DNA of 64,000 nt, taken from positions 966-64,965 of the forward strand of contig CALHAI010000018.1 in NCBI GenBank assembly GCA_937934295.1, written 5' to 3'. The DNA comes from an uncultured Blastocatellia bacterium (GTDB taxonomy: Bacteria > Acidobacteriota > Blastocatellia > HR10). The notes beneath the pieces were generated by a model. The model was given only the letters and a program-made list of their open reading frames with translations. It did not search any database and was not told the DNA's origin. Numbering within the stretch: position 1 is the stretch's first letter; the number at the start of each line of letters is the position of its first letter. This document shows, piece by piece, positions 1-64,000 of the stretch. The translations under genes and the position numbers were made by a program.

Positions 1-1212
1 CGTTCGTCCCCTCGAAGATGCGATTGATGCGCGCATCGCGATAAGCGCGTTCGACAGGATACTCCGCGCTGTAGCCGTTGCCGCCGAAGATCTGCACGGC
101 CTCATCGGCGACGTAATCGGCGAATTCGCTCCCGACGATTTTCGCGATCGCGCACTCGATGGCGTATTCTTCAACGGCCTGCATGCGGGCGGGTTGATCG
201 TCTTCGTCCAGTCCAGAGAGCGCGGCATCAATAAGGCCCGTCGTACGATAGACGGCGCTCTCGGCCACCCACGTTCGAATAGCCATCTCCGCGAGCTTGT
301 GCTTGATCAGGCCGAATTCGCAGATCGGGCGGCCGAACTGGCGACGCTGCTTCGCATACTGGAGCGCCGTCGTCAGACCGATCTTGCATCCGCCGACACA
401 ACTGGCGCCCAATCGGAGTCGGCCGAGGTTCAGAACGTTGAAGGCGATCTTATGCCCTTTGCCGATCTCACCGAGCAGATTCTCGACCGGCACACGCGCG
501 TTCTCAAACAACAAGGCGCGCGTCGAAGAGCCTTTGATGCCCATCTTCTTCTCTTCCTGACCGATGGTCAAACCCGGCGTGTCCCGATGGACGATGAAAC
601 AGGAGAAGTGCTCGCCGCCGACTTTCGCAAAGGTGATGAAGATATGCGCGAATCCGGCGTTGGTGATCCAGATCTTCGAGCCGTTCAAGAGATAGTGACG
701 GCCGTCGGGCGCCAGATCGGCGCGCGTCTTTCCGGCCAGCGCATCCGAGCCTGCTTCCGGTTCGGTGAGGGCATAGGCCGAGAGCCATTCACCGCTGGCG
801 AGCTTGGGGAGATATTTCCGCTTCTGCTCCACCGTGCCGAAGAGGACGATGGGTGCTGTGCCGATCCCCGTGTGTCCGCCGTGCGAGACAGCGAAGGAGC
901 TGTTGGCCGCGAGCTTTTCGGAGATGATCATCGCGCTCACCTTGTCTAAGCCGAGTCCGCCATAGCGCTCGGGGATCTCGACCGCGAGCAGTCCCACGCT
1001 GGCCGCGCGCCGCAGTAGCTCGACCATCAGCTCCAAGTTTTGACGTTCGATCTCCTCGGCGTTCGGCAAGACCTCGCGCTCCATGAACTCCTCGGCCGTG
1101 CGCGCGATCATCCAATGCTCTTCACTGAAGTCCTCCGGCGTGAACACGTCCTCGGGGGATGTCTCCTGGATTAAAAAACTCCCGCCTTTGATGCGTTCAT
1201 TTCCTTTCGCCA
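1..1212 (-). CDS. Acyl-CoA dehydrogenase (partial; the C-terminus runs off the window start)
   Basis: I translated the minus strand by hand. The start is ATG at 1212 ([11 protein letters not shown]...) and the frame stays open to position 1. It shows acyl-CoA dehydrogenase N-terminal, middle and C-terminal signatures (YGGLGLD..., [10 protein letters not shown], ...[30 protein letters not shown]). It is not in the ORF track because it has no stop inside the window. The listed + ORF 194..949 is its antisense artefact. Confidence 0.85.
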
Positions 1213-1241
1213 TAGCCGTGTCCTCCTTCTTCGCGGCGGCA

Positions 1242-2423
1242 TCAGTCCACCCGTTCGAAGATCCCGGCGGCGCCCATGCCTCCGCCGATACACATGGTGA
1301 CCATGCCGTAGCGAGCGCCGCGCCGTTTCATCTCATAGAGGAGCGTCGCCGTCAGTTTCGCTCCTGTGCAACCGAGCGGATGGCCGAGGGCGATCGCTCC
1401 ACCGTTGACGTTGACCTTGTTCACGTCCAGCTCCAGGAGCTTGAGGACGGCCAACGCTTGAGCGGCGAAGGCTTCATTCAGCTCGATCAGGTCCAAATCG
1501 TCCAAGCCCAATCCCACCATGCGGAGCGCCTTGGGGATCGCCGCGACGGGGCCAATCCCCATCTCCTCAGGGGGGACGCCGGCGACGGCATACGCGATGA
1601 GCTTCCCCAAGGGGCGAACGCCCAAGGCCTCCGCCCTCTCGCGCGACATGACGACGACGGCAGCCGCTCCGTCACTCATCTGCGAGGAATTGCCGGCGGT
1701 GATCGTCCCCTCAACGTGGAACACCGGCTTGAGCTTCGCCAGGGCCTCAAGCGAGGTATCGCGACGCGGCCCCTCATCCGTGTCGAAGAGGGTCTCCTGC
1801 ACGCGCGGGCGTCCGCGTTCATCCAGCTCCTCGACAGGGACGCGAAGCGGGACGATCTCCTCCTTGAACTTTCCCGCATCTATGGCCGCGACGGCGCGCT
1901 CGTGACTCCGCAGGGCGAATCGGTCTTGCTCTTCGCGGGAGATGCCGTATTTCCGCACAAGGTTCTCGGCCGTCAGCCCCATGCTCAGGTACACGTCCGG
2001 ATAGTGCTCGAGGAGATAGGGATTGGGCGCGATCTTATACCCCCCCATCGGGATGAGCGACATGGATTCCGTGCCTCCGGCGAGGATCACATCGGCGAAT
2101 CCCGCGGCGATCCGCTCCGTCGCCAGCGCGATCGTCTGCAGGCCCGAGGAGCAGAAGCGATTCACCGTCATCGCGGGCACCGTATAGGGAAACCCCGCAC
2201 GCAGTGCAGCGATCCGTGCGACGTTCATCCCTTGCTCCCCCTCAGGCATGGCGCATCCCAGGATGACGTCATCGATCTCCTCCGGGCGCAACCCGGGGAC
2301 GCGCCGCACGGCTTCGGCCAAGACGACGGCGGCCATATCGTCCGGGCGCATGTGGCGCAATGCCCCTTTGTGCGCTTTTCCGACAGCCGTTCGCACGGCG
2401 GCGACGATCACGGCTTCACGCAT
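1242..2423 (-). CDS. fadA: Acetyl-CoA C-acyltransferase (thiolase)
   Basis: 393 aa. Has the thiolase active-site motifs ([39 protein letters not shown]). It is operonic with the acyl-CoA dehydrogenase and the 3-hydroxyacyl-CoA dehydrogenase. Confidence 0.9.
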
Positions 2424-2452
2424 ACCCCCCTCCTTTCGGTCATCCGCGACGC

Positions 2453-4873
2453 TCAGTTCCTGAGCGGTTTCCCTTCCGCGAGCATATGCCGCATGCGCTC
2501 GCGCGTCTTCGGCTCCCCGAGCAGCGAGAGGAAGGCCTCACGTTCGAGATCGAGCAGGTACACTTCGCTCACCGAGCGCGGCGCGCGCAGATCGCCTCCG
2601 CAGAGCACCCAGGCGAGCTTGCGCCCGATATGGGCATCGTACTCGGTGATCTGTCCGGCGCGCCAGGCCAGATGAATGCCCAACTTGAGCGCGGCCAAGC
2701 CCGGCTCGCCGAGCACGGGAATCTCAGCGGGCGGACTCAGCGGCTCATACCCCTCGCGCACGAGCGCCAGCACCGTCTCTTTCGCATCGGCGATGAGCCG
2801 ATCGCGGTTCATCGTGATGGGATCGGTAGGGCGCAGCAAGCCCATCCTCTTCGCCTCGTGGGCGCTGCCGGAGACCTTCGCCAGAGCGATCGTCTCAAAC
2901 GCCTGTCGGACATAGGGGAACACATCCACCGAATCCCCGCGCGGCGCGCGTTCGAGCATGCGCAGCAACAACTCCTTCGTCCCCCCTCCGGCGGGGATCA
3001 GCCCGACGCTCACCTCGACCAAACCGATGTACGTCTCGGCGGCGGCGCGCACCTTCGGCGCATGCAGCGTGATCTCGCATCCTCCGCCGAGCGTCAAGCC
3101 AAACGGAGCGACGACGACCGGCTTCTTCGCGTACTTCAGCGCGAGGTTCACTTTCTGGAAGGCGCGGATCATCGCATCCAACTCCTCCCATTCTCCTTCC
3201 TCGGCGGCCAGGAGAAGGAGCACGAGATTCGCGCCCGCCGAGAAATGCTCACCTTGATTGCCGATGACCAAGCCCTCGAAATCCTCATCCACACGCTCGA
3301 GGGCGTAGTGCAACATCTGGACCGTATCGGCGCCGATCGTGTTCATCTTCGAGTGAAACTCCAGACAGGCGACGCCATCGCCGAGATCAATGAGGCTCGC
3401 CCCGGGATTCGAGCGAACGAGGCGATTTTGCGCCTTCAGACGGGAGAGCAACAGCAAGCCCGGCGGAAGCTCGACCTCTCGATGGGTCGCGCTCGCCAGA
3501 TCGAAGTAAAGCTGACGTCCCGCCTCTTCGCGATAGAAGGTCTCGTTCCCCGACGCGAGCAGCGCCTGCACGAGCGGGGGGATCGCGCGCCCTTCGCGCT
3601 CCAGTCGCTCGACCATCCAGCGAACGCCCAGCGCATCCCACGTCTCGAAGGGGCCGAGTTCCCAATTGAAGCCCCATTTCATCGCGCGATCCACCTGCAC
3701 GATGTCCTCGGCGATCTCCGGAATCCGATGGGCCGCATAGAGCAACGTCTCGCTCACGATCGTCCAGAGGAATTGCCCCACCCGATCCGAACCGCGGACG
3801 AGCGTTCGCAGGCGCTCTCGCACATCCTCGATCGTACGGGCCATCTCGAGCGCGGGCAGATACACCCGCTGACGCGGCCGGTATTCGAGCGTCCGGTAAT
3901 CGAGAGCGAAGATCTCGCGGCTGATCGGATCCCGGCGATAAAAGCCCTGTCCGGCCTTCTCGCCGATCCATCCGCGACGAATCATCTCCTGCACGAAATC
4001 GGGAAGGGCGAAGACCTCGCGCCACTCATCATGAGGCGCATTGGCGGCGATGTTCTCAACCACGCGCGCGAGGACATCAAGCCCCACGAGATCGGCCGTC
4101 CGAAAGGTCGCGCTCTTCGGGTGACCGATGAGCGAGCCCGTCAGCGCATCCACCTCCTCGAGGGTCAGCTCGTTCTCCAGCATGGCCCGCAGCGTGCCGA
4201 GGAAGGAGAAGGTGCCGATCCGATTGGCGATGAAATTCGGCGTGTCCTTGGCGAAGACGACGCCTTTGCCGAGCACACGATCGCAGACATCGGCGATCGC
4301 GCGCACGACCCCCGGATCGGTCTCCGGCGTCGGGATCACTTCGACGAGCTTCATGTACCGAGGGGGATTGAAAAAGTGCGTGCCCAGAAAATGGCGCCGG
4401 AAACTCTCCGAGAGTCCTTCCTGCAACTGCGCGATCGGGATGCCGGAGGTGTTCGAGCTGACGATCGCATTGGGATGCCGATACGGCTCCACGCGCCGGA
4501 AGAGTGCCCGCTTGATCTCCCGATCCTCAACGACGGCCTCGATGATCCACTCGGCCGTGGCGACCTTCGGCAGATCGTCCTCGAAATTCCCCACCGTGAT
4601 GAGGCGTGCTCGATCCGGATCGAAAAAGGCTGGCGGATGGAGCTGCTTCGCTCGTTCCAATCCCAGGCGCGCGATCCGATTGCGTACCTCCGGGCTCTCC
4701 GGCGTCAGTCCCCGTGCCCGTTCGTCCTCCGTGAGGGACGCCGGCACGATGTCAAGCAGCAGGATCTCGATCCCAGCGTTCGCCAAGTGCGCGGCGATCT
4801 GTGCCCCCATCACGCCCGCTCCGAGCACGGCCGCTTTCTGAATCTTCCTCTTCGTCATGATGACATCTCCCAC
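2453..4873 (-). CDS. Multifunctional 3-hydroxyacyl-CoA dehydrogenase / enoyl-CoA hydratase (FadB/FadJ-like)
   Basis: 806 aa. The N-terminus has the NAD-binding Rossmann motif [13 protein letters not shown] (3-hydroxyacyl-CoA DH). The C-terminus has a crotonase fold ([15 protein letters not shown]). It sits 3 nt downstream of the acyl-CoA ligase gene. Confidence 0.88.
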
Positions 4874-4876
4874 GCG

Positions 4877-6676
4877 TCATTCCGCGTACAAGCGTTCGAT
4901 GATGTCTCGATATTTCTGCGCGATGATGCGACGCCGCACCTTCAGCGTCGGCGTCAATTCCTCTTCGGCGATCGTCAGTTCGCGCTCCAGCAGGGCGATC
5001 TTCTTCACCCGTTCGTAAGGCGAGAAGTCCGCCATCAGGCGCTCCACCTCTTCCTCGTACAGGCGTTGGATCGCCGGATGGGCGCATAACTCGCGCTCTT
5101 CTCGAAATGGGATCCTTCGCTCTTCGGCATATCGTCGAAGCGCGCCGAAGTTGGGGACGATGAGCGCGGCTGGGAACTTTCGCTCCTCACCTACGACGAC
5201 CGCTTGTGCGATCAACGGGCTGGCCATGAGCCGATTCTCCAGCGCCTGCGGCGCCACGTACTTCCCCCCGCTCGTCTTGATCAGATCTTTCTTTCGATCG
5301 GTGATGACCAGGTATCCCTCCGCATCGAGGAATCCCACATCGCCCGTGCGCAACCAGCCATCCTCGGTGAAGGCGGCCGCCGTCTCTTCGGGACGGTTGT
5401 AGTACCCGAGCATGACGTTGGGTCCGCGCACGAGGATCTCGCCGTCGTCGGCGATCTTGACCTCGACACCGGGAATGGGCCGACCCACCGTCCCGATCTT
5501 ATTCGCTCCCGGAGGATTCACCGTGACGACGGGTGAGGTCTCCGTGAGGCCGTAGCCTTGGAGAATCTCCAGGCCCAGACCGAGGAAGAAATAGGCGACA
5601 TCGGGGGCGAGCGCGGCGCCGCCGCTGATGAGCGAGCGGGTGCGATCCAGTCCGAGCTGGTGGCGAATACGCGAGAGGACCAGGCGTTCGGCCGCTCCAT
5701 ATGACCATTGCTGCCACGGCGAGACGGGGCCCGCCGTCTGCCGCGCGCGTTGATACCGCTCGCCCGTGCGCAGACCCCAGAGCACCATGCGCCGCTTGAA
5801 CGTCGGCAGCGCGAGACTCGCTGTCAGAATGCGTTCGCGCATCTTCTCGAAGAGGCGCGGCACGCCGACCAGGACCGTCGGGCGAACCTCACGCAAATTC
5901 TCGGCCACTTTATCGAAAGCTTCGGCGTAATAGATGCTCATCCCGCTATGCAGATAGCAGTAGAACGCCATGCGTTCGAAACTGTGCGAGAGCGGGAGGA
6001 TCGACAGGACGACATCGCGTGAGGAATAGCCGAGGACGCGCATGGCCGCTATGACGTTCGAGGTGATGTTCCCGTGGGTGAGCATTACCCCTTTCGGCTC
6101 GCCCGTCGTCCCCGAGGTATAGAGCAATGTCGCCAGATCCGTTGGACGGACAGCGCGACGCAGGCGATCGTAGAGCTCCGGTTCGTGTTCGGCCTCTTGT
6201 CGCCCACGCTCGAAGAGCTGAGAGAAGGGGCACAGGCGGTCGTCCGCAATCCTCTCAAACGCGATGATCTTCTCCACGGACTCCACGCTGAAGAGCGCAT
6301 CGCGCACGCGCTGCCACTGCTCGCCGGTCGAGATCAGGAGCAGGCGCGCCCCTGAGTCGCGCAGGATGTGCGCGACTTGCGCCGGGGCTTGCGTGGCATG
6401 GATCGGGACGTCTACGGCACCCAACGCCAGAAGCGCCAGATCCGAGAGCGTCCACTCCAGCCGATTCTCCGATAAGATCGCGACGCGATCGCCCGGGCGA
6501 ACGCCCTCGGCGTAAAACCCGAGAGCGAGCGCTCGTACTCGTTCGGCGAGCGCGTCAGCCGAGAGGGCGACCCACCGGCCTTCGGAACGGTGGTTGAGGA
6601 CATCGGGTCTGGACCCATAGCGCGCGAGCGCCTCGGCGAAGAGTTCATTGAGCGTCGTCGGCTCTGCGAACGCCAT
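4877..6676 (-). CDS. fadD: Long-chain-fatty-acid--CoA ligase (AMP-dependent synthetase)
   Basis: 599 aa. AMP-binding motif YTSGTTGEPKGVMLTHGN, followed by GYGLTET and the ...KTSGGKYVAPQ C-terminal domain. It is the first gene of the beta-oxidation operon. Confidence 0.9.
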   Translation of the reverse strand: MAFAEPTTLNELFAEALARYGSRPDVLNHRSEGRWVALSADALAERVRALALGFYAEGVRPGDRVAILSENRLEWTLSDLALLALGAVDVPIHATQAPAQVAHILRDSGARLLLISTGEQWQRVRDALFSVESVEKIIAFERIADDRLCPFSQLFERGRQEAEHEPELYDRLRRAVRPTDLATLLYTSGTTGEPKGVMLTHGNITSNVIAAMRVLGYSSRDVVLSILPLSHSFERMAFYCYLHSGMSIYYAEAFDKVAENLREVRPTVLVGVPRLFEKMRERILTASLALPTFKRRMVLWGLRTGERYQRARQTAGPVSPWQQWSYGAAERLVLSRIRHQLGLDRTRSLISGGAALAPDVAYFFLGLGLEILQGYGLTETSPVVTVNPPGANKIGTVGRPIPGVEVKIADDGEILVRGPNVMLGYYNRPEETAAAFTEDGWLRTGDVGFLDAEGYLVITDRKKDLIKTSGGKYVAPQALENRLMASPLIAQAVVVGEERKFPAALIVPNFGALRRYAEERRIPFREERELCAHPAIQRLYEEEVERLMADFSPYERVKKIALLERELTIAEEELTPTLKVRRRIIAQKYRDIIERLYAE

Positions 6677-6723
6677 CTTCCGTGCCCGCTTCGTCAGGTG
6701 TCCGCCCCATGCTGCGCCGCTCT

Positions 6724-6753
6724 ACTATAGTCGGTCCCGAAGTCCGCGCGCAA
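6724..6753 (-). promoter_or_regulatory. Candidate sigma70-type promoter of the beta-oxidation operon (-35 TTGCGC, 18-nt spacer, -10 TATAGT on the minus strand)
   Basis: Read on the minus strand: TTGCGC-N18-TATAGT, about 45 nt upstream of the fadD ATG. The -10 context CTATAGTA is shared with the 2-oxoacid dehydrogenase operon promoter at 24631-24660. Confidence 0.3.
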
Positions 6754-6890
6754 GCGGCCCGGTTGAGTCGAAATCGCGGATCATTACGGGTCACGCTCGA
6801 ACGGCTCGCCCACCGTTGCCGGAACCTTACAATGTGGTGTACTATTGCTGCCGCATGGCGGATCGAAGTTCGTGAAGGGGAGTCGCGCGC

Positions 6891-8132
6891 ATGGCGATGA
6901 AATTCAAAGTGAGCGTCCTGGTCGTCTCGGTCGCCGTCGCCCTCTACGTGGTGATCGGCGGATTGCTGCCGCGCCGCGGCGTAATCGCCAGTTACAACGA
7001 TCCCTATTCCCAGTTGACGATCTTTCAGGAAGTCCTCACGCGCATCATCAACGATTACGTGGACGAACCCGATCTGGAAAAGGTACGCGTGGGCGCCTTG
7101 CGAGGATTAGCCGAGGGCTTGGATCCGTACAGCGCCTATTTGACGCCTGAGCAGGTCCGACGTTTGAACGGGGGGCGCGCGGAAGCGGGACTCGAGAGCG
7201 GCATCGTCCTCTCGAAGGTCGCCGGATACGCCTATGTGGTCTCCGTTCTGAAAGGATCTCCCGCCGAAATCGCCGGCCTTCGCCCCGGCGACGTCATCGA
7301 GTACATTGGGGCGCGCGCGACGCGCGATATGAGCCTTTACGAAGCCCGCGAGTTGCTGGTCGGGCCATCGGGGAAGGAGATCGAGCTCAAGGTCTTCCGG
7401 GAAGGACGATCGGAGACCTTCAAGTTCAAACTCGAGCCCTTCCCGCGTCCTAAGCCTGAGGCGAAGGTCCTGGAGCGAGGGCTGGGCTATTTGAAACTCG
7501 CGACGCTCGAAGAGGGGGAGTCGGTTCGCATTCGTGAAGAGTTGGAGCGTCTGATCGCCCAAGGGGTGAATCAGTTGATCGTGGACGTGCGCGGTGTCGC
7601 GACGGGGACGTTGGCCGAGGCGATCACCGTCGCGAACTATTTCATCGGCTCAGGTACGCTGGCTAAGACGATCGGGCGAGAGGGGCGAGTCCTGCAGACC
7701 TTCACGGCGGATCCCCAGCGGCAGCTCTATCGCGGCGAATTGGTCGTGCTGATTGATCGGAGCACTGCCGGAGTGGCCGAGATCATCGCCGCCGCCATCT
7801 TAGAGAACAAACGCGGCGAATTGGTGGGCGAGCGGACCTTCGGGGCCGGGGGAGAGCAGAAGCTCTTCCCGATGCGAGATGGCGGTGGGCTCTATATCAC
7901 CGTTGTGAAGTACGCGATGCCTTCGGGCAGACCGATTATGGGCAGCACTTCGGCGACCAGCGGCATCGTCCCAACGGTAGAAGTGCCGCGGCCGGATCGC
8001 GGACCAACACCGGAGGAGCTCGAAGAGCGAGAGGAGCTGCCTCCGGAAGAGCCCTTGATCCATCCGCCCACTCCGGCTCCTTCCGAGGATCTCCCGCTGA
8101 AGAGGGCCATCGAGATCCTGCGAAAGAAGTGA
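6891..8132 (+). CDS. ctpA: Carboxyl-terminal processing protease (S41 family, PDZ domain)
   Basis: 413 aa. Has an N-terminal TM anchor/signal, a PDZ region (GIVLSKVAGYAYVVSVLKGSPAEIAGLRPGDVI) and the S41 catalytic region (LIDRSTAGVAEIIAAAI...GERTFGAG). Confidence 0.85.
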   Translation: MAMKFKVSVLVVSVAVALYVVIGGLLPRRGVIASYNDPYSQLTIFQEVLTRIINDYVDEPDLEKVRVGALRGLAEGLDPYSAYLTPEQVRRLNGGRAEAGLESGIVLSKVAGYAYVVSVLKGSPAEIAGLRPGDVIEYIGARATRDMSLYEARELLVGPSGKEIELKVFREGRSETFKFKLEPFPRPKPEAKVLERGLGYLKLATLEEGESVRIREELERLIAQGVNQLIVDVRGVATGTLAEAITVANYFIGSGTLAKTIGREGRVLQTFTADPQRQLYRGELVVLIDRSTAGVAEIIAAAILENKRGELVGERTFGAGGEQKLFPMRDGGGLYITVVKYAMPSGRPIMGSTSATSGIVPTVEVPRPDRGPTPEELEEREELPPEEPLIHPPTPAPSEDLPLKRAIEILRKK

Positions 8133-8145
8133 GTGGCATCGGCCA

Positions 8146-9210
8146 TTACGCCTGAGCTCGTAGGTACCGAAGGAGAAACGTTCGAAAGGCTTCCGTATCT
8201 TCCAAGCGGGCCTCGATCCGAGCCACATAAAGCGGAGGGGTTTCCGGGAGCGGGAGCGATTCCAGACGAACCCAATCTTTCTCCGTAGTCACGAGAAATT
8301 CAGCCCCAGCGGCCTCCGCTTCCCGGAACAAGCGCGCTACATCCCTGGGCGTGTACCAGTGGTGGTCTTGGAAGGCTCGGAAGAAGACGATCCGAGCGCG
8401 ATAGTGAGCGAGGTCGCTCTCGAAGAGCTGTGGATTCCCCACGGCGCAAAAAGCGCCGATCGCCCGCCTGTAGAGTTTCTGAGGGGAGAGCGCGTGTCCG
8501 AGGCCAGGGGAGAAGAGTTCGACGATCTCATGATAGCTGTAGAAGATCGGGAGCGGACCGGCCAGCTCACGCAACCGCGCTTCGAGAAGAAGCTGATCGA
8601 ATGGATGATCGGCTCGCGTGACGATGATGGCCGAAGCCCGCGTGATCTCGCTCAACGGTTCGCGCAATCGCCCCAAGGGAAGGAGCGCATCATCCCCAAA
8701 GGGATCCAGAGCGTCAATGAGCAGCAGATTGAGATCGCGTTCGAGAGCGAGGTGTTGAAACGCGTCATCGAGCACGTGGACGTCCGGTCGGAAGCGCTCT
8801 TCGATGTGACGAGCGACCGCGTAGCGGTGGGCGCCGACGGCGACGATGGCACCGGGAAGGCGGCGGGCCAGAAGGATCGGCTCATCTCCGGCGTCCTGAA
8901 CCGTCGCATGCATCTGAAGGCCATCGGAGACGAGCACGAAAGGGGCGCGCGAGCGCCGGCCATATCCGCGACTGATAACGGATGGACGGTAACCTTCTGC
9001 CAGAAGCAAGCGCGCGGTGTATTCGACAAGCGGGGTCTTACCCGTCCCTCCAACGGTGAGATTACCCACGCTGATGGTGAAGGCGCGCGCGCGCTTGGGC
9101 CTCACATAGCCCGCCTTGTACAGCGCGAGTCGAAAAGCGACGCCAAACTTGAACAGCAGCGCCAACCCTTTTCGGATCGGTCGCGGGAGTTGCAGGAGTC
9201 GCTCAATCAT
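8146..9210 (-). CDS. lpxK: Tetraacyldisaccharide 4'-kinase
   Basis: P-loop VGNLTVGGTGKTP and the rest of the LpxK fold. The ORF track shows a 66-aa Pro/Arg-rich N-terminal extension (start 9408). I place the start at ATG 9210 (MIERLLQLP...), which overlaps the waaA stop as ATGA. Confidence 0.85.
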   Translation of the reverse strand: MIERLLQLPRPIRKGLALLFKFGVAFRLALYKAGYVRPKRARAFTISVGNLTVGGTGKTPLVEYTARLLLAEGYRPSVISRGYGRRSRAPFVLVSDGLQMHATVQDAGDEPILLARRLPGAIVAVGAHRYAVARHIEERFRPDVHVLDDAFQHLALERDLNLLLIDALDPFGDDALLPLGRLREPLSEITRASAIIVTRADHPFDQLLLEARLRELAGPLPIFYSYHEIVELFSPGLGHALSPQKLYRRAIGAFCAVGNPQLFESDLAHYRARIVFFRAFQDHHWYTPRDVARLFREAEAAGAEFLVTTEKDWVRLESLPLPETPPLYVARIEARLEDTEAFRTFLLRYLRAQA

Positions 9211-10526
9211 CTCTTCCCCATCACCTCGGCGAGGATCGGTTTCAGATGGGCGAGGATGCGCTCTGTCGTTCCACGATGTTGCGCGAGGAAACGGCAAGTG
9301 GCTTCGTGAAGACGCGCTCGCAGGTCTTCCTCCAGAAGGAGTTGGCCGAGCGCATGGGCGAGGGCGCGAGCGAGCGCTTCCGGGGGCGCCTGAGCGGGGA
9401 TGCGCCACACGCAGGCCTCATAGGCCGGGAAATTCGGATCGCTATATCGGGGGCCGACGATGACGCGGGCGCCGCGCACAAGCGGCTCGATCACATTGTG
9501 GGCGAGGGAAGCGTAGAAACTTCCACCGATCACGGCCACGTGAGCCAACCGATAGACCGCGGCCAGTTCCCCAATGGTATCCAGGAGGATGACCTCGGCT
9601 CGTTCGACCTCCTCTCGATTAGTCGCGCGCGTGCGGCGGACAGATGGTACTGTCGAGGCCCGCAGCAGATCTTCTACTTCATCGAACCGTTCCGGGCGTC
9701 GGGGAGCGATGAGAAGGCGCGCCGAACGAAGGCGTGCGTGTTCGGCCTTGAGGATTTCGAACGCGCGGAGGATCAGCGCTTCTTCGCCCGGTGCTGTGCT
9801 CCCGGCGACAATGAGCGGGCGGTCGGTGGAGAGTCCAAGGCTTCGCGCCAACTCTTCGACTCTTGTCGCCTCGTCCGCTGGGGGACGCGCATCCCACTTC
9901 ACATTGCCGACGACGTGCACGCGTTCCCCGGGGGCACCCAATTCGCGCATCCGGCGGGCGTCCTCTTCGCTTTGCAGGAGCAGGAGGCGGAAGTTTTCGA
10001 GGACGCGTCGCATGAACGGGCGAACCCATCGGTATCGGCGGAACGAGCGATCCGAGAGGCGACCGCTCACCAACAGGACAGGAATGTTTCGTCGGGCGCA
10101 TTGGCGCAAGAAATTCGGCCAGATCTCCGTTTCCAGGATAAGGACGAGGCTTGGATGAAGTCGCTTCAGAGCGCGCGCGACGGAGAGGGGCCAATCGAAC
10201 GGGAAATAGACGATCCGCGCCTTGGTCGCGTAGCGGCGGCGGGCGATCTGCTGTCCCGTCTCCGTCACGGTCGAGAGCACGAGCTGGAACGCCGAGGGGC
10301 CTTCTACCGCTGCGGCGAGGGCTTCGATCAAGGGCTCGGCGGCGAGAATCTCGCCGACCGAGACGCCGTGAATCCAAAGGACCGGCTTCTCTTGCGGAAG
10401 TGACGGGGGGGAACCGAGACGCTCGCGCCATCCTCGGCGTCCTCCTCTGGCGATGGCCACGATCAGATAGGGGAGGAGGAAGACGGTCGCCAGAAGCAGC
10501 AACAGGTTGTAGAGCGCATATCCCAT
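9207..10526 (-). CDS. waaA: 3-deoxy-D-manno-octulosonic acid (Kdo) transferase
   Basis: 439 aa. N-terminal TM, then LWIHGVSVGE...ETEIWPN...GGSF...GHN..EP motifs of the Kdo transferase / GT30 family. Its stop TGA (9207-9209) overlaps the lpxK ATG (9208-9210). Confidence 0.85.
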   Translation of the reverse strand: MGYALYNLLLLLATVFLLPYLIVAIARGGRRGWRERLGSPPSLPQEKPVLWIHGVSVGEILAAEPLIEALAAAVEGPSAFQLVLSTVTETGQQIARRRYATKARIVYFPFDWPLSVARALKRLHPSLVLILETEIWPNFLRQCARRNIPVLLVSGRLSDRSFRRYRWVRPFMRRVLENFRLLLLQSEEDARRMRELGAPGERVHVVGNVKWDARPPADEATRVEELARSLGLSTDRPLIVAGSTAPGEEALILRAFEILKAEHARLRSARLLIAPRRPERFDEVEDLLRASTVPSVRRTRATNREEVERAEVILLDTIGELAAVYRLAHVAVIGGSFYASLAHNVIEPLVRGARVIVGPRYSDPNFPAYEACVWRIPAQAPPEALARALAHALGQLLLEEDLRARLHEATCRFLAQHRGTTERILAHLKPILAEVMGKR

Positions 10527-10585
10527 GTGTGGCGATCAAGGAGAGGAGGCCTCCCACGCGAGAGCGCGGGAGGCCGTTTGGCACG

Positions 10586-13300
10586 TCACTCCAGGACGGC
10601 GGCGAGTTCCGTGACGGCTGCTTGTGCGGCGGCCAAAATGGCGATGGGCACGCGGTATGGCGAGCAGCTGACATAGTCCAGGCCGATGCGGTGGCAGAAC
10701 TCGATGGAACTCGGTTCGCCCCCGTGCTCGCCGCAGATGCCCGTCTTCAAATTCGCGCGCACGGCGCGCCCGCGTTCGACGCCCATCTTCATGAGTTCGC
10801 CCACGCCCGCGCGATCGAGGATGAGGAAGGGATCGGTTTCCAAGATCCCTCGACTCATATATGCCTCGATGACAGCCACCGTATCGTCGCGGGAGAAGCC
10901 GAAGGTCATTTGCGTGAGATCGTTCGTGCCGAAGCTGAAGAACTCGGCCGAGCGCGCGATCTCACCGGCCAGGAGCGCGGCGCGCGGCAGCTCGAGCATC
11001 GTCCCGACGAGATACGAGACCTGGACGCCCATTCCTCTCATGACCTCTCGCGCCACACGGTCGATGATCTCGCGTTGCGCCTCAAACTCCCGCGCGATGC
11101 CGACAAGCGGCACCATGATCTCGGGCACCACGCGAACGCCCTCGCGGGCGACTTGGCATGCGGCCTCGAAGATCGCGCGCACCTGCATCTCAGTGATCTC
11201 CGGGTAGAGGATCCCGAGCCGGCAGCCGCGCAGTCCAAGCATGGGATTGAATTCGTACAATTCCTCGACGCGCGCCAGCAGTCGCTCCTTCTCCTCCACG
11301 CCTTCGATCTCCCCCTTCGCTCGCAGGACGGCGATCTCCACCATGAGCTGCTCGCGTTTGGGGAGGAATTCATGCAGCGGTGGATCGAGCAATCGGATCG
11401 TGACCGGATACCCATCCATGACGCGGAAGATCGCCGCGAAGTCCTCACGCTGCATGGGAAGCAAGCGCGCGAGCGCTTCACGCCGTTCCGCTTCCGTGCT
11501 GGCGAGGATCATCGCCTGCATGTGGGGGAGACGATCCGGGGCGAAGAACATGTGCTCGGTGCGCGCCAGGCCGATCCCCTCAGCCCCGAAAGCGCGCGCC
11601 AAGCGAGCGTCTTCCGGCGTATCGGCGTTGGCGCGGACGCCGAGCCGTTTGACCTCGCGAGCCGTGTCCATCACCCGCTTGAAGTACTGATAGGTCTTCG
11701 ACTGCTCCGGCTCCAGCTCTCCGTCCAGGACGCGCAAGATCTCCGACTTGACCCGAGGTACGTCGCCCAGCAGGATCTCGCCCGTCGTCCCATCAATGGA
11801 GATGGGGTCGCCCTCGCGCAGCAGCACATCGTCTAGGCGCGCTATGCCCGCCTCTTCGTCAATGGTGAGCGCGCTGCAGCCGACGACGGCCGGCTTGCCC
11901 ATCTGGCGTCCGACGACGGCCGCGTGTGAGGTAGCGCCGCCGCGAGCCGTCAGGAACCCCTCTGACGCTTGCATGCCGGCGATGTCATCGGGCGAGGTCT
12001 CCATTCGCACGAGCACGACCCGTTCTCCCTGTCGCCGCATCTCGACCGCACGACGCGCCGTGAACGCGATGCGTCCGGCCGCCGCGCCCGGAGAAGACGC
12101 CAACCCCCGACCAATGACGCGAAACTCCTTCCGTTTCGCGGGATCGAACGTGGGGTGAAGGAGCTGGTTCAACGTGGGCGCCTCGATGAGCCGCAGCGAT
12201 TCTTCCGGCGTCACCAGTCCCTCGTCCACCATGTCACAGGCGATGCGAATGGCCGCCAAACCCGTGCGCTTAGCGCTTCGCGTCTGCAGCATGAAGAGCT
12301 GCCCCTCTTGAACGGTGAACTCGAAATCTTGCACATCGCGATAATGGCGTTCGAGGCGTTCGGCGATCTCCTCCAGTTGCCGGTAGACGTTCGGGAGGAT
12401 CTCGCGCAGCTCCTGCAAGGGGAGCGGCGTCCGAATCCCGGCGACGACGTCCTCACCTTGCGCATTCGGCAGGAATTCTCCGAACAGCTCCTTCTCCCCA
12501 GTTGCCGGATTGCGCGTGAAGCCGACACCGGAGCCGCTCGTCTCGCCCATATTGCCGAAGACCATCGCCTGGACGTTCACGGCCGTCCCCAAATCGTGCG
12601 GGATACCGTGAATCTGCCGATACGTGATCGCCCGCTCATTGTTCCACGAGCGAAAGACGGCATCGCGCGCCTGCCGCAGTTGCTCCTGCGGGTCTTCGGG
12701 AAAATCCCGCCCCGTCTCCTCGGTGATGAGGCGTTTGAACTCCTGCACCAGCTCCTTGAGAGCCTCGGCCGTCAACTCCGTATCGTGCCGCACGCCCCGC
12801 GCCTGCTTCTTCGCCTCGAGCACTTCCTCGAACTTCCTCTTCTCGATGCCGAGGACGACGTTGCCGAACATCTGGAGGAACCGGCGATAGCAATCGTAGG
12901 CGAAGCGGGGATTCTGCGTACGGCGAGCCAGGGCTTGGACAGTCACATCGTTCAAGCCGAGATTCAAGATCGTGTCCATCATCCCCGGCATACTGAACTT
13001 CGCGCCGGAGCGCACCGAGACCAAAAGCGGTCGCTCCGGATCTCCCAGTCGCTCCCCGCGCACTTCCTCCAACCGCCGAAGCGCGCTCTGAATCTCCTCC
13101 TCGATCTCCGCCGGCAAGTAGCCTTCGTTTTCATAGAAGATGCGACATGCCTCAGTCGTGATCGTGAATCCCGGAGGGACCGGCAGCCCCGCATTGGTCA
13201 TCTCCGCGAGCCCCGCTCCCTTCCCTCCCAAGAGGTCCTTCAAACGCGCCGAACCTTCCGCCTGGCCATTCCCGAAGAAATAGACATACTTTTTCCCCAT
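10586..13300 (-). CDS. ppdK: Pyruvate, phosphate dikinase
   Basis: I place the start at the internal ATG 13300 (MGKKYVYFFGNG...LLGGKGAGLAEM). Has the PEP-utilizing His domain (GGATSHAAVVGRQMGKP) and a PEP/pyruvate-binding C-terminal TIM barrel. An RBS GGGAGGG lies upstream. Confidence 0.9.
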   Translation of the reverse strand: MGKKYVYFFGNGQAEGSARLKDLLGGKGAGLAEMTNAGLPVPPGFTITTEACRIFYENEGYLPAEIEEEIQSALRRLEEVRGERLGDPERPLLVSVRSGAKFSMPGMMDTILNLGLNDVTVQALARRTQNPRFAYDCYRRFLQMFGNVVLGIEKRKFEEVLEAKKQARGVRHDTELTAEALKELVQEFKRLITEETGRDFPEDPQEQLRQARDAVFRSWNNERAITYRQIHGIPHDLGTAVNVQAMVFGNMGETSGSGVGFTRNPATGEKELFGEFLPNAQGEDVVAGIRTPLPLQELREILPNVYRQLEEIAERLERHYRDVQDFEFTVQEGQLFMLQTRSAKRTGLAAIRIACDMVDEGLVTPEESLRLIEAPTLNQLLHPTFDPAKRKEFRVIGRGLASSPGAAAGRIAFTARRAVEMRRQGERVVLVRMETSPDDIAGMQASEGFLTARGGATSHAAVVGRQMGKPAVVGCSALTIDEEAGIARLDDVLLREGDPISIDGTTGEILLGDVPRVKSEILRVLDGELEPEQSKTYQYFKRVMDTAREVKRLGVRANADTPEDARLARAFGAEGIGLARTEHMFFAPDRLPHMQAMILASTEAERREALARLLPMQREDFAAIFRVMDGYPVTIRLLDPPLHEFLPKREQLMVEIAVLRAKGEIEGVEEKERLLARVEELYEFNPMLGLRGCRLGILYPEITEMQVRAIFEAACQVAREGVRVVPEIMVPLVGIAREFEAQREIIDRVAREVMRGMGVQVSYLVGTMLELPRAALLAGEIARSAEFFSFGTNDLTQMTFGFSRDDTVAVIEAYMSRGILETDPFLILDRAGVGELMKMGVERGRAVRANLKTGICGEHGGEPSSIEFCHRIGLDYVSCSPYRVPIAILAAAQAAVTELAAVLE

Positions 13301-13333
13301 ATTCCCTCCCTCTCGGCAAAGATCCTTCTCCGG

Positions 13334-13373
13334 ATTTCGAGGGCATGCCCATCTCCTCCCGTGCCCTCGAAAT
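13334..13373 (-). other. Perfect 12-bp inverted repeat (ATTTCGAGGGCA / TGCCCTCGAAAT, 16-nt loop) in the recO-ppdK intergenic region
   Basis: Seen directly in the sequence. It begins immediately after the recO stop codon. No U-tract follows it on the minus-strand RNA, so it is not a canonical intrinsic terminator. Confidence 0.4.
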
Positions 13374-14111
13374 TCAAACATCCAATAATAGCTTGGTCTT
13401 CAACTCACGTTCAAGAACGTCGCGAAGGAGTTGCGTGAGCAGACGGTGGAGGTGAATCGCTTCTTTCGGCGTCGGAAGGGAGGCCCATTCGCTTGGGGGG
13501 CGCTTGAGCATCTCCGCGAAAAGGCGACGGAGCGACGTCGGGACCATATGCCCGCCTAAGGCCGGGCCGCATCGCTCGCACCGAGGAGCTCCGTCCCGAG
13601 CGATCCATATGGGCGCCTCAGGGCGGAACGCTCTCCCACAGGCAGCGCACGCCTCCAAGGGGGCGAAGAAGCCCCCGAGCTTCAGCATCCACGTCTCGAA
13701 ATAAGCGGCCAGCGCCGGAAGCGATGCGCCTTGAAGGAATGCGTCGCGCGTCGCTCGAATCAACCGATAGACGGAAGGATGAAGCTCCGCCGGAGGCTGC
13801 AACGCGTCCACCAGTTCAGCCACATGATGAAGAAAGGCTTCACCTTCAGGCGTCGCCGCACGCTCGAAAGGGGAGCAGAGGAGCTCGCACCGCCTCAGAG
13901 TGACAAGCTCTCGCGATTCTTTCTCGTAAAAGGAGATGAAGATCTCCGAAAGCGGTTCCAAGCAGGCGCCGAATCGGCTCTTCGGCCGACGCGCTCCTCG
14001 AGCGACGGCGCGGATCTTCCCATAGAAATGCGTGAAGAGGACGACGATCTTATCCGCCTCCGCGAGCGGATAGGTCATCAGGACGAATGCCTCGCTCTCC
14101 CTAATCGCCAT
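13374..14111 (-). CDS. recO: DNA repair protein RecO
   Basis: Has the RecO N-terminal OB-fold (EAFVLMTYPLAEADKIVVLFT...GKIRAVARGARRPKS) and a zinc-binding C-x2-C...C-x2-C region (CAACGRAF...CERCGP). Start is probably ATG 14111 (MAIRESEAFVL). The track shows an alternative start at 14156. Confidence 0.75.
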   Translation of the reverse strand: MAIRESEAFVLMTYPLAEADKIVVLFTHFYGKIRAVARGARRPKSRFGACLEPLSEIFISFYEKESRELVTLRRCELLCSPFERAATPEGEAFLHHVAELVDALQPPAELHPSVYRLIRATRDAFLQGASLPALAAYFETWMLKLGGFFAPLEACAACGRAFRPEAPIWIARDGAPRCERCGPALGGHMVPTSLRRLFAEMLKRPPSEWASLPTPKEAIHLHRLLTQLLRDVLERELKTKLLLDV

Positions 14112-14216
14112 CGCCGTAAATCCTCGGCTCGCGCGCTCGAAGAGCCGCCGCTCCACCTTCGCTTCGTCGAGTTGACAGCCAAGCCTTCCACCCAGTAAGC
14201 TCTAGGTTGCGTATGT

Positions 14217-14292
14217 GGCCAGGTAGCTCAGTCGGTAGAGCAGGGGACTGAAAATCCCTGTGTCGGCGGTTCGATTCCGTCCCTGGCCACCA
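14217..14292 (+). tRNA. tRNA-Phe (anticodon GAA)
   Basis: A cloverleaf is readable: acceptor GGCCAGG/CCTGGCC, D-arm TAGCTCAGTCGGTAGAGCA, anticodon stem-loop GGGGA-CTGAAAA-TCCCT, T-arm GGTTCGATTCC, and 3' ACCA encoded in the genome. Confidence 0.9.
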
Positions 14293-14387
14293 CGGTCCCC
14301 CTATCCCATCTCCTTCTCTCGCCACATGGCGCCGGGGAAATGGTGATGAGTCCAGACGGGTCTTCACGCTCCCTCAGACCGTGCGAC

Positions 14388-16628
14388 TCACGGGCCGAGA
14401 TATTCGGGGAGGACGTTCTGCCAGATGGCTTCGAGTTCGCGGACCTGGGCATTGATGGCCATCTTCCCATCAATCGTCACTCTGAAGTGAGATCCTCCGA
14501 CGCGCCCGAGAACGGCATAAGGGATGCGGAACTCCCGGGCGATGCTCTCCAGCGTCGCCAGGTGCTCGGGTTCGATCGTCACGAGGATGCGCGAGGGGGT
14601 CTCGCTGAACAGGAGCGAGATCGGCGAGCAGACGCCTTCGGTCGTCAGGACGAGATCGGCGCCGATGGCCTCCCGCCGATGACTGGAGAAGCAGCATTCC
14701 AGGAGCGCGATGGCCAGGCCTCCATCGGAACAATCGTGCGCGGACTTGATGATCCCTTCGGCAATGGCCGTCAAGCACGCGCGCTGAACCGCGCGCTCCA
14801 GATGGAGATCGAGCCTCGGCGCATCTCCCCCAACGAGCCCATGCATCCAGGCCAGGTATTCGCTGCCGCCTAAGTCATCGCCCGTGCGACCGAGCAGGAC
14901 GATGAGATCGCCTTCGGCTTTGAACCACGGTGTGATCGGCAACGGATGACGATTCCGCCGCTCGGCGTTCCCGTGATTCGCCGGGAAGTAGTTCAACCCC
15001 TCGATCACACCGAGCATGCCGATGACGGGCGTTGGGTAGATGCCGCGCCCTTCGGTCTCGTTATAGAAACTCACGTTCCCTCCGGTCACCGGCGTCTCGA
15101 AGACCGCGCACGCTTCGGCCATCCCATCAATGACCTCACTGAACGCCCACATGACTTCAGGATGCTCTGGGGAGGCGAAGTTCAAACAATTGGTGCACGC
15201 GATGGGGAGGGCACCCGTCACGACGAGATTGCGGCAGGCTTCGGCGACGGCCAATTGAGCGCCGGCGCGCGGGTTCAGATAGCAATAGCGTCCATTGCCA
15301 TCGAGCGTCAGGGCAATCGCCTTGCGCGTCTCCTTGATCCGCAGGACGGCGGCGTCGGCCCCAGGCAGGAGGATCGTGTTCGTTCGCACCATGTGATCGT
15401 ACTGGCGATAGATCCACTGTTTCGAGGCGAGGTTCGGAGAACGCAACATCTGGCGAAGCACCTCTTCAAGCGGTGCTGGCTCGGCGTGAATGCGGTCCCA
15501 CTCCACATCGTCTCCTGTCTCCGCTCGCTTCATCGGTCGGTGATAGACGGGGGCCTCTTCGGCCAGAAGTCGAGCGGGGAGATCGGCGACGAGGTGCCCT
15601 TGATGGAACACGCGCAATCGGCCATCGTCAGTCACGCGGCCGATCTCGACGGCGTCCAACCCCCATTTCGTGAAGACCTCCTTCACCTCCCGCTCATGGC
15701 CGGCGCGAACGATGAGCAGCATGCGCTCTTGCGATTCCGAGAGGAGGATCTCATAGGCGGACATGCCGACTTCACGCTGCGGCACGCGATCAAGATCGAG
15801 TTCGATGCCCGTGTGAGCACGTGCGCTCATCTCGCAACTGGCGCACGTCAGGCCCGCGGCGCCCAGGTCTTGGAGGCCCACGATGGCATTGGTGCGCAGA
15901 GCTTCCAGACACGCCTCCAGAAGCAGTTTCTCCAGGAACGGATCGCCCACTTGAACGGCCGGGCGCTGCTCCAAGGCCGATTGCGTGAACTCGGCCGAGG
16001 CCATGCGGGCTCCGTGAATGCCGTCTCGCCCGGTCTTAGCGCCGACATAGAGGACCGTGTTGCCAGGGCCACTGGCGCGCGCGTAGCAGATCTGCTCGCG
16101 CCTCGCCAGGCCAACGGCCATGGCGTTCACCAAAGGGTTACGCGCGTAGCACTCGGCGAAGAAGACCTCGCCACCGACGGTAGGAACGCCAAAGCAGTTC
16201 CCATAATCGGCGATGCCGCGCACGACGCCGTCCATGATCGCGCGATTGCGGGGGTCCGTGAGCGGACCAAATCGCAGCGAATCCAGAACAGCAATGGGAC
16301 GCGCGCCCATTGTGAAGATGTCGCGCAAGATTCCGCCGACACCCGTCGCCGCCCCTTGATATGGTTCGATGAAGCTCGGGTGATTGTGCGACTCGATCTT
16401 GAAGACGATGCACCAGCCGTCGCCGATATCCACGACTCCGGCATTCTCGCCCGGCCCTTGAAGGACGCGAGGTCCCGACGTCGGCAAGCGTCGCAGGTGC
16501 ACTTTCGAGGATTTGTACGAACAATGCTCCGACCACATGGCCGCGAGCATCCCCACTTCCACGGGATTCGGCTCCCGGCCCAATCGCTCGATGATCCGCG
16601 CATACTCCTCTGGTGTGAGATCGCTCAT
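14388..16628 (-). CDS. purL: Phosphoribosylformylglycinamidine synthase subunit PurL
   Basis: I place the start at the internal ATG 16628 ([42 protein letters not shown]). The track's 131-aa N-terminal extension runs through the efp gene on the opposite strand. Confidence 0.9.
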
Positions 16629-16751
16629 ATCCTCCGCGCCATTGATGAGGATCGCTCCAAGGGCGAGATTATAGCGGAAATCTTGACCGGGCCAAAGTCG
16701 TGCGCTAATTTTCATCTCCTCGAAAAGGTTCACGATTCCGGAGGACGCGTG

Positions 16752-17312
16752 ATGATACAAGCGACGCGTATTCGACGCGGGATGATCATCATTCACGAGG
16801 GCGATCCGTGTCTGGTCCTCGACTTTCGGCATGTGACGCCGGGGAACTGGCGCGCGATGGTGCAGACGAAGCTCCGAAATCTGCGGACGGGGATCTCGTT
16901 CGAGCACCGCTTCCGCTCGACCGATACGGTGGAGAAGGCCGTCCTGGAGGAACAAGAATTCGAGTACCTTTACCATGATGGGACGAGCTACCACTTCATG
17001 AACACGGAGACCTTCGAGCAAATCGCATTGGATGAGGAAGTCCTGGGCGATGCCGTGAAGTTCCTCGTCCCGAATCTGTGTCTCAAGGTCGTCTTCTACC
17101 AGGGGAAGCCGATGGGCGTCGAATTGCCCCCGACCGTGGATCTCCGCGTCGTCGAGACGGAGCCCAGTGTGAAGGGGGCGACCGTGACGGCCGTCAACAA
17201 ACCGGCGACGTTGGAGACGGGATTGGTCATCCAGGTCCCTCCCTTTGTCGAGCCGGGCGATCTCGTCCGCGTGGACACGGCTGAAGGGACCTATCTCGAG
17301 CGCGTGAAGTGA
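16752..17312 (+). CDS. efp: Translation elongation factor P
   Basis: 186 aa. It is hidden inside the track's 788-aa + ORF; only the 3' 561 nt are coding. It aligns well with E. coli and B. subtilis EF-P ([24 protein letters not shown]; ...[18 protein letters not shown]). An RBS GGAGGA precedes ATG 16752. Confidence 0.9.
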
Positions 17313-17315
17313 TCC

Positions 17316-19865
17316 TCATGTCCGAACGCGGAAGAGGAGGTAGAGGCCGAGGGCCAACAGCAATCCGTTCGGACTCCACGCGGCCACTTGGGGAGAGAAA
17401 TACTCGTACCGTCCTAATTGTTCGAAGAGACCCAGGGTGAGCCAGTAGAGCAAACCGATCGTGATTCCGAGACCGATCGCGTGGCGGGCACCTTTCCGAC
17501 CGAAGGTCACGCCGAAGGGGATGCCGAAGAGCGCCATGATGAGGACGGCAGCGGCATTGGCTGATCGTCGTTCCACGGCGATGCGCAGGTCCGTGGGATC
17601 GAGCCCGCGTTCGGCGAGGGCGTGAATCTGCGCGCGCAATTGTCGGGATGTCATGGCCTCCGGTTTTCGGAGCGGCGGCACCAGGAGCGCCGATCCGCTC
17701 TCATCCCTGAGCCAGAGATGGTCGAAATGTCGTTCGGAGCGAAGATGAGCGCCCTCGAATTCCCAAACGGAGACGCGCGAGAGATACCACGCCGCGCGCG
17801 CTTCATCCCACTGAGCGAACTCGGCCTCCAGACGACGGCGCACGAGGAAGCGATCGGGGGAGAAGTCGAGAAGCAAGGGAGCACTGAGGCGTCGCGCCGT
17901 GCGATCGAGGGAAGCAAAGTGCAGGATGCGCTGAGGGAATCGGACGTGACTTCGAGGAGTGGGGCTGGCCATTACGGGCGAACCCGATGCCTCGGGCGGA
18001 AGTCCGGCGATCGTCTCCTCCGACCAGAGGACCATCCAATTCGCCACTGAGGAGGCGGCAGGGAGTTCGACGGCCGAAGGGAAGCGCCCCTTTTTGATGT
18101 AAAAGCGCAGGAGCTCCTGCCGCGCATTCGCCTCCGGTACGACGCGCTCTTGCCAGATGGCGACGACACCCGCCAGGAGGGCGCTCGCGATGAGAATGGG
18201 CGCTGCCGCGCGGGGGATCGAGACGCCGGTGGCTCGCAGAGCCGTGAGTTCCCCCGATTGGCTCAAGATGCTCATGCTCACCAACGCCGCCATCAACGCT
18301 GTGGGGGGGGCGAGGTAACTGAGCACCGAGGGCGTGAGGTAGACGAGATATTCGGCCACGAAGCGAGCCGGGATTTGATTCAGGAGGATGTCCGACGATA
18401 GCTCGAAGACCGTGAAGATGATGAAGAGCGTCCAAAGGCCGACGAGGATCGTCAGGTAGAGGCTGAGGAATCGGAGAGCGATGTACCGATCGCTGATCGA
18501 GAAGCGGAGGACGAATTCGGCCACCGATCCGAGGCCGTCGAGAGTGAAGGGAGCCGACTTCGCGCGCGGGCGGAAGAAGCGATATAGGCGGTGAAGCATC
18601 TGCTGCTCGAGCTGCTGCGCGCGGATCCGCAGCGCGTCCCAAGTGAGGGCGAGCCGGGTGCGGAATGGGGGAGCCGTCGTCGAGGTCAACCGGAGCCGCT
18701 CAGCCATTCGCTCGAGCGTTCGAGCCAGGGAGAAGCGCTCCGATAATCGGAGGACGCTGTAACTCGCCATAACGGCGTTCCCCAGCCACAGGGCTATGGG
18801 GGGAGGGAGGCGTCCGGCGCGGGCCAGGTTCTCACCACCGAGCAACATCAGGTAGTACGCCGCTGCCAGCAGGATACTGAGCCAGAAGCCGTAGCTGCGT
18901 CCGCCGCGCCGACGGGTCGTCCCTAAGGCGACGCCCACGGCGACGAGGACGAGTGGGGAGACGCCCACGGCGGCGCGCTTGTGAAACTCCGTGAGGGCTC
19001 GCCGACCAAGGAGCGGATCATGCCGCGCGGCCCACAGCTCGGGAAGCCTCAGCTCTTGAATCTTCCTCCTCGCTGGGGAAGCACCGGCTTCCAGCTCCGT
19101 TCGCAGTTGCTCGGCCTCCCGTGATTGCGCGTCAAAACGAAGCGTCGTGCGCTCGAACGTTTCTACCTCGTAACGAGGACCGCTGTCGGTATGACGGCGT
19201 CGGTGGATGACGCCATCGTACAGGATCAGGTGCGCATTGTCGGGCGCCTTCCCAAGCTCCAAGCGACCGCACGCGGCTGTGATGAGCGTTAGACCGGAAG
19301 GGGCATTCGGATCGGCGTTCTGCCCTTCGATGGCGAGAAAGAGGTGATGCCACAAATTCGCCTGCCGATCCACCTCGCCAATATAGAGAACCGTGCCCAC
19401 GAACCGATTCTCGAAGACGCGCGGCTTCACCTGTAGGCGAATCCCTTGTAGGATGAGCTCCGCTCGAACCTCCTTTACGCGGCGCATCGCCTGTGGCATA
19501 TCGAAGGCTGCGAGGTAAAAGGTCACAGCGCTCGCCGGAAGAGCCAGCAGGAGCAACGGAACGAGAAGATGGCGTCGACCGATCCCGCTCGTGAACAAAA
19601 TCATCAGCTCGTGATCGCCGTGCAAACGGCCGAGTCCGGTCATCACGGCGACCAGAAGCGAGAGCGGAAGGGTGAGCACGAGGATTCGCGGGATGAGGGA
19701 GACGAGCAGCGTCCGCACGAGCGTCGGCGGAACATCGCGCTTCACGAACAATTCGGCGAACTCGGCCATTTGGCTAGCAAGCACCAGAACCGTGAGGACG
19801 AGGAGGGCGAGCAGGAAGTAGGGGATGATCTCGGCCAGAAGATACCGCTCGATTCGCCACATCAT
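17316..19865 (-). CDS. Fused LPS export permease LptF-LptG (two YjgP/YjgQ domains in one 849-aa polypeptide)
   Basis: Residues about 1-400 are LptF-like (IERYLLAEIIPYFLLALL...). Residues about 430-849 are LptG-like (ISDRYIALRFLSLYLTILVGLW...). Each half has a TM core plus a periplasmic domain. It is one uninterrupted ORF. Its start ATG overlaps the lipB-nudix stop (ATGA at 19862-19865). Confidence 0.75.
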   Translation of the reverse strand: MMWRIERYLLAEIIPYFLLALLVLTVLVLASQMAEFAELFVKRDVPPTLVRTLLVSLIPRILVLTLPLSLLVAVMTGLGRLHGDHELMILFTSGIGRRHLLVPLLLLALPASAVTFYLAAFDMPQAMRRVKEVRAELILQGIRLQVKPRVFENRFVGTVLYIGEVDRQANLWHHLFLAIEGQNADPNAPSGLTLITAACGRLELGKAPDNAHLILYDGVIHRRRHTDSGPRYEVETFERTTLRFDAQSREAEQLRTELEAGASPARRKIQELRLPELWAARHDPLLGRRALTEFHKRAAVGVSPLVLVAVGVALGTTRRRGGRSYGFWLSILLAAAYYLMLLGGENLARAGRLPPPIALWLGNAVMASYSVLRLSERFSLARTLERMAERLRLTSTTAPPFRTRLALTWDALRIRAQQLEQQMLHRLYRFFRPRAKSAPFTLDGLGSVAEFVLRFSISDRYIALRFLSLYLTILVGLWTLFIIFTVFELSSDILLNQIPARFVAEYLVYLTPSVLSYLAPPTALMAALVSMSILSQSGELTALRATGVSIPRAAAPILIASALLAGVVAIWQERVVPEANARQELLRFYIKKGRFPSAVELPAASSVANWMVLWSEETIAGLPPEASGSPVMASPTPRSHVRFPQRILHFASLDRTARRLSAPLLLDFSPDRFLVRRRLEAEFAQWDEARAAWYLSRVSVWEFEGAHLRSERHFDHLWLRDESGSALLVPPLRKPEAMTSRQLRAQIHALAERGLDPTDLRIAVERRSANAAAVLIMALFGIPFGVTFGRKGARHAIGLGITIGLLYWLTLGLFEQLGRYEYFSPQVAAWSPNGLLLALGLYLLFRVRT

Positions 19866-21058
19866 AGATGTAAGGTTTGAGACGCGTTCGCCGGATGAAC
19901 GTCACCGACCGCCTCCAGGCGTTCGCTCAAGATCAACGCGCGACGGTTCCCTTTCCATCGGACGAGGGAGAGCGCCGTCGCCGCATCCTCGAATCGGAAG
20001 GCATCGTGCTCGAACGGGTTGATGCGGATCACCGGGCGCGTCGGGAGAGCGGCCAAGAAGGAATACTCGCGGATGAAGAGGGGAAGGGCATCGGTGGGCG
20101 AGAACGCGAAGGCATGCACGTAGGGGAGGGGGAGAAGCAGGGGACGATTGGGCGGGATGATGTCTTCAAGGTTCACGCCCGTCTCTTCTCGAACCTCTCG
20201 AAGGGCCGCGTCAGCGGGTGATTCGCCGGGTTCGATCAATCCCGTGACGGGTTGCCAGAATCCGCCCTCGCGCTCGGTGCGTTTCAAGAGGAGATACTTC
20301 CCCTCCGGCGTGCGGAGGAGCACTTGAACGGATTCGGCCTCAATGGGACGCTCGACCAGATGGCGATCGAAGACATCTTGAAACTGAACGAGCAGGCGCT
20401 CCTGCACCAGTCCCATCGGGACGGGGGCGCCAAGGAGCCTCGCCATCGAGGTCATCCGCACGTCCGGCAGCCCACAAGGGATGATGAGATCGAAGAAGCG
20501 AAGGTCCGTGTTGACATTGAGGGCCACCCCGTGCGTCGTGACCCAATGGGAGAGATGAACGCCTATGGAGGCGATCTTCTCGCCTCCCGCCCAAACACCC
20601 GTCTGTCCGGGGATTCGTTCGGCCGAGATCCCAAAGTCCTCGAGCGTGCGAATGATGACCTCCTCCAAATCGCGCAAGTATCGGTGGACGTCGCGACGGC
20701 GCCCAAGAAGTTTCAGGATCGGATAGACGACGAGTTGTCCCGGCCCGTGATAAGTGACCGCTCCCCCGCGATCCGTCTCATAGTGCTCCACGTCATAGCC
20801 AGCGAGCACCTGGGGACTGACGCGGAAGTGATCGTTCACGTTCGCACTCAGATGACGCGTCCTTCGCCCAATGGTCACCACATGTGGATGTTCGAGCAGG
20901 AGCAGCTGATCGGGAATGAGATCGGCCTTCCGGGCCGCCGCCAGGAGAGATTGGGCTTGGAGGCCATCTTCGTACTCGACCAGTCCCAGTCGTCGGACAT
21001 GGCACGCGAGCGCGTCGGCGGGGTTCATCCGGTCATCCGGTCGGTCGCGGGCCGTCAT
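19862..21058 (-). CDS. lipB: Octanoyltransferase LipB fused to a C-terminal NUDIX hydrolase domain
   Basis: Residues about 10-235 are LipB (RGGAVTYHGPGQLVVYPIL, catalytic GEKIASIGVH, CGLPDV). Residues about 245-385 carry a perfect Nudix box, G-x5-E-x7-REVREETGV (GLIEPGESPADAALREVREETGV). It is a single ORF of 398 aa. Confidence 0.75.
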   Translation of the reverse strand: MTARDRPDDRMNPADALACHVRRLGLVEYEDGLQAQSLLAAARKADLIPDQLLLLEHPHVVTIGRRTRHLSANVNDHFRVSPQVLAGYDVEHYETDRGGAVTYHGPGQLVVYPILKLLGRRRDVHRYLRDLEEVIIRTLEDFGISAERIPGQTGVWAGGEKIASIGVHLSHWVTTHGVALNVNTDLRFFDLIIPCGLPDVRMTSMARLLGAPVPMGLVQERLLVQFQDVFDRHLVERPIEAESVQVLLRTPEGKYLLLKRTEREGGFWQPVTGLIEPGESPADAALREVREETGVNLEDIIPPNRPLLLPLPYVHAFAFSPTDALPLFIREYSFLAALPTRPVIRINPFEHDAFRFEDAATALSLVRWKGNRRALILSERLEAVGDVHPANASQTLHL

Positions 21059-21063
21059 GGACC

Positions 21064-22431
21064 TCAGACTCCTGTCAGCTCGAACGATTCCAGCGTCCGT
21101 TTGATGTGCGCCATGAACTGGTCGGCGACGGCACCATCAATGAGCCGATGATCGAAGGAGAGGGAGAAATACGCCATCGCCCGAATCGCGATCGCATCGT
21201 CCTCGACGACGACCGGGCGCTTGGTGATACGCCCGACGCCCAAGATCGCGACTTGGGGTTGATGAATCACCGGCGTCCCGAAGAGCGAGCCGAAGACGCC
21301 CGGATTGGTGATCGTGAACGTCCCACCTTGGACCTCTTCTGGTTTGAGCTGTTTGTTCCGAGCGCGCGTGGCCAGATCGTGAATGGCTTTGGCCAATCCG
21401 ACGAGGCTGAGCGCGTCCGCGTTCTTGATGACCGGGACGATGAGGCCCCACTCCAAGGCGACGGCGATGCCGATGTTGATGTCCTTCTTGTAGATGATCT
21501 TGTCTTCGGCGACCGACGCGTTGAGGAGGGGGAAGGCTTTCAAGGCGCTCACGCAGGCCTGGATGATGAAGGGCAGGTAGGTGAGCTTGACGCCGTGTCG
21601 CTGCTCGAAGTCCGGTTGTAGCTGTTCCCGCAGTCGGCTGACGCGCGTCATGTCGATCTCGAAGAACGTCGTCACATGGGGAGCGACGCGCTTGCTGTAG
21701 ACCATGTGCTCGGCGATCTTCTTCCGCATGCCGCTCATCGGGACGATCTCGACGCGCTCTCCGGGGAGATAGGGGGGATGGCGCGGCGCCTCCAGCTCTT
21801 GGGCTTCGGGTGGGGGGGGTTCAACGGGCTGCGGACGCGCTTCAGAGGGACGAGCGGCGCGTTCCTCCAGGTACCGGAGGACGTCGCGCTTGGTGACCCG
21901 TCCGCTGCGCCCCGTCCCCTCAATCTGCGTGAGATCAATGCCATACTCTTGCGCCAACTTCTCCACGACCGGCGATGACCGTACGGCCTTTCGCTCGGCC
22001 GGGATGGTGATGCGGATCTCACGCTTCTGCTTCTCCCAGGGATGAGGGGGGATGATGAGCTCGCGCATGGGCGACGCTTCCGTGGGCGGGGCGACGCGGG
22101 TCGGTTCGGGCGTCGGCTCTCTCGGCGGCATGGCTTCCGTCGCCGGCGCCGCGCGCTCGCTCACCTCGCGCGGTGGCGCCTCAACGGCCTCCTTGTCCGT
22201 CTCGATATAGGCGACGACGGTTTGAATGGGGACCGTCTCCCCCTCGTGGACAAGAACCTCGGCCAGGACACCTTCGGCTGGCGAGGGGATCTCCGCATCC
22301 ACCTTATCCGTGGAGATCTCAAAGAGCGGTTCATCGCGGCGAACATGGTCACCCGGCTTCTTCAGCCACTTGGTGACGGTCCCTTCGGCGATGCTCTCAC
22401 CCATTTGGGGCATGATGACCTCGACCTTCAT
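21064..22431 (-). CDS. Dihydrolipoamide acyltransferase (E2) of a 2-oxoacid dehydrogenase complex
   Basis: Has an N-terminal lipoyl domain (EISTDKVDAEIPSPAEGVL), a peripheral-subunit-binding domain (SPVVEKLAQEYGIDLTQIEGTGRSGRVTKRDV) and a catalytic domain (SFDHRLIDGA). Confidence 0.85.
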   Translation of the reverse strand: MKVEVIMPQMGESIAEGTVTKWLKKPGDHVRRDEPLFEISTDKVDAEIPSPAEGVLAEVLVHEGETVPIQTVVAYIETDKEAVEAPPREVSERAAPATEAMPPREPTPEPTRVAPPTEASPMRELIIPPHPWEKQKREIRITIPAERKAVRSSPVVEKLAQEYGIDLTQIEGTGRSGRVTKRDVLRYLEERAARPSEARPQPVEPPPPEAQELEAPRHPPYLPGERVEIVPMSGMRKKIAEHMVYSKRVAPHVTTFFEIDMTRVSRLREQLQPDFEQRHGVKLTYLPFIIQACVSALKAFPLLNASVAEDKIIYKKDINIGIAVALEWGLIVPVIKNADALSLVGLAKAIHDLATRARNKQLKPEEVQGGTFTITNPGVFGSLFGTPVIHQPQVAILGVGRITKRPVVVEDDAIAIRAMAYFSLSFDHRLIDGAVADQFMAHIKRTLESFELTGV

Positions 22432-22482
22432 GCAACACCTCCTTGGGAGGGCGCGAGTGCGCTCCTCGGCCCTTCTCCCTCT

Positions 22483-23457
22483 TCAATAGTTGGCGACCCA
22501 TCGGACGGCCTGGACGATCTCCTCCACCTGGGGGAGGAAGAACTCCTCCAGCGGAGGGCTGAACGGGATCGGCGTGTCCGGAGCCGTGACGCGAACGACG
22601 GGCGCCTCGAGATATTCAAAGATGCGCTCGTTGAGGCGCATAGCGATCTCTCCGGCGATCCCCCCCGTGCGCGTGTCCTCGTGAACGATGACGGCGCGTC
22701 CCGTTTTCGCCACTGAGCTGAGGATGGTCTCGTCATCTAAGGGGAGGAGCGTGCGCAGATCAACGACCTCGACCTCGATGTCCTCCTGCGCGACGATCTC
22801 GGCCGCTTCGAGCGACTTATGCACCATCCATCCGTAGGTCAAGATGGTGACATCCCGACCCGGACGCTTAATGTCCGCTTTCCCAATGGGGACGATGTAG
22901 TCGTCCTCGGGCACTTCCCCTCGAATGCGGCGATAGAGATATTTGTGCTCGAAGTAGAGCACGGGATCCTCGTCCCGAATGGCCGCCTTGATGAGCCCCT
23001 TGGCGTCGTACGGCGTGGCGGGCTCCACGATCTTCAACCCCGGCGTGTGGAAGAAGTACGCCTCGACGTTCTGCGAGTGAAAGGGCCCCCCATGCACGCC
23101 GCCACCGCAGGGGCCGCGCACGACGATGGGAACGCCCGCGCCCCAGCGATATCGGCACTTCGCGGCGAAGTTCGTCAGTTGATCGAAGGCGATCGAGATG
23201 AAGTCGATGAATTGCATCTCAGCGACCGGACGCAAGCCCACCAGCGCCGCTCCGATGGCCGCGCCCACGATGGCCGCCTCCGAGATCGGCGTGTCAATGA
23301 CGCGCTCTTCACCGAAACGTTCGAGGAACCCTTCGGTGACCTTGAACGCGCCTCCGTAGACGCCGATGTCTTCGCCCAGCAAGAAGACGCGTTCATCGCG
23401 CTCCATCTCCTCCCAGAGCCCTTGGCGAATAGCTTCCAGATAAGTCAACACGGGCAT
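22483..23457 (-). CDS. 2-oxoacid dehydrogenase E1 component, beta subunit (transketolase-like)
   Basis: 324 aa. Typical E1beta N-terminus (LTYLEAIRQGL...VFLLGEDIGVYGGAFKVTEGF...VIDTPISE). Confidence 0.9.
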   Translation of the reverse strand: MPVLTYLEAIRQGLWEEMERDERVFLLGEDIGVYGGAFKVTEGFLERFGEERVIDTPISEAAIVGAAIGAALVGLRPVAEMQFIDFISIAFDQLTNFAAKCRYRWGAGVPIVVRGPCGGGVHGGPFHSQNVEAYFFHTPGLKIVEPATPYDAKGLIKAAIRDEDPVLYFEHKYLYRRIRGEVPEDDYIVPIGKADIKRPGRDVTILTYGWMVHKSLEAAEIVAQEDIEVEVVDLRTLLPLDDETILSSVAKTGRAVIVHEDTRTGGIAGEIAMRLNERIFEYLEAPVVRVTAPDTPIPFSPPLEEFFLPQVEEIVQAVRWVANY

Positions 23458-23473
23458 AGGCGACGGTGCCTCC

Positions 23474-24499
23474 TCAGGATCGACTTTTCACCGCATGCTC
23501 GCTCGGTAGGGGAGCCTCTGAAACGGACGGCGTCTCGGCATAGACCCCCTCCAAGGCGATTCGTGGATCGGGCATCGGCGACTGCTCCGCATATTGCAGA
23601 TCGGCTTCGATCTCCTGCTCGATGCGATGGGTGATGGCTTCGAAATCCGTCTCATCGGCCATGCCGTGCTCTTTCAGATAGATCTCCAGGCGAAGGATCG
23701 GATCGCGCTTTTGCCAATATTCGAGCACCTCGCGAGGGACGTACCACGCGTCGTCGTGTTCGGCGTGACCACGCATGCGGAAGGTCTTGACCTCCAGCAG
23801 CGTCGGCCCCAATCCCTCGCGCGCGCGCTCGATGGCGCGACGCGTGGCGTGATAGACTGCGATGACGTCGTTGCCATCCACCGTCTCGCCGAAGATCCCG
23901 TAGCCGATGGCGCGATCGGCGATGTTCTCGATGGCCATCTGCCGGTGCTTGGGCGTCGAGTAGGCGTAGCCGTTGTCCTCAGCGATGACGATCAAGGGGA
24001 GCTTCAAGACGGCGGCGAAGTTCAGGCCTTCGTGGAAGACCCCCGTGCTGGTCCCCCCATCGCCGATGTAGGTGAGAGCGACCGAGCGCTTTCGCTGCAT
24101 CTTCGAGGCCAAGGCGATTCCGGCCATCACCGGGATGAGATCGCCGAGATGGCTGATCGGAGGGATGATGCCGCGCTCCACGCTCCCGAAGTGGACGATG
24201 CTATCCTTGCCGCGTGTCGGACTCGTCCCTTTCCCCATGTACTGGGTGAAAATCTCCCAGGGGCGGATGCCGCGTACAAAGAGCGCGCCGAGGTTTCGGA
24301 TCATCACCGCCAGGAAGTCTCCCTCTTCGAGAGCATAGGCACTGGCGACGGATTCGCCTTCTTGTCCAAGACTGCGATAGAGGCCCCCCACGATCTTCCC
24401 CTGCCGGTAGAGGCGTTGCAGCCGCTCCTCCACCATTCGGGTCAGTTTCATGTAGTAGTACATGTCCAGGAGTTGCTCACGGGTCAGCGGCTCTTCCAT
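23474..24499 (-). CDS. 2-oxoacid dehydrogenase E1 component, alpha subunit (TPP-dependent)
   Basis: 341 aa. TPP-binding motif GDGGTSTG...AEDNGYA. The substrate (pyruvate, branched-chain 2-oxoacid or acetoin) cannot be resolved from sequence. Confidence 0.88.
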   Translation of the reverse strand: MEEPLTREQLLDMYYYMKLTRMVEERLQRLYRQGKIVGGLYRSLGQEGESVASAYALEEGDFLAVMIRNLGALFVRGIRPWEIFTQYMGKGTSPTRGKDSIVHFGSVERGIIPPISHLGDLIPVMAGIALASKMQRKRSVALTYIGDGGTSTGVFHEGLNFAAVLKLPLIVIAEDNGYAYSTPKHRQMAIENIADRAIGYGIFGETVDGNDVIAVYHATRRAIERAREGLGPTLLEVKTFRMRGHAEHDDAWYVPREVLEYWQKRDPILRLEIYLKEHGMADETDFEAITHRIEQEIEADLQYAEQSPMPDPRIALEGVYAETPSVSEAPLPSEHAVKSRS

Positions 24500-24630
24500 A
24501 TGCGGCGCTCTCCATCTGAGACGGGGACGGGTTGAGGGAGCGGGCCGAAAGACCGCGCTCCCTGCGCCCTTTTCCTCTTGCTCCGCTCACAAAGGCGTGA
24601 CCTCATGCCGCCCTCGCGAAGTCGCCTATT

Positions 24631-24660
24631 ACTATAGCGAAGGCGGCGCAGCAGCGACAA
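24631..24660 (-). promoter_or_regulatory. Candidate promoter of the E1alpha-E1beta-E2-lipB-lptFG operon (-35 TTGTCG, 18-nt spacer, -10 TATAGT on the minus strand)
   Basis: Read on the minus strand: TTGTCG-N18-TATAGT, about 130 nt upstream of the E1alpha ATG. The leader contains a GGGAGCG...CGCTCCC hairpin. Confidence 0.3.
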
Positions 24661-24688
24661 GCTCCGGTCTCCAGAAACGGGCGCCCTC

Positions 24689-24716
24689 TTGAATTCCCGC
24701 ACGAGCCGGCTATACT
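24689..24716 (+). promoter_or_regulatory. Candidate greA promoter (-35 TTGAAT, 16-nt spacer, -10 TATACT)
   Basis: TTGAAT (24689-24694), a 16-nt spacer, then TATACT (24711-24716). It lies about 30 nt upstream of the greA RBS AGGAGG and GTG start. Confidence 0.4.
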
Positions 24717-24748
24717 TAAGGTGAAAAACCAACGCAGGAGGAACGGAC

Positions 24749-25237
24749 GTGCTCACGAAGCTCAAGGAACGGCTTGAGGCCGAATTGCGCACTTTGGAGA
24801 ATGAGTTGAAGTTCGAACTGCCCAAGGAGTTGCAGAAGGCTTTGGCGCATGGCGACCTGCGGGAGAACGCGGAATATCAAGCGGCCCTTCAGCGTCAGGA
24901 ATTCGTGCGCGCGCGCATCGCGCAGATTCGGAAGCAGCTCTCCGATCTCTCGATGCTCAATGTGAGTGCCCTTCCTCGGGATCGGGTGGCCTACGGTTCG
25001 ACGGTCACGCTCTTGGATTTGGATACGGGCGAGGAGGTGACCTATCGGCTGGCGCTCGGTGATGAGGTGGATCCCGAGCAGGGGGTCATCTCCGTCTCTT
25101 CCCCCATCGGCTCAAGCCTCTTGGGAAAACGGGAGGGCGATGAAGTGATCGTTCACACGCCAGCGCGCCAACGGCGGTTCGAGATCATCAAGCTCATCAC
25201 CTTGCCTCAGGAGCTGGAGGGGGGAGAGGCACCCTGA
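24749..25237 (+). CDS. greA: Transcription elongation factor GreA
   Basis: 162 aa. GTG start preceded by AGGAGG. Has the coiled-coil N-terminus (LRENAEYQAA) and the FKBP-like C-terminal domain. Confidence 0.85.
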   Translation: MLTKLKERLEAELRTLENELKFELPKELQKALAHGDLRENAEYQAALQRQEFVRARIAQIRKQLSDLSMLNVSALPRDRVAYGSTVTLLDLDTGEEVTYRLALGDEVDPEQGVISVSSPIGSSLLGKREGDEVIVHTPARQRRFEIIKLITLPQELEGGEAP

Positions 25238-25271
25238 GGCATGGCCGTGCGCGCGACTGCCGAAAGGCCCT

Positions 25272-27239
<1,968 letters not shown>

Positions 27240-27394
27240 CTAGGGCGTAGCGTCGTCCTGCGCCCTTGGCTCGAAGCTCTTGCTTCTCTTTGAGTTGCCT
27301 ATGGCCTGAACGCTCGTCGCTTTGGCCCGGAATTTGCTTTCAAGAATCATGTCAAGAGGTCTTTTTGCCCAAGATATGGTGTGGGAGGAGAGCT

Positions 27395-29020
27395 ATGGGA
27401 GGAAGAATCGTGCCAGAGAGAAGCGGGCTGACCTCTTGCGGGGCGCTTGTGGCTCCGCTGCCAAAGGGGTTGCCGAAGCTCGTCGAGTCCATCTGTCCGG
27501 AATGTTGTCGCGTCATCCCCGCGCGCATCTTCGAGCACGAGGGACGGGTGATGATGGAGAAGCGGTGTTCAGAGCATGGTGAATTTCGAGACCTCGTCTG
27601 GTCCGATGTTCGACTCTACTTGAAAGCCGAGCAATGGGCCTTTGAAGAGAGGCGCGGGGTCTCCAACCCGGCTGTGCCGGATGCCGTGCTCTGTCCGCAG
27701 GATTGTGGCCTCTGTCAGATGCATTTGAGCCACACGGGCTTGGCGAACATTGACCTGACGAATCGTTGCAATTTGACCTGTCCCGTCTGCTTCGCCAATG
27801 CGAACGTGGCGGGCTATGTCTACGAGCCTTCGCTCGAACAGGTCTATCGGATGCTGCGGCAATTGCGGGAGATGCGCCCGGTCGCGGCTCGCGTCATTCA
27901 ATTCTCGGGCGGGGAGCCAACGATCTATCCCCATTTCATCGAAGCGGTGCGGATGGCACGGGACCTGGGGTTCTCGCACATTCAGGTCGCCACAAACGGC
28001 CTCCGATTCGCCACTGAGCCCGGCTTCGCCGAGAGATGCGCCGAGGCCGGATTACATACGCTCTATCTTCAGTTCGATGGCTTGAGTGATGAGACCTATC
28101 GCAAGACGCGCGGGCAACCGCTCTGGGAGCTGAAGCAACGGGCTGTCGAAGCGGCCCGTCGGGCGGGACTGAAGATCGTCTTCGTCCCGACGGTCGCGCG
28201 TGGGGTGAACGATCACGAAGTCGGTCGCATCCTGCAGTTCGCCATCGAGAACATTGACGTCACGTCGGGCATCACGTATCAGCCGGTGACGTTCACCGGG
28301 CGCATCACCCAGAAGAAGCGGGAGCAAATGCGATATACACTCACCGACTTGGTGAAGGATCTGGCCGAACAGACCGGGATCGTGGACACGTATCACGATT
28401 GGTATCCCACGCCTTGTACCGTCTCATTCTCGGAGTTCTTGAGCGCCTTGCAGGGGGAAGAGACGATCGCCCTCACCTGCCATCCGCATTGTTCACTGGC
28501 GACTTATCTCTTTGTGGACGCGCGGACGAAGACGGCGATCCCCGTCACACGCTTTGTGGACGTGGAGGGGATGTTGCGAGCGTTTCGCGAGTGGGCGCCG
28601 CGGATCCGTCGGCTTCCTTCCAAGAAGCTCTCGGCACTGATGGCGTATATCGTCCTGCGGCGGTTCTTCCGACAGGAGGCGGCGCCACCGGGATTGACCT
28701 ACGTGAAGTTCCTCCGAACGCTCGAGGGGCTCGTGGACAAGCGCATCGGACGCGGGGAGAACGAGGAGCGGCTCACCTATCGAACGCTCATGGTCGCCGG
28801 GATGCATTTCATGGATGCCTACAACTACCAGCTCGATCGCGTCATGCGCTGCGTCATCCACTATTCGGCTCCCGATGGGCGAATCTATCCCTTCTGCACG
28901 TACAACTCGGGGATCACATTCCGCGAGAGGATCGAGCAGAGCTTCTCGATCCCCTTGGAGGCGTATCTCACGGCTTCCGGGAAGGAGCCCGTGGCGGCGA
29001 GGACCGTCTTGAAGGTGTGA
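27395..29020 (+). CDS. Radical SAM enzyme with N-terminal zinc ribbon, of the MJ0619 / tetraether-lipid-synthase (Tes) / Mss-like family
   Basis: Start ATG 27395 with a strong RBS GGGAGGAG. The N-terminus has CPECC...IPARIFEHEGRVMMEKRCSEHGEF (Zn ribbon) and a second C-x2-C...C pair (CPQDCGLC). The canonical CX3CX2C radical-SAM motif is NIDLTNRCNLTCPVCFANAN, followed by the glycine-rich SAM site FSGGEPT. An extension of about 250 aa follows, with no SPASM cysteines. The family assignment is from memory of family signatures, not from a database search. Confidence 0.6.
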   Translation: MGGRIVPERSGLTSCGALVAPLPKGLPKLVESICPECCRVIPARIFEHEGRVMMEKRCSEHGEFRDLVWSDVRLYLKAEQWAFEERRGVSNPAVPDAVLCPQDCGLCQMHLSHTGLANIDLTNRCNLTCPVCFANANVAGYVYEPSLEQVYRMLRQLREMRPVAARVIQFSGGEPTIYPHFIEAVRMARDLGFSHIQVATNGLRFATEPGFAERCAEAGLHTLYLQFDGLSDETYRKTRGQPLWELKQRAVEAARRAGLKIVFVPTVARGVNDHEVGRILQFAIENIDVTSGITYQPVTFTGRITQKKREQMRYTLTDLVKDLAEQTGIVDTYHDWYPTPCTVSFSEFLSALQGEETIALTCHPHCSLATYLFVDARTKTAIPVTRFVDVEGMLRAFREWAPRIRRLPSKKLSALMAYIVLRRFFRQEAAPPGLTYVKFLRTLEGLVDKRIGRGENEERLTYRTLMVAGMHFMDAYNYQLDRVMRCVIHYSAPDGRIYPFCTYNSGITFRERIEQSFSIPLEAYLTASGKEPVAARTVLKV

Positions 29021-29081
29021 CGCTTGCTTCCGACCTTCGCGCTGGGGCAGAATATAACTCTATCTTCTGGAGGAAGGGAGT

Positions 29082-29564
29082 ATGGAGCTGAAGGTCGTTC
29101 CCTTGGAGATCCCGTCCGGATGTAACATCATCGTCGGGCATGCGCATTTCATCAAGACGGTTGAAGACCTCTATGAAGTGATGGCGACCAGCTCGCCACA
29201 TGTCAAGTTCGGGCTGGCGTTCTGTGAGGCCTCTGGACCCTGTCTGATTCGGTTTGAAGGGAATGACGCGGAGCTGACGGAAGTGGCGGTCCGGAACGCG
29301 CGCCAGTTGAGTGCCGGGCACGCATTCGTGATCCTCTTGCGGGAGGGATATCCGATCAACGTTCTCAATGCGATCAAAGCGTGTCAGGAGGTGTGTACGA
29401 TCCACTGCGCGACGGCCAATCCTGTTCAGGTCATTCTCGTGGAGACCGAACAAGGACGAGGGATTCTCGGTGTCGTAGATGGATTCGCATCCAAGGGGGT
29501 TGAGGGGGAGGAAGAGAAGGCGAAGCGGAAGGAACTGCTGCGAGCGATCAGGTATAAGCTCTAG
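29082..29564 (+). CDS. Small conserved protein. Tentatively from the archaeal-type DUF355 family, but 'adenosine-specific kinase'-like is also possible. Function unknown.
   Basis: 160 aa. It lies 61 nt downstream of the radical SAM gene with an RBS GGAGG. Has the motif GHAHFIKTVEDLYEV and a Lys/Glu-rich C-terminal tail. The family call is a recollection and is not verified. Confidence 0.45.
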   Translation: MELKVVPLEIPSGCNIIVGHAHFIKTVEDLYEVMATSSPHVKFGLAFCEASGPCLIRFEGNDAELTEVAVRNARQLSAGHAFVILLREGYPINVLNAIKACQEVCTIHCATANPVQVILVETEQGRGILGVVDGFASKGVEGEEEKAKRKELLRAIRYKL

Positions 29565-29625
29565 CAAACTCTGTCCCCTCACTGGAGAAAGGGGGACTTA
29601 CACGCGTAAGTCATGGGAGATCTCG

Positions 29626-30100
29626 CTTAACAGAGCCGTTCGGATGGGAGAAATGCAGTTCCCATTAGGGAAAACGACGGCCCACGAATCTCGATTTTTC
29701 AAGCTTCTTGTGTCGCCTCAGATAGGCCTCGATCTACGGGGCCAGACGCTGTTTCCGCTCCAGCCATGTCCTGGGCGGGTCCTGCAAGACGGCATAGGTC
29801 AAGAAGACGATGGCCACCCAGTTGACAATCCCCAGGGGCGTTCGGGGATGGAAGGCCTCCAGCCCCAGCTCCTTCTTGGCCACCCGGTGGAAGACTTCGA
29901 CCGTCCACCTCAGATTGTAGCGGGCCTCGACCCGGGTCGAGGGCATCCAGGTCGTCGAAAACAAGTAGAAGCGTCGCCATTCGACTCGACCTCCGCAGAG
30001 GCGATACTCCCACCATGTGGGCACGACCCCTATCCGCCGGCGCCAGGCTCGGAGTTCGACCCACTGGGGCCGCTCCAGACAACCGATGGGACGACCGTCC
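29626..30100 (-). pseudogene. Truncated IS4-like DDE transposase remnant with one terminal repeat copy
   Basis: The minus-strand ORF ending at 29734 encodes only a transposase C-terminus (...YNLRWTVEVFHRVAKKELGLEAFHPRTPLGIVNWVAIVFLTYAVL), i.e. the IS4-family YREK/E region. No N-terminal DDE region is present. Repeat copy A (CTTAACAGAGCCGTTCGGATGGGAGAAATGCA, 29626-29663) sits just outside the remnant. Confidence 0.55.
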
Positions 30101-30269
30101 GCCAGTTCCGGTGCGAGACCCCCACGACATGCCAGCCCCCCTCCCGACAGGCAGCGACACCAGCCCCCCAGGTCAGACCTCCTCCAGAAGGAATACAGCT
30201 TCACCCTCCACCCCCTCAGCCATCCCGGACTCCCCAGCCTCTGCTCCCGAATAGGCTGCTCTGTGGTGA

Positions 30270-31010
30270 TTAAGTGAGGAGGAGGAAAAATGGATGCATT
30301 ATACTGTGGCGCAGGGATGATGGTTGTAGCCTCTGGCCACAGTGGTCGGTTGGAAAGCCCGCAGCAAGATACCTTGGGTGTTTTCCCTCTGGGGTGCCCT
30401 TGCATGGATAGTGGGCATAACACTAAAAGCAGTAGCTGCACTCCCAACTAGGCCTATAATCCACGGCGTTCGAGAGTTCTGCCCAGATAAATGACAGGAA
30501 TCTTTGAATGCGGAGTTACCCTTGGATTTGCGTCGATTCGGAAAATACGCGCGGCTCGCTGGAAAGAGGCGGTGGGGTTCGGTTTAGGCTTTGGCGCCAT
30601 AGAAGCTTTTTGGGTCGGGCTAATCGCTTTTGTCCTGGTCCTGTTGATCCTCTTAGTTCCAGACAAGCTTCCACCGGAGCTGTCTCAGTCGGTCATCCCA
30701 AGGGAGCAGTCATTCTTAGTAATCCCGGCGCCAATCATCGAGAGAATTACAACTATTTTCATACACGCATTCTCATGTTTGCTTATCGTCTATGCAGTGC
30801 AGTTCAGGGCGTAGAGGTGGTTCTGGGTTTCGTTTTTCTATAAGACTGCGGTAGACGCAGTAGCTGGTTTCTTTCAGATCACATACGGTGTTGAGAATCT
30901 CACGACACTTGAGATATGGGTCATGGAGCTCATTTTCCTTCCTTTTGGCATGATTGGTATTTGGGGGTTATGGGTGTTTCAACGCAAATGGCAAAACGCG
31001 GCTTGACCCC
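30270..31010. other. AT-rich islet (clearly lower GC than its surroundings) next to the IS remnant; probably foreign or degraded DNA
   Basis: The compositional shift is visible by eye. It holds only short ORFs, e.g. 30491..30814 +, a hydrophobic 107-aa fragment with a GFG..EAFW motif. Confidence 0.4.
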
Positions 31011-31164
31011 TCGTTCCGGCCGACCGTTCTCTCGGCGGCTCCGTCGGTGCAGTCGCAGCGGTTGAGATCGGTGATGCAAGCAGGGTGTGAAAATGGTAGA
31101 GCGTCTCGGGTTCTAAGTGCCCGGCCTCAGAGACATGGCGCAGGAACGGGCTATCGGGTTCCCA

Positions 31165-31605
31165 CTAAGAGGCTTGCACCACGGGCTCGACGACGAGTTT
31201 GTTGCCCTCGACGCCGGTGACCCGCACCATCGTGCCCGGGGCGATCTCGACGGTCGATGCCGCCACGGCCCGCCAGGTCTCTCCCTCGACTTTCACGAGA
31301 CCCCCCAGGGGACCCCGGACCGTTTCAAGGACCCAGCCCGTCTGACCGATGAGGCCCATGACTCCAAATTCCCGACTCTGGAGCTCCTGCCGGTGCAGGA
31401 GCCGACGGGAAACGGCCAGAGCGGCGACGGCGACGCCCAGGGCACTCCCGACTTGAAGCCACAGGGGACCCCCCAGGAAGGCGACGACCCCGCCCCCCAA
31501 GCACCCCACGCCCAGGCAGAGCAGGACGAAATTCGTCGGGAGGGCCAACTCAAGAAGGATACAAATCACGCCGACGACCATCCAGATGACAGTGAAGCTG
31601 ACCAT
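31165..31605 (-). CDS. NfeD-family membrane protein (short form: TM segments plus a C-terminal OB-fold). It is an orphan; no SPFH/stomatin partner lies adjacent.
   Basis: N-terminal TM helices, then the NfeD beta-barrel signature GLIGQTGWVLETVRGPLGGLVKVEGETWRAVAA...GTMVRVTGVEGNKLVVEP. Start ATG 31605, or 31647. Confidence 0.6.
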   Translation of the reverse strand: MVSFTVIWMVVGVICILLELALPTNFVLLCLGVGCLGGGVVAFLGGPLWLQVGSALGVAVAALAVSRRLLHRQELQSREFGVMGLIGQTGWVLETVRGPLGGLVKVEGETWRAVAASTVEIAPGTMVRVTGVEGNKLVVEPVVQAS

Positions 31606-31650
31606 GCCAGACACCCAACGCCGGATAGGATATGTATCGAAGATCAAGGG

Positions 31651-31689
31651 CGAACAGCGAATGGCGAATAGGGCCCTATTCCCTGTTCG
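31651..31689. promoter_or_regulatory. Palindromic element CGAACAG...AATAGGGCCCTATT...CTGTTCG immediately upstream of nfeD
   Basis: A perfect 14-bp palindrome AATAGGGCCCTATT (31667-31680) is nested in 7-bp arms. Additional GCGAA(T/C)GGCGAATAG inverted copies lie at 31654-31668 and 31701-31715. Confidence 0.35.
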
Positions 31690-31767
31690 CTGTGCGCCAC
31701 TCGCTATTCGCCGTTCGCTTTTCTCGAAGGGTCGGCAAAGCCGAGGGCATCCTGATTCTCAGGAGCT

Positions 31768-31998
31768 GAACGGCTCTGTTAGCATAGCCGTTCGGTTCGT
31801 GAGAATGCATCGGGACGGTCTTTCCCACCGCCCGAAAGGCACGGTTTTTCAAAGATACGGGATACGAGATGCGGGGTCCTCAGCCACCTGCCCATCTGCC
31901 GACTGCCGATCTGCGGGATGCTTGAAAAATCGTGCTCCCGGAAGGGTCTTTTTTCCGCTTCCCATCGCACTTTTCACTTCCCGAACAGCTCTGTTAAG
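31768..31998. mobile_element. MITE-like element bounded by inverted copies of the repeat CTTAACAGAGCYGTTCGG...GAGAAATGCA
   Basis: Copy B is at 31768-31815. It is a hairpin junction: GAACGGCTCTGTTAG, then CATAGCCGTTCGGTTCGTGAGAATGCA. Copy C is at 31955-31998 in reverse orientation (CCGAACAGCTCTGTTAAG). Both match copy A (29626-29663) at 17/18 in the core. Confidence 0.45.
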
Positions 31999-32116
31999 TC
32001 TTGAGCGCTGGGATAGTGCGGGGTCAGATTGGGAGTTCGAGAAAACCAACGTCCGATAATGTTTGATCCGAAATGTCGTCATTAATGTCGTCATTCCCAT
32101 GGGCGCTTGCCGAGGT

Positions 32117-32620
32117 CTACTCTTTGGGTTGGGGAGGGATAGGTTGAAAGCGGGGGAAGTGTTGGGCGGCCAGTTGGCTGATCATGGCAGCGCCGCGAGC
32201 GAGATAGGGTGAGGTGAAGCTCTCTCGCAAGAGATCACGACGCCATGGGAAGACGCTCAGAGCGAGATAGACGACCGAGCACAAAGCCCATCCGCGCAGG
32301 AAGCCGAAGAGACCGCCCATACCGTGATCGAGCCAGCTCAGGTGAGCCCGACGTAAGCCCGAATGAAGCGCGCGTGCGAGCAGGAGGCCGATGAAGAGCA
32401 CCAGCAGGTACGTACTGAGAAAAGCCAGCAAGTGCGCCATCTCCTCCGATTCGACGAGAGGACGGATGAACGGGGCAGCGCCGCGGTAGGAAGAGCTGGC
32501 GAGGAAAAACCCGGCGATGGCGGCGGCTGTCGTGATGACGCTTCGCGCGAATCCGCGTGAGAGCCCTGTGAGTGTCGAGAGGCCGATCACGAAGAGGACG
32601 AGGGCATCGAAGGTCGTCAT
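32117..32620 (-). CDS. cvpA: CvpA-family membrane protein (colicin V production protein homolog)
   Basis: Start ATG 32620 (MTTFDALVLFVIGLSTLTGLSRGFARS...). Four TM helices. It lies immediately downstream of purC, with 0 nt between them. Confidence 0.7.
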   Translation of the reverse strand: MTTFDALVLFVIGLSTLTGLSRGFARSVITTAAAIAGFFLASSSYRGAAPFIRPLVESEEMAHLLAFLSTYLLVLFIGLLLARALHSGLRRAHLSWLDHGMGGLFGFLRGWALCSVVYLALSVFPWRRDLLRESFTSPYLARGAAMISQLAAQHFPRFQPIPPQPKE

Positions 32621-33519
32621 GGTATCGTTTCCTTCCCCGTCAGAAGACGATAAGCCATGAGATACCGAGTGGCCGTTTGTTCGATAATGGATTTGGGGAG
32701 GCGAGGAGCGGATGAAGATCTGTCCCATCCGATAGAGTCCAGGTAGTCGCGGAGGAACTGCTTGTCAAAGGAGGGTGGCGGACGTCCGGGCGCATACTGA
32801 TCGGCAGCCCAGAAGCGCGAAGAATCTGGCGTCAGCGCCTCATCGATCCACAAAAGCGTCTGATCTCGCCATCCGAATTCGAACTTCGTATCGGCGAGGA
32901 TGAGGCCTCGAGCGAAGGCGTACTCGGCTGCCCGTGAATAGAGAGCGAGGCTCAGGTCCTTGAGCCGACGAGTTAACTCGGTCCCGAGGCGATTGGCCAT
33001 CTCGGCCTCGGAGATGTTGATGTCATGTCCTTCGGTGGCCTTGATCGCGGGGGTAAAGATCGGTTCCGGGAGTCTCGCCGCTTCGACCAGGCCCGGGGGC
33101 AAGCGGAGACCGCCGACGGTTCCGAACTGTTGGTACTCTCTCCAGGCCGATCCGGCCAGATAACCGCGCACGACGCATTCGATGGGGATTGGGCGCGCGC
33201 GATGCACGAGCATGCTGCGAGAGCGAAGCGCCGTGCGTTCGGTCTCCGTGAGTCCGTCGAGCGCGTGGACATCGGTCGTGATCAAGTGATGGGGGGCGAT
33301 GGGCTCCAGGAATCGGAACCAAAATGCCGAGAGCTGAGTGAGAACGGCTCCTTTACCAGGGATACCGTCCGGCAAGACGACATCGAAGGCTGAGATGCGA
33401 TCGGTCGTGACGATCAGCAGACGATCGTCACCGATGGTGTAGATATCGCGGACCTTTCCTCGCCGGAGGAGGGGATGAGCCGTGAGATGCGTTTCCAAGA
33501 CGACAGGTGGCGAGCTCAT
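32617..33519 (-). CDS. purC: Phosphoribosylaminoimidazole-succinocarboxamide synthase (SAICAR synthetase)
   Basis: 300 aa. LLRRGKVRDIYTIGDDRLLIVTTDRISAFDVVLPDGIPGKG is the hallmark PurC N-terminus. Its start overlaps the stop of the upstream tlpA-like gene (ATGA). Confidence 0.9.
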   Translation of the reverse strand: MSSPPVVLETHLTAHPLLRRGKVRDIYTIGDDRLLIVTTDRISAFDVVLPDGIPGKGAVLTQLSAFWFRFLEPIAPHHLITTDVHALDGLTETERTALRSRSMLVHRARPIPIECVVRGYLAGSAWREYQQFGTVGGLRLPPGLVEAARLPEPIFTPAIKATEGHDINISEAEMANRLGTELTRRLKDLSLALYSRAAEYAFARGLILADTKFEFGWRDQTLLWIDEALTPDSSRFWAADQYAPGRPPPSFDKQFLRDYLDSIGWDRSSSAPRLPKSIIEQTATRYLMAYRLLTGKETIP

Positions 33520-34004
33520 GGCTTGAGCAGCGCATCGAGCATTTTCGTCAACTCGTTCACGTAGCTCTCCGGATCCGCGAATCCCACATGCGGAGCCCCG
33601 ATGGGGTCGCCGTTGCGATCCAGGAGGAGAAGGGCTGGGACGCCCTCGGTCTTGAACCCTTGCAGGATGCGCGCTTCGGGATCGCGGAGTACGGGCAGAC
33701 GCACGCCCAGGCGGGAGACGAACTGTCGGAGTTGGTCATTAGAGATCTCGGGATCATCGATGCTGATCCAGAAGAAAGCGACCGGGCGTCCCGTGTATTG
33801 ATCGGCGACCTTTTGCAGGACGGGCAACTCCTCTCGGCAGGGCGGGCACCAGGTGGCGCCGAAGGAGAGGACGACGACTTGTCCACGGTAGTGCGTCAGG
33901 TCAACCATCCGACCATCGAGTGCAGGGAGCGAGAAGGATCGTTTCTGTGCGGGCGTCCCGTAAAGGGCGAATGCGACAAGGGCGAGCGCGAAGACTTTTT
34001 TCAT
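33516..34004 (-). CDS. TlpA/ResA-like periplasmic thiol:disulfide oxidoreductase (thioredoxin fold)
   Basis: Start ATG 34004 (MKKVFALALVAFAL..., a signal peptide). CxxC active site SFGATWCPPCREELP. Confidence 0.75.
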   Translation of the reverse strand: MKKVFALALVAFALYGTPAQKRSFSLPALDGRMVDLTHYRGQVVVLSFGATWCPPCREELPVLQKVADQYTGRPVAFFWISIDDPEISNDQLRQFVSRLGVRLPVLRDPEARILQGFKTEGVPALLLLDRNGDPIGAPHVGFADPESYVNELTKMLDALLKP

Positions 34005-34063
34005 AGGCACCCCCGAACGGTGTACTTTAGCACAGCAGGCATCGCCCGAAAAGGGAGTGGGCG

Positions 34064-36871
34064 TCATCGGAGCGTTCTCCCTTCGTTCCGGAGATAGGCG
34101 GCGAGGAACTGTCCCGTGTAGGACTCCGGGACGCGCATGATCGCTTCCGGAGGGCCTTGGGCGACGACATATCCGCCGCGCTCTCCGCCTTCGGGGCCGA
34201 GATCGATGATCCAGTCGGCGCATTTGATGACATCGGGATTGTGCTCGATGATGATGACTGATCCACCGGCGGCGATCAAGCGGCGGAAGGCGGCGATCAA
34301 CTTTTGAATGTCATCGAAGTGCAGGCCGGTCGTCGGTTCATCGAAGAGATAGAGCGTGCGGGCGCTGGTCTCTTTGGCCAGGTGGGCGGCGAGCTTGAGG
34401 CGTTGGGCTTCGCCTCCGGAGAGCGTCGTCGCCGATTGTCCCAGGCGGATGTATCCGAGGCCGATCTGATCGAGGACCTCCAACCGCCGCGTGATCTTCG
34501 ACACATCGGCGAAGAAGTGGAGGGCTTCGCGGACGGTCATATTGAGGACCTCGTGGATGGTCTTCCCTCGGTAGCGGATCTCCAGCAGTGCGGGTTGGAA
34601 GCGCATCCCCTGGCAGTGCTCACAGACGAGTTCGACATCGGCCAGAAATTGCATCTGGATGGTCACGACGCCGTTGCCCTCGCAGGCTTCGCAGCGGCCG
34701 CCGGGCACGTTGAAGGAGAAGTGTGCCGGGGTGAGGCCGCGCGCTTGTGCCTCGCGCGTGGAGGCGAAGAGTTCGCGGATGGCATCGAAGACCTTCAGGT
34801 ACGTTGCCGGGTTCGAACGAGGTGTGCGCCCGATGGGGGATTGATCCACGAGAATGATCTCGTCGAGCCATTCCCCACCTTCGATCTTGCGAACGGGGCC
34901 GACAGGTTGATTCCACTCTCCGCGTTGCTTCTTGAGATTGGCGTAGAGGACGTCGTAGACGAGGGTGGACTTGCCGGAGCCGGAGACGCCCGTGATGCAG
35001 ACCATCAGCTCCAGGGGGATGTCCACGTCAATGTTCTTGAGATTATGGGCGCGCGCACCGCGAATCGCCAGGCAGCGCCCGGTCGGGGAGAGGCGTTGCC
35101 TGGGGGTGGGGATGCTCAGCTCGCCGCGCAGGTATCTCCCGGTCAGCGAAGAGGGGGCGCGTTGCAACTCTTCGGGCGTCCCTTGGAAGACGACCTCGCC
35201 ACCGTGTTCGCCGGCGCCGGGCCCCAGATCGATGACGTGATCGGCGGCCAGGATCATCTCGCGATCGTGCTCGACCACAAGCACCGTATTCCCGATGTCG
35301 CGCAGATGCTTGAGCAAGCGGATGAGGCGCTGCGTATCGCGAGGATGCAGGCCGATGCTCGGCTCATCCAGGACGTAGAGGGTGCCGACCAGAGAAGCGC
35401 CGAGATTCGTCGCCAGTTGAATGCGCTGGGCCTCGCCGCCGGAGAGGGTGAAGGCATGCCGATCGAGCGTCACATAATCGAGACCGACGTCCACGAGGAA
35501 GGCGAGGCGCTGGCGGATCTCCTGAAGCAACCGGCCGGCGATCGCCTCTTCCTGAGGTGTGAGGGAGAGCGCGGCGAAGAAAGCGGCGCATTCGCCAATG
35601 CTCATGGCACAGATTTCGGGGAGCGTCTTCCCGCCGACGCGTACGGCCAAGGCTTCGGGTCTCAAGCGCGCGCCCTTGCAGGAGGGGCAGGTCGTATAGC
35701 CGCGATATTTGCTCAGGAAGACGCGCACGTGCAGCTTGTATTTCTTCGTCTCCAACCATTCGAAGAAGCCACGGATACCGGGGAACTCACCCTTCCCCTG
35801 GATGATCCAGCGTTGGTGCTCTCGGGAGAGTTGAGCGAAGGGGACGTCGGTGGGGATCCTCATGCGGCGGCAGAAGGTGAGCAACTCCTCCTGCGCCCAC
35901 TCGAACTGGGGCTTCGTCCAGGGTTCGATGGCCCCCTCTTGCAGCGAGCGCTCGCGATCCGGGATGACTAGGTCCAGATCGAGCCCGATAAGATTGCCGA
36001 AACCCTGACAGTTGGGGCAGGCACCATGGGCGCTGTTGAAGCTGAAGAGCTGCGGTTCGGGCTCAATGTAACGGGTTTGGCATTGCGGGCAGGTCAGCTG
36101 CGCCGTGAACGTGAGCTTCTGCGGAGGATCGCTGAGGAGCACGATTTCGGCGACGCCGTCCCCTTCGCGGTAGCAGAGCTCCAGCGAATCGATCAAGCGC
36201 GACCGGATATCGGGACGGAGGACGAGGCGATCTACGAGGACGCTCATCTCGTCGAGGGCGGGAGGGGTTTGGAGATCGCCGATCTCCACGACCTGGCCTC
36301 GCACGTAGAGGCGTGTGAATCCGCGCTGCTGCAGGGTGAGCAGCAGCGCCTTCGGCGAGAGCTCGCTCCGGCGGGAGCGTCCGTTCTCGGCTTTGCGCGC
36401 GAGCGGGAAGAGGACGTAGAAGCGGAGCCCTTCAGGTAATTGCAAGAGGCGATCGGCGATCGTCTCCGGGGTCTGGCGGATGACTTCGCTGTGGCAGGTC
36501 AGGCAGTAGACACGGCCGATTCGGGCAAAGAGCAGCCGCAGATAGTCATAGATTTCCGTCTGCGTGGCGACGGTGGAGCGCGGGTTGCGGCTGAGGGGTT
36601 TTTGCTGGATGGCGATCGTCGGGCAAAGGCCCGTGATCTCGTCCACATCCGGTTTCCTCATGCGCTCGAGGAACTGACGGGCATAGGCGGAGAGGGACTC
36701 CACATACCGGCGCTGGCCTTCGGCGTAGATCGTGTCGAAGGCGAGGCTCGATTTCCCTGAGCCGGAGACCCCGGTGATGACGGTCAGACTCCCGTGTGGG
36801 ATCTCGCAGGTGATGTTCTTGAGATTGTGTACGCGCGCGCCGCGCACGATGAATGCCGTCTGCTCACTCAT
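34064..36871 (-). CDS. uvrA: Excinuclease ABC subunit A
   Basis: Start ATG 36871 ([20 protein letters not shown]...). Two ABC ATPase modules ([10 protein letters not shown], twice) and zinc fingers. Full length, about 935 aa. Confidence 0.95.
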
Positions 36872-36996
36872 AACCGAAGAAGTATAGATCGGCCTATCGC
36901 GGATGGGCAACGTGAGGGCGGCGCATTGTCTTGGCGAAGGAGTGTGCTAAAATCTTGCTCGAAGATGGGCGGACGCTTCATCGCAAGGGAGGACCG

Positions 36997-38271
36997 ATGA
37001 AGGAATTCGAGAGAGTCGAAGAGGTGAAGGAGGAGAATCCGCTTGACTCGATGCTCTATCATTTCGATCAAGCGGCGCGGCTCCTTCATTTGGAATCGGA
37101 CCTATACACGTTCATGCGATATCCGAGCTTGGAGGTGACCATTTACATTCCCGTGATCATGGATGATGGGCATCTGGAGGTGTTCGTCGGGTATCGCGTG
37201 CAGCACAACTTCGCGCGGGGGCCGGCCAAGGGGGGGATTCGCTTCGCCCCTAATGTGACGTTGGACGAGATTCGGGCTCTGGCGGCGTGGATGACGTGGA
37301 AGTGTGCGGTCGCGAACATCCCGTTCGGAGGGGCGAAGGGCGGGGTCGTCTGCAATCCGGCTGAATTGTCGCGGGGAGAGCTGGAGCGGTTGACACGGCG
37401 TTACACGGCGCAACTTCTGGACATCTTGGGGCCGGAGCGGGACGTGCCGGCGCCGGACTTGAACACGGACGAGCAAGTCATGGCGTGGATCATGGACACC
37501 TATTCGATGCACGCGCGGCATGTGGTGACGGCCTCGGTGACGGGCAAGCCGATCGGGTTGGGGGGATCGGCGGGGCGGCGCGAAGCGACCGGGCGCGGGC
37601 TTTTGATCGTGGCCAACGAAGCCTTTCGACATCTGGGGCTTTCGCCCAAAGAGGCGCGGGTCGTCATTCAGGGGGCGGGCAATGTGGGCGGGGTTGCCGC
37701 CCGGCTCTTCCACGAGGCTGGGTATAAGGTGATCGCCATCTCGGACGTGCATGGCGGCATCTTCAACCCCCAGGGCTTGAACATCCCCGAGGTCTTGGAG
37801 TACCACCGCTTGGAGAAGAGCTTTCGTGGGTATCCGCACGCGGAGCCGATCACCAATGAGGAACTGCTAGAGCTGGAATGCGAGATCCTGATTCCGGCGG
37901 CTGTCGAGAGCCAGATCACTTCGCGCAATGCCGGACGCCTGCGGTGTCGGATCCTCTGTGAGGGCGCGAATGGGCCGACGACGGCGCAGGCCGATCGGAT
38001 CCTCCAGGAACGAGGGATCTTCGTGCTGCCGGACATCTTGGCCAATGCCGGCGGAGTGACGGTGAGTTACTTCGAGTGGGTACAGAATCGGATGGGCTAT
38101 TACTGGAGCGAACGGATTGTGAATCATCGGTTGAAGGAGGTCATGACCAAAAGCTTCCGCGACGTGCTCGCCTATGCGACGCGCTATGGCGTGAGTATGC
38201 GGACGGCGGCATACATGCTGGCGATCGATCGCGTGGCGTATGACGTACGCATGCGCGGCATCTACGCTTGA
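36997..38271 (+). CDS. gdhA: Glutamate dehydrogenase (Glu/Leu/Phe/Val dehydrogenase family)
   Basis: An RBS AGGGAGG precedes ATG 36997. Catalytic-lysine region GGAKGGV and NAD(P)-binding GAGNVGG. Confidence 0.9.
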
Positions 38272-38282
38272 GGCGTGGAGAT

Positions 38283-40214
38283 ATGAGACGACGGCTCGTC
38301 GGGGGCGTCCTGGGGATACTGCTCGCAGTGGGGGGGACAACGGGAGCGCACATGGAACTCGGCTGGCAGTGGAGCCCGATGGGGCCGTATGGGGGAGAAG
38401 CGCGGCGGCTGGCCGTTGATCCGCGACATCCGGATCGAATCTTTGTCGGGACCTGTGATGGACAGCTCTATCTCTCTGAAGACGGTGGGGAGAATTGGAC
38501 GCGGCTTGCCGGATTCCATCGCCCGGGATTCTGCATCTCTCGAATTCTCGTGGATGCCGAGGATTCGAGAACGATCTACGTGGCCGGGTGGCAGATCTTC
38601 GCCGAACAAGGTGGGGGGATTTACCGGAGTCGCGATGGTGGACGGACGTGGGCCCTGTTGCCGGGAACGGAGGCGTATTCGGTGCGCGCTTTGGCCCAAG
38701 CCTCACGCGATCCCCGTGTGCTGATCTTCGCGGCGTTAGAGGGGGTCTTTCGGAGCGAGGATCGGGGAGAGTCATGGCGGCGCATCTCGCCGGCCAATGA
38801 TCTGGAGATTCGGAACGTGGAATCCATCGCCATTGATCCGCGTTCGGAGCAAACGCTCTATGTGGGGACGTGGCACTTGCCGTGGAAGACCACCGATGGG
38901 GGGCGGACGTGGACGAGGGCGGGGAGTCGAGAGACGGGGATCATTGACGATTCTGAAGTCTTCAATCTTCTCATTGACGAGCGAAACCCGGACCTTTTGT
39001 GGCTGAGCGCATGCACGGGGGTCTATCGTTCGACGGATGGGGGGCGGAGTTGGCGGCGGATGATGGGGCTGCCGTCGCGAAGCCGTCGGGTATTGGCGTT
39101 GGCGAAGCCGGTAGGGCAGCGGGACGTGCTCTTTGCGGGGACGACGGAGGGGTTGTGGCGGACTGAGGATGGCGGGGCGACATGGCGTCTGATAACAAAT
39201 CGAAGGTTGACCGTGCAAGACATCGCTCTTCACTCGCAGCGGCCACAGCGGGTGCTCATTGCCACCGAAGAGGCAGGCGTTTGGCTCAGCCAAGATGGGG
39301 GGCGAACGTTCCGCCCTTCGAATCGAGGGTTTTCGAGTTGGGTGATCACCAGTATCCTCCCAGATCGGGAGATTCCCGGGCGCCTCTACTGTGGTGTGAT
39401 GAGAGGGGGGCTTGAGGGGAGCTTTTTCATCAGCGAGGATGGGGGGCGGAGCTGGCGGGCACGTTCCCTGAGGGGAGTGAAGGCGATTCTCCAATCGCGG
39501 CGAGATGGACGGCGGCTCTTCGTCCTGGCCGAGGACGGGATCTTCATCTCGGAAGATCGCGGGGAGAGCTGGCGAAAAGGGCCGCCTTTAGAGGTGGGCG
39601 CCTCACATCTTGCCGAAGCGGGCGATGGGCGACTTCTGGTTCTCACGTCGGGAGCGCTCCTGCGATATGAAGAATCGCAAGGACGGTGGGAGCGCGTGCG
39701 CGCGGTCGAGGGGCAGTTCCTGAAGGTGCTGCACATCTCTCGGAGGATATGGATTGTGGGCCATGGGCGCCTTTGGATGAGCGAGGATGGCGGCTCGTGG
39801 GTGGAGCGGGCGTTACCGGATCGGGTGGGGAGCGTTCACGTGATTCTTGAACATCCGAGCGACCCCGATCTTCTCTTCATCGGCACGTCGTTTGGCCTCT
39901 ATCGTTCTCGCAATGGGGGAAAGGATTGGGAGCGATGCGCTCACGGACTCCCTCATGCGGATGTCGCGACGATCGCTGTTCATCCGAACGATCCTCGATG
40001 GATGTTGGTCACGGACTATCGCGTGGGAGCTGTCTATCTCTCCGCGGATCGTGGGGAGACGTGGCGGCGGATTGACGAAGCGGTGGGGGCATGGGCGTTG
40101 GTCGGAGCTTTCGATCCTCATGATGGGGAGCGAGTTCTCATCGGCTCGCGAGGGATGGGCGTTTATGTGGGCCGGCGATCGGTGCAGCTCGTCGAGCGAG
40201 AAAATTCCCCTTGA
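38283..40214 (+). CDS. Secreted BNR/Asp-box repeat beta-propeller protein (12 S-x-D-G-G-x-T/S-W repeats)
   Basis: Signal peptide MRRRLVGGVLGILLAVGGTTGAH. Twelve repeats such as SEDGGENWTR, SRDGGRTWAL, TTDGGRTWTR and STDGGRSWRR, consistent with two six/seven-bladed propellers (sialidase / GH74 / Ycf48-like superfamily). The start lies 11 nt after the gdh stop, with an RBS GGAGA. Confidence 0.7.
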   Translation: MRRRLVGGVLGILLAVGGTTGAHMELGWQWSPMGPYGGEARRLAVDPRHPDRIFVGTCDGQLYLSEDGGENWTRLAGFHRPGFCISRILVDAEDSRTIYVAGWQIFAEQGGGIYRSRDGGRTWALLPGTEAYSVRALAQASRDPRVLIFAALEGVFRSEDRGESWRRISPANDLEIRNVESIAIDPRSEQTLYVGTWHLPWKTTDGGRTWTRAGSRETGIIDDSEVFNLLIDERNPDLLWLSACTGVYRSTDGGRSWRRMMGLPSRSRRVLALAKPVGQRDVLFAGTTEGLWRTEDGGATWRLITNRRLTVQDIALHSQRPQRVLIATEEAGVWLSQDGGRTFRPSNRGFSSWVITSILPDREIPGRLYCGVMRGGLEGSFFISEDGGRSWRARSLRGVKAILQSRRDGRRLFVLAEDGIFISEDRGESWRKGPPLEVGASHLAEAGDGRLLVLTSGALLRYEESQGRWERVRAVEGQFLKVLHISRRIWIVGHGRLWMSEDGGSWVERALPDRVGSVHVILEHPSDPDLLFIGTSFGLYRSRNGGKDWERCAHGLPHADVATIAVHPNDPRWMLVTDYRVGAVYLSADRGETWRRIDEAVGAWALVGAFDPHDGERVLIGSRGMGVYVGRRSVQLVERENSP

Positions 40215-40300
40215 CTTTTTGGTGGGATTCAGACAAGATGCTCGCGGACATATGCGGATGTGGCGGCACAAGCGAGTGATCCTGTGGCGAAGGAGGGAGG

Positions 40301-41011
40301 ATGATGCGCGTGCGACATCTTGGACTTGTGGGAGTTGCGGTGGTGGTTATCGCGGGAGCATGGACCGCTGGATGGTGGTCGTTCTTTCCTCTTGATGGAC
40401 TTCAGGAGATCGCTCGATCTTCGGAAGAACGGTTGCAGGGTGGGACGCCAGCGCTTCAACTCTCGGCCTCTGAGGTCGATTTTGGTGAGGTTCCCCTGGG
40501 CAGCGTTCGGGAAGCATCGCTGGTGCTGACCAATGTGGGGACGGCGCCGCTGCGGATCGCGGAGATTCGGACAGGCGGGCGCTTCTCGCTCGTTCGGGCG
40601 CCGTTGCTTCCGGCGCGGATCGGTCCGGGCGTGAGTGTGAGGGTGAACGTGGCGTTTACTCCTGCAGGGCCCGGCATGGCGTCGGATCAGCTGCAGATCA
40701 TGAGCGATGCTCCTTCGGGCATGCTCTCGGTTCCGCTGCGGGCGGTCGCTGTTGGGAATCTCGTCGCCAAGGCTAAACGGGCGGCGAAACCCCTAGCGCG
40801 TGTGGCCAAGCGTGCGCTTGAGGGCCAGGTGCTTCCGGCTGAGGTTCGGCTCCCGCTTCCGACGGCCGATCCCGGAGCGCTTCCGGTTGTTCGGTCGCTC
40901 ATCGAACTCACCTCGTTTCTCCGAGCGGAGGACGTCGGTGCCCTTCAACTGATATCTGATGAGGCATCGCTTGAAGTCGGGGTGGGTCCAAAGACTGATC
41001 TCAAGCCATGA
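40301..41011 (+). CDS. Hypothetical membrane-anchored protein, DUF1573-like (Ig-fold)
   Basis: N-terminal TM segment. The motif VDFGEVPLGSVREASLVLTNVGTAPLRI resembles DUF1573 domains. Weak evidence. Confidence 0.4.
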   Translation: MMRVRHLGLVGVAVVVIAGAWTAGWWSFFPLDGLQEIARSSEERLQGGTPALQLSASEVDFGEVPLGSVREASLVLTNVGTAPLRIAEIRTGGRFSLVRAPLLPARIGPGVSVRVNVAFTPAGPGMASDQLQIMSDAPSGMLSVPLRAVAVGNLVAKAKRAAKPLARVAKRALEGQVLPAEVRLPLPTADPGALPVVRSLIELTSFLRAEDVGALQLISDEASLEVGVGPKTDLKP

Positions 41012-41099
41012 AGTTCACGGAGAGGGTGAAGGAGAGGACCGCGAGTGAGCAGACTTCAAGCGTCCTCTCAAGGCCAAGGAGCGAGGTGGGCGCGTATCT

Positions 41100-41516
41100 C
41101 TAGAACGGGACGTCTTCCTCGCCGGGCTCGAAGCCGGAGATTGGGCTGAGCGGTTCCTCAGCGACTCCTTCCTCTTCCACGGGCTTCCGATCGAGGAAGC
41201 GCACATCCGAAGCCTCGATACGAAGCTGCGTTCGGGGCAAGCCCTCTCGGTCCGTATATTCATCCAGATACAACCGTCCCTCGACGTAAACCAAGCTCCC
41301 CTTCTTGAGATACTGATGAGTGAGCTCGGCCAATCGGCGCCAAGCGGTCACGCGGAACCAGAGTGTCCGCTCTTGAAGCTCTCCCGTATTATCGCGCCTC
41401 CGCTCATTGGTCGCGACCGAGAAGGTGCACACGGGGACGCCTTGAGGGGTATAGCGGAGCTCTGGGTCGCGTCCGAGGTTTCCGATGATGATGATCTTGT
41501 TGAATGACATAGCCAT
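41100..41516 (-). CDS. ssb: Single-stranded DNA-binding protein
   Basis: Start at MAMSFNKIIIIGNLGRDPELRYTPQG (OB fold). The C-terminus has an acidic tail ending DVPF. Confidence 0.85.
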   Translation of the reverse strand: MAMSFNKIIIIGNLGRDPELRYTPQGVPVCTFSVATNERRRDNTGELQERTLWFRVTAWRRLAELTHQYLKKGSLVYVEGRLYLDEYTDREGLPRTQLRIEASDVRFLDRKPVEEEGVAEEPLSPISGFEPGEEDVPF

Positions 41517-41529
41517 CTCCTTGGCGAGA

Positions 41530-42390
41530 TCACCGACGGCGCCGCGGCGTCGTCGGGCGGGGCTCCTCAATGGGGACGCCAAGCTGCTGGAGTCTCTGGC
41601 GAGCCGCGTTCACCTCGTTCGAAGGGAGAGGGTGACGAGCGACAAGGCGCAGTTCGGCGATGGCTTCCTCGCGGTGGCCCAGTTCCAGGAGCGCGAGCGC
41701 CTTCTTCAGGCGAGCGGCCAGTGCCTTATCGCTTTGCGGGTATGTGCGCAGGAGCGCGTCGAATTCGGCCACAGCATCCTCGTAGCGGCCGAGGCTGTAG
41801 AGGCACTCGCCGATCCAGTATTGGGCGTTGTCGGTCGTCTCCAGTGCAGGAAAGCGTTGCACGTACTGTCGAAACTGGTCGAGCGCCAGCTCATAGTTCC
41901 CCTTGAGATACTCACCGTAGGCGGCACTGAAGAGCTGGATCGGATCGGTTGGGTCAATGGTCGCAGCCCGACGTTGGGCTTGGGCGAGGCTCTCGGCGAG
42001 AGCGGCGATACGATCATGGAGCTGGACAAGGTGTTCGGAGGTCGTGCGCAGATGCATCTCCATGGTGGTGAGGCGGGAGTCCATCTGGGTGAAGAGGCTC
42101 CCTGTACGCGTCTGCGTCTCTCCAAGCGTCTGCTGCAAGGCCGAGAGTGTGCGCTGTAAGGCCGCGACGTTCTCGCCGATCTGTCCCAGAAGCGCGAGCC
42201 ATTGACCATTACTTCGGTCGAAGGACTCCTGCAAGTCGCGAAGCTGTCGTTGCAGGATGAGGACTTCGGCCTGGAGCTTGGCGATCGCTTCGAGCTCCTT
42301 CTTCCCGGCCCGTGAGGAGGGGGAGAGAAGAAACAGGACGATTGCGGCCAGGCCGAGGCCACGTGAGAGACTCAATTGTCGCATTCCCAT
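41530..42390 (-). CDS. cpoB: Tol-Pal system protein CpoB/YbgF (coiled-coil plus TPR)
   Basis: Signal peptide. Long N-terminal coiled-coil. C-terminal TPR region (YWIGECLYSLGRYEDAVAEFDALLRTYPQSDKA). It lies downstream of pal, as expected. Confidence 0.7.
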   Translation of the reverse strand: MGMRQLSLSRGLGLAAIVLFLLSPSSRAGKKELEAIAKLQAEVLILQRQLRDLQESFDRSNGQWLALLGQIGENVAALQRTLSALQQTLGETQTRTGSLFTQMDSRLTTMEMHLRTTSEHLVQLHDRIAALAESLAQAQRRAATIDPTDPIQLFSAAYGEYLKGNYELALDQFRQYVQRFPALETTDNAQYWIGECLYSLGRYEDAVAEFDALLRTYPQSDKALAARLKKALALLELGHREEAIAELRLVARHPLPSNEVNAARQRLQQLGVPIEEPRPTTPRRRR

Positions 42391-42507
42391 CCCTCCTTAT
42401 ACGGGGCTTGCTGCGACGGCGACCATGCCCGACGCCAGATGTTACGACAGGTACGGGCCGAAGGCAAGATAGGCGAAGGCCCTTCGGCGAAGAGCCTTCG
42501 CCGAGAG

Positions 42508-43455
42508 TCAGCGTCTTGGGGGCGTGGGATCGCCGCCCTGGATATAGACGAACTCATCGCGCCGATTCAGCGCCCAAGCGCGCTCGTTGCTCTCCGGAAC
42601 GGCCGGGCGCGTCTCTCCAAAACTGACCGTCTGAATGCGCTCCGGAGCGACGCCGAGACTGATCAGAAAATCGCGAGCCGCATTGGCGCGACGATCGCCG
42701 AGGGCCATGTTATACTCCTCCGTGCCCCGTTCGTCGCAGTGGCCCTCGATGCGGAAGAGGATCGTGCGGTTCTCCGGACGATTCAGCCATTCGGCCGCGC
42801 GACGCAGCCGGGCCTGCGCTTCCTCGTCCAGCTCCGCGCTATCGAAGGGGAAGTAGATGGTCTTGACCATGTCGGCGAATTCGGCCGAGATATTGCGTAG
42901 CGGTGGAGGTGGCGGGGGTGGAGGTGGCGGGGATGGAGGTTCGACGACCGTGAGCGTCGTGCTGGCCGTGGCTTCACCGCCGGGGCCGCGAGCGATGGCC
43001 GTATAGGTCGTCGTCTGAGGAGGAGAGACGACGCGGTTCCCGCTCGGTTGGACAGGACCCAGACCGGTGATCTCCACCGTTTGGGCATCGGTGCTTGACC
43101 ACCGCAGCGTCGCCTGTTGACCGCGCTCGATGCGTTCGGGTTCGACGGAGATGGAGATGGTCGGACGCGGTTGGATGACTTCGACGCGCGCCAGCGCTCG
43201 GGCTTCGCGCTTACCACGTCGAGCGACGGCCTCGTAGGTGGTCGTCTCCGTTGGGGCGACCTTCATCGTCCCGGATTTAGCGACCGGCCGAGCGTTGATC
43301 GTCACCGTCTGCGCGTGCTTTGACGTCCAGCTCAATTCCGTCTCCTCACCGCGATTGATGCGGTCGCGAGAGGCCGTGAGCGAGATCTGCGGCCGGCACG
43401 CCGACCCGAAGACGATGAGCGAAAGCGGGATGAGGATCCAGAGGTATCGTCTCAT
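42508..43455 (-). CDS. pal: Peptidoglycan-associated lipoprotein (Pal/OmpA-family), an extended form
   Basis: Start ATG 43455 (MRRYLWILIPLSLIVFGSAC, lipoprotein-like). Two repeated Ig-like modules, then a PPSPPPPPPPPPP linker, then an OmpA C-terminal domain (IEGHCDERGTEEYNMALGDRRANAARDFL). Confidence 0.75.
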   Translation of the reverse strand: MRRYLWILIPLSLIVFGSACRPQISLTASRDRINRGEETELSWTSKHAQTVTINARPVAKSGTMKVAPTETTTYEAVARRGKREARALARVEVIQPRPTISISVEPERIERGQQATLRWSSTDAQTVEITGLGPVQPSGNRVVSPPQTTTYTAIARGPGGEATASTTLTVVEPPSPPPPPPPPPPLRNISAEFADMVKTIYFPFDSAELDEEAQARLRRAAEWLNRPENRTILFRIEGHCDERGTEEYNMALGDRRANAARDFLISLGVAPERIQTVSFGETRPAVPESNERAWALNRRDEFVYIQGGDPTPPRR

Positions 43456-43487
43456 AGCCTTTCTCTCCTTTTGCTGAGATGCACCAC

Positions 43488-44804
43488 TTATCGCGCCCAT
43501 GCTGGTGAACGTCCCCCGATATGCGTGATCTGTCGAACGCCCGTGCCGTCAATATGCATGAGGTAGATCTCGAAACGGCCCGTCCGATTCGACTGAAAGG
43601 CGAGATGCCGTCCATTGGGCGCCCAGCTGGGGCTCTCGTTGCTGCCGGGGCCGTCAGTCAGTTGGACGATCTCTCGCGTGGCGATGTCCATGAGGAAGAT
43701 ATCGAACTGGGAGGCGTAGGGAGGTCGCCAGGCGAAAGCGAGGAATCGCCCGTCGGGGGACCAGGCTGGCGAATCCGCGAAGCCTCCCCGATCCAGTACG
43801 CGGCGCAGATTGGCACCGTCCACATCGATGATATAAATCTGCGGGGTACCGCTCCGATTCGAGATGAAGGCGATCTCCCGCCCCGTGCGCGGATTCCACC
43901 GCGGTGAGGAATGGATCAGGCCGCGCTCGCTGGTGAGCTGTCGGATGACGGAACCATCGGCCGAAGCGATGTAAAGCTGCGTACTGTTGCTATCCTTGCT
44001 GGAGCAGAAAGCGATCCATCGTCCGTCCGGAGAGAAGACGGGGGAGATCGTCGTCCCTTGCGGAAAATGTGGGAAGGGAAGGAGCATGCCGTCTGGGTAG
44101 GATCGAATGTGGATGTTGGGGACGCCGCTGGAGAGGGAGACGTAGGCGATCTTGCGACCATCGGGAGACCAGGATGGGAAAAGAGCCGTCGAGCCCTCGC
44201 GGGTGAAAGGGCGGACGTTGGCGCCATCGTAATCCATGACGTAGATCTCGCTCTGGCGTCCTTGGCCGGAGACGAAGGCGATGCGGCTTGTGGCGATGCC
44301 GTCAAGACCCGTCAGGGTCTTGACGATCTCATCGGCGATGATGTGTGCGGCTTGGCGCGCTTGTCCGATCGGGAAGCGATGTTGTCGGGCATAGAGCCGC
44401 TGTCGGGCTTGGACATCGTAGAGGTAGCTCTCCAGGATCAACTCCTGGCCGATGAGGCTCACGTTGCCGAAGACGAGGTAATCGGCGCGGGTGGGATCGC
44501 CACCCCAGGCCGCGAAATCAACCTGCTCGGGTTCGGCCGGTCGATTCGAGGGATGGAGGCTCTGACCGACGAGATTCGCCACGCGAGCGAAGTCGAGATC
44601 TTGGGCGAGGACCTGGCGGATGAGTGCGGCGGCCGGAACGGCCGGCTCGTTCCTCGGCACGAAGTCCGCGATGGCGAGTGTCGGGCCGCGCCCCGGAGCA
44701 ACGATGATCTTCCCGATCTCTTGGCGAAGAGGGGAGGGTTGTTGAGCGAACACGAAGGCGCCAAGCAACAACAGCGTGCACCACGATGTCCTGATCATGA
44801 GCAT
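43488..44804 (-). CDS. tolB: Tol-Pal system beta-propeller protein TolB
   Basis: Has the N-terminal TolB domain plus a six-bladed propeller (IAFVSGQGRQSEIYVMDYDGANVRPFT...SWSPDGRKIAY...). Start ATG 44804 or 44798. Confidence 0.9.
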   Translation of the reverse strand: MLMIRTSWCTLLLLGAFVFAQQPSPLRQEIGKIIVAPGRGPTLAIADFVPRNEPAVPAAALIRQVLAQDLDFARVANLVGQSLHPSNRPAEPEQVDFAAWGGDPTRADYLVFGNVSLIGQELILESYLYDVQARQRLYARQHRFPIGQARQAAHIIADEIVKTLTGLDGIATSRIAFVSGQGRQSEIYVMDYDGANVRPFTREGSTALFPSWSPDGRKIAYVSLSSGVPNIHIRSYPDGMLLPFPHFPQGTTISPVFSPDGRWIAFCSSKDSNSTQLYIASADGSVIRQLTSERGLIHSSPRWNPRTGREIAFISNRSGTPQIYIIDVDGANLRRVLDRGGFADSPAWSPDGRFLAFAWRPPYASQFDIFLMDIATREIVQLTDGPGSNESPSWAPNGRHLAFQSNRTGRFEIYLMHIDGTGVRQITHIGGRSPAWAR

Positions 44805-44808
44805 CGGC

Positions 44809-45603
44809 CTAGTACTGGAAGTAGATCTCCGCGACGGCTTCACGAATGCCGGGCAGAAAGTCCGGCGGAAACGGGATGGGATGCCGATTCAGCTCCAAAA
44901 GCGCAGCTTCCACACGCGTGTCCACAATGGGGTTACCGCTTGGGCGAATGAAGGCGGTCGGATCCAGGCGTCCGTTCACGATCGAGAGGATCCGTCCATC
45001 ACGGGCGATTCGAACACGGACGATGACGAAGCGCTGACCAAGGGCAGCCGTCGGCGTGAGACGATAATAGGCGCTGAGAGCTTGTTGAAGCCGGCGGCCA
45101 TAGTCGGACCCGCCAGGGATCCCGATGCCGCCTCCCGGGCCCACGCCAAGACCGACGCCACCAGCCAGAGGAAGCGTCGGGCCGACGAGCGCGCTGGGGC
45201 TTGGAGAGCCTCCGATCTCCTGGCGTCCCGTATACGGGCGAGGGCCGTGCTGGACCGGGCGATCTGTCGTGAGCGTCCTCGGTTCAGGAGGTTGAGGCTT
45301 GCGGCCGGGAAGGGTGAGGTCTGGTCGGGCATCGGCCTGGACCCTCTGCTCGATCCGAACTGTCGAGAGGCCGGGTGTTTCTCCGAGCGCTCCCGTGGGC
45401 GGTCGGGGAAAGAGTCGGGCCACCTCCCATCCTTCGGCGAGGCCGACTTCGATGGCGGAGCCGCTGCCCCCTTCGCCTCCTGGGCCGGCGATCACGAAGA
45501 ATTCGGCCATCGGGCTGCCAAAGCGCAGCAGGGCGAGCGCGAGGCCAAGAGCCATATGCCCGGCCACCGAGATCGCGAGCCACCGATCGAATCGCCACTT
45601 CAT
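44809..45603 (-). CDS. tolA: TolA-like protein (TonB-family C-terminal domain)
   Basis: N-terminal TM anchor. A Pro/Gly-rich linker. C-terminal TonB/TolA-type domain (...RILSIVNGRLDPT...). Its position between tolR and tolB fits. Its start overlaps the tolR stop (ATGA). Confidence 0.6.
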   Translation of the reverse strand: MKWRFDRWLAISVAGHMALGLALALLRFGSPMAEFFVIAGPGGEGGSGSAIEVGLAEGWEVARLFPRPPTGALGETPGLSTVRIEQRVQADARPDLTLPGRKPQPPEPRTLTTDRPVQHGPRPYTGRQEIGGSPSPSALVGPTLPLAGGVGLGVGPGGGIGIPGGSDYGRRLQQALSAYYRLTPTAALGQRFVIVRVRIARDGRILSIVNGRLDPTAFIRPSGNPIVDTRVEAALLELNRHPIPFPPDFLPGIREAVAEIYFQY

Positions 45604-46031
45604 CGTTCGACATCCGTCACCAGACTCACAGAGGCACCGGCCTCCTTGCAGAGGCTGAGGACGTAGGCGATGACCCGATAGGGGGTATCGCCATCGCCAC
45701 GGACGTAGACGCGTTTCTCCGCAAGCTGGGCTAACTCTTGGCGCAATCGTCGCGGCAACTCGTTCACGTTGATCGGCCTTTGGGCAGTGCGTCCGCCGGA
45801 GCTGAGATAGATGTTCCCATCGCGATCTACCGTCACGAGGATGGCGTTGGCCGAGAGCGTGTGAGGTTCAGCGGTCCGCGTGCGGGGGAGATTCACGTGG
45901 ATACCCGCTTGCAGAAGCGGGGCCGTCACCATGAAGATCACCAGCAGTACGAGCATGACGTCCACAAGGGGCGTCACGTTGATCTCCGAAAGCGACGAGT
46001 GCACCTGCCGATCATGACCGATAAACGCCAT
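45600..46031 (-). CDS. tolR: Biopolymer transport protein TolR/ExbD
   Basis: Start ATG 46031 (MAFIGHDRQVHSSLSEINVTPLVDVMLVLLVIFMV...). 143 aa, typical ExbD/TolR. The track's 244-aa version carries a spurious N-terminal extension that overlaps tolQ. Confidence 0.8.
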   Translation of the reverse strand: MAFIGHDRQVHSSLSEINVTPLVDVMLVLLVIFMVTAPLLQAGIHVNLPRTRTAEPHTLSANAILVTVDRDGNIYLSSGGRTAQRPINVNELPRRLRQELAQLAEKRVYVRGDGDTPYRVIAYVLSLCKEAGASVSLVTDVER

Positions 46032-46695
46032 ACTGGGCGGCGCTCCTTTCGGCGATCTCGAGAAATTCGAGCGTGAAATCCTCCATGAGCGTCGAGACCG
46101 CGCGCAATCGACTGACGAAATAATTATATGCCATGTAGGCCGGGACAGCGACGAAGAGTCCGAAGGCCGTGGCCACCAAGGCTTCGGCGATGCCCGGGGC
46201 AACGGCTTGGATCGACGTCTGCGCTTGGGTGGAGAGGCCTTGGAACGCGAGGATGATGCCGACGACGGTGCCGAAGAGGCCGATGAAGGGAGCCGATGTC
46301 GCGATGGAAGCGAGTCCGCTGATGCCCTCTTCAAGACCGGCCATTTCGGCCAAGGCCGCGCGCTTGAGCGCGCGTTCGATCAAGAGGCGTTCGGGCAGGC
46401 GGCTGTCTCCGGCCATCTGCTCGCGCAGGCTCTCGTAGCCGGCTCGAAAGATCTCCACAAGCGGACTCGGGCGATAGCGTGGGCTCATCTTGTAGACGTG
46501 ATGGGGATCGCTCGTCGTCCGGAAAAGCTCCAGGAAGGCTGCCGATTGTCGCGCGAGGCGACGAAAGAGGGTGTACTTCCTCAGGATGAACGCCCAGGAA
46601 TAGATCGACAGCAGCGCCAGTAACAGAAGGACGAGCTTCGCCGGAAGCGAGGCCTGCGCAATGAGCTGATAGATATCGAACGTCGCCGTCGGCAT
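46012..46695 (-). CDS. tolQ: Tol-Pal proton-channel protein TolQ/ExbB
   Basis: Start ATG 46695 (MPTATFDIYQLIAQASLPAKLVLLLL...). MotA/TolQ/ExbB family, three TM helices, conserved SIATSAPFIGLFGTVVGI. Confidence 0.85.
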   Translation of the reverse strand: MPTATFDIYQLIAQASLPAKLVLLLLALLSIYSWAFILRKYTLFRRLARQSAAFLELFRTTSDPHHVYKMSPRYRPSPLVEIFRAGYESLREQMAGDSRLPERLLIERALKRAALAEMAGLEEGISGLASIATSAPFIGLFGTVVGIILAFQGLSTQAQTSIQAVAPGIAEALVATAFGLFVAVPAYMAYNYFVSRLRAVSTLMEDFTLEFLEIAERSAAQYGVYRS

Positions 46696-46751
46696 GAGCC
46701 TTCGATCTCCCTCAGCGAGACGTTCACCTGCAAGAATCATGATTATACCGA

Positions 46752-46764
46752 TCGAATCGTTCGA
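46752..46764. promoter_or_regulatory. Palindrome TCGAA-N3-TTCGA in the tolQ/recN divergent region; a possible operator
   Basis: Perfect inverted arms are seen in the sequence. It lies about 65 nt upstream of the recN ATG. I could not assign it to a LexA-box class. Confidence 0.25.
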
Positions 46765-46827
46765 CTGTCAATCCGAATGCGGAAAGGGTGGTGACAGCGG
46801 CGACGATCTATGATACACTTGCATCCG

Positions 46828-48489
46828 ATGTTGAGGTTTCTGAAAGTCGCCAACATTGCTGTGATCGAGAACGTGGAGGTGGAGTTTGAGCCGGGGCTGA
46901 ATCTGCTGACGGGGGAGACGGGCTCGGGGAAATCCCTGCTTGTAGACGCCGTCACGATGCTGTTGGGGGAACGGGCTGGGGCGGATGTGCTGCGTTCGGG
47001 GGAAGCGAGGGGATACATTGAGGGCATCTTTCGTCTGGAGACGTGGCCGGAGGACTTGGTAGCGCTCTTTCATGACGCGGGCGTTGAGGTGGAGGAGGAG
47101 CTCATCCTTCGGCGGGAGATCTCGGCCTCGGGGCGGAGTCGGATCTTCGCCAACGATCGTCTGGTGACGCAAGCCTTCGTCCGCGCCGTGCGCCCACATT
47201 TGGTGGACATTTATGGCCAAGGCGAAGCGCCGATGGCACTTGTAGGGGGGAGACCGCTTCGGCTGCTCGACAGCTATGCGCAGACGGATGAGCTGCGGCG
47301 GCGCGTTGAGGAGTTGGCCTTGGCCTACCGGGAGATCGAACGCGCCCTGGACGAGCTCTCTCGAGCTGAAGCCGAACGCCTGCGACTTTTGGATGTCTAC
47401 CAATTTCAGATTCGGGAGATCGAGCGAGTTCATCCGACGCTTGGTGAGGATGAGGAGTTGGGGCGCGAACGGGCGTTGTTAGCGAATGCCGAGACGCTCT
47501 TCCAATTGGCGCAGGAGGCTTATGCGGAGCTTTACGAGGCCGACGATTCGATGGTGCGCAAGGGGGCGCGCGTGTATCGGAGACTGGAACAGCTGCGGGG
47601 AATGGACGAACGCGCGGCGGGCGCGTTGGAGCTTCTTGAGCGGGCGCGCATCTTTCTGGAAGAGGTTGCCTACTTCTTGCGAGACTATCGAGAGGGGATT
47701 CGGTTCTCTCCGGAACGGTTGGCCGAGGTCGAGGGGCGGTTGGCGGAGTTGGAGCGGCTGAAGCGGAAATACGGGCCGACGCTTCGCGAAGTGTTGGAGA
47801 CGTTGGCCGAACTGAAGGCGAAGTACGAGGAACTGGCCAGCGCCGATATGCGGCGGGGGGAGTTGGAGGAGCGACGGAAGCGGTTGCAGGCGGAATATCG
47901 GCAATTGGCGGGCGAGTTGAGCCGGAAGCGGGAGCAAGCGGCTCGGGCGCTGGAGCGGGCCGTGACGGCAGAGTTGCGAGCGCTGGCGCTTGAACGAGGG
48001 CGATTTCAAGTGGCGCTTGTACCGGTCGAGGAGTTTCCGAGCCCGGAGGGGATGGAACGGGTGCAGTTTCTCGTGGCGCTGAACGTCGGAGAGGAGCCGC
48101 GGCCGGTGGCGAAGGTCGCCTCCGGGGGGGAGCTCTCTCGGATCATGTTGGCGCTCAAGACAGTGGCCTCGCGGTGGCGAGGGCCGCGCACGTTGATCTT
48201 CGACGAGATCGATGTGGGGATTGGGGGGCGGGTCGCTGAGATCGTCGGGGAGCGGCTGAAGCAGTTGGGGGAGCGGTATCAAGTCTTATGCGTGACGCAC
48301 CAGCCGCAGATTGCGCGCTTCGCCGATGCGCATTATCGTGTGGTGAAGGAGGTCGTCGGGGGGCGGACGCAGGTTCGGGTAGAGCGTCTTGGCCAAATGG
48401 AGCGCGTGGAGGAATTGGCGCGAATGCTTGGTGGGCGGGAGATCACGGAGGTGGTGCGCCGACACGCGCGAGAGCTGATCCGTAGCTAA
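46828..48489 (+). CDS. recN: DNA repair protein RecN
   Basis: Start ATG 46828 (MLRFLKVANIAVIENVEVEFEPGLNLLTGETGSGKS). SMC-like coiled coil. C-terminal signature ...LIFDEIDVGIGG. Confidence 0.9.
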   Translation: MLRFLKVANIAVIENVEVEFEPGLNLLTGETGSGKSLLVDAVTMLLGERAGADVLRSGEARGYIEGIFRLETWPEDLVALFHDAGVEVEEELILRREISASGRSRIFANDRLVTQAFVRAVRPHLVDIYGQGEAPMALVGGRPLRLLDSYAQTDELRRRVEELALAYREIERALDELSRAEAERLRLLDVYQFQIREIERVHPTLGEDEELGRERALLANAETLFQLAQEAYAELYEADDSMVRKGARVYRRLEQLRGMDERAAGALELLERARIFLEEVAYFLRDYREGIRFSPERLAEVEGRLAELERLKRKYGPTLREVLETLAELKAKYEELASADMRRGELEERRKRLQAEYRQLAGELSRKREQAARALERAVTAELRALALERGRFQVALVPVEEFPSPEGMERVQFLVALNVGEEPRPVAKVASGGELSRIMLALKTVASRWRGPRTLIFDEIDVGIGGRVAEIVGERLKQLGERYQVLCVTHQPQIARFADAHYRVVKEVVGGRTQVRVERLGQMERVEELARMLGGREITEVVRRHARELIRS

Positions 48490-48534
48490 GCTTTTGATTC
48501 TTTTGATCTTAACTTCAATGTCGGCGGGCCGACA

Positions 48535-49872
48535 ATGACGCGCTTCTTCATCGAGACGTTTGGCTGCCAGATGAACGTCGTGGATTCGGAGAAGGCGGCG
48601 GCGCTGCTTCGTCGTCTGGGCTATGAGTGGACCGATGATCCGGAACAGGCCGAGGTCATCTTGCTCAACACGTGTTCGGTGCGGGAGAAACCTGAAGAGA
48701 AGGTCTACACGCGGATCCGGCAATTTCGCCGTCGGCGGCGGGATCAGGTGTTCATCGGCGTCATGGGGTGCGTGGCGCAGTTGTATGGGCGGAGATTGCT
48801 TGAGCGGGTGCCGGGCGTGGATTTCGTCTTGGGGACGCAGGCGCTCGGCGAGTTGCCGCGGATTGTCGAGCACTTGCGCGCTCAAGGGGGGCCGTCGATC
48901 GTTCAGACGCGCATGTCGAATCGTCCAGAGTTCTTGGAGATCTCTCCAGCCGAACGACGTCAGCGGCATGTCGCCTATGTGCCGATCATGGAAGGGTGCG
49001 ACAAGTTCTGTTCCTTCTGCATCGTCCCCTTCACGCGCGGGCGCGAGCGCAGCCGCTCGCCTGTCCGGATCCTGGCCGAGCTGCGAGCGCTGGCTGAGGC
49101 CGGCTATCAAGAGGTGCATTTGTTGGGACAGAACGTCAACAGCTATGGCCTGAGCCATCGAATCGAGGGAGGCCGACCTCTGGCGTTCTTCGAGCTCTTG
49201 CGCCTTGTGGCTGAGCAATCGGGCTTCCCCCGCATCAAGTTCACGACGTCTCATCCGAAGGACTTCATGCCGGAGATCGTGCGCGCGATCGAAGAATATC
49301 CGAATCTCTGCAATTGGGTGCATCTGCCGCCGCAGGCGGGATCGGATCGAATTCTGACTCGAATGAACCGTGGGTATACACGGGCTGACTATCTGCGTCG
49401 CGTCCAATGGATTCGATCGGCGAAGCGGGAGATCGTCCTCACGGGCGATATCATCGTGGGATTTCCTGGGGAGACCGAACGCGATTTTCAGGAGACGCTT
49501 CGTCTGATCGAGGAAGTGCAGTTCGATGGGGTGTATCTGTTCAAGTACTCGCCGCGGCCGGGGACGCCGGCGGCGCGGCTCTCGGATCAAGTACCGGAGG
49601 AGGTGAAGACGGAACGGTTGATGCGCCTGGAAGAGCGGCAGCGGGAGATTCAGCTTCGGAGGCTACAGCGATATGTCGGTCGAGTCGTTGAAGTTTTAGT
49701 TGAGGGAAAGAGTTCTAAGTCTCAATTACATTGGGCCGGTCATACGACCGACAACATCGTCGTAAACTTCGAAGCTTCAAGAGAGAACATCGAAGGATCT
49801 CTCGTGAAGGTTGAGATCACGAGAGCGAATCCGCACAGCCTCTTCGGGCGGAGCCTCGAGGTTCTCCGTTAA
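48535..49872 (+). CDS. miaB: tRNA-2-methylthio-N6-dimethylallyladenosine synthase (radical SAM methylthiotransferase)
   Basis: ETFGCQMNVVDSE (the MiaB-type MTTase domain). Radical-SAM CDKFCSFC. C-terminal TRAM domain. Confidence 0.9.
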   Translation: MTRFFIETFGCQMNVVDSEKAAALLRRLGYEWTDDPEQAEVILLNTCSVREKPEEKVYTRIRQFRRRRRDQVFIGVMGCVAQLYGRRLLERVPGVDFVLGTQALGELPRIVEHLRAQGGPSIVQTRMSNRPEFLEISPAERRQRHVAYVPIMEGCDKFCSFCIVPFTRGRERSRSPVRILAELRALAEAGYQEVHLLGQNVNSYGLSHRIEGGRPLAFFELLRLVAEQSGFPRIKFTTSHPKDFMPEIVRAIEEYPNLCNWVHLPPQAGSDRILTRMNRGYTRADYLRRVQWIRSAKREIVLTGDIIVGFPGETERDFQETLRLIEEVQFDGVYLFKYSPRPGTPAARLSDQVPEEVKTERLMRLEERQREIQLRRLQRYVGRVVEVLVEGKSSKSQLHWAGHTTDNIVVNFEASRENIEGSLVKVEITRANPHSLFGRSLEVLR

Positions 49873-49887
49873 GGTGAGGGACCTGCT

Positions 49888-50364
49888 ATGGAACGCGAAG
49901 TGAAAGTGCGCGGGCTCATCCTCGATCCGGCGAACAACTCACCGGTAGTCATCCTCAAGGATGTCGCCTCCGAGGCGATGCTGCCGATCTGGATCGGGGT
50001 TTTCGAAGCCAATGCCATTGCGATGGAGATCGAGAAGGCCGTGCCGCAGCGGCCAATGACGCACGATTTGTTGAAGAACGTCATCGCTCAGCTTGGGGCG
50101 AGCGTCGAACGAGTCGTCATCACCGATCTCATCGACAGCACCTTCTACGCCATCATCGTCTTGGACGTAGGTGGAGAGAAGGTCATCGTGGACTCGCGTC
50201 CGAGTGATGCCATCGCCTTGGCGCTTCGGACCGATAGTCCGATCTTCGTCGCCGAGCAGGTGCTGCGCAGCTCGCGCAGCGTGATCTCCAGCCACGATGT
50301 TGAGGAGGTCGAGCAGGAGTGGTCCGAGGACCTCGGGGATGAATCGAGCGGCAGATCGTACTGA
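49888..50364 (+). CDS. Bifunctional-nuclease (BFN/DUF151) family protein
   Basis: 158 aa. LPIWIGVFEANAIAMEIE...RPMTHDLL, the characteristic BFN core. Confidence 0.7.
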   Translation: MEREVKVRGLILDPANNSPVVILKDVASEAMLPIWIGVFEANAIAMEIEKAVPQRPMTHDLLKNVIAQLGASVERVVITDLIDSTFYAIIVLDVGGEKVIVDSRPSDAIALALRTDSPIFVAEQVLRSSRSVISSHDVEEVEQEWSEDLGDESSGRSY

Positions 50365-50374
50365 GGAGGCTGGG

Positions 50375-51160
50375 GTGAGCGGCGCGGAGAAGGCGATTCG
50401 ATCGGCCGTCATCGCGATCGCGAACCAAAAGGGCGGCGTGGGGAAGACGACCACGGCGATCAATCTCTCGGCGGGATTGGCTCGCCGAGGTTATCGCGTG
50501 CTCCTTGTGGATCTGGATCCGCAGGCCAACAGTTCGCTCTCCTATCTGGACTTGCGCGAGGTCGGGATTTCGATCTTCGATTGGCTCATGGATCGTTCGG
50601 TGACGGCCGAGCAGGTGATCTACGCGACCTCGATCCCGAACTTGGAGGTCTTACCGTCACGCATCAGTCTGGCTAAGTTCGAGAGCCTGCTCCTTGGAGA
50701 GCTGGACGCGCCCTATCGGGTGAAGGATCGGTTGGATCCGATCAAGGGGCGGTATCACATTGTGATTGTGGACACACCACCGACGCTCGGGTTGCTCACG
50801 GTGAATGCCTTGGTGGCGGCCTCGCATTTGATCATCCCGATCCAAGCCTCCTATTTCGCTCTGGAGGGGACCGACGATCTGTTGGAGACGGTGGAGAAGG
50901 TCAAGGCGCGGCCCAATCCGAACCTGCTTCTGCTGGGTGTCGTCGTGACGCTGTACGATCGGCGGACGGCCATCGCCCGCGATTCCTTGGAGCAGATCCG
51001 GAGGGTCTTTGGTTCGCAGGTCTTTCAGACTGTGATCTCGCGCTCGGTGCGCTTGGAGGAGAGTCCGGCGTATCGGGAATCGATCTTCACCTTCGCGCCC
51101 CAGTCGACGGCGGCGCTGGAGTACGACCAACTTTGCGAGGAGGTGATCGAGCGTGTCTAA
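50375..51160 (+). CDS. parA: Chromosome partitioning ATPase ParA/Soj
   Basis: GTG start at 50375, preceded by GGAGG. Deviant Walker A motif [17 protein letters not shown]. The track's longer ORF (start 50297) overlaps the BFN gene. Confidence 0.85.
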
Positions 51161-51968
51161 GCGAGGACTTCCGGCGAATCTCCAGTTGCGGCATGACGCG
51201 CACTTTGTCGAGCTGCTCGCCTCACGCACGGGGGCGCCAATTGGGCGGATGATCCCCATTGATCGGCTCGATCTGAATCCGGAGCAGCCCCGTGTGGAGA
51301 TTGGCGATCTCTCGGATCTGGTGGCCTCGATTCGGGAGAAGGGCATCTTGGAGCCGCTTCTTGTGCGGCCGCAGGAGAACGGACGCTTCCTGATCATCAG
51401 TGGCGAACGTCGGTATCGAGCGGCGCTGATCGTCGGTCTTCGTGAAGTCCCCTGCATCGAGATGGACGTGGACGATCAGGCGGTCGCCGAGATCAGTTTG
51501 ATCGAGAATCTGCAGCGCAAGGATCTGACGCCGTTTGAGGAGGCGCAGGGGTTCAAGATGCTGGTCGAGCGATTCGGCTACACGCACGAGGAGATCGCCC
51601 GTAAGATCGGGAAATCACGGTCCTCGGTGACGGAGACGCTCGCTTTGGCCGAGATGCCGGGGGAGATCCAAGAGCTCTGTCGGCGCGCCGACATTCAGTC
51701 GAAGTCCGTGCTCTTGCAGATCGCCCGGCTCAAGGATGTGGATCAGATGCGGGCGCTCATCGAGCGCATCCGCCGTGAGGGCTTGCGTCGCGACGACGTG
51801 CGGCGCCAGAAGAAAGCGCGCCGACCTCGGCCCTTCGTCTATCGATATCGTACGGCCGAATTCCGTTTGGAGGTGCGGTTCAAGAAGGCTGACGTGAGCC
51901 GTGAGGAGTTGATCGACTGTCTACGCCAAGTGGCCGAGGAGATCGAGCGGTCGGAGGTTTCAGCGTGA
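51153..51968 (+). CDS. parB: Chromosome partitioning protein ParB/Spo0J
   Basis: ParB box GERRYRAA, then a HTH ([21 protein letters not shown]). A GTG start overlaps the parA stop by 8 nt. Confidence 0.85.
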
Positions 51969-52481
51969 TTTCTGTTTCTTTTGCAACCAACGGGCGAGCC
52001 GTTCCAGCCAGGGGAGGAAGGGGCGGATCAACCAGGCCCGAAGGCCCTTGCGCGTTCGCGCATAGAGCGAGAGGTGTCGGTCCACGTAGCTTCGGACGGC
52101 TTGTTCGTACTGTTCCTTTCGGACACCGTGTGAGAGCGTCAGATAATAATGCTGCGCGATGAGCGACAGCAACGTGGCCGTCACGTTGGCTTGCAGGGCC
52201 AAACGCGCCGAGAGACGTTTCCAGAGCGATCCTCCGGGAGCCAGAGGCTTCAAGGCGATCTCCATCCAAGCCTGCGGCGAGCCGGGCATCTTCGGGTGAT
52301 AGAGCCCGGGCAGTTCTCGGCGCATCTGCGGATCCACGCGCGAATCCGCGACGTAGTCCACCAGGACGAGCTTGCTCACTCCGCGCATATGCTCCTTGGG
52401 GATGATTTCCAGAACAGAGTGAATGTGAGCCATCAGTTTTTGGTAGTTGAGGTTCACTGTCGCTCGATTCTCGATCTTCAT
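51960..52481 (-). CDS. Hypothetical protein (173 aa, no recognisable domain), co-oriented with and immediately downstream of lpxD
   Basis: [31 protein letters not shown].... Its start lies 4 nt after the lpxD stop. Its 3' end overlaps the parB 3' end by 9 nt (convergent). Confidence 0.4.
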
Positions 52482-52484
52482 CGT

Positions 52485-53507
52485 TCACTCCGATCGCTGT
52501 TCCAGGCGTTCAAGCCGCTGTCTCATCTCGCGCAGCAAGCGATACATCTCGGGCAAGCGGGCAAAAAGGACCGAAGCGCGCCGCCAGAGCTTGTTCTCGA
52601 TGGCCGGATAGCCGGAGACGACGCGATTGGCTTCGACCGAGGAGGGGATGCCCGTCTGCGCCGTCGCGATCACGTTGTCACCGATGCGGAGGTGACCGGC
52701 GACGCCAACCTGCCCAGCCAGCATGACGTTGCGTCCGATCTCGGTGCTGCCGGCCAGGCCGACCTGCGCGCACAGCAGCGAATTCTCGCCCACTTTCGAT
52801 CCATGGCCGATCTGTACCAAATTGTCGATCTTCACGTGGCTGGCGATGAGCGTCTCGCCAATGGCGGCTCGGTCTATGGTGGTGTTGGCGCCGATTTCGA
52901 CCCGGTCGTGGATGATCACTCGTCCCGTTTGAGGGATCTTGTACCACCGGCCCTCGGGATCGCGGGCATATCCGAAGCCATCGGTGCCGATGCGCGCTCC
53001 GTTATGGATGATGACATGAGCGCCGATGATCGTATTCTCGCGGATAGTCACATGGGAGTGAATGATCGTATGCGCACCGATGCGGACGTTCGGATAGATC
53101 ATGCAGTGGGGATAGATCGTCACGTGGTCGCCGATCTCGCACTCGGCGGCGATGACCGTGTAGGCGCCGACCTTGACGTGGGCGCCGAGTTTCGCCGTCG
53201 GATGGACAATGGCCGTCGGATGGATCCCTGGCTCCGGCTGCGGAGCGCAAGAGAAGAGCTCCAGCGCCTTGGCGAAGGCGAAGTATGGATTGGGCGTTCG
53301 CAGCAGGGCGATGGGAGATGGGGCGAAATCCTCCGAGACGATCACGGCCGAGGCGCGCGTCGTCTTGATCAAGGGGGCGTATTTGGGATTCGCAATGAAG
53401 GTCAATTCCCCGGGCCGGGCCTCTGCGATGGGGGCGATACCGGTGATCTCGAGGTCTTCACCCTCGAGCCGAGCGCCGATGTATCGAGCGATGTCGGAGA
53501 GTCTCAT
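52485..53507 (-). CDS. lpxD: UDP-3-O-acylglucosamine N-acyltransferase
   Basis: 340 aa. N-terminal LpxD domain ([16 protein letters not shown]...ANPKY). Left-handed beta-helix hexapeptide repeats ([31 protein letters not shown]...). Confidence 0.9.
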
Positions 53508-53560
53508 GGTTGTAAAAATTTAAGGGGACTCAGCCGGAGAGTCAAGATGGAGGGCGAGCC

Positions 53561-54445
53561 ATGTCGCGCGATCTTGTGCGCGAATTCCTGACGTATCTGC
53601 GGATCGAACGCGGGCTCTCGGCCAATACGATCGAAGCCTATCGCCGTGACCTGGAACGAGTCGCGGCATGGGCTCAGGCTGAGCGTCGGAAGGATCTCTT
53701 GAGCCTCTCGCGGGAAGACATCCGAGAGTTCCTGCGGTGGATGAGCGAGCAAGGGCTTGAGGCCAAGAGCATGGCGCGTTGTATTGTGGCGTTGAGGAAT
53801 TTCTTCAAGTTTTTGATCCTAGACGGCGTCTTGAAAAGCGATCCAACGATAAGTCTGGAGAGACCAAGATCATGGCAAGCACTCCCGAAATTCCTCTCCA
53901 TCGAGGAGGTTAATCTTCTTCTTGAACAACCCGATGTTACCCGCGATATTGGGGTTCGCGACCGTGCTATCCTCGAGGTCCTCTATGCGACAGGGTTGAG
54001 AGCCTCAGAGGTAGTTGCCCTGCGGCTTGGGGATGTTGACGTAGACAAGGGCCTCGTAATCTGTCTGGGCAAGGGGAGGAAGGAACGTTTGGTGCCACTT
54101 GGGCGATCGGCCATCGAGTGGGTCTTGAAATATCTTCCCATACGGCAGCGCTGGCTCGGACAGAAGACATCACCCTGGCTCTTCATCTCGCCGCGTGGAC
54201 GACCGCTGACGCGTCAAGCTCTGTGGAAGTTAGTCGCTCGGTACGGACGCATGGCTGGATTGGGGCGAGTCGTGCCGCACATGCTGCGGCACACCTTCGC
54301 CACCCACCTGCTGGAGCACGGAGCCGATCTGCGCTCGGTTCAGATGATGCTTGGCCATTCCGATCTGAGCACGACGCAGGTGTACACGTATATCACCAAC
54401 GAGCGGCTCCGGCAGATCTACGATCACTGTCATCCCCGAGCCTGA
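53561..54445 (+). CDS. xerD: Site-specific tyrosine recombinase XerD/XerC
   Basis: 294 aa. N-terminal SAM-like domain ([23 protein letters not shown]). Catalytic R...HxxR...Y residues ([36 protein letters not shown]). Confidence 0.85.
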
Positions 54446-54457
54446 TGGGGTGGTTTC

Positions 54458-54487
54458 TTGACACGCCGATCACTGGTGTGATAAAGT
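54458..54487 (+). promoter_or_regulatory. Candidate metK promoter (-35 TTGACA, 17-18-nt spacer, extended -10 TGtgaTAAAGT)
   Basis: TTGACA at 54458-54463 and TAAAGT at 54482-54487. The leader is only about 30 nt, so there is no SAM riboswitch. Confidence 0.4.
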
Positions 54488-54516
54488 CTCGCGCCTGCGA
54501 ATCCAGAGGGGGAGGC

Positions 54517-56933
<2,417 letters not shown>

Positions 56934-57021
56934 GGACGTGTGGTCATGTCATAAGATTTCTTATCAGACCCAAAGCCAGAGACCTGTGAGTTCCCCTCCC
57001 CACAGCTCACAAAGAACGTCT

Positions 57022-57792
57022 GTGCTACTGGCCGTCCTCCTGGGGATCGCTCCGACTTCGTTCGCTCAAAGCACGGAGCGCGCCCTCAAAGCCCAGACCA
57101 ACCAGAAGCCAGCCGCAACGACAGATCAAGGAGAGTGGGTCATCGCCGCTTATCTCGGCGGTGGTCGCACCGCTTCCTCGATACTGCGGATCAGTCAGCC
57201 GGCGTTGAACACGGATCTCGTTTTCGAGGCCGTGCGCTTTGAGGGCCGTTCGTTCGATCCACCACTCTATTACGGCGTGCGCACGAGCCGCTTCATTCGC
57301 GGATTTTTGGGCATCGAGGCCGAATTCATCCACCTGAAGGTCTATTCCGATCCCACGCAGCGAGTGCGTGTGACGGGCCGGCATCGTGGCGTTGGGCTTG
57401 AGCAGGAGCTTCCTCTCGGCCAGATCGTCCAGGAGTATTCGATCTCCCACGGCCTCAATCTCCTCCTTGTCAACCTCGTCGCTCGCGCGCGAATGCTCCG
57501 AAGCCCAAACGCCCCTTGCGGCCGCCTCCTGCTGGGCGCGCGCTTCGGTCTCGGTCCGACGATTCCTCACACGGAGAGCACGATCGAAGGCGAACGCCAG
57601 CAACAATACGAATGGGGACGCGCCGTATGGCAATGGAGCGCGGGAGTGGAGCTTCACGTATGGCGAGGTTTATATGCTCTCGGCGAGTACAAATTCACGC
57701 GCACGCGACAGCGGGGCGCGATCTTTGCCGGCTTCGCCGAATCGCTCCTGCGCGCGCACCACGGCATCTTCGGCCTGAGCTATCACTTTTGA
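57022..57792 (+). CDS. Outer-membrane beta-barrel protein (OmpW/opacity-like), function unknown
   Basis: Signal peptide LLAVLLGIAPTSFAQS. Alternating amphipathic beta-strands. Aromatic C-terminus ...FGLSYHF (an OMP C-terminal Phe). The start is probably GTG 57022; the track gives 56923. Confidence 0.5.
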   Translation: MLLAVLLGIAPTSFAQSTERALKAQTNQKPAATTDQGEWVIAAYLGGGRTASSILRISQPALNTDLVFEAVRFEGRSFDPPLYYGVRTSRFIRGFLGIEAEFIHLKVYSDPTQRVRVTGRHRGVGLEQELPLGQIVQEYSISHGLNLLLVNLVARARMLRSPNAPCGRLLLGARFGLGPTIPHTESTIEGERQQQYEWGRAVWQWSAGVELHVWRGLYALGEYKFTRTRQRGAIFAGFAESLLRAHHGIFGLSYHF

Positions 57793-57856
57793 GGAATTGA
57801 ATGTCCCCTTCCCTCCTCACCTCGACGTCAAGAAGAAGTGAGGAAAAGCCCTCTGA

Positions 57857-59461
57857 TCAGCGAGGAATCGCCAACACCTCAATGAGTATCGAGACGGCCA
57901 CCATCCCCACGAAGGCAAGAAGGAGCAAAAGACTCCAGCGACGGACGAGTTGACCAAAAAGGAGGCGCCGCTCACCCCACAGCATCTCAGGCGCGGAGTC
58001 GTGAACGGATGCTCGAAAAAGCAGACTCAGAAGGTAACCGACGGCGAACGCGATGCCACACCCGATGGCATTCCACCAAAGCCAAGAGACGGAAGGAAAG
58101 AAGAGCCAGAGAATGATGTTCACCGCAACACCCGCTATGAGGCCCGCGATCGCACCATGTTGATTCGTGCGCTTCGTCCACAAGCCGAGCAAAAAGACGG
58201 CCAGCGTCGGTCCGTAGAAAGCGGAACCGATCATGTTGATCAATTCGATCACGGTCGCCTCCGCTCGACTCATCCAGAATCCACTGGCCGTGCAAAAGAC
58301 GCCCCAGATAGCAGTATAGAGTCGAGACCACCTGAGGGATTGCCGCTCGGACAGGTGTCCCAACTTCCCGCCTCGCCCAAGGAGATCTCTCATTGTCACG
58401 GCGCTCATCGAATTGAACGCCGAATCCAAACTCGACATGGCCGCGGCAAAAATGCCCGCCATCACCAACCCCGTGATGCCGGGAGATAGATACTCGACCA
58501 TAAAGAGTGGGACCAGATAGTCGGGATGCTCAGCCGGAATTCTTCGAGCGAAGTCCGGCTGATGCGTCAAGAAGGCCGCCAACAGCACGCCGAACAAGCA
58601 GTAGAGCAGCACGAGCGGAAATCGCAGTAGGCCGTTCAAGAACAAGGCGCGCTGCGATTCCCTCACGGTCTCGGACGTGAGCAACCGCTGCGCCTGACTC
58701 TGATCGCATCCATAGTAAGAGACGTAGAGGAACACTCCGCCAATGAGCATGGGCCAGAAAGAAAAGGTTTCTCCATCGCCGAGTCCATGATTCTTGAAGT
58801 CGAGCGCCTGAAGCCTTTCGGGATTGACCAGAGCGATCGCCTCGCGCGCATCTCCAATAAGCCACAGCACGCTGATGATGCCAGCAATCGTTCCCACCGC
58901 GAGAATGAGGAGCTGGAGCACGTCCGAGTAGATATCCGCCTTGATGCCGCCGACCGTCGTATAGAGCACCGTGATCGCGCCGACCAACAGCATCGTTTCG
59001 GCAAGTGGCAACCGGAGACACACCGAGAGCACGATGGAGGCCGCATAGAGGCTGACTCCTGTGCTCAACCCCCGGCTGATCAGAAAAATCAAACTGAGCG
59101 CCGATCGCGCCGCCGGTCCAAAACGCCGCTCAAGGTATTCGTAGATCGTGATGATGCGCAGGCGATGGAAGATCGGAACGAAAAAGACGATCAGACCGAT
59201 CATCGCCAGCGGCACGGCGAATTCATACTGCAGCCAACGCAGTCCGCCTCCCGCTTTGAGGGCGACGAAGGCCGGAGCACCGATCAAACTCACCGCGCTC
59301 ACCTGCGTCGCCATGATCGAACCGGCAATCGCCCAAGAGGAGATCTTGCGCCCACCCAGAAAATAGTCCACCGGCGAGCGCTGGCCTCGCGCCAAGGCGA
59401 AGCTCATGATGACAATGGCCGCCAGATAAGCTCCCAAAACGAGCCAGTCCAGTCTCGTCAT
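57857..59461 (-). CDS. Sodium:solute symporter family transporter
   Basis: 534 aa. About 13 TM helices. SSF N-terminal motif (DYFLGGRKISSWAIAGSIMATQVSAVSLIGAPA). Confidence 0.85.
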   Translation of the reverse strand: MTRLDWLVLGAYLAAIVIMSFALARGQRSPVDYFLGGRKISSWAIAGSIMATQVSAVSLIGAPAFVALKAGGGLRWLQYEFAVPLAMIGLIVFFVPIFHRLRIITIYEYLERRFGPAARSALSLIFLISRGLSTGVSLYAASIVLSVCLRLPLAETMLLVGAITVLYTTVGGIKADIYSDVLQLLILAVGTIAGIISVLWLIGDAREAIALVNPERLQALDFKNHGLGDGETFSFWPMLIGGVFLYVSYYGCDQSQAQRLLTSETVRESQRALFLNGLLRFPLVLLYCLFGVLLAAFLTHQPDFARRIPAEHPDYLVPLFMVEYLSPGITGLVMAGIFAAAMSSLDSAFNSMSAVTMRDLLGRGGKLGHLSERQSLRWSRLYTAIWGVFCTASGFWMSRAEATVIELINMIGSAFYGPTLAVFLLGLWTKRTNQHGAIAGLIAGVAVNIILWLFFPSVSWLWWNAIGCGIAFAVGYLLSLLFRASVHDSAPEMLWGERRLLFGQLVRRWSLLLLLAFVGMVAVSILIEVLAIPR

Positions 59462-59529
59462 GGTGTCGCCATCTCAAAATACGAGCGCTCAGAAGACGTG
59501 GCATTGCAGGACGGTCCCATCCGCCACGC

Positions 59530-61416
59530 TCACCTGGTCCACATTTCCGGTTCCGGAATCGGGTTTCGCCAACGTCCCACCCCCTTATGTGAAGATCTCT
59601 CCAGACCGGATCCTCGAAGATCGCCCATCTTCGACAGGGTATTTAGGGCATTCCTTGCCCAGAGAGAGATCGCTTCTTCGATGGAGACGACCTCCGCTCC
59701 AGTATAATAGGCGGCGAGAATTTCGCGAAATGTCTGGCCGCTGCGGCCCCGACCGTGCGCGCCGTATTGGCTCATGCCGACGTTGTGCCCCCAACCGCCG
59801 CCGAAGAGATCGAAACTCACCGTCCCATCAGCCTCCCTCCGCGAAACGATGGCGCTCGGACTGTTGAAGAGTTGGAAGAAATCCCTCAGCGATTGCCATC
59901 CCTGCAAAATGAACATCCCGCGCTCGCCCACGATCTGTAGTCGGGCGATGCGCCCCGACGGGCTCCGAAGCAGCGGAATCAGCGCCGTGATCGGACCGAG
60001 CGAGATGCCGTACGTGCCGAGCAGCCGGTCGGCGATGAACGCAGCGGAACGACTGCTCACCCACCGGTAGCGCGAATTTCCGCTTCGTCCCGGACTGTCG
60101 AAGTGGTCCCACACCTGACTGTAGAAGAGGAACGCGCCTTCGTCCAACGTGAGGTCCACGGGAACCGGGAAATCTGCGTCGTGAACGGCGCGCAGGGCCG
60201 GATGCGCATTCGTTCCCGGGAGCTGGTCCGAGGGCGAGTTGAAGATCCACTCGTTGCTTTCCGTATGCCCGCCCATCGAGGACGAGTAGAACGTGGGCAC
60301 AAGAGCTCCATCCCGAACGACGACGAGACCGCGCGTGTCCTGAACGGCTGCATTTCCCCTGGGATGTTCGCAGAGCACGCCCCGATAGACCTGCGAGCGA
60401 GTCGAATCATCCAGATCGAATCCCCGGTCAGCAAAGCGACCGATATTGGCCAGAGCAAATGTGCGCGCGGCCACCGCTTGCGCTCGCAATGCCTGGGAAT
60501 GAAAAGATGCCGGCATTTCGTTCGTGACGACGCCCTGGAGATACTCCTCCAGATCGAGGACGTTGATGAGCCGAAGCTCTGGTTCCTCGGTTTGAAAACT
60601 TGGCCCGTCCGGGGACGGCGCGCGCACTTCCGCCTCGGCGAAGCTCCGGCTGTGGCGAATCTCCAGCACGCCGCGATAGCGCGGCGGTTCAAACGGATTT
60701 CCCGCTCGATTGAGATTCCGGCGGCGCAAGCTGGTGACAATCCAAAAAACATTATCAGACATAGGTGCTACACAAAGGGCCATGGGACCTATGAAGCTCC
60801 CCCAAGAGGCCGTGACGATGATCCCTTCTGAAGCCGCGGTGAAGGAGAATTCTCCTCCCGCCTGCCCAAACGCAATCGGCCTGGCCGCGCCTCCGCAAAG
60901 CGCCTGGACAGCGTCCGGAGCCCCTTGAGTCGCATACCTCGGGAATAGTTCCATGAGCACGAAAGGCCCCGTGGCCGTGAGCGTAATATGCCGGTGCCGC
61001 TGCTGAGTGCTTAGATCAAACTCGGCGAGCACATCTCCAGAAGTTGAGAAGCGCGTCGGATTCAATCCGATGCGAATCGTGCGCACGGGCAACACCTGCG
61101 CCTGGAGGCGAATGGGACCCCACTCCGGTCGCGCTCCCGAGGCGAAAGAAAATCCCTCCATCTCCTTCAACTTCCAGAAGACCTCAGCGTCCTGGTTCGC
61201 CGGGGGCTCCTTGGCCAGCTGATTGGCCGTGGAGGTTCTCCCTCTCGATCTCTGAGCATCGAGGAGAAAGAGCGCGCGCCCGTGGCTCGATGCGCCTCTG
61301 GCGAGTGCTGGACGTCCAAGGGTCGGATCGAGGGAAGCCGATCGAGGGCCTCGCGCGGAGGAGACAAGGAGCATTCCCACAAGCCCCACCAGACAAGCCA
61401 TCAGTGACCACCTCAT
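59530..61416 (-). CDS. SpoIID/LytB domain protein (amidase enhancer family)
   Basis: Start ATG 61416 (MRWSLMACLVGLVGMLLVSSA, a signal peptide). SpoIID/LytB core LEEYLQGVVTNEMPASFHSQALRAQAVAARTFALA...SQVY. Confidence 0.75.
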   Translation of the reverse strand: MRWSLMACLVGLVGMLLVSSARGPRSASLDPTLGRPALARGASSHGRALFLLDAQRSRGRTSTANQLAKEPPANQDAEVFWKLKEMEGFSFASGARPEWGPIRLQAQVLPVRTIRIGLNPTRFSTSGDVLAEFDLSTQQRHRHITLTATGPFVLMELFPRYATQGAPDAVQALCGGAARPIAFGQAGGEFSFTAASEGIIVTASWGSFIGPMALCVAPMSDNVFWIVTSLRRRNLNRAGNPFEPPRYRGVLEIRHSRSFAEAEVRAPSPDGPSFQTEEPELRLINVLDLEEYLQGVVTNEMPASFHSQALRAQAVAARTFALANIGRFADRGFDLDDSTRSQVYRGVLCEHPRGNAAVQDTRGLVVVRDGALVPTFYSSSMGGHTESNEWIFNSPSDQLPGTNAHPALRAVHDADFPVPVDLTLDEGAFLFYSQVWDHFDSPGRSGNSRYRWVSSRSAAFIADRLLGTYGISLGPITALIPLLRSPSGRIARLQIVGERGMFILQGWQSLRDFFQLFNSPSAIVSRREADGTVSFDLFGGGWGHNVGMSQYGAHGRGRSGQTFREILAAYYTGAEVVSIEEAISLWARNALNTLSKMGDLRGSGLERSSHKGVGRWRNPIPEPEMWTR

Positions 61417-61514
61417 CGTGCCCATCACCTCATCCGACGATGAAGCCATCGTTGTCAATCGAGCTGATGGGGAGATCCGTGAGCATCGGTATTATACCCA
61501 CTGATCCTCTGGGT

Positions 61515-61590
61515 TGGCTCCTCAGGGAGGACTCGAACCTCCAACCCGCCGGTTAACAGCCGGCCGCTCTGCCAATTGAGCTACTGAGGA
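61515..61590 (-). tRNA. tRNA-Asn (anticodon GTT)
   Basis: Minus-strand cloverleaf: acceptor TCCTCAG/CTGAGGA, D-arm GCTCAATTGGCAGAGC, anticodon stem-loop GCCGG-CTGTTAA-CCGGC, T-arm GGAGGTTCGAGTCCTCC, discriminator G plus encoded CCA. It closely resembles E. coli tRNA-Asn. Confidence 0.9.
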
Positions 61591-61681
61591 GCACTGCGAA
61601 AAGCAGCTTAGCAGAAGGAAGGCGCCGTTGTCAATAAGCGCGATGATGAGCGACCCGGTTTCGATCTGGTGGAGAGGGCGC

Positions 61682-62362
61682 CTAGAGGAGCTCATCCCTC
61701 CCCTGCTCTTCTGAACGCCAGACGTAGATCTCGCGAGCCGTCTCTTCGTCCAAAGCGATCTCCGCCTCCTCGCACTGAAGGACGATGCTCGGCCACTTTT
61801 GCAGAAGCTTGATGGAGACGCCCGGCAGAATGCCCAAGGCGGAGAGCTTCAAAAGGCGGGGATGCGAGCGCGTGTTCACATAGGCGACGCGCGCCGTCTC
61901 TCCGAGCGCCAAGCGATCACAGGGGACGACGAGGGCGTTCACCTGCTCTTCAGCCTGTCGGCAACAGGCACCTTCGGGGATCGGACGCCCATGCGGACAC
62001 ACGCGCGGATGGCCAAGCAGCGTACAGATCGCTCGCGTGATCCCCTCAGCAATGAAATGCTCGAATTCGCACGCGGCCGCTTCGGTCTCGTCCACATCCA
62101 CGCCTAGAATGTCGCACATCAATCGTTCGGCCAACCGATGTCGGCGGATGATGGGCATGGCCACCGAACGTCCTTTCGGTGTGAGGCGCAGATGCCCCGA
62201 GGGCTGCCAGGCAATGAGTCCCGCACCAACGGCGCGCTCCAGAAGCCGATCCGTCACCTCCGTATGAGCGATCCGACGGACATCTTGCGGGAGCGCTCCC
62301 CCTTGCTCCTCCAATGTCCATAAGGCTTCGAGCAGCTCGCTCAGTTCCCAATCCACCTCCAT
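61682..62362 (-). CDS. Metal-dependent transcriptional regulator of the DtxR/IdeR type (HTH plus dimerisation plus an SH3-like/FeoA-like domain)
   Basis: Start ATG 62362 (MEVDWELSELLEAL...). Metal-binding/dimerisation region RRHRLAERLMCDILGVD...EHF...LGHPRVCPHGRPIP. C-terminal FeoA-like SH3 domain (LGETARVAYV...). Confidence 0.8.
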   Translation of the reverse strand: MEVDWELSELLEALWTLEEQGGALPQDVRRIAHTEVTDRLLERAVGAGLIAWQPSGHLRLTPKGRSVAMPIIRRHRLAERLMCDILGVDVDETEAAACEFEHFIAEGITRAICTLLGHPRVCPHGRPIPEGACCRQAEEQVNALVVPCDRLALGETARVAYVNTRSHPRLLKLSALGILPGVSIKLLQKWPSIVLQCEEAEIALDEETAREIYVWRSEEQGRDELL

Positions 62363-62372
62363 GATCCCCCTC

Positions 62373-63884
62373 TTACGAGAACACACCGAGCGCCTTCAAG
62401 AGCCGTCCGAGTATCCCCCCAATGGCGAAGGCGAAGGGGAGGATGAAGCCGACGATGGCGAAGGCTCGTTTCCACCCCTGCTCCCTCACGATGATGAGGA
62501 GATTCGCCAGGCAGGGGACAAAGAGCGTGATCGTGACCAAAGCGACGATGACCTGCGTCGTCGTCAAGGCGCCTTGACGCGCCAGGTCGAACAGCCCGGC
62601 GGCTCCGTAATCCCGCCGCAAGAAGCCCATGACGAACACGCGGGCGGCCTCCGCCGGCAGAGAGAGCCAGCCGACGACGAGCGGACGCAGGCCGTGTTCG
62701 ATCCACTCGATCCCCGTCCGCGCACCAAACCGCACCTGATCCAAGAGAAAGAGTGCCGACGTCGCCAACAAAAAGAGCGGCACGACCTCGCCCAAGAACC
62801 AGCGCAAGCGCAGTCCCGTCTTCAACAGGATGTTTCGCAAGATCGGGACGCGGAGTGGCGGAAGCTCGAAGATGAAATCGCTCCGCTCGCCCGGGATCAC
62901 TCGCGCCGCGAGGTGTCCGACGAGCACAAGCTGCGAAGCGACAACCCCAAGCACTGTGAGCGTCACCGCAGGGGAATAGGCGGCGGCGATTCCGAGGATC
63001 ACGCCCAACTGGGCTGAGCAAGGGACGCCGAGCGCCAGAAGGAGCGTCGCAATCAGCCGCTCTCGCGGGGAGTTCAGAATGCGCGTGGTCATCGTCGCCA
63101 TCGTATCGCATCCGAGGCCAAGCACCATCGGCAAGACAGCCTTCCCATTGAGTCCCATCAATCGCAGTAACCGATCCGACAGGATCGCCAGACGCGGCAG
63201 ATACCCACTGTCTTCTAACACACCGAAGGCGAGGAAGAATGTCCCTACGACGGGCAGAATAATGGCGAGGGCATAGGTGAGCCCCATGGAGATGAGCCCA
63301 TAAGGGCCTACGAGCAACTCGTGGAGGAAGCCTGAAGGGATCCGAGATCGAAGCCAAGGGATAAGATACGTGCCGAAAAGGACGTCCTCCAACGCGCCCA
63401 CGAGCGTTTGCGCTCCCGTGTACCCGACCAGTTCGTAAACGAGGATCAACATCACTCCGAGAATCGGAATGCCGGTCATCGGTTGGCGCGTCCATCGCCC
63501 CAACTGGTGAAGGAAGCGCGCGCTGTGCCGCATGAGTACGAAGGCAGGAACAAGAAGCGGGGCTAGGAGCACGAGCACGCGCACAGCTTCAACCAGCAAT
63601 CCGTATTCGGGCTTGGCCGGATGACCGAAGAAGAGGCGATGCATGAGATCTAGCCGATGCGCGTGGAAGAGGGCCCACGTGGGTTCGGCCACATATCGCA
63701 AAAGGAGATGGCCAAGCCACATGGCGGGAGTCGGCCAAAGGAGGCGTCCGCCGAGCTCCTCCCAGACCAAGAGGCCCACGCCGCAAAAGAGCAGCCCCAT
63801 CCACATTCGAAAGGCCGAAGGCGTCAGCTCGCGTCGCGGCTGCGCCCCCCCCTCCTTTCTGAGGGTGAGAACCGCCTCCTCCAA
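62373..63884 (-). CDS. feoB: Ferrous iron transporter FeoB, membrane (gate) domain. The N-terminal G-domain is not seen and the frame is open to the window end.
   Basis: FeoB gate motif LAILSDRLLRLMGLNGKAVLPMVLGLGCDTMATMTTR, and about 10 TM helices. The track start at 63884 is a TTG. The same frame has no stop up to position 64000, so the gene may continue beyond the window, or it may be an N-terminally truncated FeoB. Confidence 0.7.
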   Translation of the reverse strand: MEEAVLTLRKEGGAQPRRELTPSAFRMWMGLLFCGVGLLVWEELGGRLLWPTPAMWLGHLLLRYVAEPTWALFHAHRLDLMHRLFFGHPAKPEYGLLVEAVRVLVLLAPLLVPAFVLMRHSARFLHQLGRWTRQPMTGIPILGVMLILVYELVGYTGAQTLVGALEDVLFGTYLIPWLRSRIPSGFLHELLVGPYGLISMGLTYALAIILPVVGTFFLAFGVLEDSGYLPRLAILSDRLLRLMGLNGKAVLPMVLGLGCDTMATMTTRILNSPRERLIATLLLALGVPCSAQLGVILGIAAAYSPAVTLTVLGVVASQLVLVGHLAARVIPGERSDFIFELPPLRVPILRNILLKTGLRLRWFLGEVVPLFLLATSALFLLDQVRFGARTGIEWIEHGLRPLVVGWLSLPAEAARVFVMGFLRRDYGAAGLFDLARQGALTTTQVIVALVTITLFVPCLANLLIIVREQGWKRAFAIVGFILPFAFAIGGILGRLLKALGVFS

Positions 63885-64000
63885 AAACCGCGCGCGAGCG
63901 CGTTCAAGCGCCCAACAGAGCGAGCGTGGGGTCGAACACCCATGGCATCCCCTCGGCGCAGACGAAGGCTCTAGGGCAGGCCGTACATGGGAGAGGCGCG

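Follow-up and report, generated by a model that had tools for sequence, protein, structure and literature searches.

The window, a 64,000-nt stretch of DNA from an uncultured Blastocatellia bacterium, carries in a 2-oxoacid dehydrogenase operon a single gene that joins an octanoyltransferase (LipB) to a Nudix hydrolase domain (Table 1). Both domains retained their catalytic residues, and the same fusion recurs in many genomes of Acidobacteriota and Myxococcota. We favour, with moderate confidence, the reading that its product is a bifunctional enzyme combining an octanoyltransferase with a pyrophosphatase of the dihydroneopterin-triphosphate (DHNTP) type, the two activities probably not being chemically coupled.

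Table 1. Coordinates of the LipB-Nudix fusion gene, its domains and its neighbours in the window
Feature	Position	Strand	Evidence or remark
Whole gene: LipB + short linker + NudB-like Nudix	19862..21058	minus	398 aa, ATG start; ORF listing, Pfam, NCBIfam, AlphaFold2 model
LipB (octanoyltransferase) catalytic domain, aa 29-227	20378..20974	minus	PF21948 (LplA-B_cat), E = 1.2e-42
Lys161 codon, catalytic Lys of the LipB Cys/Lys dyad	20576..20578	minus	codon verified; invariant in 48/48 fused homologues
Cys195 codon, acyl-thioester Cys of LipB, PCG motif	20474..20476	minus	codon verified; invariant in 48/48 fused homologues
Linker aa 228-242, DVFDRHLVERPIEAE, from last LipB helix to first Nudix strand	20333..20377	minus	alignment columns
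NudB-like Nudix hydrolase domain, aa ~238-382	19913..20347	minus	PF00293; NudB sequence, profile and fold matches
Nudix box GLIEPGESPADAALREVREETGV, aa 273-295	20174..20242	minus	exact fit to GX5EX7REUXEEXGU (regex and translation)
E2 dihydrolipoamide acyltransferase (lipoyl, E3-binding and catalytic domains), directly upstream	21064..22431	minus	PF00364, PF02817, PF00198
E1 beta, 2-oxoacid dehydrogenase operon	22483-23457	minus	ORF listing
E1 alpha, 2-oxoacid dehydrogenase operon	23474-24499	minus	ORF listing; PDH E1-alpha models matched under cut-offs
Fused LptF-LptG permease, 849 aa, downstream neighbour	17316..19865	minus	PF03739; TIGR04407 and TIGR04408 exceed cut-offs; no part in the function

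Structure of the fusion gene

A preliminary description, made from the DNA alone and giving no strand, had reported a LipB-Nudix fusion in one ORF, flanked by the E2 gene and a fused lptFG gene, and the sequence agreed with it. Both PF21948 and PF00293, the domains it had proposed to search for, exceeded their gathering scores, the same architecture was found in the homologues, and the motifs it quoted were located at Lys161 (GEKIASIGVH), Cys195 (IIPCGLPDV) and the Nudix box. Upstream, the E2 stop codon TGA (21064-21066) is separated by 5 nt (GGTCC) from the fusion ATG at 21058, and an AGGAG is placed 10 nt 5' of this ATG. Downstream, the TGA of the fusion and the ATG of LptF-LptG overlap in ATGA (19862-19865). 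The spacing of these junctions suggests that the gene may be translationally coupled with both neighbours. The G+C content was 0.62 in each half of the gene and 0.616 across the window.

The AlphaFold2 model of the whole protein had a mean pLDDT of 92.9 and a pTM of 0.89. The linker reached a pLDDT of ~96-98, included a predicted strand (233-236) and was conserved in the alignment of homologues. A model that is confidently predicted as a rigid two-domain body would be equally compatible with functional coupling of the domains.

The LipB domain

The N-terminal domain is predicted to be a normal LipB octanoyltransferase. It scored 191.2 bits against NF010925 (cut-off 155) and 157.7 bits against TIGR00214 (cut-off 83.55), both being NCBIfam LipB equivalogs, and together with the invariant dyad these scores upheld the earlier claim of a complete LipB. 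The two dyad residues are 34 residues apart, the canonical distance, as in E. coli LipB (K135/C169), and they lie in the expected sequence contexts, Cys in PCG and Lys in K-[IV]-[AC]-[AS]-IG. In Foldseek comparisons the best fold match was LipB of Thermus thermophilus (2qhs; E = 4e-26, target TM 0.94, rmsd 1.9, 42% identity), and LipB of M. tuberculosis (1w66) gave a target TM of 0.87. The Foldseek matches to LplA covered the N-terminal part of the fusion only. The gene resembles those of characterised LipBs also in adjoining the gene of its putative E2 substrate and, in relatives, in having a LipA gene nearby. However, the additional C-terminal domain of ~160 aa is present in no characterised LipB.

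Distribution and phylogeny of the fusion

The fusion had been thought possibly unique, which did not hold, since it is widespread in public data under LipB names. Both domains were detected in all of the best 120 homologue clusters (120/120), down to 44% identity, and when GTDB loci were retrieved with the Nudix domain alone, 78 out of 80 were fused to LipB. In one locus, L066, LipB and Nudix were in different frames, which looks like an indel error. Database names of the fusion proteins refer to LipB only and ignore the Nudix half. The literature search found no paper on a LipB-Nudix fusion, in agreement with the preliminary description, which knew of no characterised example.

Phylogenetic analysis placed the fused Nudix domains in essentially one clade, and the tree of full-length fusion proteins was divided largely along phylum lines. 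Given this phylogeny, the 78 fused loci, the pTM of the model and the confident linker, the fusion is regarded as a stable unit.

The Nudix domain and its NudB affiliation

PF00293 matched aa 243-362 (E = 5.3e-16; 59 bits, the gathering score being 21). Residues G273, E279, R287, E288, E291 and E292 of the Nudix box were invariant in 48/48 fused homologues, so that the textbook box reported earlier is indeed part of an intact domain, and the Nudix fold, whose absence would have spoken against the fusion, was recovered both by Pfam and by Foldseek.

Judged from its matches, the domain is a member of the NudB subfamily (dihydroneopterin-triphosphate pyrophosphatase). The best PDB match was E. 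coli NudB (2o1c), both for the single sequence (E = 2e-8) and for the fused-family profile (E = 2.3e-23, the next match being 1.6e-14), and the best Nudix fold match was NudB 5u7e (target TM 0.77, Foldseek). NF006961 (NudB) was the top NCBIfam family for 17/17 fused Nudix domains. The fusion of the window nevertheless stayed below the equivalog cut-off (103 bits), the whole protein scoring 61.2 bits and its Nudix domain by itself 65.3 bits.

The roles of the NudB metal and phosphate ligands and of the pterin contacts have been described (PMC13151061). The ligands outside the Nudix box showed little or no variation, whether the members were fused or standalone. Among 71 fused sequences, 68-71 retained R260, Q269, T272 and E350(-H351), which correspond to E. 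coli NudB R29, Q37, T40 and E117(-H118), and the equivalents of F35-W36, the pterin-stacking F81, E100 and W123 were likewise (near-)invariant in both groups. The motifs FWQxxTG and EH, common to NudB and the fused domains, were invariant. The contacts of NudB with the dihydroneopterin moiety (F81, F84, Y91 and S135) come from a docking model only (PMC13151061); among these modelled contacts, the F81 equivalent was kept in 70/71 fused sequences, while those of F84, Y91 and S135 were not conserved. F84 and S135 also varied among standalone members. Of 38 standalone sequences without a gap at the Tyr91 position, 30 had Y or F there; in the fused ones this position was variable or gapped. The fused clade had Gly at the position of E. 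coli S137 in 67/71 and Leu at that of N138 in 39/71 sequences, changes that could mean a shifted specificity.

Compared with NudB/FolQ (E. coli NudB, PDB 2o1c/2o5w/5u7e; EC 3.6.1.67), the fused domain shares the size of ~145 aa, the motifs and Nudix box, and the E117-H118 metal ligand pair. In contrast, it is only ~28% identical, it always occurs as part of a fusion, it has the LipB linker at its N-terminus in place of a free, Lys-rich end, and its activity is predicted from sequence.

The nearest standalone relatives passed the NF006961 cut-off with 103.2, 108.7, 118.2 and 133.8 bits, and one of them, from Blastocatellia, bears the name dihydroneopterin triphosphate diphosphatase. A sister group consisted of metagenomic proteins annotated as dihydropteroate synthase (P0134, P0228 and P0271-P0275), in which the same Nudix subfamily is fused to a Pterin_bind domain. 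Their Nudix domains scored 150-154 bits on the fused-family profile and branched near the fused clade. In both architectures a NudB-like Nudix is joined to an enzyme of a cofactor pathway. However, in the dihydropteroate synthase fusions the Nudix is N-terminal and its partner acts in the same (folate) pathway, a predicted direct folate link, whereas the LipB fusion has a partner from a different cofactor pathway.

DHNTP is not the sole candidate substrate within this subfamily: NudB is promiscuous, also accepting dATP and isoprenyl diphosphates, and projecting Nudix function by homology is notoriously hard (PMC1971073; PMC5389931). An active NudB-family enzyme with another substrate unrelated to lipoylation, such as a house-cleaning pyrophosphatase acting on dATP/(d)NTPs, ApnA or another phosphorylated metabolite, is a possible but rather unlikely alternative. 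It would be consistent with the scores below the equivalog cut-off, the loss of the Tyr91 equivalent, the clade-specific changes around S135-N138 and the Ap4A hydrolases that are the next-best relatives in sequence and structure. NudB itself, originally characterised as a dATPase, groups with ApnA hydrolases in the phylogeny of the Nudix clan (PMC5389931), which fits this reading too. However, the NudB profile match was nine orders of magnitude above that of the Ap4A hydrolases, the invariant FWQxxTG and EH are those of NudB, and the sister lineages are NudBs of equivalog grade and NudB-dihydropteroate synthase fusions.

Genomic neighbourhood

The conserved link of the fusion is with 2-oxoacid dehydrogenase genes. 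In 7/9 Acidobacteriota-type loci and in 25/47 Myxococcota loci, the 5 kb upstream of the fusion contained an E2 gene in the same orientation, and homologues of E1 alpha and E1 beta were upstream in many loci. In the window the operon partners are E1 alpha, E1 beta and E2, the last being the predicted substrate protein of LipB; LipA and E3 were partners at other loci. The adjacency to lptFG was confined to a few close Acidobacteriota relatives; it is therefore lineage-specific and uninformative.

Of 57 Myxococcota loci, 33 had a gene for GTP cyclohydrolase II after the fusion, in convergent orientation, and in 9 of 52 the fusion was followed by PTPS together with GTP cyclohydrolase I, the producer of DHNTP. 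This pterin-gene neighbourhood was observed in Myxococcota only, with the genes on the other strand or past a convergent gene. No folate or pterin genes were seen in the scanned parts of the window or in the Acidobacteriota loci, and no sirtuin or macrodomain genes in the neighbourhoods examined.

Possible coupling of the two domains

The preliminary description had suggested that the Nudix half might control a pool of CoA, acyl-CoA or ADP-ribose and link it to octanoyl transfer. The signature of CoA Nudix enzymes, LLTxR[SA]x3[RK]x3Gx3FPGG (PROSITE PS01293 type), was found before the Nudix box in 0/48 members with either a strict or a loose pattern, and a bare FPGG also in 0/48. The motif of NADH pyrophosphatase (NudC), SQPWPFPxS, was found downstream of the box in 0/48. 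No CoA-pyrophosphatase family was among the NCBIfam matches, and in NCBIfam and profile comparisons no Nudix family of the CoA, ADP-ribose or thiamin type ranked near NudB. With these motifs missing from 48/48 members of a NudB-like family, the suggestion is unsupported. With NudL, Pcd1 and NUDT7/8/19 the domain shares the generic Nudix fold and Nudix box only, and unlike them it has no NuCoA signature upstream of the box.

A broader form of coupling would make the two domains one working unit, the Nudix domain acting on or sensing a compound connected with either lipoylation or the 2-oxoacid dehydrogenase, the candidates being octanoyl-/acyl-CoA or CoA, damaged thiamin diphosphate, an acyl-adenylate or an ADP-ribosylated lipoyl carrier. 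We consider this improbable. The very short, well-ordered linker and the pTM of the model would suggest a fixed arrangement of the domains, the fusion has been kept across two phyla inside dehydrogenase operons, and the fused clade has conserved residues of its own. In other bacteria lipoylation and ADP-ribosylation are linked by cross-talk, which also counts in favour of such a unit. However, besides the missing motifs and families described above, the chemistry of LipB involves no small molecule containing pyrophosphate, and sirtuin and macrodomain genes were absent from the neighbourhoods examined. It appears quite improbable, too, that the protein is a rigid machine whose NudB-like site is tied to lipoylation, either coupling octanoyl transfer to, or gating it by, a pterin- or GTP-derived metabolite, or clearing a pyrophosphate-containing by-product or damaged cofactor at the 2-oxoacid dehydrogenase/glycine-cleavage node.

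It is very unlikely that the Nudix domain is without catalytic activity and has a structural or regulatory role instead, such as replacing the C-terminal domain of LplA. This reading would fit its C-terminal position, where LplA ligases have an accessory domain. However, all residues of Nudix catalysis and the additional NudB ligands were invariant in 48-71 fused sequences down to ~40% identity, which a degenerate domain would not be expected to show, and LipB needs no adenylation domain. An artefact in which two adjacent genes were joined by a frameshift from sequencing or assembly, or by loss of a stop codon, as the broken frame of L066 might suggest, is effectively refuted by the continuous ORF among homologues from many independent sources, the conserved linker and the uniform G+C content, L066 being the exception with its apparent indel.

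Proposed function and significance

In the favoured bifunctional enzyme, the octanoyl group would move from octanoyl-ACP onto Cys195 with the assistance of Lys161, then onto the lipoyl-lysine of E2, the product of the adjacent upstream gene, and presumably onto that of further lipoyl proteins, and LipA would insert sulfur afterwards. The C-terminal domain would act as a pyrophosphohydrolase of the NudB/FolQ subfamily of Nudix enzymes, catalytically active and dependent on Mg, with DHNTP as its likely substrate, and the two active sites would probably work independently. Most likely, the fusion ensures that two housekeeping cofactor enzymes are expressed together, and stability may also be gained from the rigid body that the two domains are predicted to form.

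The fusion adds an unstudied, phylum-wide domain architecture to the well-studied LipB, and hundreds of database entries named 'lipoyl(octanoyl) transferase' conceal a second, intact catalytic domain. Should the Nudix domain act on another substrate, the conserved residues particular to the fused clade would mark a new Nudix specificity, and if the protein were a rigid machine with its NudB-like site tied to lipoylation, it would connect the folate/one-carbon system with the lipoate system through a form of regulation not known before. Lipoate and folate come together as cofactors in the glycine cleavage system. The gene for DHNTP pyrophosphatase has been reported as 'missing' from most bacterial genomes (PMC1971073). 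If the Nudix domain is a DHNTP pyrophosphatase, the protein would be a rare lipoate-folate fusion and would fill this often 'missing' folQ/nudB step in many Acidobacteriota and Myxococcota.

Domain organization and gene context

In the single ORF, Pfam identified PF21948, the catalytic domain of lipoyl ligase A/B, at aa 29-227 (E = 1.2e-42) as well as PF00293, the NUDIX domain, at aa 243-362 (E = 5.3e-16), as the preliminary description had proposed. The LipB half passed two equivalog models of NCBIfam, NF010925 with 191 bits (cut-off 155) and TIGR00214 with 158 bits (cut-off 84). The motifs pointed out earlier were all present: Lys161 lies within GEKIASIGVH and Cys195 within IIPCGLPDV, and residues 273-295 (GLIEPGESPADAALREVREETGV) form a perfect Nudix box.

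The gene is located between that of the E2 acyltransferase, which is preceded by the E1 beta and E1 alpha genes, and a gene encoding an LptF-LptG fusion. Both junctions were as previously described. The E2 stop codon and the ATG of the LipB-Nudix gene are separated by 5 nt, an AGGAG precedes this ATG by 10 nt, and the stop codon of the LipB-Nudix gene overlaps the start of lptFG as ATGA. These spacings suggest one operon in the order E1 alpha-E1 beta-E2-LipB/Nudix-LptFG, and both junctions may be translationally coupled. Promoter-like and terminator-like sites showed no excess over chance in scans of the window. The LptF-LptG protein scored above the cut-offs of both TIGR04407 and TIGR04408, and the same fusion was detected in a Blastocatellia MAG (L084) and in close relatives (loci L002-L005 and L018). 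The long antisense ORFs of the window, one of which is opposite the LipB-Nudix gene, are mechanical products of high G+C and not genes.

Positions of features in the window and in related loci
Sequence	Feature	Position	Strand	Remarks
Window	LpxK, Kdo transferase, TolB, Pal and CpoB/YbgF (Tol-Pal) genes	8146-10526; 41530-44843	-	
Window	tRNA gene	14217-14289	+	
Window	788-aa ORF	14946-17312		Overlaps purL; true efp is the last part of the ORF only
Window	LptF-LptG fusion gene	17316-19865	-	849 aa; Pfam/NCBIfam
Window	LipB-Nudix fusion gene	19862-21058	-	398 aa; ATG start; ORF listing
Window	299-aa ORF	20252-21151	+	Antisense to LipB-Nudix gene
Window	E2 acyltransferase gene	21064-22431		
Window	Radical-SAM protein gene	27266-29020	+	584 aa; adjoins thiC
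Window	tRNA gene	61518-61590	-	
L027	Convergent MBL-fold/GTP cyclohydrolase II region	8394-11194		Myxococcota
L081	Convergent MBL-fold/GTP cyclohydrolase II region	9036-12261		Myxococcota
L066	LipB and Nudix parts in different frames	7217-8779		MAG
L084	Standalone NudB gene (P0180)	615-1097	+	160 aa; equivalog grade
L084	LptF-LptG fusion gene	1070-3643	-	857 aa

Distribution of the fusion

A search of 5.8 billion proteins for homologues gave 120 best clusters from JGI, ENA, NCBI and Logan assemblies, and all 120 contained PF21948 together with PF00293, down to 44% identity. GTDB species genomes searched with the Nudix domain alone, by means of the pattern [GD]FWQ[PIT][VLM]TG, yielded 272 confirmed stretches. 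Among the best 80 loci, 78 encoded the Nudix and LipB domains in one ORF; of the other two, one was cut by a contig end and one was L066, the only one of the 80 with the two parts in different frames. This split probably stems from an indel error in the sequence of the MAG and not from a natural separation. The closest locus among the matches belonged to an Acidobacteriota MAG (94% identity), and the close protein clusters included no named cultured organism. The Acidobacteriota loci came from Blastocatellia, Thermoanaerobaculia and HR08/HR10-type hot-spring bacteria, many others were from Myxococcota (Myxococcaceae, Archangium and Anaeromyxobacteraceae), and one was from Gemmatimonadota. The full-length protein tree split largely into an Acidobacteriota-type and a Myxococcota group. 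Four loci titled 'uncultured Clostridia bacterium' (L004, L008, L022 and L050) grouped with Acidobacteriota in fusion protein and gene order, and these labels are probably wrong.

The G+C content of the fusion gene was 0.62 in both halves. A frameshift or assembly artefact was rejected on account of this uniformity and the wide recurrence across assemblies and loci. Therefore, the fusion is genuine and old.

Conserved residues and predicted structure

In an alignment of 48 fused proteins, Lys161, His176 and Cys195 of the LipB half were invariant, as were G273, E279, R287, E288, E291 and E292 of the Nudix box and, in addition, F267-W268-Q269, T272, E331 and H351. Judged from the sequences, both halves look catalytically competent. 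The two domains are joined by a linker of about 10-15 residues. AlphaFold2 on the same alignment gave a mean pLDDT of 92.9 and a pTM of 0.89, with a confident linker, and the predicted protein is a compact two-domain body, not beads on a string. Foldseek matched the N-terminal half to Thermus LipB (2qhs; target TM 0.94, 42% identity) and also to M. tuberculosis LipB. The C-terminal half matched E. coli NudB (5u7e, 2o1c and 2o5w; target TM 0.75-0.79, 28% identity), which ranked above Ap4A hydrolases.

Relationship of the Nudix half to NudB

NudB of E. coli is a dihydroneopterin triphosphate (DHNTP) pyrophosphatase and has also been described as a dATPase. The window Nudix domain as a single sequence matched it over the full length (E = 2e-8). 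A profile of 17 fused domains matched it with E = 2.3e-23, followed by the next structure at 1.6e-14 and Ap4A hydrolases at about 1e-13 to 1e-14. NF006961 (NudB) was the top NCBIfam family for all 17 domains, and the window domain scored 61-65 bits on it, below the cut-off of 103. When 1.84 billion representatives were searched exhaustively with a profile, 70 proteins reached E <= 1e-30; these were partly LipB fusions, partly fragments and partly standalone proteins about 150 aa long. Four of the nearest standalone relatives were above the NudB cut-off (103.2, 108.7, 118.2 and 133.8 bits); one relative passing it, from Blastocatellia, carries the NCBI name dihydroneopterin triphosphate diphosphatase.

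Two representatives, one of them a six-member cluster, had a NudB-like Nudix domain fused to dihydropteroate synthase (DHPS, Pterin_bind; P0134, P0228, P0271-P0275), a direct folate link for this Nudix type. Other arrangements were a fusion to an AhpC/TSA peroxiredoxin, a second (tandem) Nudix domain and a LipB-Nudix-hemerythrin triple (P0196, P0208; P0132; P0162, P0170, P0186, P0197), and ten longer relatives contained no additional partners. A neighbour-joining tree placed 65 of the 71 fused Nudix domains in one clade, nested among standalone NudB-like proteins and DHPS fusions. The few 'standalone' members of the fused clade resemble N-terminally truncated fragments.

Contact residues of E. 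coli NudB were compared as summarised in PMC13151061. R29, Q37, T40, the Nudix glutamates, the stacking F81, E100 and the E117-H118 pair were kept in fused and standalone members alike, and F84 and S135 were unconserved in both groups. Most ungapped standalone proteins had Tyr or Phe at the Tyr91 position, for which the fused clade had no equivalent. The signature of this clade was Gly at the S137 position (67/71) and Leu or Asn at N138. The CoA, FPGG and NADH motifs were absent from all 48 fused members, and families specific for CoA/acyl-CoA, NADH or ADP-ribose ranked far below NudB. These specificities were rejected, and the earlier idea that the Nudix half controls a CoA, acyl-CoA or ADP-ribose pool was not borne out. 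The assignment to the NudB subfamily is therefore firm; DHNTP is the putative substrate.

Gene neighbourhoods across genomes

Only loci with enough flanking sequence were counted. In 7/9 Acidobacteriota-type and 25/47 Myxococcota loci, the 5 kb upstream of the fusion contained an E2 gene in the same orientation. LipA was encoded upstream in 25/44 Myxococcota loci, and E3 often directly 3' of the fusion in Anaeromyxobacteraceae-type loci. These neighbours fit a LipB role. Adjacency to lptFG was confined to close Acidobacteriota relatives and was ruled out as a functional clue. In L084, the standalone NudB gene and the fused lptFG converge and overlap at the 3' end of the latter. The LipB-Nudix gene of the window has the same neighbour, but in a different orientation, and this resemblance may reflect the origin of the gene order.

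Convergent MBL-fold hydrolase and GTP cyclohydrolase II genes followed the fusion in 33/57 Myxococcota loci, with MoeA (L027) or a PTPS-GTP cyclohydrolase I-SDR-FAD oxidase cluster (9/52 loci) beyond them. DHNTP is the product of GTP cyclohydrolase I, and a pterin substrate would therefore be consistent with these neighbours; they are weak evidence because they are restricted to one phylum and not co-directional. No folate or pterin genes were found among the 23 of about 40 candidate window genes scanned, mainly at 4.9-45 kb. The context of the standalone relatives (L084 and L087-L089) and of E. coli nudB was uninformative, with no folate genes.

Other features of the window

The radical-SAM protein was suspected to be a pterin-related enzyme from a Zn_ribbon_HMPTM match in Pfam; in NCBIfam it instead passed the equivalog model NF045702 (582 bits, cut-off 450), which identifies it as a bacterial homologue of the tetraether lipid synthase Tes. 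In this Acidobacteriota-type genome, it may bear on membrane-spanning or branched tetraether lipids. The outer-membrane and LPS genes fit a diderm Acidobacteriota genome. The two tRNA genes were the sole matches at Rfam gathering thresholds; no THF or TPP riboswitch was detected in the whole window, including upstream of thiC.

Interpretation of the fusion

The literature searched on LipB, octanoyltransferase, NudB, folQ and Nudix fusions contained no LipB-Nudix architecture, in agreement with the earlier statement that no characterised one was known, and lipoyl enzymes go unmentioned in a survey of the Nudix clan. In public records the proteins are called just 'lipoyl(octanoyl) transferase' or 'Octanoyltransferase', apart from one fragment called 'MutT'. 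Each domain is of a well-known kind, and the fusion is already visible in precomputed Pfam annotations.

We somewhat favour a bifunctional protein in which LipB and a NudB/FolQ-type DHNTP pyrophosphatase would have independent active sites, the fusion serving co-expression of two cofactor enzymes. A NudB-type fold with a different house-cleaning substrate is clearly less probable. True functional coupling to lipoylation or the dehydrogenase, including the CoA idea, is unlikely. That the Nudix half is a non-catalytic appendage is very improbable beside its invariant catalytic residues, and the probability of an artefact is negligible. De Crécy-Lagard et al. noted that homology transfers Nudix functions poorly, and therefore our confidence in the DHNTP reading is moderate (PMC1971073). 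The same authors described the DHNTP pyrophosphatase gene as missing in most genomes, and for this reason the fusion could matter (PMC1971073).

Follow-up and report, generated by a model that had tools for sequence, protein, structure and literature searches.

A characterised relative of the gene examined here encodes the tetraether lipid synthase of M. jannaschii, known as Tes or GDGT-MAS, whose mechanism has been described (PMC9433317, PMC13459092) and whose crystals contained E. coli phosphatidic acid in the active site (PMC9433317). This enzyme is the product of MJ0619 itself, and the pterin-methylase assignment of that gene was not reproducible (PMC9433317). Since MA_1114 of M. acetivorans gives only traces of macrocyclic archaeol, and halobacteria carry Tes homologues but produce no GDGTs, family membership is no guarantee of activity (PMC8941075). 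Bacterial homologues were proposed as makers of brGDGTs with the argument that iso-branched and phytanyl chains have identical termini (PMC8941075), and in a review dated August 2026 they are still bioinformatic detections (PMC13459092). A different synthase, Mss, was discovered because Thermotoga and Thermoanaerobacter give no BLAST match to Tes (PMC13159169).

Proxies for palaeotemperature and pH in wide use are based on branched GDGTs and on lipids with iso-diabolic acid. For the enzyme joining the two tails in acidobacteria, which is still unproven, Tes homologues are the published candidates. Lipids of Blastocatellia consist mostly of iso-C15:0 and include iso-diabolic acid (PMC12816986, PMC4644332). 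A literature search on Tes in Blastocatellia (SD4), Pyrinomonas or Chloracidobacterium found nothing specific.

The stretch of DNA analysed (64,000 nt, hereafter the window) belongs to a Blastocatellia (Acidobacteriota) MAG, and the host is a thermophilic, hot-spring member of this class. A plus-strand open reading frame (ORF, 27266-29020) with its start ATG at 27395 encodes a protein of 541 aa, a model on which public gene callers agree, and is followed after a 61-nt spacer by a second plus-strand ORF of 160 aa (29082-29564). An earlier, sequence-only reading of the window had placed both ORFs correctly; the motifs it quoted (CPECC...CSEHGEF, CPQDCGLC, CNLTCPVC and GHAHFIKTVEDLYEV) were all found, and a Pfam search likewise found no SPASM domain in the 541-aa protein. 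Scanning of 27000-32400 revealed no promoter or terminator signal exceeding the shuffled expectation. Over the whole window, Rfam at gathering threshold returned two tRNAs only, with no TPP riboswitch or other RNA between ThiC and the Tes gene.

The 541-aa protein (27395-29020, plus strand) is assigned, from sequence and predicted structure, to the Tes/GDGT-MAS (MJ0619) family of radical-SAM enzymes as a full-length, intact member with four metal-binding domains. This assignment is based on a curated profile, full-length alignment to a solved structure, a matching fold and complete conservation of the metal ligands. The best profile was the NCBIfam model NF045702 (rSAM_GDGT_ether, tetraether lipid synthase), which scored 582.2 bits over residues 31-520 (profile positions 3-485 of 486), above its curated equivalog cutoff of 450 bits, while Pfam reported Zn_ribbon_HMPTM and Radical_SAM. 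The M. jannaschii structure 7TOL was matched over residues 21-524 (E 4.7e-137), with 45% identity in 488 aligned columns, and both the N- and C-terminal domains aligned with the MJ0619 product. The AF2 model superposed on 7TOM with TM scores of 0.79/0.85 (Foldseek), the next fold reaching only 0.33, and the modelled C-terminal domain agreed with that structure. The placement in the Tes/MJ0619 family proposed by the sequence-only reading is thus retained, but its grouping of Tes, Mss and MJ0619 as three enzymes is not, because MJ0619 is Tes (PMC9433317) and Mss is not BLAST-detectable from Tes.

At the N-terminus, what had been taken for one Cys4 zinc ribbon corresponds, by alignment to the crystal structure (PMC9433317), to two sites: an iron site with Cys3His ligands and, apart from it, a [4Fe-4S] cluster. 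The putative mononuclear, rubredoxin-like iron site (27494-27577) is formed by C34-x2-C37-x20-C58-x2-H61, aligned to M. jannaschii C9, C12, C33 and H36, whose Cys3His motif is known from the crystal structure (PMC9433317). Spacing is the same in both proteins, the four residues are invariant across 79 sequences, and PF23545 matches this region with 71 bits. [quoted passage not shown] His83, and hence H110, is probably the 'conserved histidine' left unnamed in PMC9433317.

The radical-SAM CX3CX2C motif (C125, C129, C132; 27767-27790) aligns to C98, C102 and C105 of the M. jannaschii enzyme. Of the 11 residues checked around 5'-dAH/Met in 7TOL, ten are the same here (F133, G173, Y224, D228, R239, V264, T266, Q296, T301 and R303), the one change being Ser271 to T299; the seven of these positions that were checked across the 79 sequences are invariant. 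The C-terminal extension does lack SPASM, as had been noted, but it does not appear to be cofactor-free: C366, C486, C501 and M470 (= Met439) fit the ligand set of a third cluster (28490-28897, which also includes Y490 = Tyr459). The three cysteines are assigned to this predicted cluster because they are the sole conserved ones of the domain. In total, all 15 metal ligands and the equivalents of Met439 and Tyr459 are identical to those of the M. jannaschii enzyme in the alignment, and the ligands, the tyrosine and the seven checked 5'-dAH/Met-site residues are invariant across 77 bacterial homologues.

A role in membrane-spanning lipid synthesis in its acidobacterial host is the leading hypothesis for this gene, tail-to-tail C-C coupling of iso-branched lipids being its most likely function. 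If the enzyme works like its M. jannaschii homologue, the [4Fe-4S] cluster of the CX3CX2C motif would cleave SAM reductively, and the resulting 5'-deoxyadenosyl radical would take a hydrogen from a lipid alkyl chain at its terminal carbon. The lipid radical would then be parked on the C-terminal [4Fe-4S] cluster as a C-S bond, until a second SAM-derived radical, generated on a second chain, attacks to give a Csp3-Csp3 bond. Archaeol and isoprenoid GDGTs have not been shown in bacteria (PMC8941075), so the substrate would have to be another lipid. Since Blastocatellia are dominated by iso-C15:0, with an isopropyl terminus identical to that of phytanyl, we infer that iso-branched glycerolipids are the probable substrates, and that the product would be a membrane-spanning lipid of the iso-diabolic acid type. 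On balance we favour, with some reserve, the combined reading of a functional Tes coupling iso-branched lipid tails and inherited vertically within its clade, beside an unrelated PF04008 gene and a later inserted islet.

The sequence-only reading had described an LPS/lipid neighbourhood; LpxK, KdtA and LptFG do occur in the window, but 8-19 kb off, separated from Tes by PPDK, RecO, PurL, lipoate ligase, 2-oxoacid dehydrogenase, GreA and ThiC. The left neighbour is the divergently transcribed ThiC (25272-27161, minus strand), part of a block (E2-E1b-E1a / GreA / ThiC) whose synteny with Tes is conserved in close relatives. All-against-all clustering of flanking ORFs from 81 Tes loci yielded no conserved operon around bacterial Tes; the neighbours met most often were a membrane protein of the multi-pass type, in 12 loci, and a small protein rich in Cys, in 10. 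Neither at this locus nor at most of the 80 related ones was Tes linked to an ether-lipid gene, to Ger/PlsA or to any other gene of lipid synthesis. Ger/PlsA-like genes were rejected as Tes neighbours; a cluster of two HGD-D and two BcrAD genes lies beside Tes only at a pair of closely related loci labelled Eisenbacteria (with a weak match in L032), and is absent from the window.

The lack of a conserved lipid-gene neighbour at Tes loci is one of several observations that would also suit a Tes-family enzyme with a different job, or one serving as a conditional, oxygen-sensitive back-up, the main iso-diabolic acid synthase of Blastocatellia being unrelated. Such an enzyme could perform radical C-C or C-S chemistry on another hydrophobic substrate, for instance intramolecular macrocyclisation, cross-linking or the modification of isoprenoid chains such as those of hopanoids. 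Just three of 14 acidobacteria producing iso-diabolic acid were reported to carry a Tes homologue, and the authors of that study concluded that a different route operates in acidobacteria (PMC13159169); most cultured strains therefore apparently make iso-diabolic acid without needing Tes. MA_1114, a paralogue, and the homologues in halobacteria, all lacking GDGT output (PMC8941075), point the same way, as does the absence of Tes from this locus in more distant Blastocatellia. However, the catalytic and cofactor positions for tail coupling, the Met439 and Tyr459 equivalents included, are strictly conserved, the score against the curated equivalog model exceeds the cutoff, and the iso-C15 terminus is chemically identical to that of phytanyl. 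A different job thus appears rather unlikely, though it deserves serious consideration beside the preferred coupling of iso-branched tails.

The 160-aa neighbour (29082-29564, plus strand) had been described as an archaeal-type conserved protein of unknown function, a description that does not hold: it belongs to PF04008, the 'adenosine-specific kinase' family, which occurs widely among bacteria and includes members of solved structure. The Pfam model (Adenosine_kin) scored 255.4 bits against a gathering score of 25 and covered profile positions 1-154 of 154. Six solved homologues were found, among them ST1511 (E 1e-59), TTHA1091, PAE2307 (E 7e-52) and PH1918, along with close bacterial relatives. 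Compared with PAE2307, TTHA1091, ST1511 and TmAsK, the protein aligns from end to end (E 1e-52 to 1e-60) and retains the HFIKTVEDL histidine motif, with nothing distinctive found. The role of the family is disputed, having been reported as adenosine kinase, ADPase or no activity at all, while its members bind adenosine or AMP (PMC10248530).

Several features would suit co-transcription of the two genes, which share a strand and a 61-nt spacer in which a scan found no terminator-like site, the 160-aa ORF being preceded by a good ribosome-binding stretch (GGAGGAAGGGAG). PF04008 proteins bind adenosine or AMP (PMC10248530) and radical-SAM enzymes release 5'-deoxyadenosine, so that the pair could be a lineage-specific, co-transcribed unit in which the PF04008 protein handles an adenosine-type product such as inhibitory 5'-deoxyadenosine, together forming an archaeal-style route to membrane-spanning lipids of the iso-diabolic/brGDGT type. 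If true, such a route would operate in thermophiles, while cultured Tes-less subdivision-4 strains use another; we consider it very unlikely. Searches by tblastn of the PF04008 protein against 83 Tes loci, and of Tes against 80 PF04008 loci, found the pair in the window's own lineage only, on which ground the conserved small partner claimed by the sequence-only reading was rejected. PF04008 occurred within 10 kb of Tes in none of the 78 Tes loci outside this lineage, and Tes was absent from 79 of the 80 PF04008 loci, the remaining one coming from the same lineage. In the more distant Blastocatellia loci L087-L092, PF04008 stands beside cvpA-purC-trx-uvrA with no Tes nearby, and the closest outgroup Tes (P0005, 73%) is followed by ilvBNC instead of PF04008. 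The cvpA-purC-thioredoxin-like-uvrA block (32117-36910, minus strand) follows PF04008 in L084-L092, including relatives without Tes there, and by synteny would be the ancestral anchor of the PF04008 gene. This gene may be co-transcribed with Tes but is not a conserved Tes partner; it would rather be an unrelated adenine-nucleotide-binding housekeeping gene, placed beside Tes by rearrangement.

The sequence-only reading had also suggested horizontal acquisition from the mobile DNA downstream. Truncated transposase, repeat family and lower-GC DNA are real (GC 0.52-0.58 downstream of the gene pair against about 0.62 elsewhere), and lie in a strain-specific 2.57-kb islet (29572-32140, GC 0.576) inserted between PF04008 and cvpA and absent from relatives. 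The islet holds a transposase remnant (DDE_Tnp_1, 29734-30447, minus strand; PF01609, E 1.2e-07, profile positions 127-198 of 200 only), a YhfC-family fragment of 107 aa (30491-30814, plus strand; profile positions 70-185 of 222, GC 0.50) and an NfeD-domain protein (31165-31647, minus strand; PF01957, E 9.7e-16). The 18-nt repeat CTTAACAGAGCCGTTCGG occurs four times against 0.01 expected by chance, at 29626-29643 (plus), 31766-31783 (minus), 31778-31795 (plus) and 31981-31998 (minus); the outer pair is inverted and lies near the islet ends, and the repeat was not found in the relatives' spacers. Two relatives, L004 (91% nucleotide identity) and L086 (80%), lack the islet and have spacers of 216 and 165 bp, respectively, being otherwise collinear on both sides. 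Since these relatives carry the Tes-PF04008 pair without it, the islet is younger than the pair, and is a later, strain-specific insertion.

The Tes gene itself has native GC, GC3 and codon usage, and its dN/dS is about 0.09; among relatives whose dS reaches about 1, the values of both Tes and PF04008 stay under 0.1. Native composition and codon distance, collinear relatives without the islet and low dN/dS led to the rejection of recent horizontal transfer, these being, within the clade, the vertical conservation and native composition that the sequence-only reading had itself named as counter-evidence. This Tes copy is thus, as judged from sequence comparison, vertically inherited within its Blastocatellia clade and under purifying selection. 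The same data bear on the idea of a two-gene module, combining radical-SAM chemistry with the handling of an adenosine-type by-product or nucleotide, that arrived horizontally with mobile DNA. Its adjacency does persist in relatives at dS of about 1, in addition to the shared strand and short spacer; but the islet is missing where relatives already carry the pair, composition is native, and either gene is regularly found without the other. Comparative data have already largely refuted this module, to which we attach little probability.

Two further assignments fare worse. That of a pterin C-methylase (7,8-dihydro-6-hydroxymethylpterin dimethyltransferase), the original MJ0619 annotation, is still propagated by some pipelines: JGI so labels some cluster members, and the Pfam name HMPTM comes from it. 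However, the activity was not reproducible, lipids are bound in the structure within a long, hydrophobic lipid pocket, and GDGT and macrocyclic archaeol were made in vitro (PMC9433317). With this founding annotation overturned, and no methanopterin-pathway gene among the scanned window ORFs of at least 230 aa, a Class D radical-SAM methylase was rejected as highly improbable. A TrsS-type radical-SAM (seleno)protein of the three-component Trs system can practically be dismissed, as the partial NF045646 match (354.5 bits) lies below the 490 cutoff and covers residues 30-349 only, the Tes model scores far higher over the full length, the ORF has no in-frame UGA, and no Trs partner genes were seen nearby.

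The locus adds a clean Tes candidate from a thermophilic Blastocatellia, intact, under purifying selection and set among housekeeping genes. The gain is incremental, as this is one further candidate gene of a known kind and no new system, and the idea that bacterial Tes couples iso-branched lipids is already published. As regards annotation, a partnership of PF04008 with Tes should not be carried over to other genomes, and the labels 'pterin dimethyltransferase', 'GTP 3',8-cyclase' and 'zinc ribbon' on relatives are misleading.

Compared with M. jannaschii GDGT-MAS/Tes (MJ0619; 7TOL, 7TOM), Maeo_0574 and MA_1486, the Blastocatellia protein has the same four-domain architecture. With the M. jannaschii enzyme it shares identical ligands of the Cys3His iron, Cys3His [4Fe-4S]N, CX3CX2C radical-SAM and Cys3Met [4Fe-4S]C sites, along with the Tyr459 equivalent, 10 of the 11 SAM contacts checked and the overall fold (TM 0.79-0.85). 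It differs by about 25 additional N-terminal residues and by Gly and Val in place of Cys438 and Cys456, neither of which is conserved in bacterial homologues; its host is bacterial, and its putative substrate probably consists of iso-branched acyl or alkyl glycerolipids. Acidobacterial Tes from Ca. Solibacter usitatus, Ca. Koribacter versatilis and Bryobacteraceae, proposed brGDGT enzymes (Zeng et al. 2022) whose gene stands alone at most loci, belong to the same bacterial clade, with 55-62% identity and the same invariant residues. The present protein lies with other hot-spring Blastocatellia sequences on a deep branch separate from these, sister to an Eisenbacteria-labelled group in a neighbour-joining tree with a single outgroup. 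Mss of Thermotoga maritima and Thermoanaerobacter ethanolicus (Sahonero-Canavesi 2022), set apart here from published reports, is a different sequence family: neither Tes nor Mss finds the other by BLAST, no Tes homologue is found in these organisms and no mss homologue in Acidobacteria (PMC13159169). AlphaFold models of Mss and Tes are reported to share their catalytic architecture (PMC13274423).

The gene at window positions 27395-29020 (+ strand; frame open over 27266-29020, with the ATG at 27395) encoded a 541-aa protein that is, with near certainty, a member of the Tes/GDGT-MAS family of radical-SAM enzymes (hereafter Tes). It displayed the Pfam domains Zn_ribbon_HMPTM (71 bits) and Radical_SAM (101 bits); a SPASM domain was absent from the Pfam matches, as the sequence-only reading had held. 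The NCBIfam equivalog model for tetraether lipid synthase Tes (NF045702) matched end to end and, at 582 bits, exceeded its cutoff of 450. TrsS scored far below its NCBIfam cutoff (354 versus 490 bits), as did MoaA-type models below theirs. The sole strong PDB relative was the GDGT-MAS of M. jannaschii (7TOL/7TOM; E 4.7e-137, residues 21-524), 45% identical over 488 columns of a pairwise alignment. An AlphaFold2 model (pTM 0.79) compared to 7TOM gave TM 0.79/0.85, and the second-best fold, MoaA, a TM of only 0.33, a match due to the radical-SAM core alone. Close relatives (P0264 / P0279) were annotated inconsistently as "GTP 3',8-cyclase" (bacterium HR10), "7,8-dihydro-6-hydroxymethylpterin dimethyltransferase" (JGI) or plain "radical SAM protein"; the window protein itself exceeded the Tes cutoff.

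Every cofactor ligand described for the GDGT-MAS crystal structure had an identical residue in the window Tes (pairwise alignment, with structural features taken from PMC9433317 and PMC13459092). These comprised the iron site (C34/C37/C58/H61, equivalent to C9-x2-C12-x20-C33-x2-H36 in M. jannaschii), the [4Fe-4S]N ligands (C100/C104/C107/H110), the radical-SAM cluster motif (C125/C129/C132) and the [4Fe-4S]C site, where M470 corresponds to the labile Met439 along with C366, C486 and C501. Y490 aligned with Tyr459, and 10 of the 11 residues checked around 5'-dAH/Met were identical. All ligand positions, the Tyr459 equivalent and seven checked 5'-dAH/Met-site residues were invariant across 77 bacterial homologues. 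The ligand map therefore resolved what had been taken for a Cys4 zinc ribbon into two distinct Cys3His sites, and the large C-terminal extension is the domain of the third cluster and lipid pocket.

Tes was thus shown to possess every feature with which the characterised enzyme couples lipids tail to tail. Bacterial Tes homologues were proposed by Zeng et al. to join iso-C15 tails into lipids of the brGDGT type, since an iso-acyl chain ends in the same way as a phytanyl chain (PMC8941075). In Blastocatellia, iso-C15:0 predominates among the lipids and iso-diabolic acid is present, and membrane-spanning or ether lipids account for >40% of the lipids of Pyrinomonas (PMC12816986, PMC4644332). We infer that the substrate in the window organism would be iso-branched chains. 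Against this role, a Tes homologue was reported in only 3 of 14 iso-diabolic-acid-producing acidobacteria, which its authors took to mean that a different pathway is used (PMC13159169). Moreover, some family members (MA_1114 and halobacterial homologues) do not make tetraether (PMC8941075), and bacterial Tes homologues were, as of August 2026, known only as bioinformatic detections (PMC13459092). On balance, family membership is near certain and the specific role as membrane-spanning lipid synthase is somewhat favoured.

The window is ordinary core chromosome. The exact Tes protein and its 90% cluster came from MAGs labelled "Blastocatellia bacterium" at NCBI, and sister sequences from the hot-spring bins HR08, HR10 and JZ-3. 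Its first run of genes encoded beta-oxidation enzymes, LpxK, KdtA, PPDK, RecO, PurL, LptFG and a lipoate ligase, followed by a 2-oxoacid dehydrogenase (E2/E1b/E1a), GreA, ThiC, Tes and the PF04008 protein, then by CvpA, PurC, a thioredoxin-like protein, UvrA and GDH, and lastly by Tol-Pal genes, ParAB, a XerC/D-type recombinase, MetK, AhcY and FeoB. The LPS genes of the supposed LPS/lipid neighbourhood were present but lay 8-19 kb from Tes, with unrelated genes in between. A single 849-aa ORF (17316-19865) with three LptF_LptG matches suggests a fused LptF-LptG permease. On the minus strand, the E2 gene of the 2-oxoacid dehydrogenase (21064-22431) was followed directly by a 398-aa ORF (19862-21058) in which a lipoate-protein ligase catalytic domain was fused to a NUDIX domain. 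A TPP riboswitch is expected upstream of thiC in many bacteria; none reached the Rfam gathering threshold in the 230-nt upstream region (27162-27394).

The 160-aa ORF beginning 61 nt after Tes (29082-29564, + strand) was a full-length PF04008 member (255 bits, Pfam). Both ORFs are real, with the same models in public gene calls (three metagenome contigs with identical protein). Their spacer held a ribosome-binding stretch (GGAGGAAGGGAG) ahead of the second ATG; a terminator-like hairpin was not found there, so that co-transcription is possible. The 160-aa protein had been described as archaeal-type and of unknown function. With solved homologues (ST1511, TTHA1091, PAE2307, PH1918) and relatives of about 70% identity in cyanobacteria, Deltaproteobacteria, Atribacteria, other Acidobacteriota and Bathyarchaeia, it is neither archaeal-specific nor uncharacterised. 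What PF04008 proteins do biochemically is disputed: they have been described as an adenosine kinase, as an ADPase or, in the case of T. maritima, as inactive (PMC10248530).

Comparison across genomes speaks against a functional tie between the two proteins, proposed earlier as an enzyme and its small conserved partner. Of 80 Tes loci drawn from genomes of GTDB species (flanks up to 10 kb), just one had PF04008 beside Tes, L004, which belongs to the lineage of the window; another locus of that lineage (L005) ended inside the Tes gene and was uninformative, and PF04008 was near Tes in none of the remaining 78. Clustering of flanking ORFs displayed no conserved neighbour of Tes. Conversely, just one of 80 metagenomic PF04008 loci (44 of which spanned 5 kb or more) had Tes nearby, and it belonged to the same lineage (L095, 89% identical). 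In more distant Blastocatellia (L087-L092, PF04008 79% identical), PF04008 kept its place relative to cvpA-purC-thioredoxin-uvrA, with UbiD and RuvB genes upstream and Tes absent. The closest outgroup Tes (P0005, 73% identical; L093:80-6507) was followed by ilvB-ilvN-ilvC, not PF04008. These loci place PF04008 in the right-hand syntenic block and Tes in the left-hand one (ThiC-GreA-dehydrogenase); where the two genes meet, synteny is broken in a single clade. In L093, a 328-aa SPASM-domain protein preceded Tes. In the window, the 2-oxoacid dehydrogenase complex and lipoate ligase lay 3-8 kb upstream of Tes (19862-24499). This complex and the ilvBNC genes of L093 might provide the branched-chain primers from which iso-fatty acids are made, or their presence is perhaps a coincidence.

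The mobile DNA next to the pair, first read as a sign of horizontal acquisition, proved to be a strain-specific insertion (29572-32140), since the window was collinear over 21071-29571 and 32141-41350 with L004 (91% nucleotide identity, blastn) and over corresponding stretches with L086 (80%), close relatives that have Tes-PF04008 with a PF04008-cvpA spacer of only 216 and 165 bp, respectively. This islet was a decayed mosaic holding a DDE transposase remnant, a YhfC fragment (GC 0.50), an NfeD gene and four copies of an 18-nt repeat found nowhere else in the window, nor in the relatives. An 18-nt inverted pair (29626-29643 / 31981-31998) lay some 50-140 bp inward of the islet ends. A partner gene of the SPFH (stomatin/flotillin) family usually accompanies NfeD; no SPFH match was found among the adjacent ORFs scanned. 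The insertion is younger than the Tes-PF04008 arrangement and uninformative on the arrival of Tes. Recent acquisition also disagreed with the native composition of Tes (GC 0.603, GC3 0.764, codon-usage distance 0.091, all within the range of housekeeping neighbours). In comparisons with three orthologues, in which dS reached about 1, Tes had a dN/dS of 0.09 and PF04008 one of 0.04-0.07, which indicates that both genes were maintained vertically for long under purifying selection. An ancient transfer of Tes into the ancestor of the clade is possible.

In two related Eisenbacteria-labelled genomes (L094:29-4732 and L006:~1900-6600), a Tes homologue 62% identical had, roughly 3 kb away, two HGD-D genes clustered with two BcrAD_BadFG genes; the ether-lipid enzymes PlsA/Ger carry these Pfam domains as well. 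Given the enoyl-CoA hydratase, ADH and SDR genes alongside, a 2-hydroxyacyl-CoA dehydratase pathway is an equally plausible reading of the cluster. No such cluster was seen in other Tes loci, save a weak BcrAD match in L032.

Tes, Mss and MJ0619 had been grouped as three enzymes of one family. Membership of Tes stands, but the MJ0619 product is GDGT-MAS, that is Tes itself (Lloyd et al.), its pterin-methylase activity not having been reproduced (PMC9433317). The discovery of Mss came about because a Tes BLAST gave no match in either Thermotoga or Thermoanaerobacter, and a search of Acidobacteria yielded no mss homologue (PMC13159169); Mss is a functional analogue of Tes, modelled as structurally similar (PMC13274423). 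Bacterial Tes homologues number in the thousands (5766 of the scored candidates matched at E <= 1e-10), and a quick NJ tree, indicative as it had one outgroup only, placed the window clade with P0005 and P0006 as a deep branch within the bacterial group, far from the archaeal outgroup. The window Tes adds to a known family for which the functional hypothesis is already published, the modest gain being a well-conserved Tes in a thermophilic Blastocatellia.

Follow-up and report, generated by a model that had tools for sequence, protein, structure and literature searches.

Several described systems offer points of comparison for the locus presented here. The IS5 group of the IS5 family comprises insertion sequences (IS) of about 1.2 kb, which encode a transposase of about 330 aa and generate a 4-bp duplication at YTAR sites. 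Bacterial MITEs are internal deletions of autonomous IS, and compound (composite) transposons carry other genes between inverted IS-derived ends. In the IS701 family the target duplication is 4 bp, the length ranges from 1400 to 1550 bp, the termini feature the signature ---YACT-Y--YR, and the YREK tyrosine is present in only 4 of 27 elements (De Palmenaer, Siguier & Mahillon 2008, PMC2266710). Target duplications in the IS4 family, instead, are about 7-13 bp long (PMC2266710, Table 1).

The DNA analysed, hereafter the window, is a 64-kb stretch from an uncultured Blastocatellia bacterium. Positions 29631-31993 (about 2.4 kb), in the spacer between an adenosine-specific kinase gene and cvpA, two housekeeping genes of a thermophilic, probably Acidobacteriota-like host, very probably represent a decayed mobile-element islet whose edges, like one junction inside it, are formed by ends of a single IS family. 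This supports the interpretation given by a first-pass annotation made from the sequence, namely a degraded mobile-element islet. It is an ordinary decayed IS/MITE islet, and no new mechanism is implied. In six related contigs, whose kinase is 87-93% identical, the kinase gene directly adjoins cvpA; the segment of about 29631-31993, absent as a whole from these relatives, is therefore an insertion, and should be annotated as foreign. The native motif CAACGTCCGATAATG follows the kinase stop codon after 4-6 nt in the relatives L015-L017 and after about 60-150 nt in L014, L027 and L028. Comparison with the empty site of the 93% relatives is limited to length and two motifs, the spacers being too diverged for a base-exact match. 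The view that this is the only clearly accessory segment of the window is also supported on composition, as the islet is its only strong tetranucleotide outlier (z up to 5.0, with the next region at 2.4). The GC minimum of the window falls in the islet as well, and the AT-rich stretch reported earlier was recovered, with 44.5-53.5% GC vs 61.6% for the window. The features of the region are as follows.

29627-29630, no strand: TTAA at the left islet edge, putative 4-bp target-site duplication with its partner at 31994-31997 (read from the sequence)
29631-29715, plus: end A, right-type, adjoining the transposase C-terminus (nhmmer 60.2 bits, E 4e-17)
29692-30200, minus: transposase remnant (tblastn, three-frame translation, Pfam DDE_Tnp_1 E 1.2e-7, alignment)
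30290-31006, plus: pseudogene of yhfC (intramembrane metalloprotease), corresponding to the AT-rich stretch (Pfam YhfC)
31165-31605, minus: nfeD, intact orphan gene, 146 aa in public assemblies (Pfam NfeD E 9.7e-16)
31649-31723, no strand: GCGAAYR heptamer repeats forming a palindromic block from nfeD towards end D, partly continuing the D-type end
31702-31778, minus: end D, right-type, inverted relative to A (nhmmer 47.8 bits, E 3e-13)
31779-31782, no strand: TTAG common to the abutting ends D and B, the middle TTAA-like 4-mer (read from the sequence)
31783-31993, no strand: MITE of 211 bp with ends B and C (nhmmer, homology to the L019 MITE)
31783-31860, plus: end B, left-type, inner module at 31843-31853 (nhmmer 55.8 bits)
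31993-31907, reverse: end C, right-type, inner module at 31921-31931 (nhmmer 60.6 bits)
31994-31997, no strand: TTAA at the right islet edge (read from the sequence)
32048-32062, plus: native spacer motif CAACGTCCGATAATG, where native DNA resumes

The repeat on which the first-pass annotation was built is real. Its 18-nt core occurs four times in 64 kb at no more than three mismatches, always in the islet region, against 0.06 occurrences expected, and none of 100 shuffles reached four copies. Its description had to be revised: four ends (A, D, B and C) were found in place of three copies, each spans about 80-90 nt in place of about 35 bp, and the supposed hairpin junction consists of two separate ends, D (minus, terminus at 31778) and B (plus, terminus at 31783), with TTAG at 31779-31782 between them. 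The ends are bipartite terminal inverted repeats, made of a 13-nt terminus (CAGAGCYGTTCRG), a spacer of 47-49 nt and an inner module (GATTTTTCAAG). In end A these parts are the terminus CAGAGCCGTTCGG at 29631-29643, a 49-nt spacer and the inner module GATTTTTCAAG at 29693-29703, a layout matching positions 1515-1423 of contig L008, downstream of the transposase P0001. The claim that the repeat marks IS ends is confirmed, P0001 being flanked on L008 by the same bipartite sequence with the same 49-nt spacing. End D has the terminus CAGAGCCGTTCAG (read from 31778 down to 31766), a spacer homologous to the reverse end of contig L019 (2581-2489) and to the left end of L007 (301-375), and GCGAAYR heptamers in place of the inner module; in L007 the sequence GCGAACGGCGAATAGC (360-375) follows the homologous end. 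The idea that D was once the left end of the IS to which A belongs was rejected: D is right-type, with a spacer homologous to those of the second L019 end and of C, and left-type ends resemble B. Searched with a profile of the ends, the window yields exactly four copies, L019 four, L007 three and L030 one partial copy. An alternative reading of the inner module (GGCACG-N4-TTCA) as a sigma-54 promoter was rejected by eye, the GG and GC dinucleotides not being conserved among the copies.

In the window the ends have the 4-bp flanks TTAA/TTAG/TTAA, and in L019 these are TTAA/TTCA/TTCA. As regards target-site duplications, which the first-pass annotation proposed to define through synteny with related genomes, the TTAA flanks of the islet are a putative duplication, from which the middle 4-mer, TTAG, differs. 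A 4-bp duplication is backed by the TTCA direct repeats around the L019 MITE2 and by L024 and L025, where identical IS ends part just beyond CAG. TTAA is palindromic and, for the window alone, could equally belong to the inverted repeat.

Ends B and C form a genuine MITE, as had been suggested, with transposase-less homologous copies in L019/L020 and L007, its size being 211 bp and not the roughly 230 bp reported. Along its length it shares homology with the MITE of L019 (2324-2577), and it showed no homology to P0001 or its relatives. Its ends match the profile, which was built with the IS ends of L008. As in known bacterial MITEs, it is non-coding, pairs a left-type with a right-type parental IS end, has putative 4-bp repeat flanks and folds as one long hairpin (z = -3.4), and multiple intergenic copies are found in other genomes. 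Other contigs carry 2-4 ends each. Its flanks in the window, TTAG/TTAA, agree in three of four positions, and those of the homologous L019 MITE2 are a perfect TTCA/TTCA. Two traits set it apart from the known cases: neighbouring copies are often joined tip-to-tip with the 4-bp duplication in common, and copy-specific tandem arrays of 7-8 nt lie just inside the inner module (31854-31914, the centre of the MITE). The tip-4bp-tip architecture of D and B recurs in L019 as GCTCTG-TTCA-TAGAGCC.

The transposase of the islet is dead: its N-terminal half and the left end are missing, and it carries a frameshift and an in-frame stop. The C-terminal DDE fragment recognised earlier was confirmed by Pfam (DDE_Tnp_1) and extends over about 140-170 residues, more than the 110 aa first estimated. 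Residues 191-329 of P0001 align by tblastn with positions 30105-29692 at 58% identity, and the homology reaches into end A, passing the in-frame TAG at 29734-29736. A frameshifted, weak but collinear piece (E 0.31) covers P0001 residues from about 158/165 to 190 at about 30200-30099, and in it the second catalytic Asp is apparently Gly. The N-terminal 160 residues or so, with the first Asp, are lacking, and P0001 residues 1-157 had no tblastn match in the window. Neither a second transposase copy (tblastn, window) nor an intact IS copy (about 74 kb available of this genome) was found. P0001 (338 aa) is the only close full-length homologue, 58% identical, and its element occupies about 309-1510 of L008 (about 1.2 kb), with termini CAGARCNGTTCRG.

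Two passenger genes lie inside the islet. The AT-rich stretch is a decayed yhfC, supported by the profile over 30491-31006 and interrupted by an in-frame stop at 30812-30814; the open reading frame alone covers positions 70-185 of the 222 in Pfam YhfC (44 bits), reading through the stop covers 69-220 of 222 (59 bits), and the upstream part, in another frame, gave no profile match. In public assemblies, the gene calls 'transposase' (70 aa) and 'YhfC' (107 aa) are pseudogene fragments. The nfeD gene, by contrast, is intact, GC-rich (66-70%) and of foreign origin: it is 82-88% identical to copies in rsmA-nfeD-Band_7 operons of the 'bacterium HR11' lineage, with DNA homology confined to 31608-31184 and pairwise dN/dS of 0.19-0.30. 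Its description as an orphan was upheld, no Band_7 gene adjoining it in the window, while one does so in L029 and L030. The TTG-started frame reaches 31647, and an exact-protein look-up of this 160-aa version gave no match because public gene calls use the 146-aa start. The gene belongs to the inserted DNA, its capture having separated it from the Band_7 partner, and is not a member of the neighbouring radical-SAM/kinase locus. It may be expressed today; a promoter and terminator scan gave nothing above the shuffled expectation.

Read from left to right, the islet consists of a right IS end with only the C-terminal half of its transposase (truncation, frameshift, stop), the low-GC yhfC pseudogene, the high-GC intact nfeD derived from an rsmA-nfeD-Band_7 operon of an HR11-like lineage, the outward-facing second right-type end D, and a complete 211-bp MITE (B-C) of the same IS, abutting D across four shared bp. 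The parent family is about 1.2 kb long, encodes one DDE (PF01609) transposase of about 335 aa and appears to duplicate 4 bp at TTAA-like sites. The DNA would have arrived by transposition of units bounded by IS ends into TTAA sites, whether in a single step as the compound unit A..C or in two, A..D being joined by the MITE at the duplicated TTAA, with transposase acting in trans, and the islet would now be inert, save for a possibly expressed nfeD. As in compound transposons, inverted IS-derived ends (A at 29631, plus; C at 31993, minus) bracket nfeD and the truncated yhfC, with identical TTAA on both sides, a likeness of limited weight as TTAA is palindromic and the preferred target. Unlike them, the islet has no functional transposase in cis, both of its outer ends are right-type, and the A..C unit was not seen at a second site in the nfeD-homologue contigs. 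Neither nfeD nor yhfC was found between such IS ends in other contigs, including those with nfeD homologues, and movement of the islet as a unit is therefore hypothetical. The locus nonetheless offers a small, well-delimited case of IS/MITE-associated gene capture between hot-spring lineages.

The main competitor of this account is stepwise assembly in situ, in which MITE and IS inserted independently in the spacer, DNA with nfeD and yhfC came later via homologous recombination between resident and incoming IS/MITE copies, and IS-mediated deletions followed. We consider it a serious candidate, somewhat short of an even chance. The pieces of the islet have three different GC contents and are all broken at their edges, on the nfeD-donor-type contig L030 about 2.5 kb separate nfeD from a partial end of this family, the tandem MITEs of L019 show that copies pile up at the same site, and the middle TTAG is unlike the outer TTAA. 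However, at least three or four independent events would be needed in a spacer of about 130 nt, and the outermost ends, A and C, are the best-matching pair (17/18 at the tip), with identical TTAA flanks.

It is very improbable, and largely refuted, that the repeats are a host repetitive or regulatory element (REP-like or structured RNA) merely situated near a transposase remnant. The units do contain hairpins and heptamer arrays, the MITE folds well and all repeat copies are intergenic; an undescribed RNA is formally possible, as an Rfam search of the region matched no known family and returned a sub-threshold miRNA match only. Against this, the only intact homologous IS has the bipartite sequence at either end, where it overlaps the transposase C-terminus, and copies occur in inverted pairs with 4-bp direct flanks. 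Moreover, a second copy of the L008-type IS on L025 has the same end with a different flank, and the identical IS ends of L024 and L025 diverge exactly at the terminus, immediately outside CAG. Of the two checks on a mobile origin named in the first-pass annotation, a transposase match and further copies of the repeat, the former is clear; as for the latter, the exact tip was found in only one of 185,579 representative genomes (L007), and diverged copies in several metagenome contigs. The exact 18-mer scan of these genomes, a set not including the window's own, gave seven single matches against a rough chance expectation of about 35; in a profile search one, the Acidobacteriota MAG L007, proved genuine, with three ends, and the other six were attributed to chance. 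A scan of metagenomes for the bipartite pattern returned nine loci, and five of them (L018, L021, L022, L023 and L026) were set aside as chance, with nothing conserved outside the constrained positions and nhmmer E >= 0.38 or no match.

That a metagenome assembler mis-joined contigs of different organisms at shared MITE/IS repeats is scarcely credible, for all that the source is a metagenome contig in which GC differs among the pieces and the junctions coincide with repeats: the arrangement recurs in three further assemblies (one from ENA and two from Logan, separate runs) at 99.92-99.98% identity with few SNPs, collinearity with relatives extends on both flanks over more than 14 kb, and the repeats, of only about 85 nt, differ among themselves by divergence.

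With regard to family placement, the IS4-like designation first given to the transposase proved only roughly right, the nearest models and nearest annotated relatives being of the IS701 family, all distant and below curated cut-offs. The best NCBIfam matches are IS701 models, at 47-48 bits vs cut-offs of 150-250. Among annotated plasmid proteins the closest come from Deinococcus, where they are labelled 'IS701 family transposase', with identity of only 23-27%. A single-ORF DDE transposase of the IS4-related superfamily and a target duplication of exactly 4 bp are shared with IS701, the duplication resting here on few copies (the TTCA/TTCA direct flanks of L019 MITE2 and the window flanks), and the full-length L008 IS having no clean one (ATAG vs GTAA). 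In contrast to IS701, the element is about 1.2 kb long against 1400-1550 bp and has termini (CAGAGCCGTTCGG) without the ---YACT-Y--YR signature. Its Y-(2)-R-(3)-E-(6)-K motif is complete, with a tyrosine that 4 of 27 IS701 members have as well. With the IS4 family (IS10, IS50, IS231 and relatives) it shares the PF01609 DDE domain, the complete YREK, the lack of a programmed frameshift and ends starting with CA, whereas duplications there are 7-13 bp against 4 bp here, and the best NCBIfam IS4 model reaches 45 bits vs a cut-off of 250. Size, transposase length and the 4-bp duplication at a TTAA/TTAG-like target recall the IS5 group; membership was rejected, since at E<=0.1 P0001 and the window fragment match no IS5-family NCBIfam model, in contrast to P0001's matches with IS701 and IS4 models, and since the termini bear no relation to the GG ends known from IS5.

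The clade combines a complete YREK motif, which is IS4-like, with a 4-bp target duplication, which is IS701-like. It is conceivable, though on balance unlikely, that all of the following holds jointly: the P0001-type element founds an undescribed IS group within the IS4/IS701 superfamily (complete YREK, 4-bp TTAA-like duplication, about 1.2 kb, bipartite ends with a fixed 49-nt spacer), apparently restricted to Acidobacteriota-like bacteria of hot springs; its MITEs, with copy-specific heptamer/octamer arrays, have a preference for tip-to-tip insertion at the target that a resident copy has already duplicated; and A..C is a compound element, mobilisable in trans, by which nfeD passed between distinct lineages. 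The clade is very rare, with four cluster representatives at E<=1e-10 among 1.84 billion, and its ends, target duplication and MITE derivative, as defined here, could be added to IS catalogues. In the alignment, the DDE and YREK columns are conserved across the clade; the YREK motif reads YNLRWTVEVFHRVAK in the window and YAHRWQIEVFHRVAK in P0001, and P0001, P0122, P0123 and the window fragment all have its tyrosine.

The islet under study (29631-31993), between the adenosine-specific kinase gene and cvpA, is shown by composition and synteny to be foreign DNA, an insertion. GC content falls to 44.5-53.5% over ~30300-31000 against 61.6% for the whole window, and in tetranucleotide usage nothing else in the 64 kb stands out as strongly as the islet (z up to 5.0; next region 2.4). 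In the contigs of six relatives, whose adenosine kinases are 87-93% identical, gene order is common over at least 14 kb and the kinase gene leads directly to cvpA across a gap of 150-235 bp (6/6), with no transposase, yhfC or nfeD between the two. Homology to the six ends at ~29571 and returns at cvpA. The first-pass annotation had singled out this segment as accessory, a claim borne out by both the compositional profile and the synteny. The relatives' kinase-cvpA spacers, otherwise highly divergent, all contain the conserved non-coding motif CACGTCYGATAAY, 4-6 nt past the kinase stop in L015-L017 and further downstream in L014, L027 and L028; in the window it lies at 32048-32062, right of end C, moved 2.4 kb from the kinase gene by the islet. 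Without 29631-31997 the window spacer is similar in length to those of the 93% relatives, spacers being too diverged for base-level proof.

Several features were recorded in the native flanks. A stem-loop at 29573-29597 (GTCCCCT-N10-AGGGGGAC), directly after the kinase stop, may be the terminator of the kinase gene, kept left of the insertion; a consensus terminator scan is silent on it because it has no T-run. The native spacer also holds, shortly ahead of the cvpA stop codon, a perfect 12-nt direct repeat (AATGTCGTCATT, two copies, 32072-32095). At 27266-29564 a radical-SAM protein with an HMPTM-type N-terminal zinc ribbon (PF23545) is encoded beside the adenosine-specific kinase (PF04008); the pair is conserved in all six relatives, native and outside the islet.

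The repeat found in the islet is the end of a DDE insertion sequence (IS). Its core, CTTAACAGAGCYGTTCGG, matches exactly at 29626-29643 (+) and 31981-31998 (-) and, with three mismatches, at 31778-31795 (+) and 31766-31783 (-); these 4 matches compare with 0.06 expected in the window, and 0/100 shuffles reach four. Alignment of the copies gives, instead of the ~35 bp first described, a bipartite unit of 80-90 nt, formed by a tip, a 49-nt spacer (47 in copy B) and GATTTTTCAAG. A profile built from ten ends likewise puts the number of copies in the window at four, one more than had been reported:

Ends of the IS family in the window
29627-29715, plus strand, end A, right type
31781-31702, minus strand, end D, right type
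31779-31860, plus strand, end B, left type
31997-31907, minus strand, end C, right type

Elsewhere the profile finds four copies on L019, three on L007 (an Acidobacteriota MAG) and one partial copy at the contig edge of L030 (5-30), ~2.5 kb from the nfeD of that contig. The spacers distinguish the two types: right (A, C, D, L008R and L019 end 2), which in the IS adjoins the transposase C-terminus, and left (B, L019 ends 1 and 3, and two L007 ends). The claim that the repeat marks IS ends is upheld by metagenome contig L008, where the bipartite sequence flanks P0001, an intact relative of the window's transposase: after the gene stand CTTGAAAAATCGTG, a 49-nt spacer and CTGAACGGTTCTG, before it a diverged inverted copy, CAGAGCAGTTCAG, with the inner module GAATTTACAAC, together bounding an element of ~1.2 kb. 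The L008 end recurs on L025, from the same metagenome, where it is identical up to CAG and differs directly outside it (TTTAA/CAG vs CTTAC/CAG), so the terminus is CAGARC, preceded by a TTAN target. Downstream of the P0001 IS, L008 also carries a DDE_5-like ORF (IS701-type N-terminal domain, weak match) and an rve_3 integrase fragment (1606-2389), which makes this contig an IS graveyard.

Tip-to-tip contact of two elements across a single shared 4-mer is seen both in the window, TTAA-[A ... D]-TTAG-[B ... C]-TTAA, and on L019, TTAA-[MITE1]-TTCA-[MITE2]-TTCA, as expected if a new copy enters the duplicated target beside an older one. The non-palindromic TTCA/TTCA pair shows the 4 bp to be a direct duplication lying outside the inverted repeat, with the caveat for the 4-bp rule that the full-length IS in L008 has no clean duplication (ATAG vs GTAA). 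Each MITE is composed of one left-type and one right-type end. The B-C element, previously called MITE-like, is homologous to L019 MITE1 over its length and thus a MITE, though of 211 bp rather than ~230; it folds as one long hairpin (z = -3.4; 0/200 shuffles fold as well). Directly inside the inner module of the MITE ends stand 7-8-nt tandem arrays (GCGAAYR, GATACGG, CTGCCGAT, GCGTGACG and others), whose unit changes from copy to copy:

Tandem arrays of 7-8 nt
Window: 31650-31723, 31854-31875, 31888-31914
L019: 2655-2687
L007: 6017-6039, 2061-2084, 2649-2682, 4248-4293, 256-288
L029 (a contig with an rsmA-nfeD-Band_7 operon): 7703-7753
L008: 1-60

Comparable arrays also occur, with no recognisable IS ends, in intergenic DNA of related contigs; slippage, or extra transposase or host-factor sites, are candidate origins. 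The only other such array in the window outside the islet, of 8-9 nt (GGACGTGTG, ~3 copies), is at 56917-56943.

The window's transposase is dead. As the first-pass annotation had it, the minus-strand ORF ending at 29734 keeps only the C-terminus of a DDE transposase, matching Pfam DDE_Tnp_1 at profile positions 127-198 of 200. Among 5.8 billion proteins, a word-indexed search returned a single homolog, P0001 (338 aa, 58% identity), whose residues 191-329 align to 30105-29692 by tblastn against the window; an in-frame TAG (29734-29736) lies inside this alignment, and homology continues past it into end A, just as intact P0001 runs into its own IS end. A frameshifted collinear piece matches residues 165-190 weakly (E 0.31) and by eye reaches ~residue 158, the second catalytic Asp (VDGGL) reading SGGGL there. 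With P0001 as query, tblastn found no match to residues 1-157 anywhere in the 64-kb window and no second transposase copy. In the clade alignment the DDE triad (FDTT, VDGG, RWxIE) is present and the Y-(2)-R-(3)-E-(6)-K motif is complete; of these the window keeps the last block only.

De Palmenaer et al. (2008, PMC2266710, Table 1 and text) describe IS4 members as having YREK complete and duplications of 7-13 bp, and IS701 members as duplicating exactly 4 bp, usually lacking the YREK tyrosine (present in 4/27), and measuring 1400-1550 bp with termini ---YACT-Y--YR. The window's family is like IS4 in its complete YREK and differs from it in the 4-bp duplication, which it shares with IS701; from the latter it differs in a length of ~1.2 kb and the termini CAGAGCCGTTCGG, and from most IS701 members in the complete YREK. 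The earlier label "IS4-like" fits the motif but neither the duplication nor the NCBIfam ranking, where IS701 models come first (47-48 bits vs cut-offs of 150-250), IS4 models next, and no IS5 model matches. On plasmids, the closest annotated relatives are proteins of Deinococcus labelled "IS701 family transposase" (23-27% identity). The clade is rare: of 1.84 billion cluster representatives searched exhaustively with phmmer, only 85 match at E<=1e-3 and only 4 at E<=1e-10, the window's own 70-aa gene call being among the four. On these comparisons the best description is that of a rare and divergent lineage of the IS4 superfamily, IS701-like, though by curated criteria a confirmed member of neither IS4 nor IS701.

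The pieces of the islet are of mosaic origin, with a GC content of 62-68% in the transposase remnant, 45-53% in yhfC' and 66-70% in nfeD. The AT-rich stretch encodes a fragment of the YhfC intramembrane metalloprotease (profile positions 70-185 of 222), and when an in-frame stop at 30812-30814 is read through, the match grows to 69-220 and its score from 44 to 59 bits; a profile search of this stretch did not recover the first 68 positions. With its match so interrupted and shortened, yhfC is a pseudogene. The nfeD gene, at 31165-31605, is intact and encodes 146 aa. The homologs closest to it (82-88% identity, "bacterium HR11" included) are all members of rsmA-nfeD-Band_7 operons, and the DNA homology (81-84%) is limited to coding sequence, 31608-31184. 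The description of nfeD as an orphan is apt, no Band_7 partner lying beside it, yet no decay is visible in pairwise dN/dS (window vs homologs 0.19-0.30; homologs among themselves 0.14-0.21). These homologies show that nfeD was captured from an operon of another lineage.

The islet DNA would have arrived as units bounded by IS ends that transposed into a TTAA site, the transposase presumably being supplied in trans, either as a single compound unit A..C or as A..D plus the MITE entering the duplicated TTAA. Alternatively, it may have been built up in situ through independent insertions, followed by recombination-mediated capture via the homology of shared MITE copies, a route in keeping with the family end near nfeD on the donor-type contig L030; given that end, the family is common to the putative donor and recipient lineages. 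The whole amounts to a decayed IS/MITE islet of an ordinary kind that holds captured passenger DNA, in agreement with the mobile-element reading first proposed. It is mildly unusual only in that its transposase is rare and mixes family features, that MITEs stack tip to tip, and that the 7-8-nt arrays inside the MITE ends differ between copies.

A metagenome population is the source of the window. Among public contigs ENA ERZ6864471 (73.9 kb, 99.92% identical) is nearest, and the window's arrangement recurs in two Logan assemblies. Compared over 26000-36000, the public contigs L011, L012 and L013 of this population are 99.92-99.98% identical to the window, none being fully so, and 4/8, 6/7 and 1/2 of the respective differences fall in the islet (29912, 30305, 30565, 31152, 31164 and 31209), a clustering which, in small numbers, suggests relaxed constraint.
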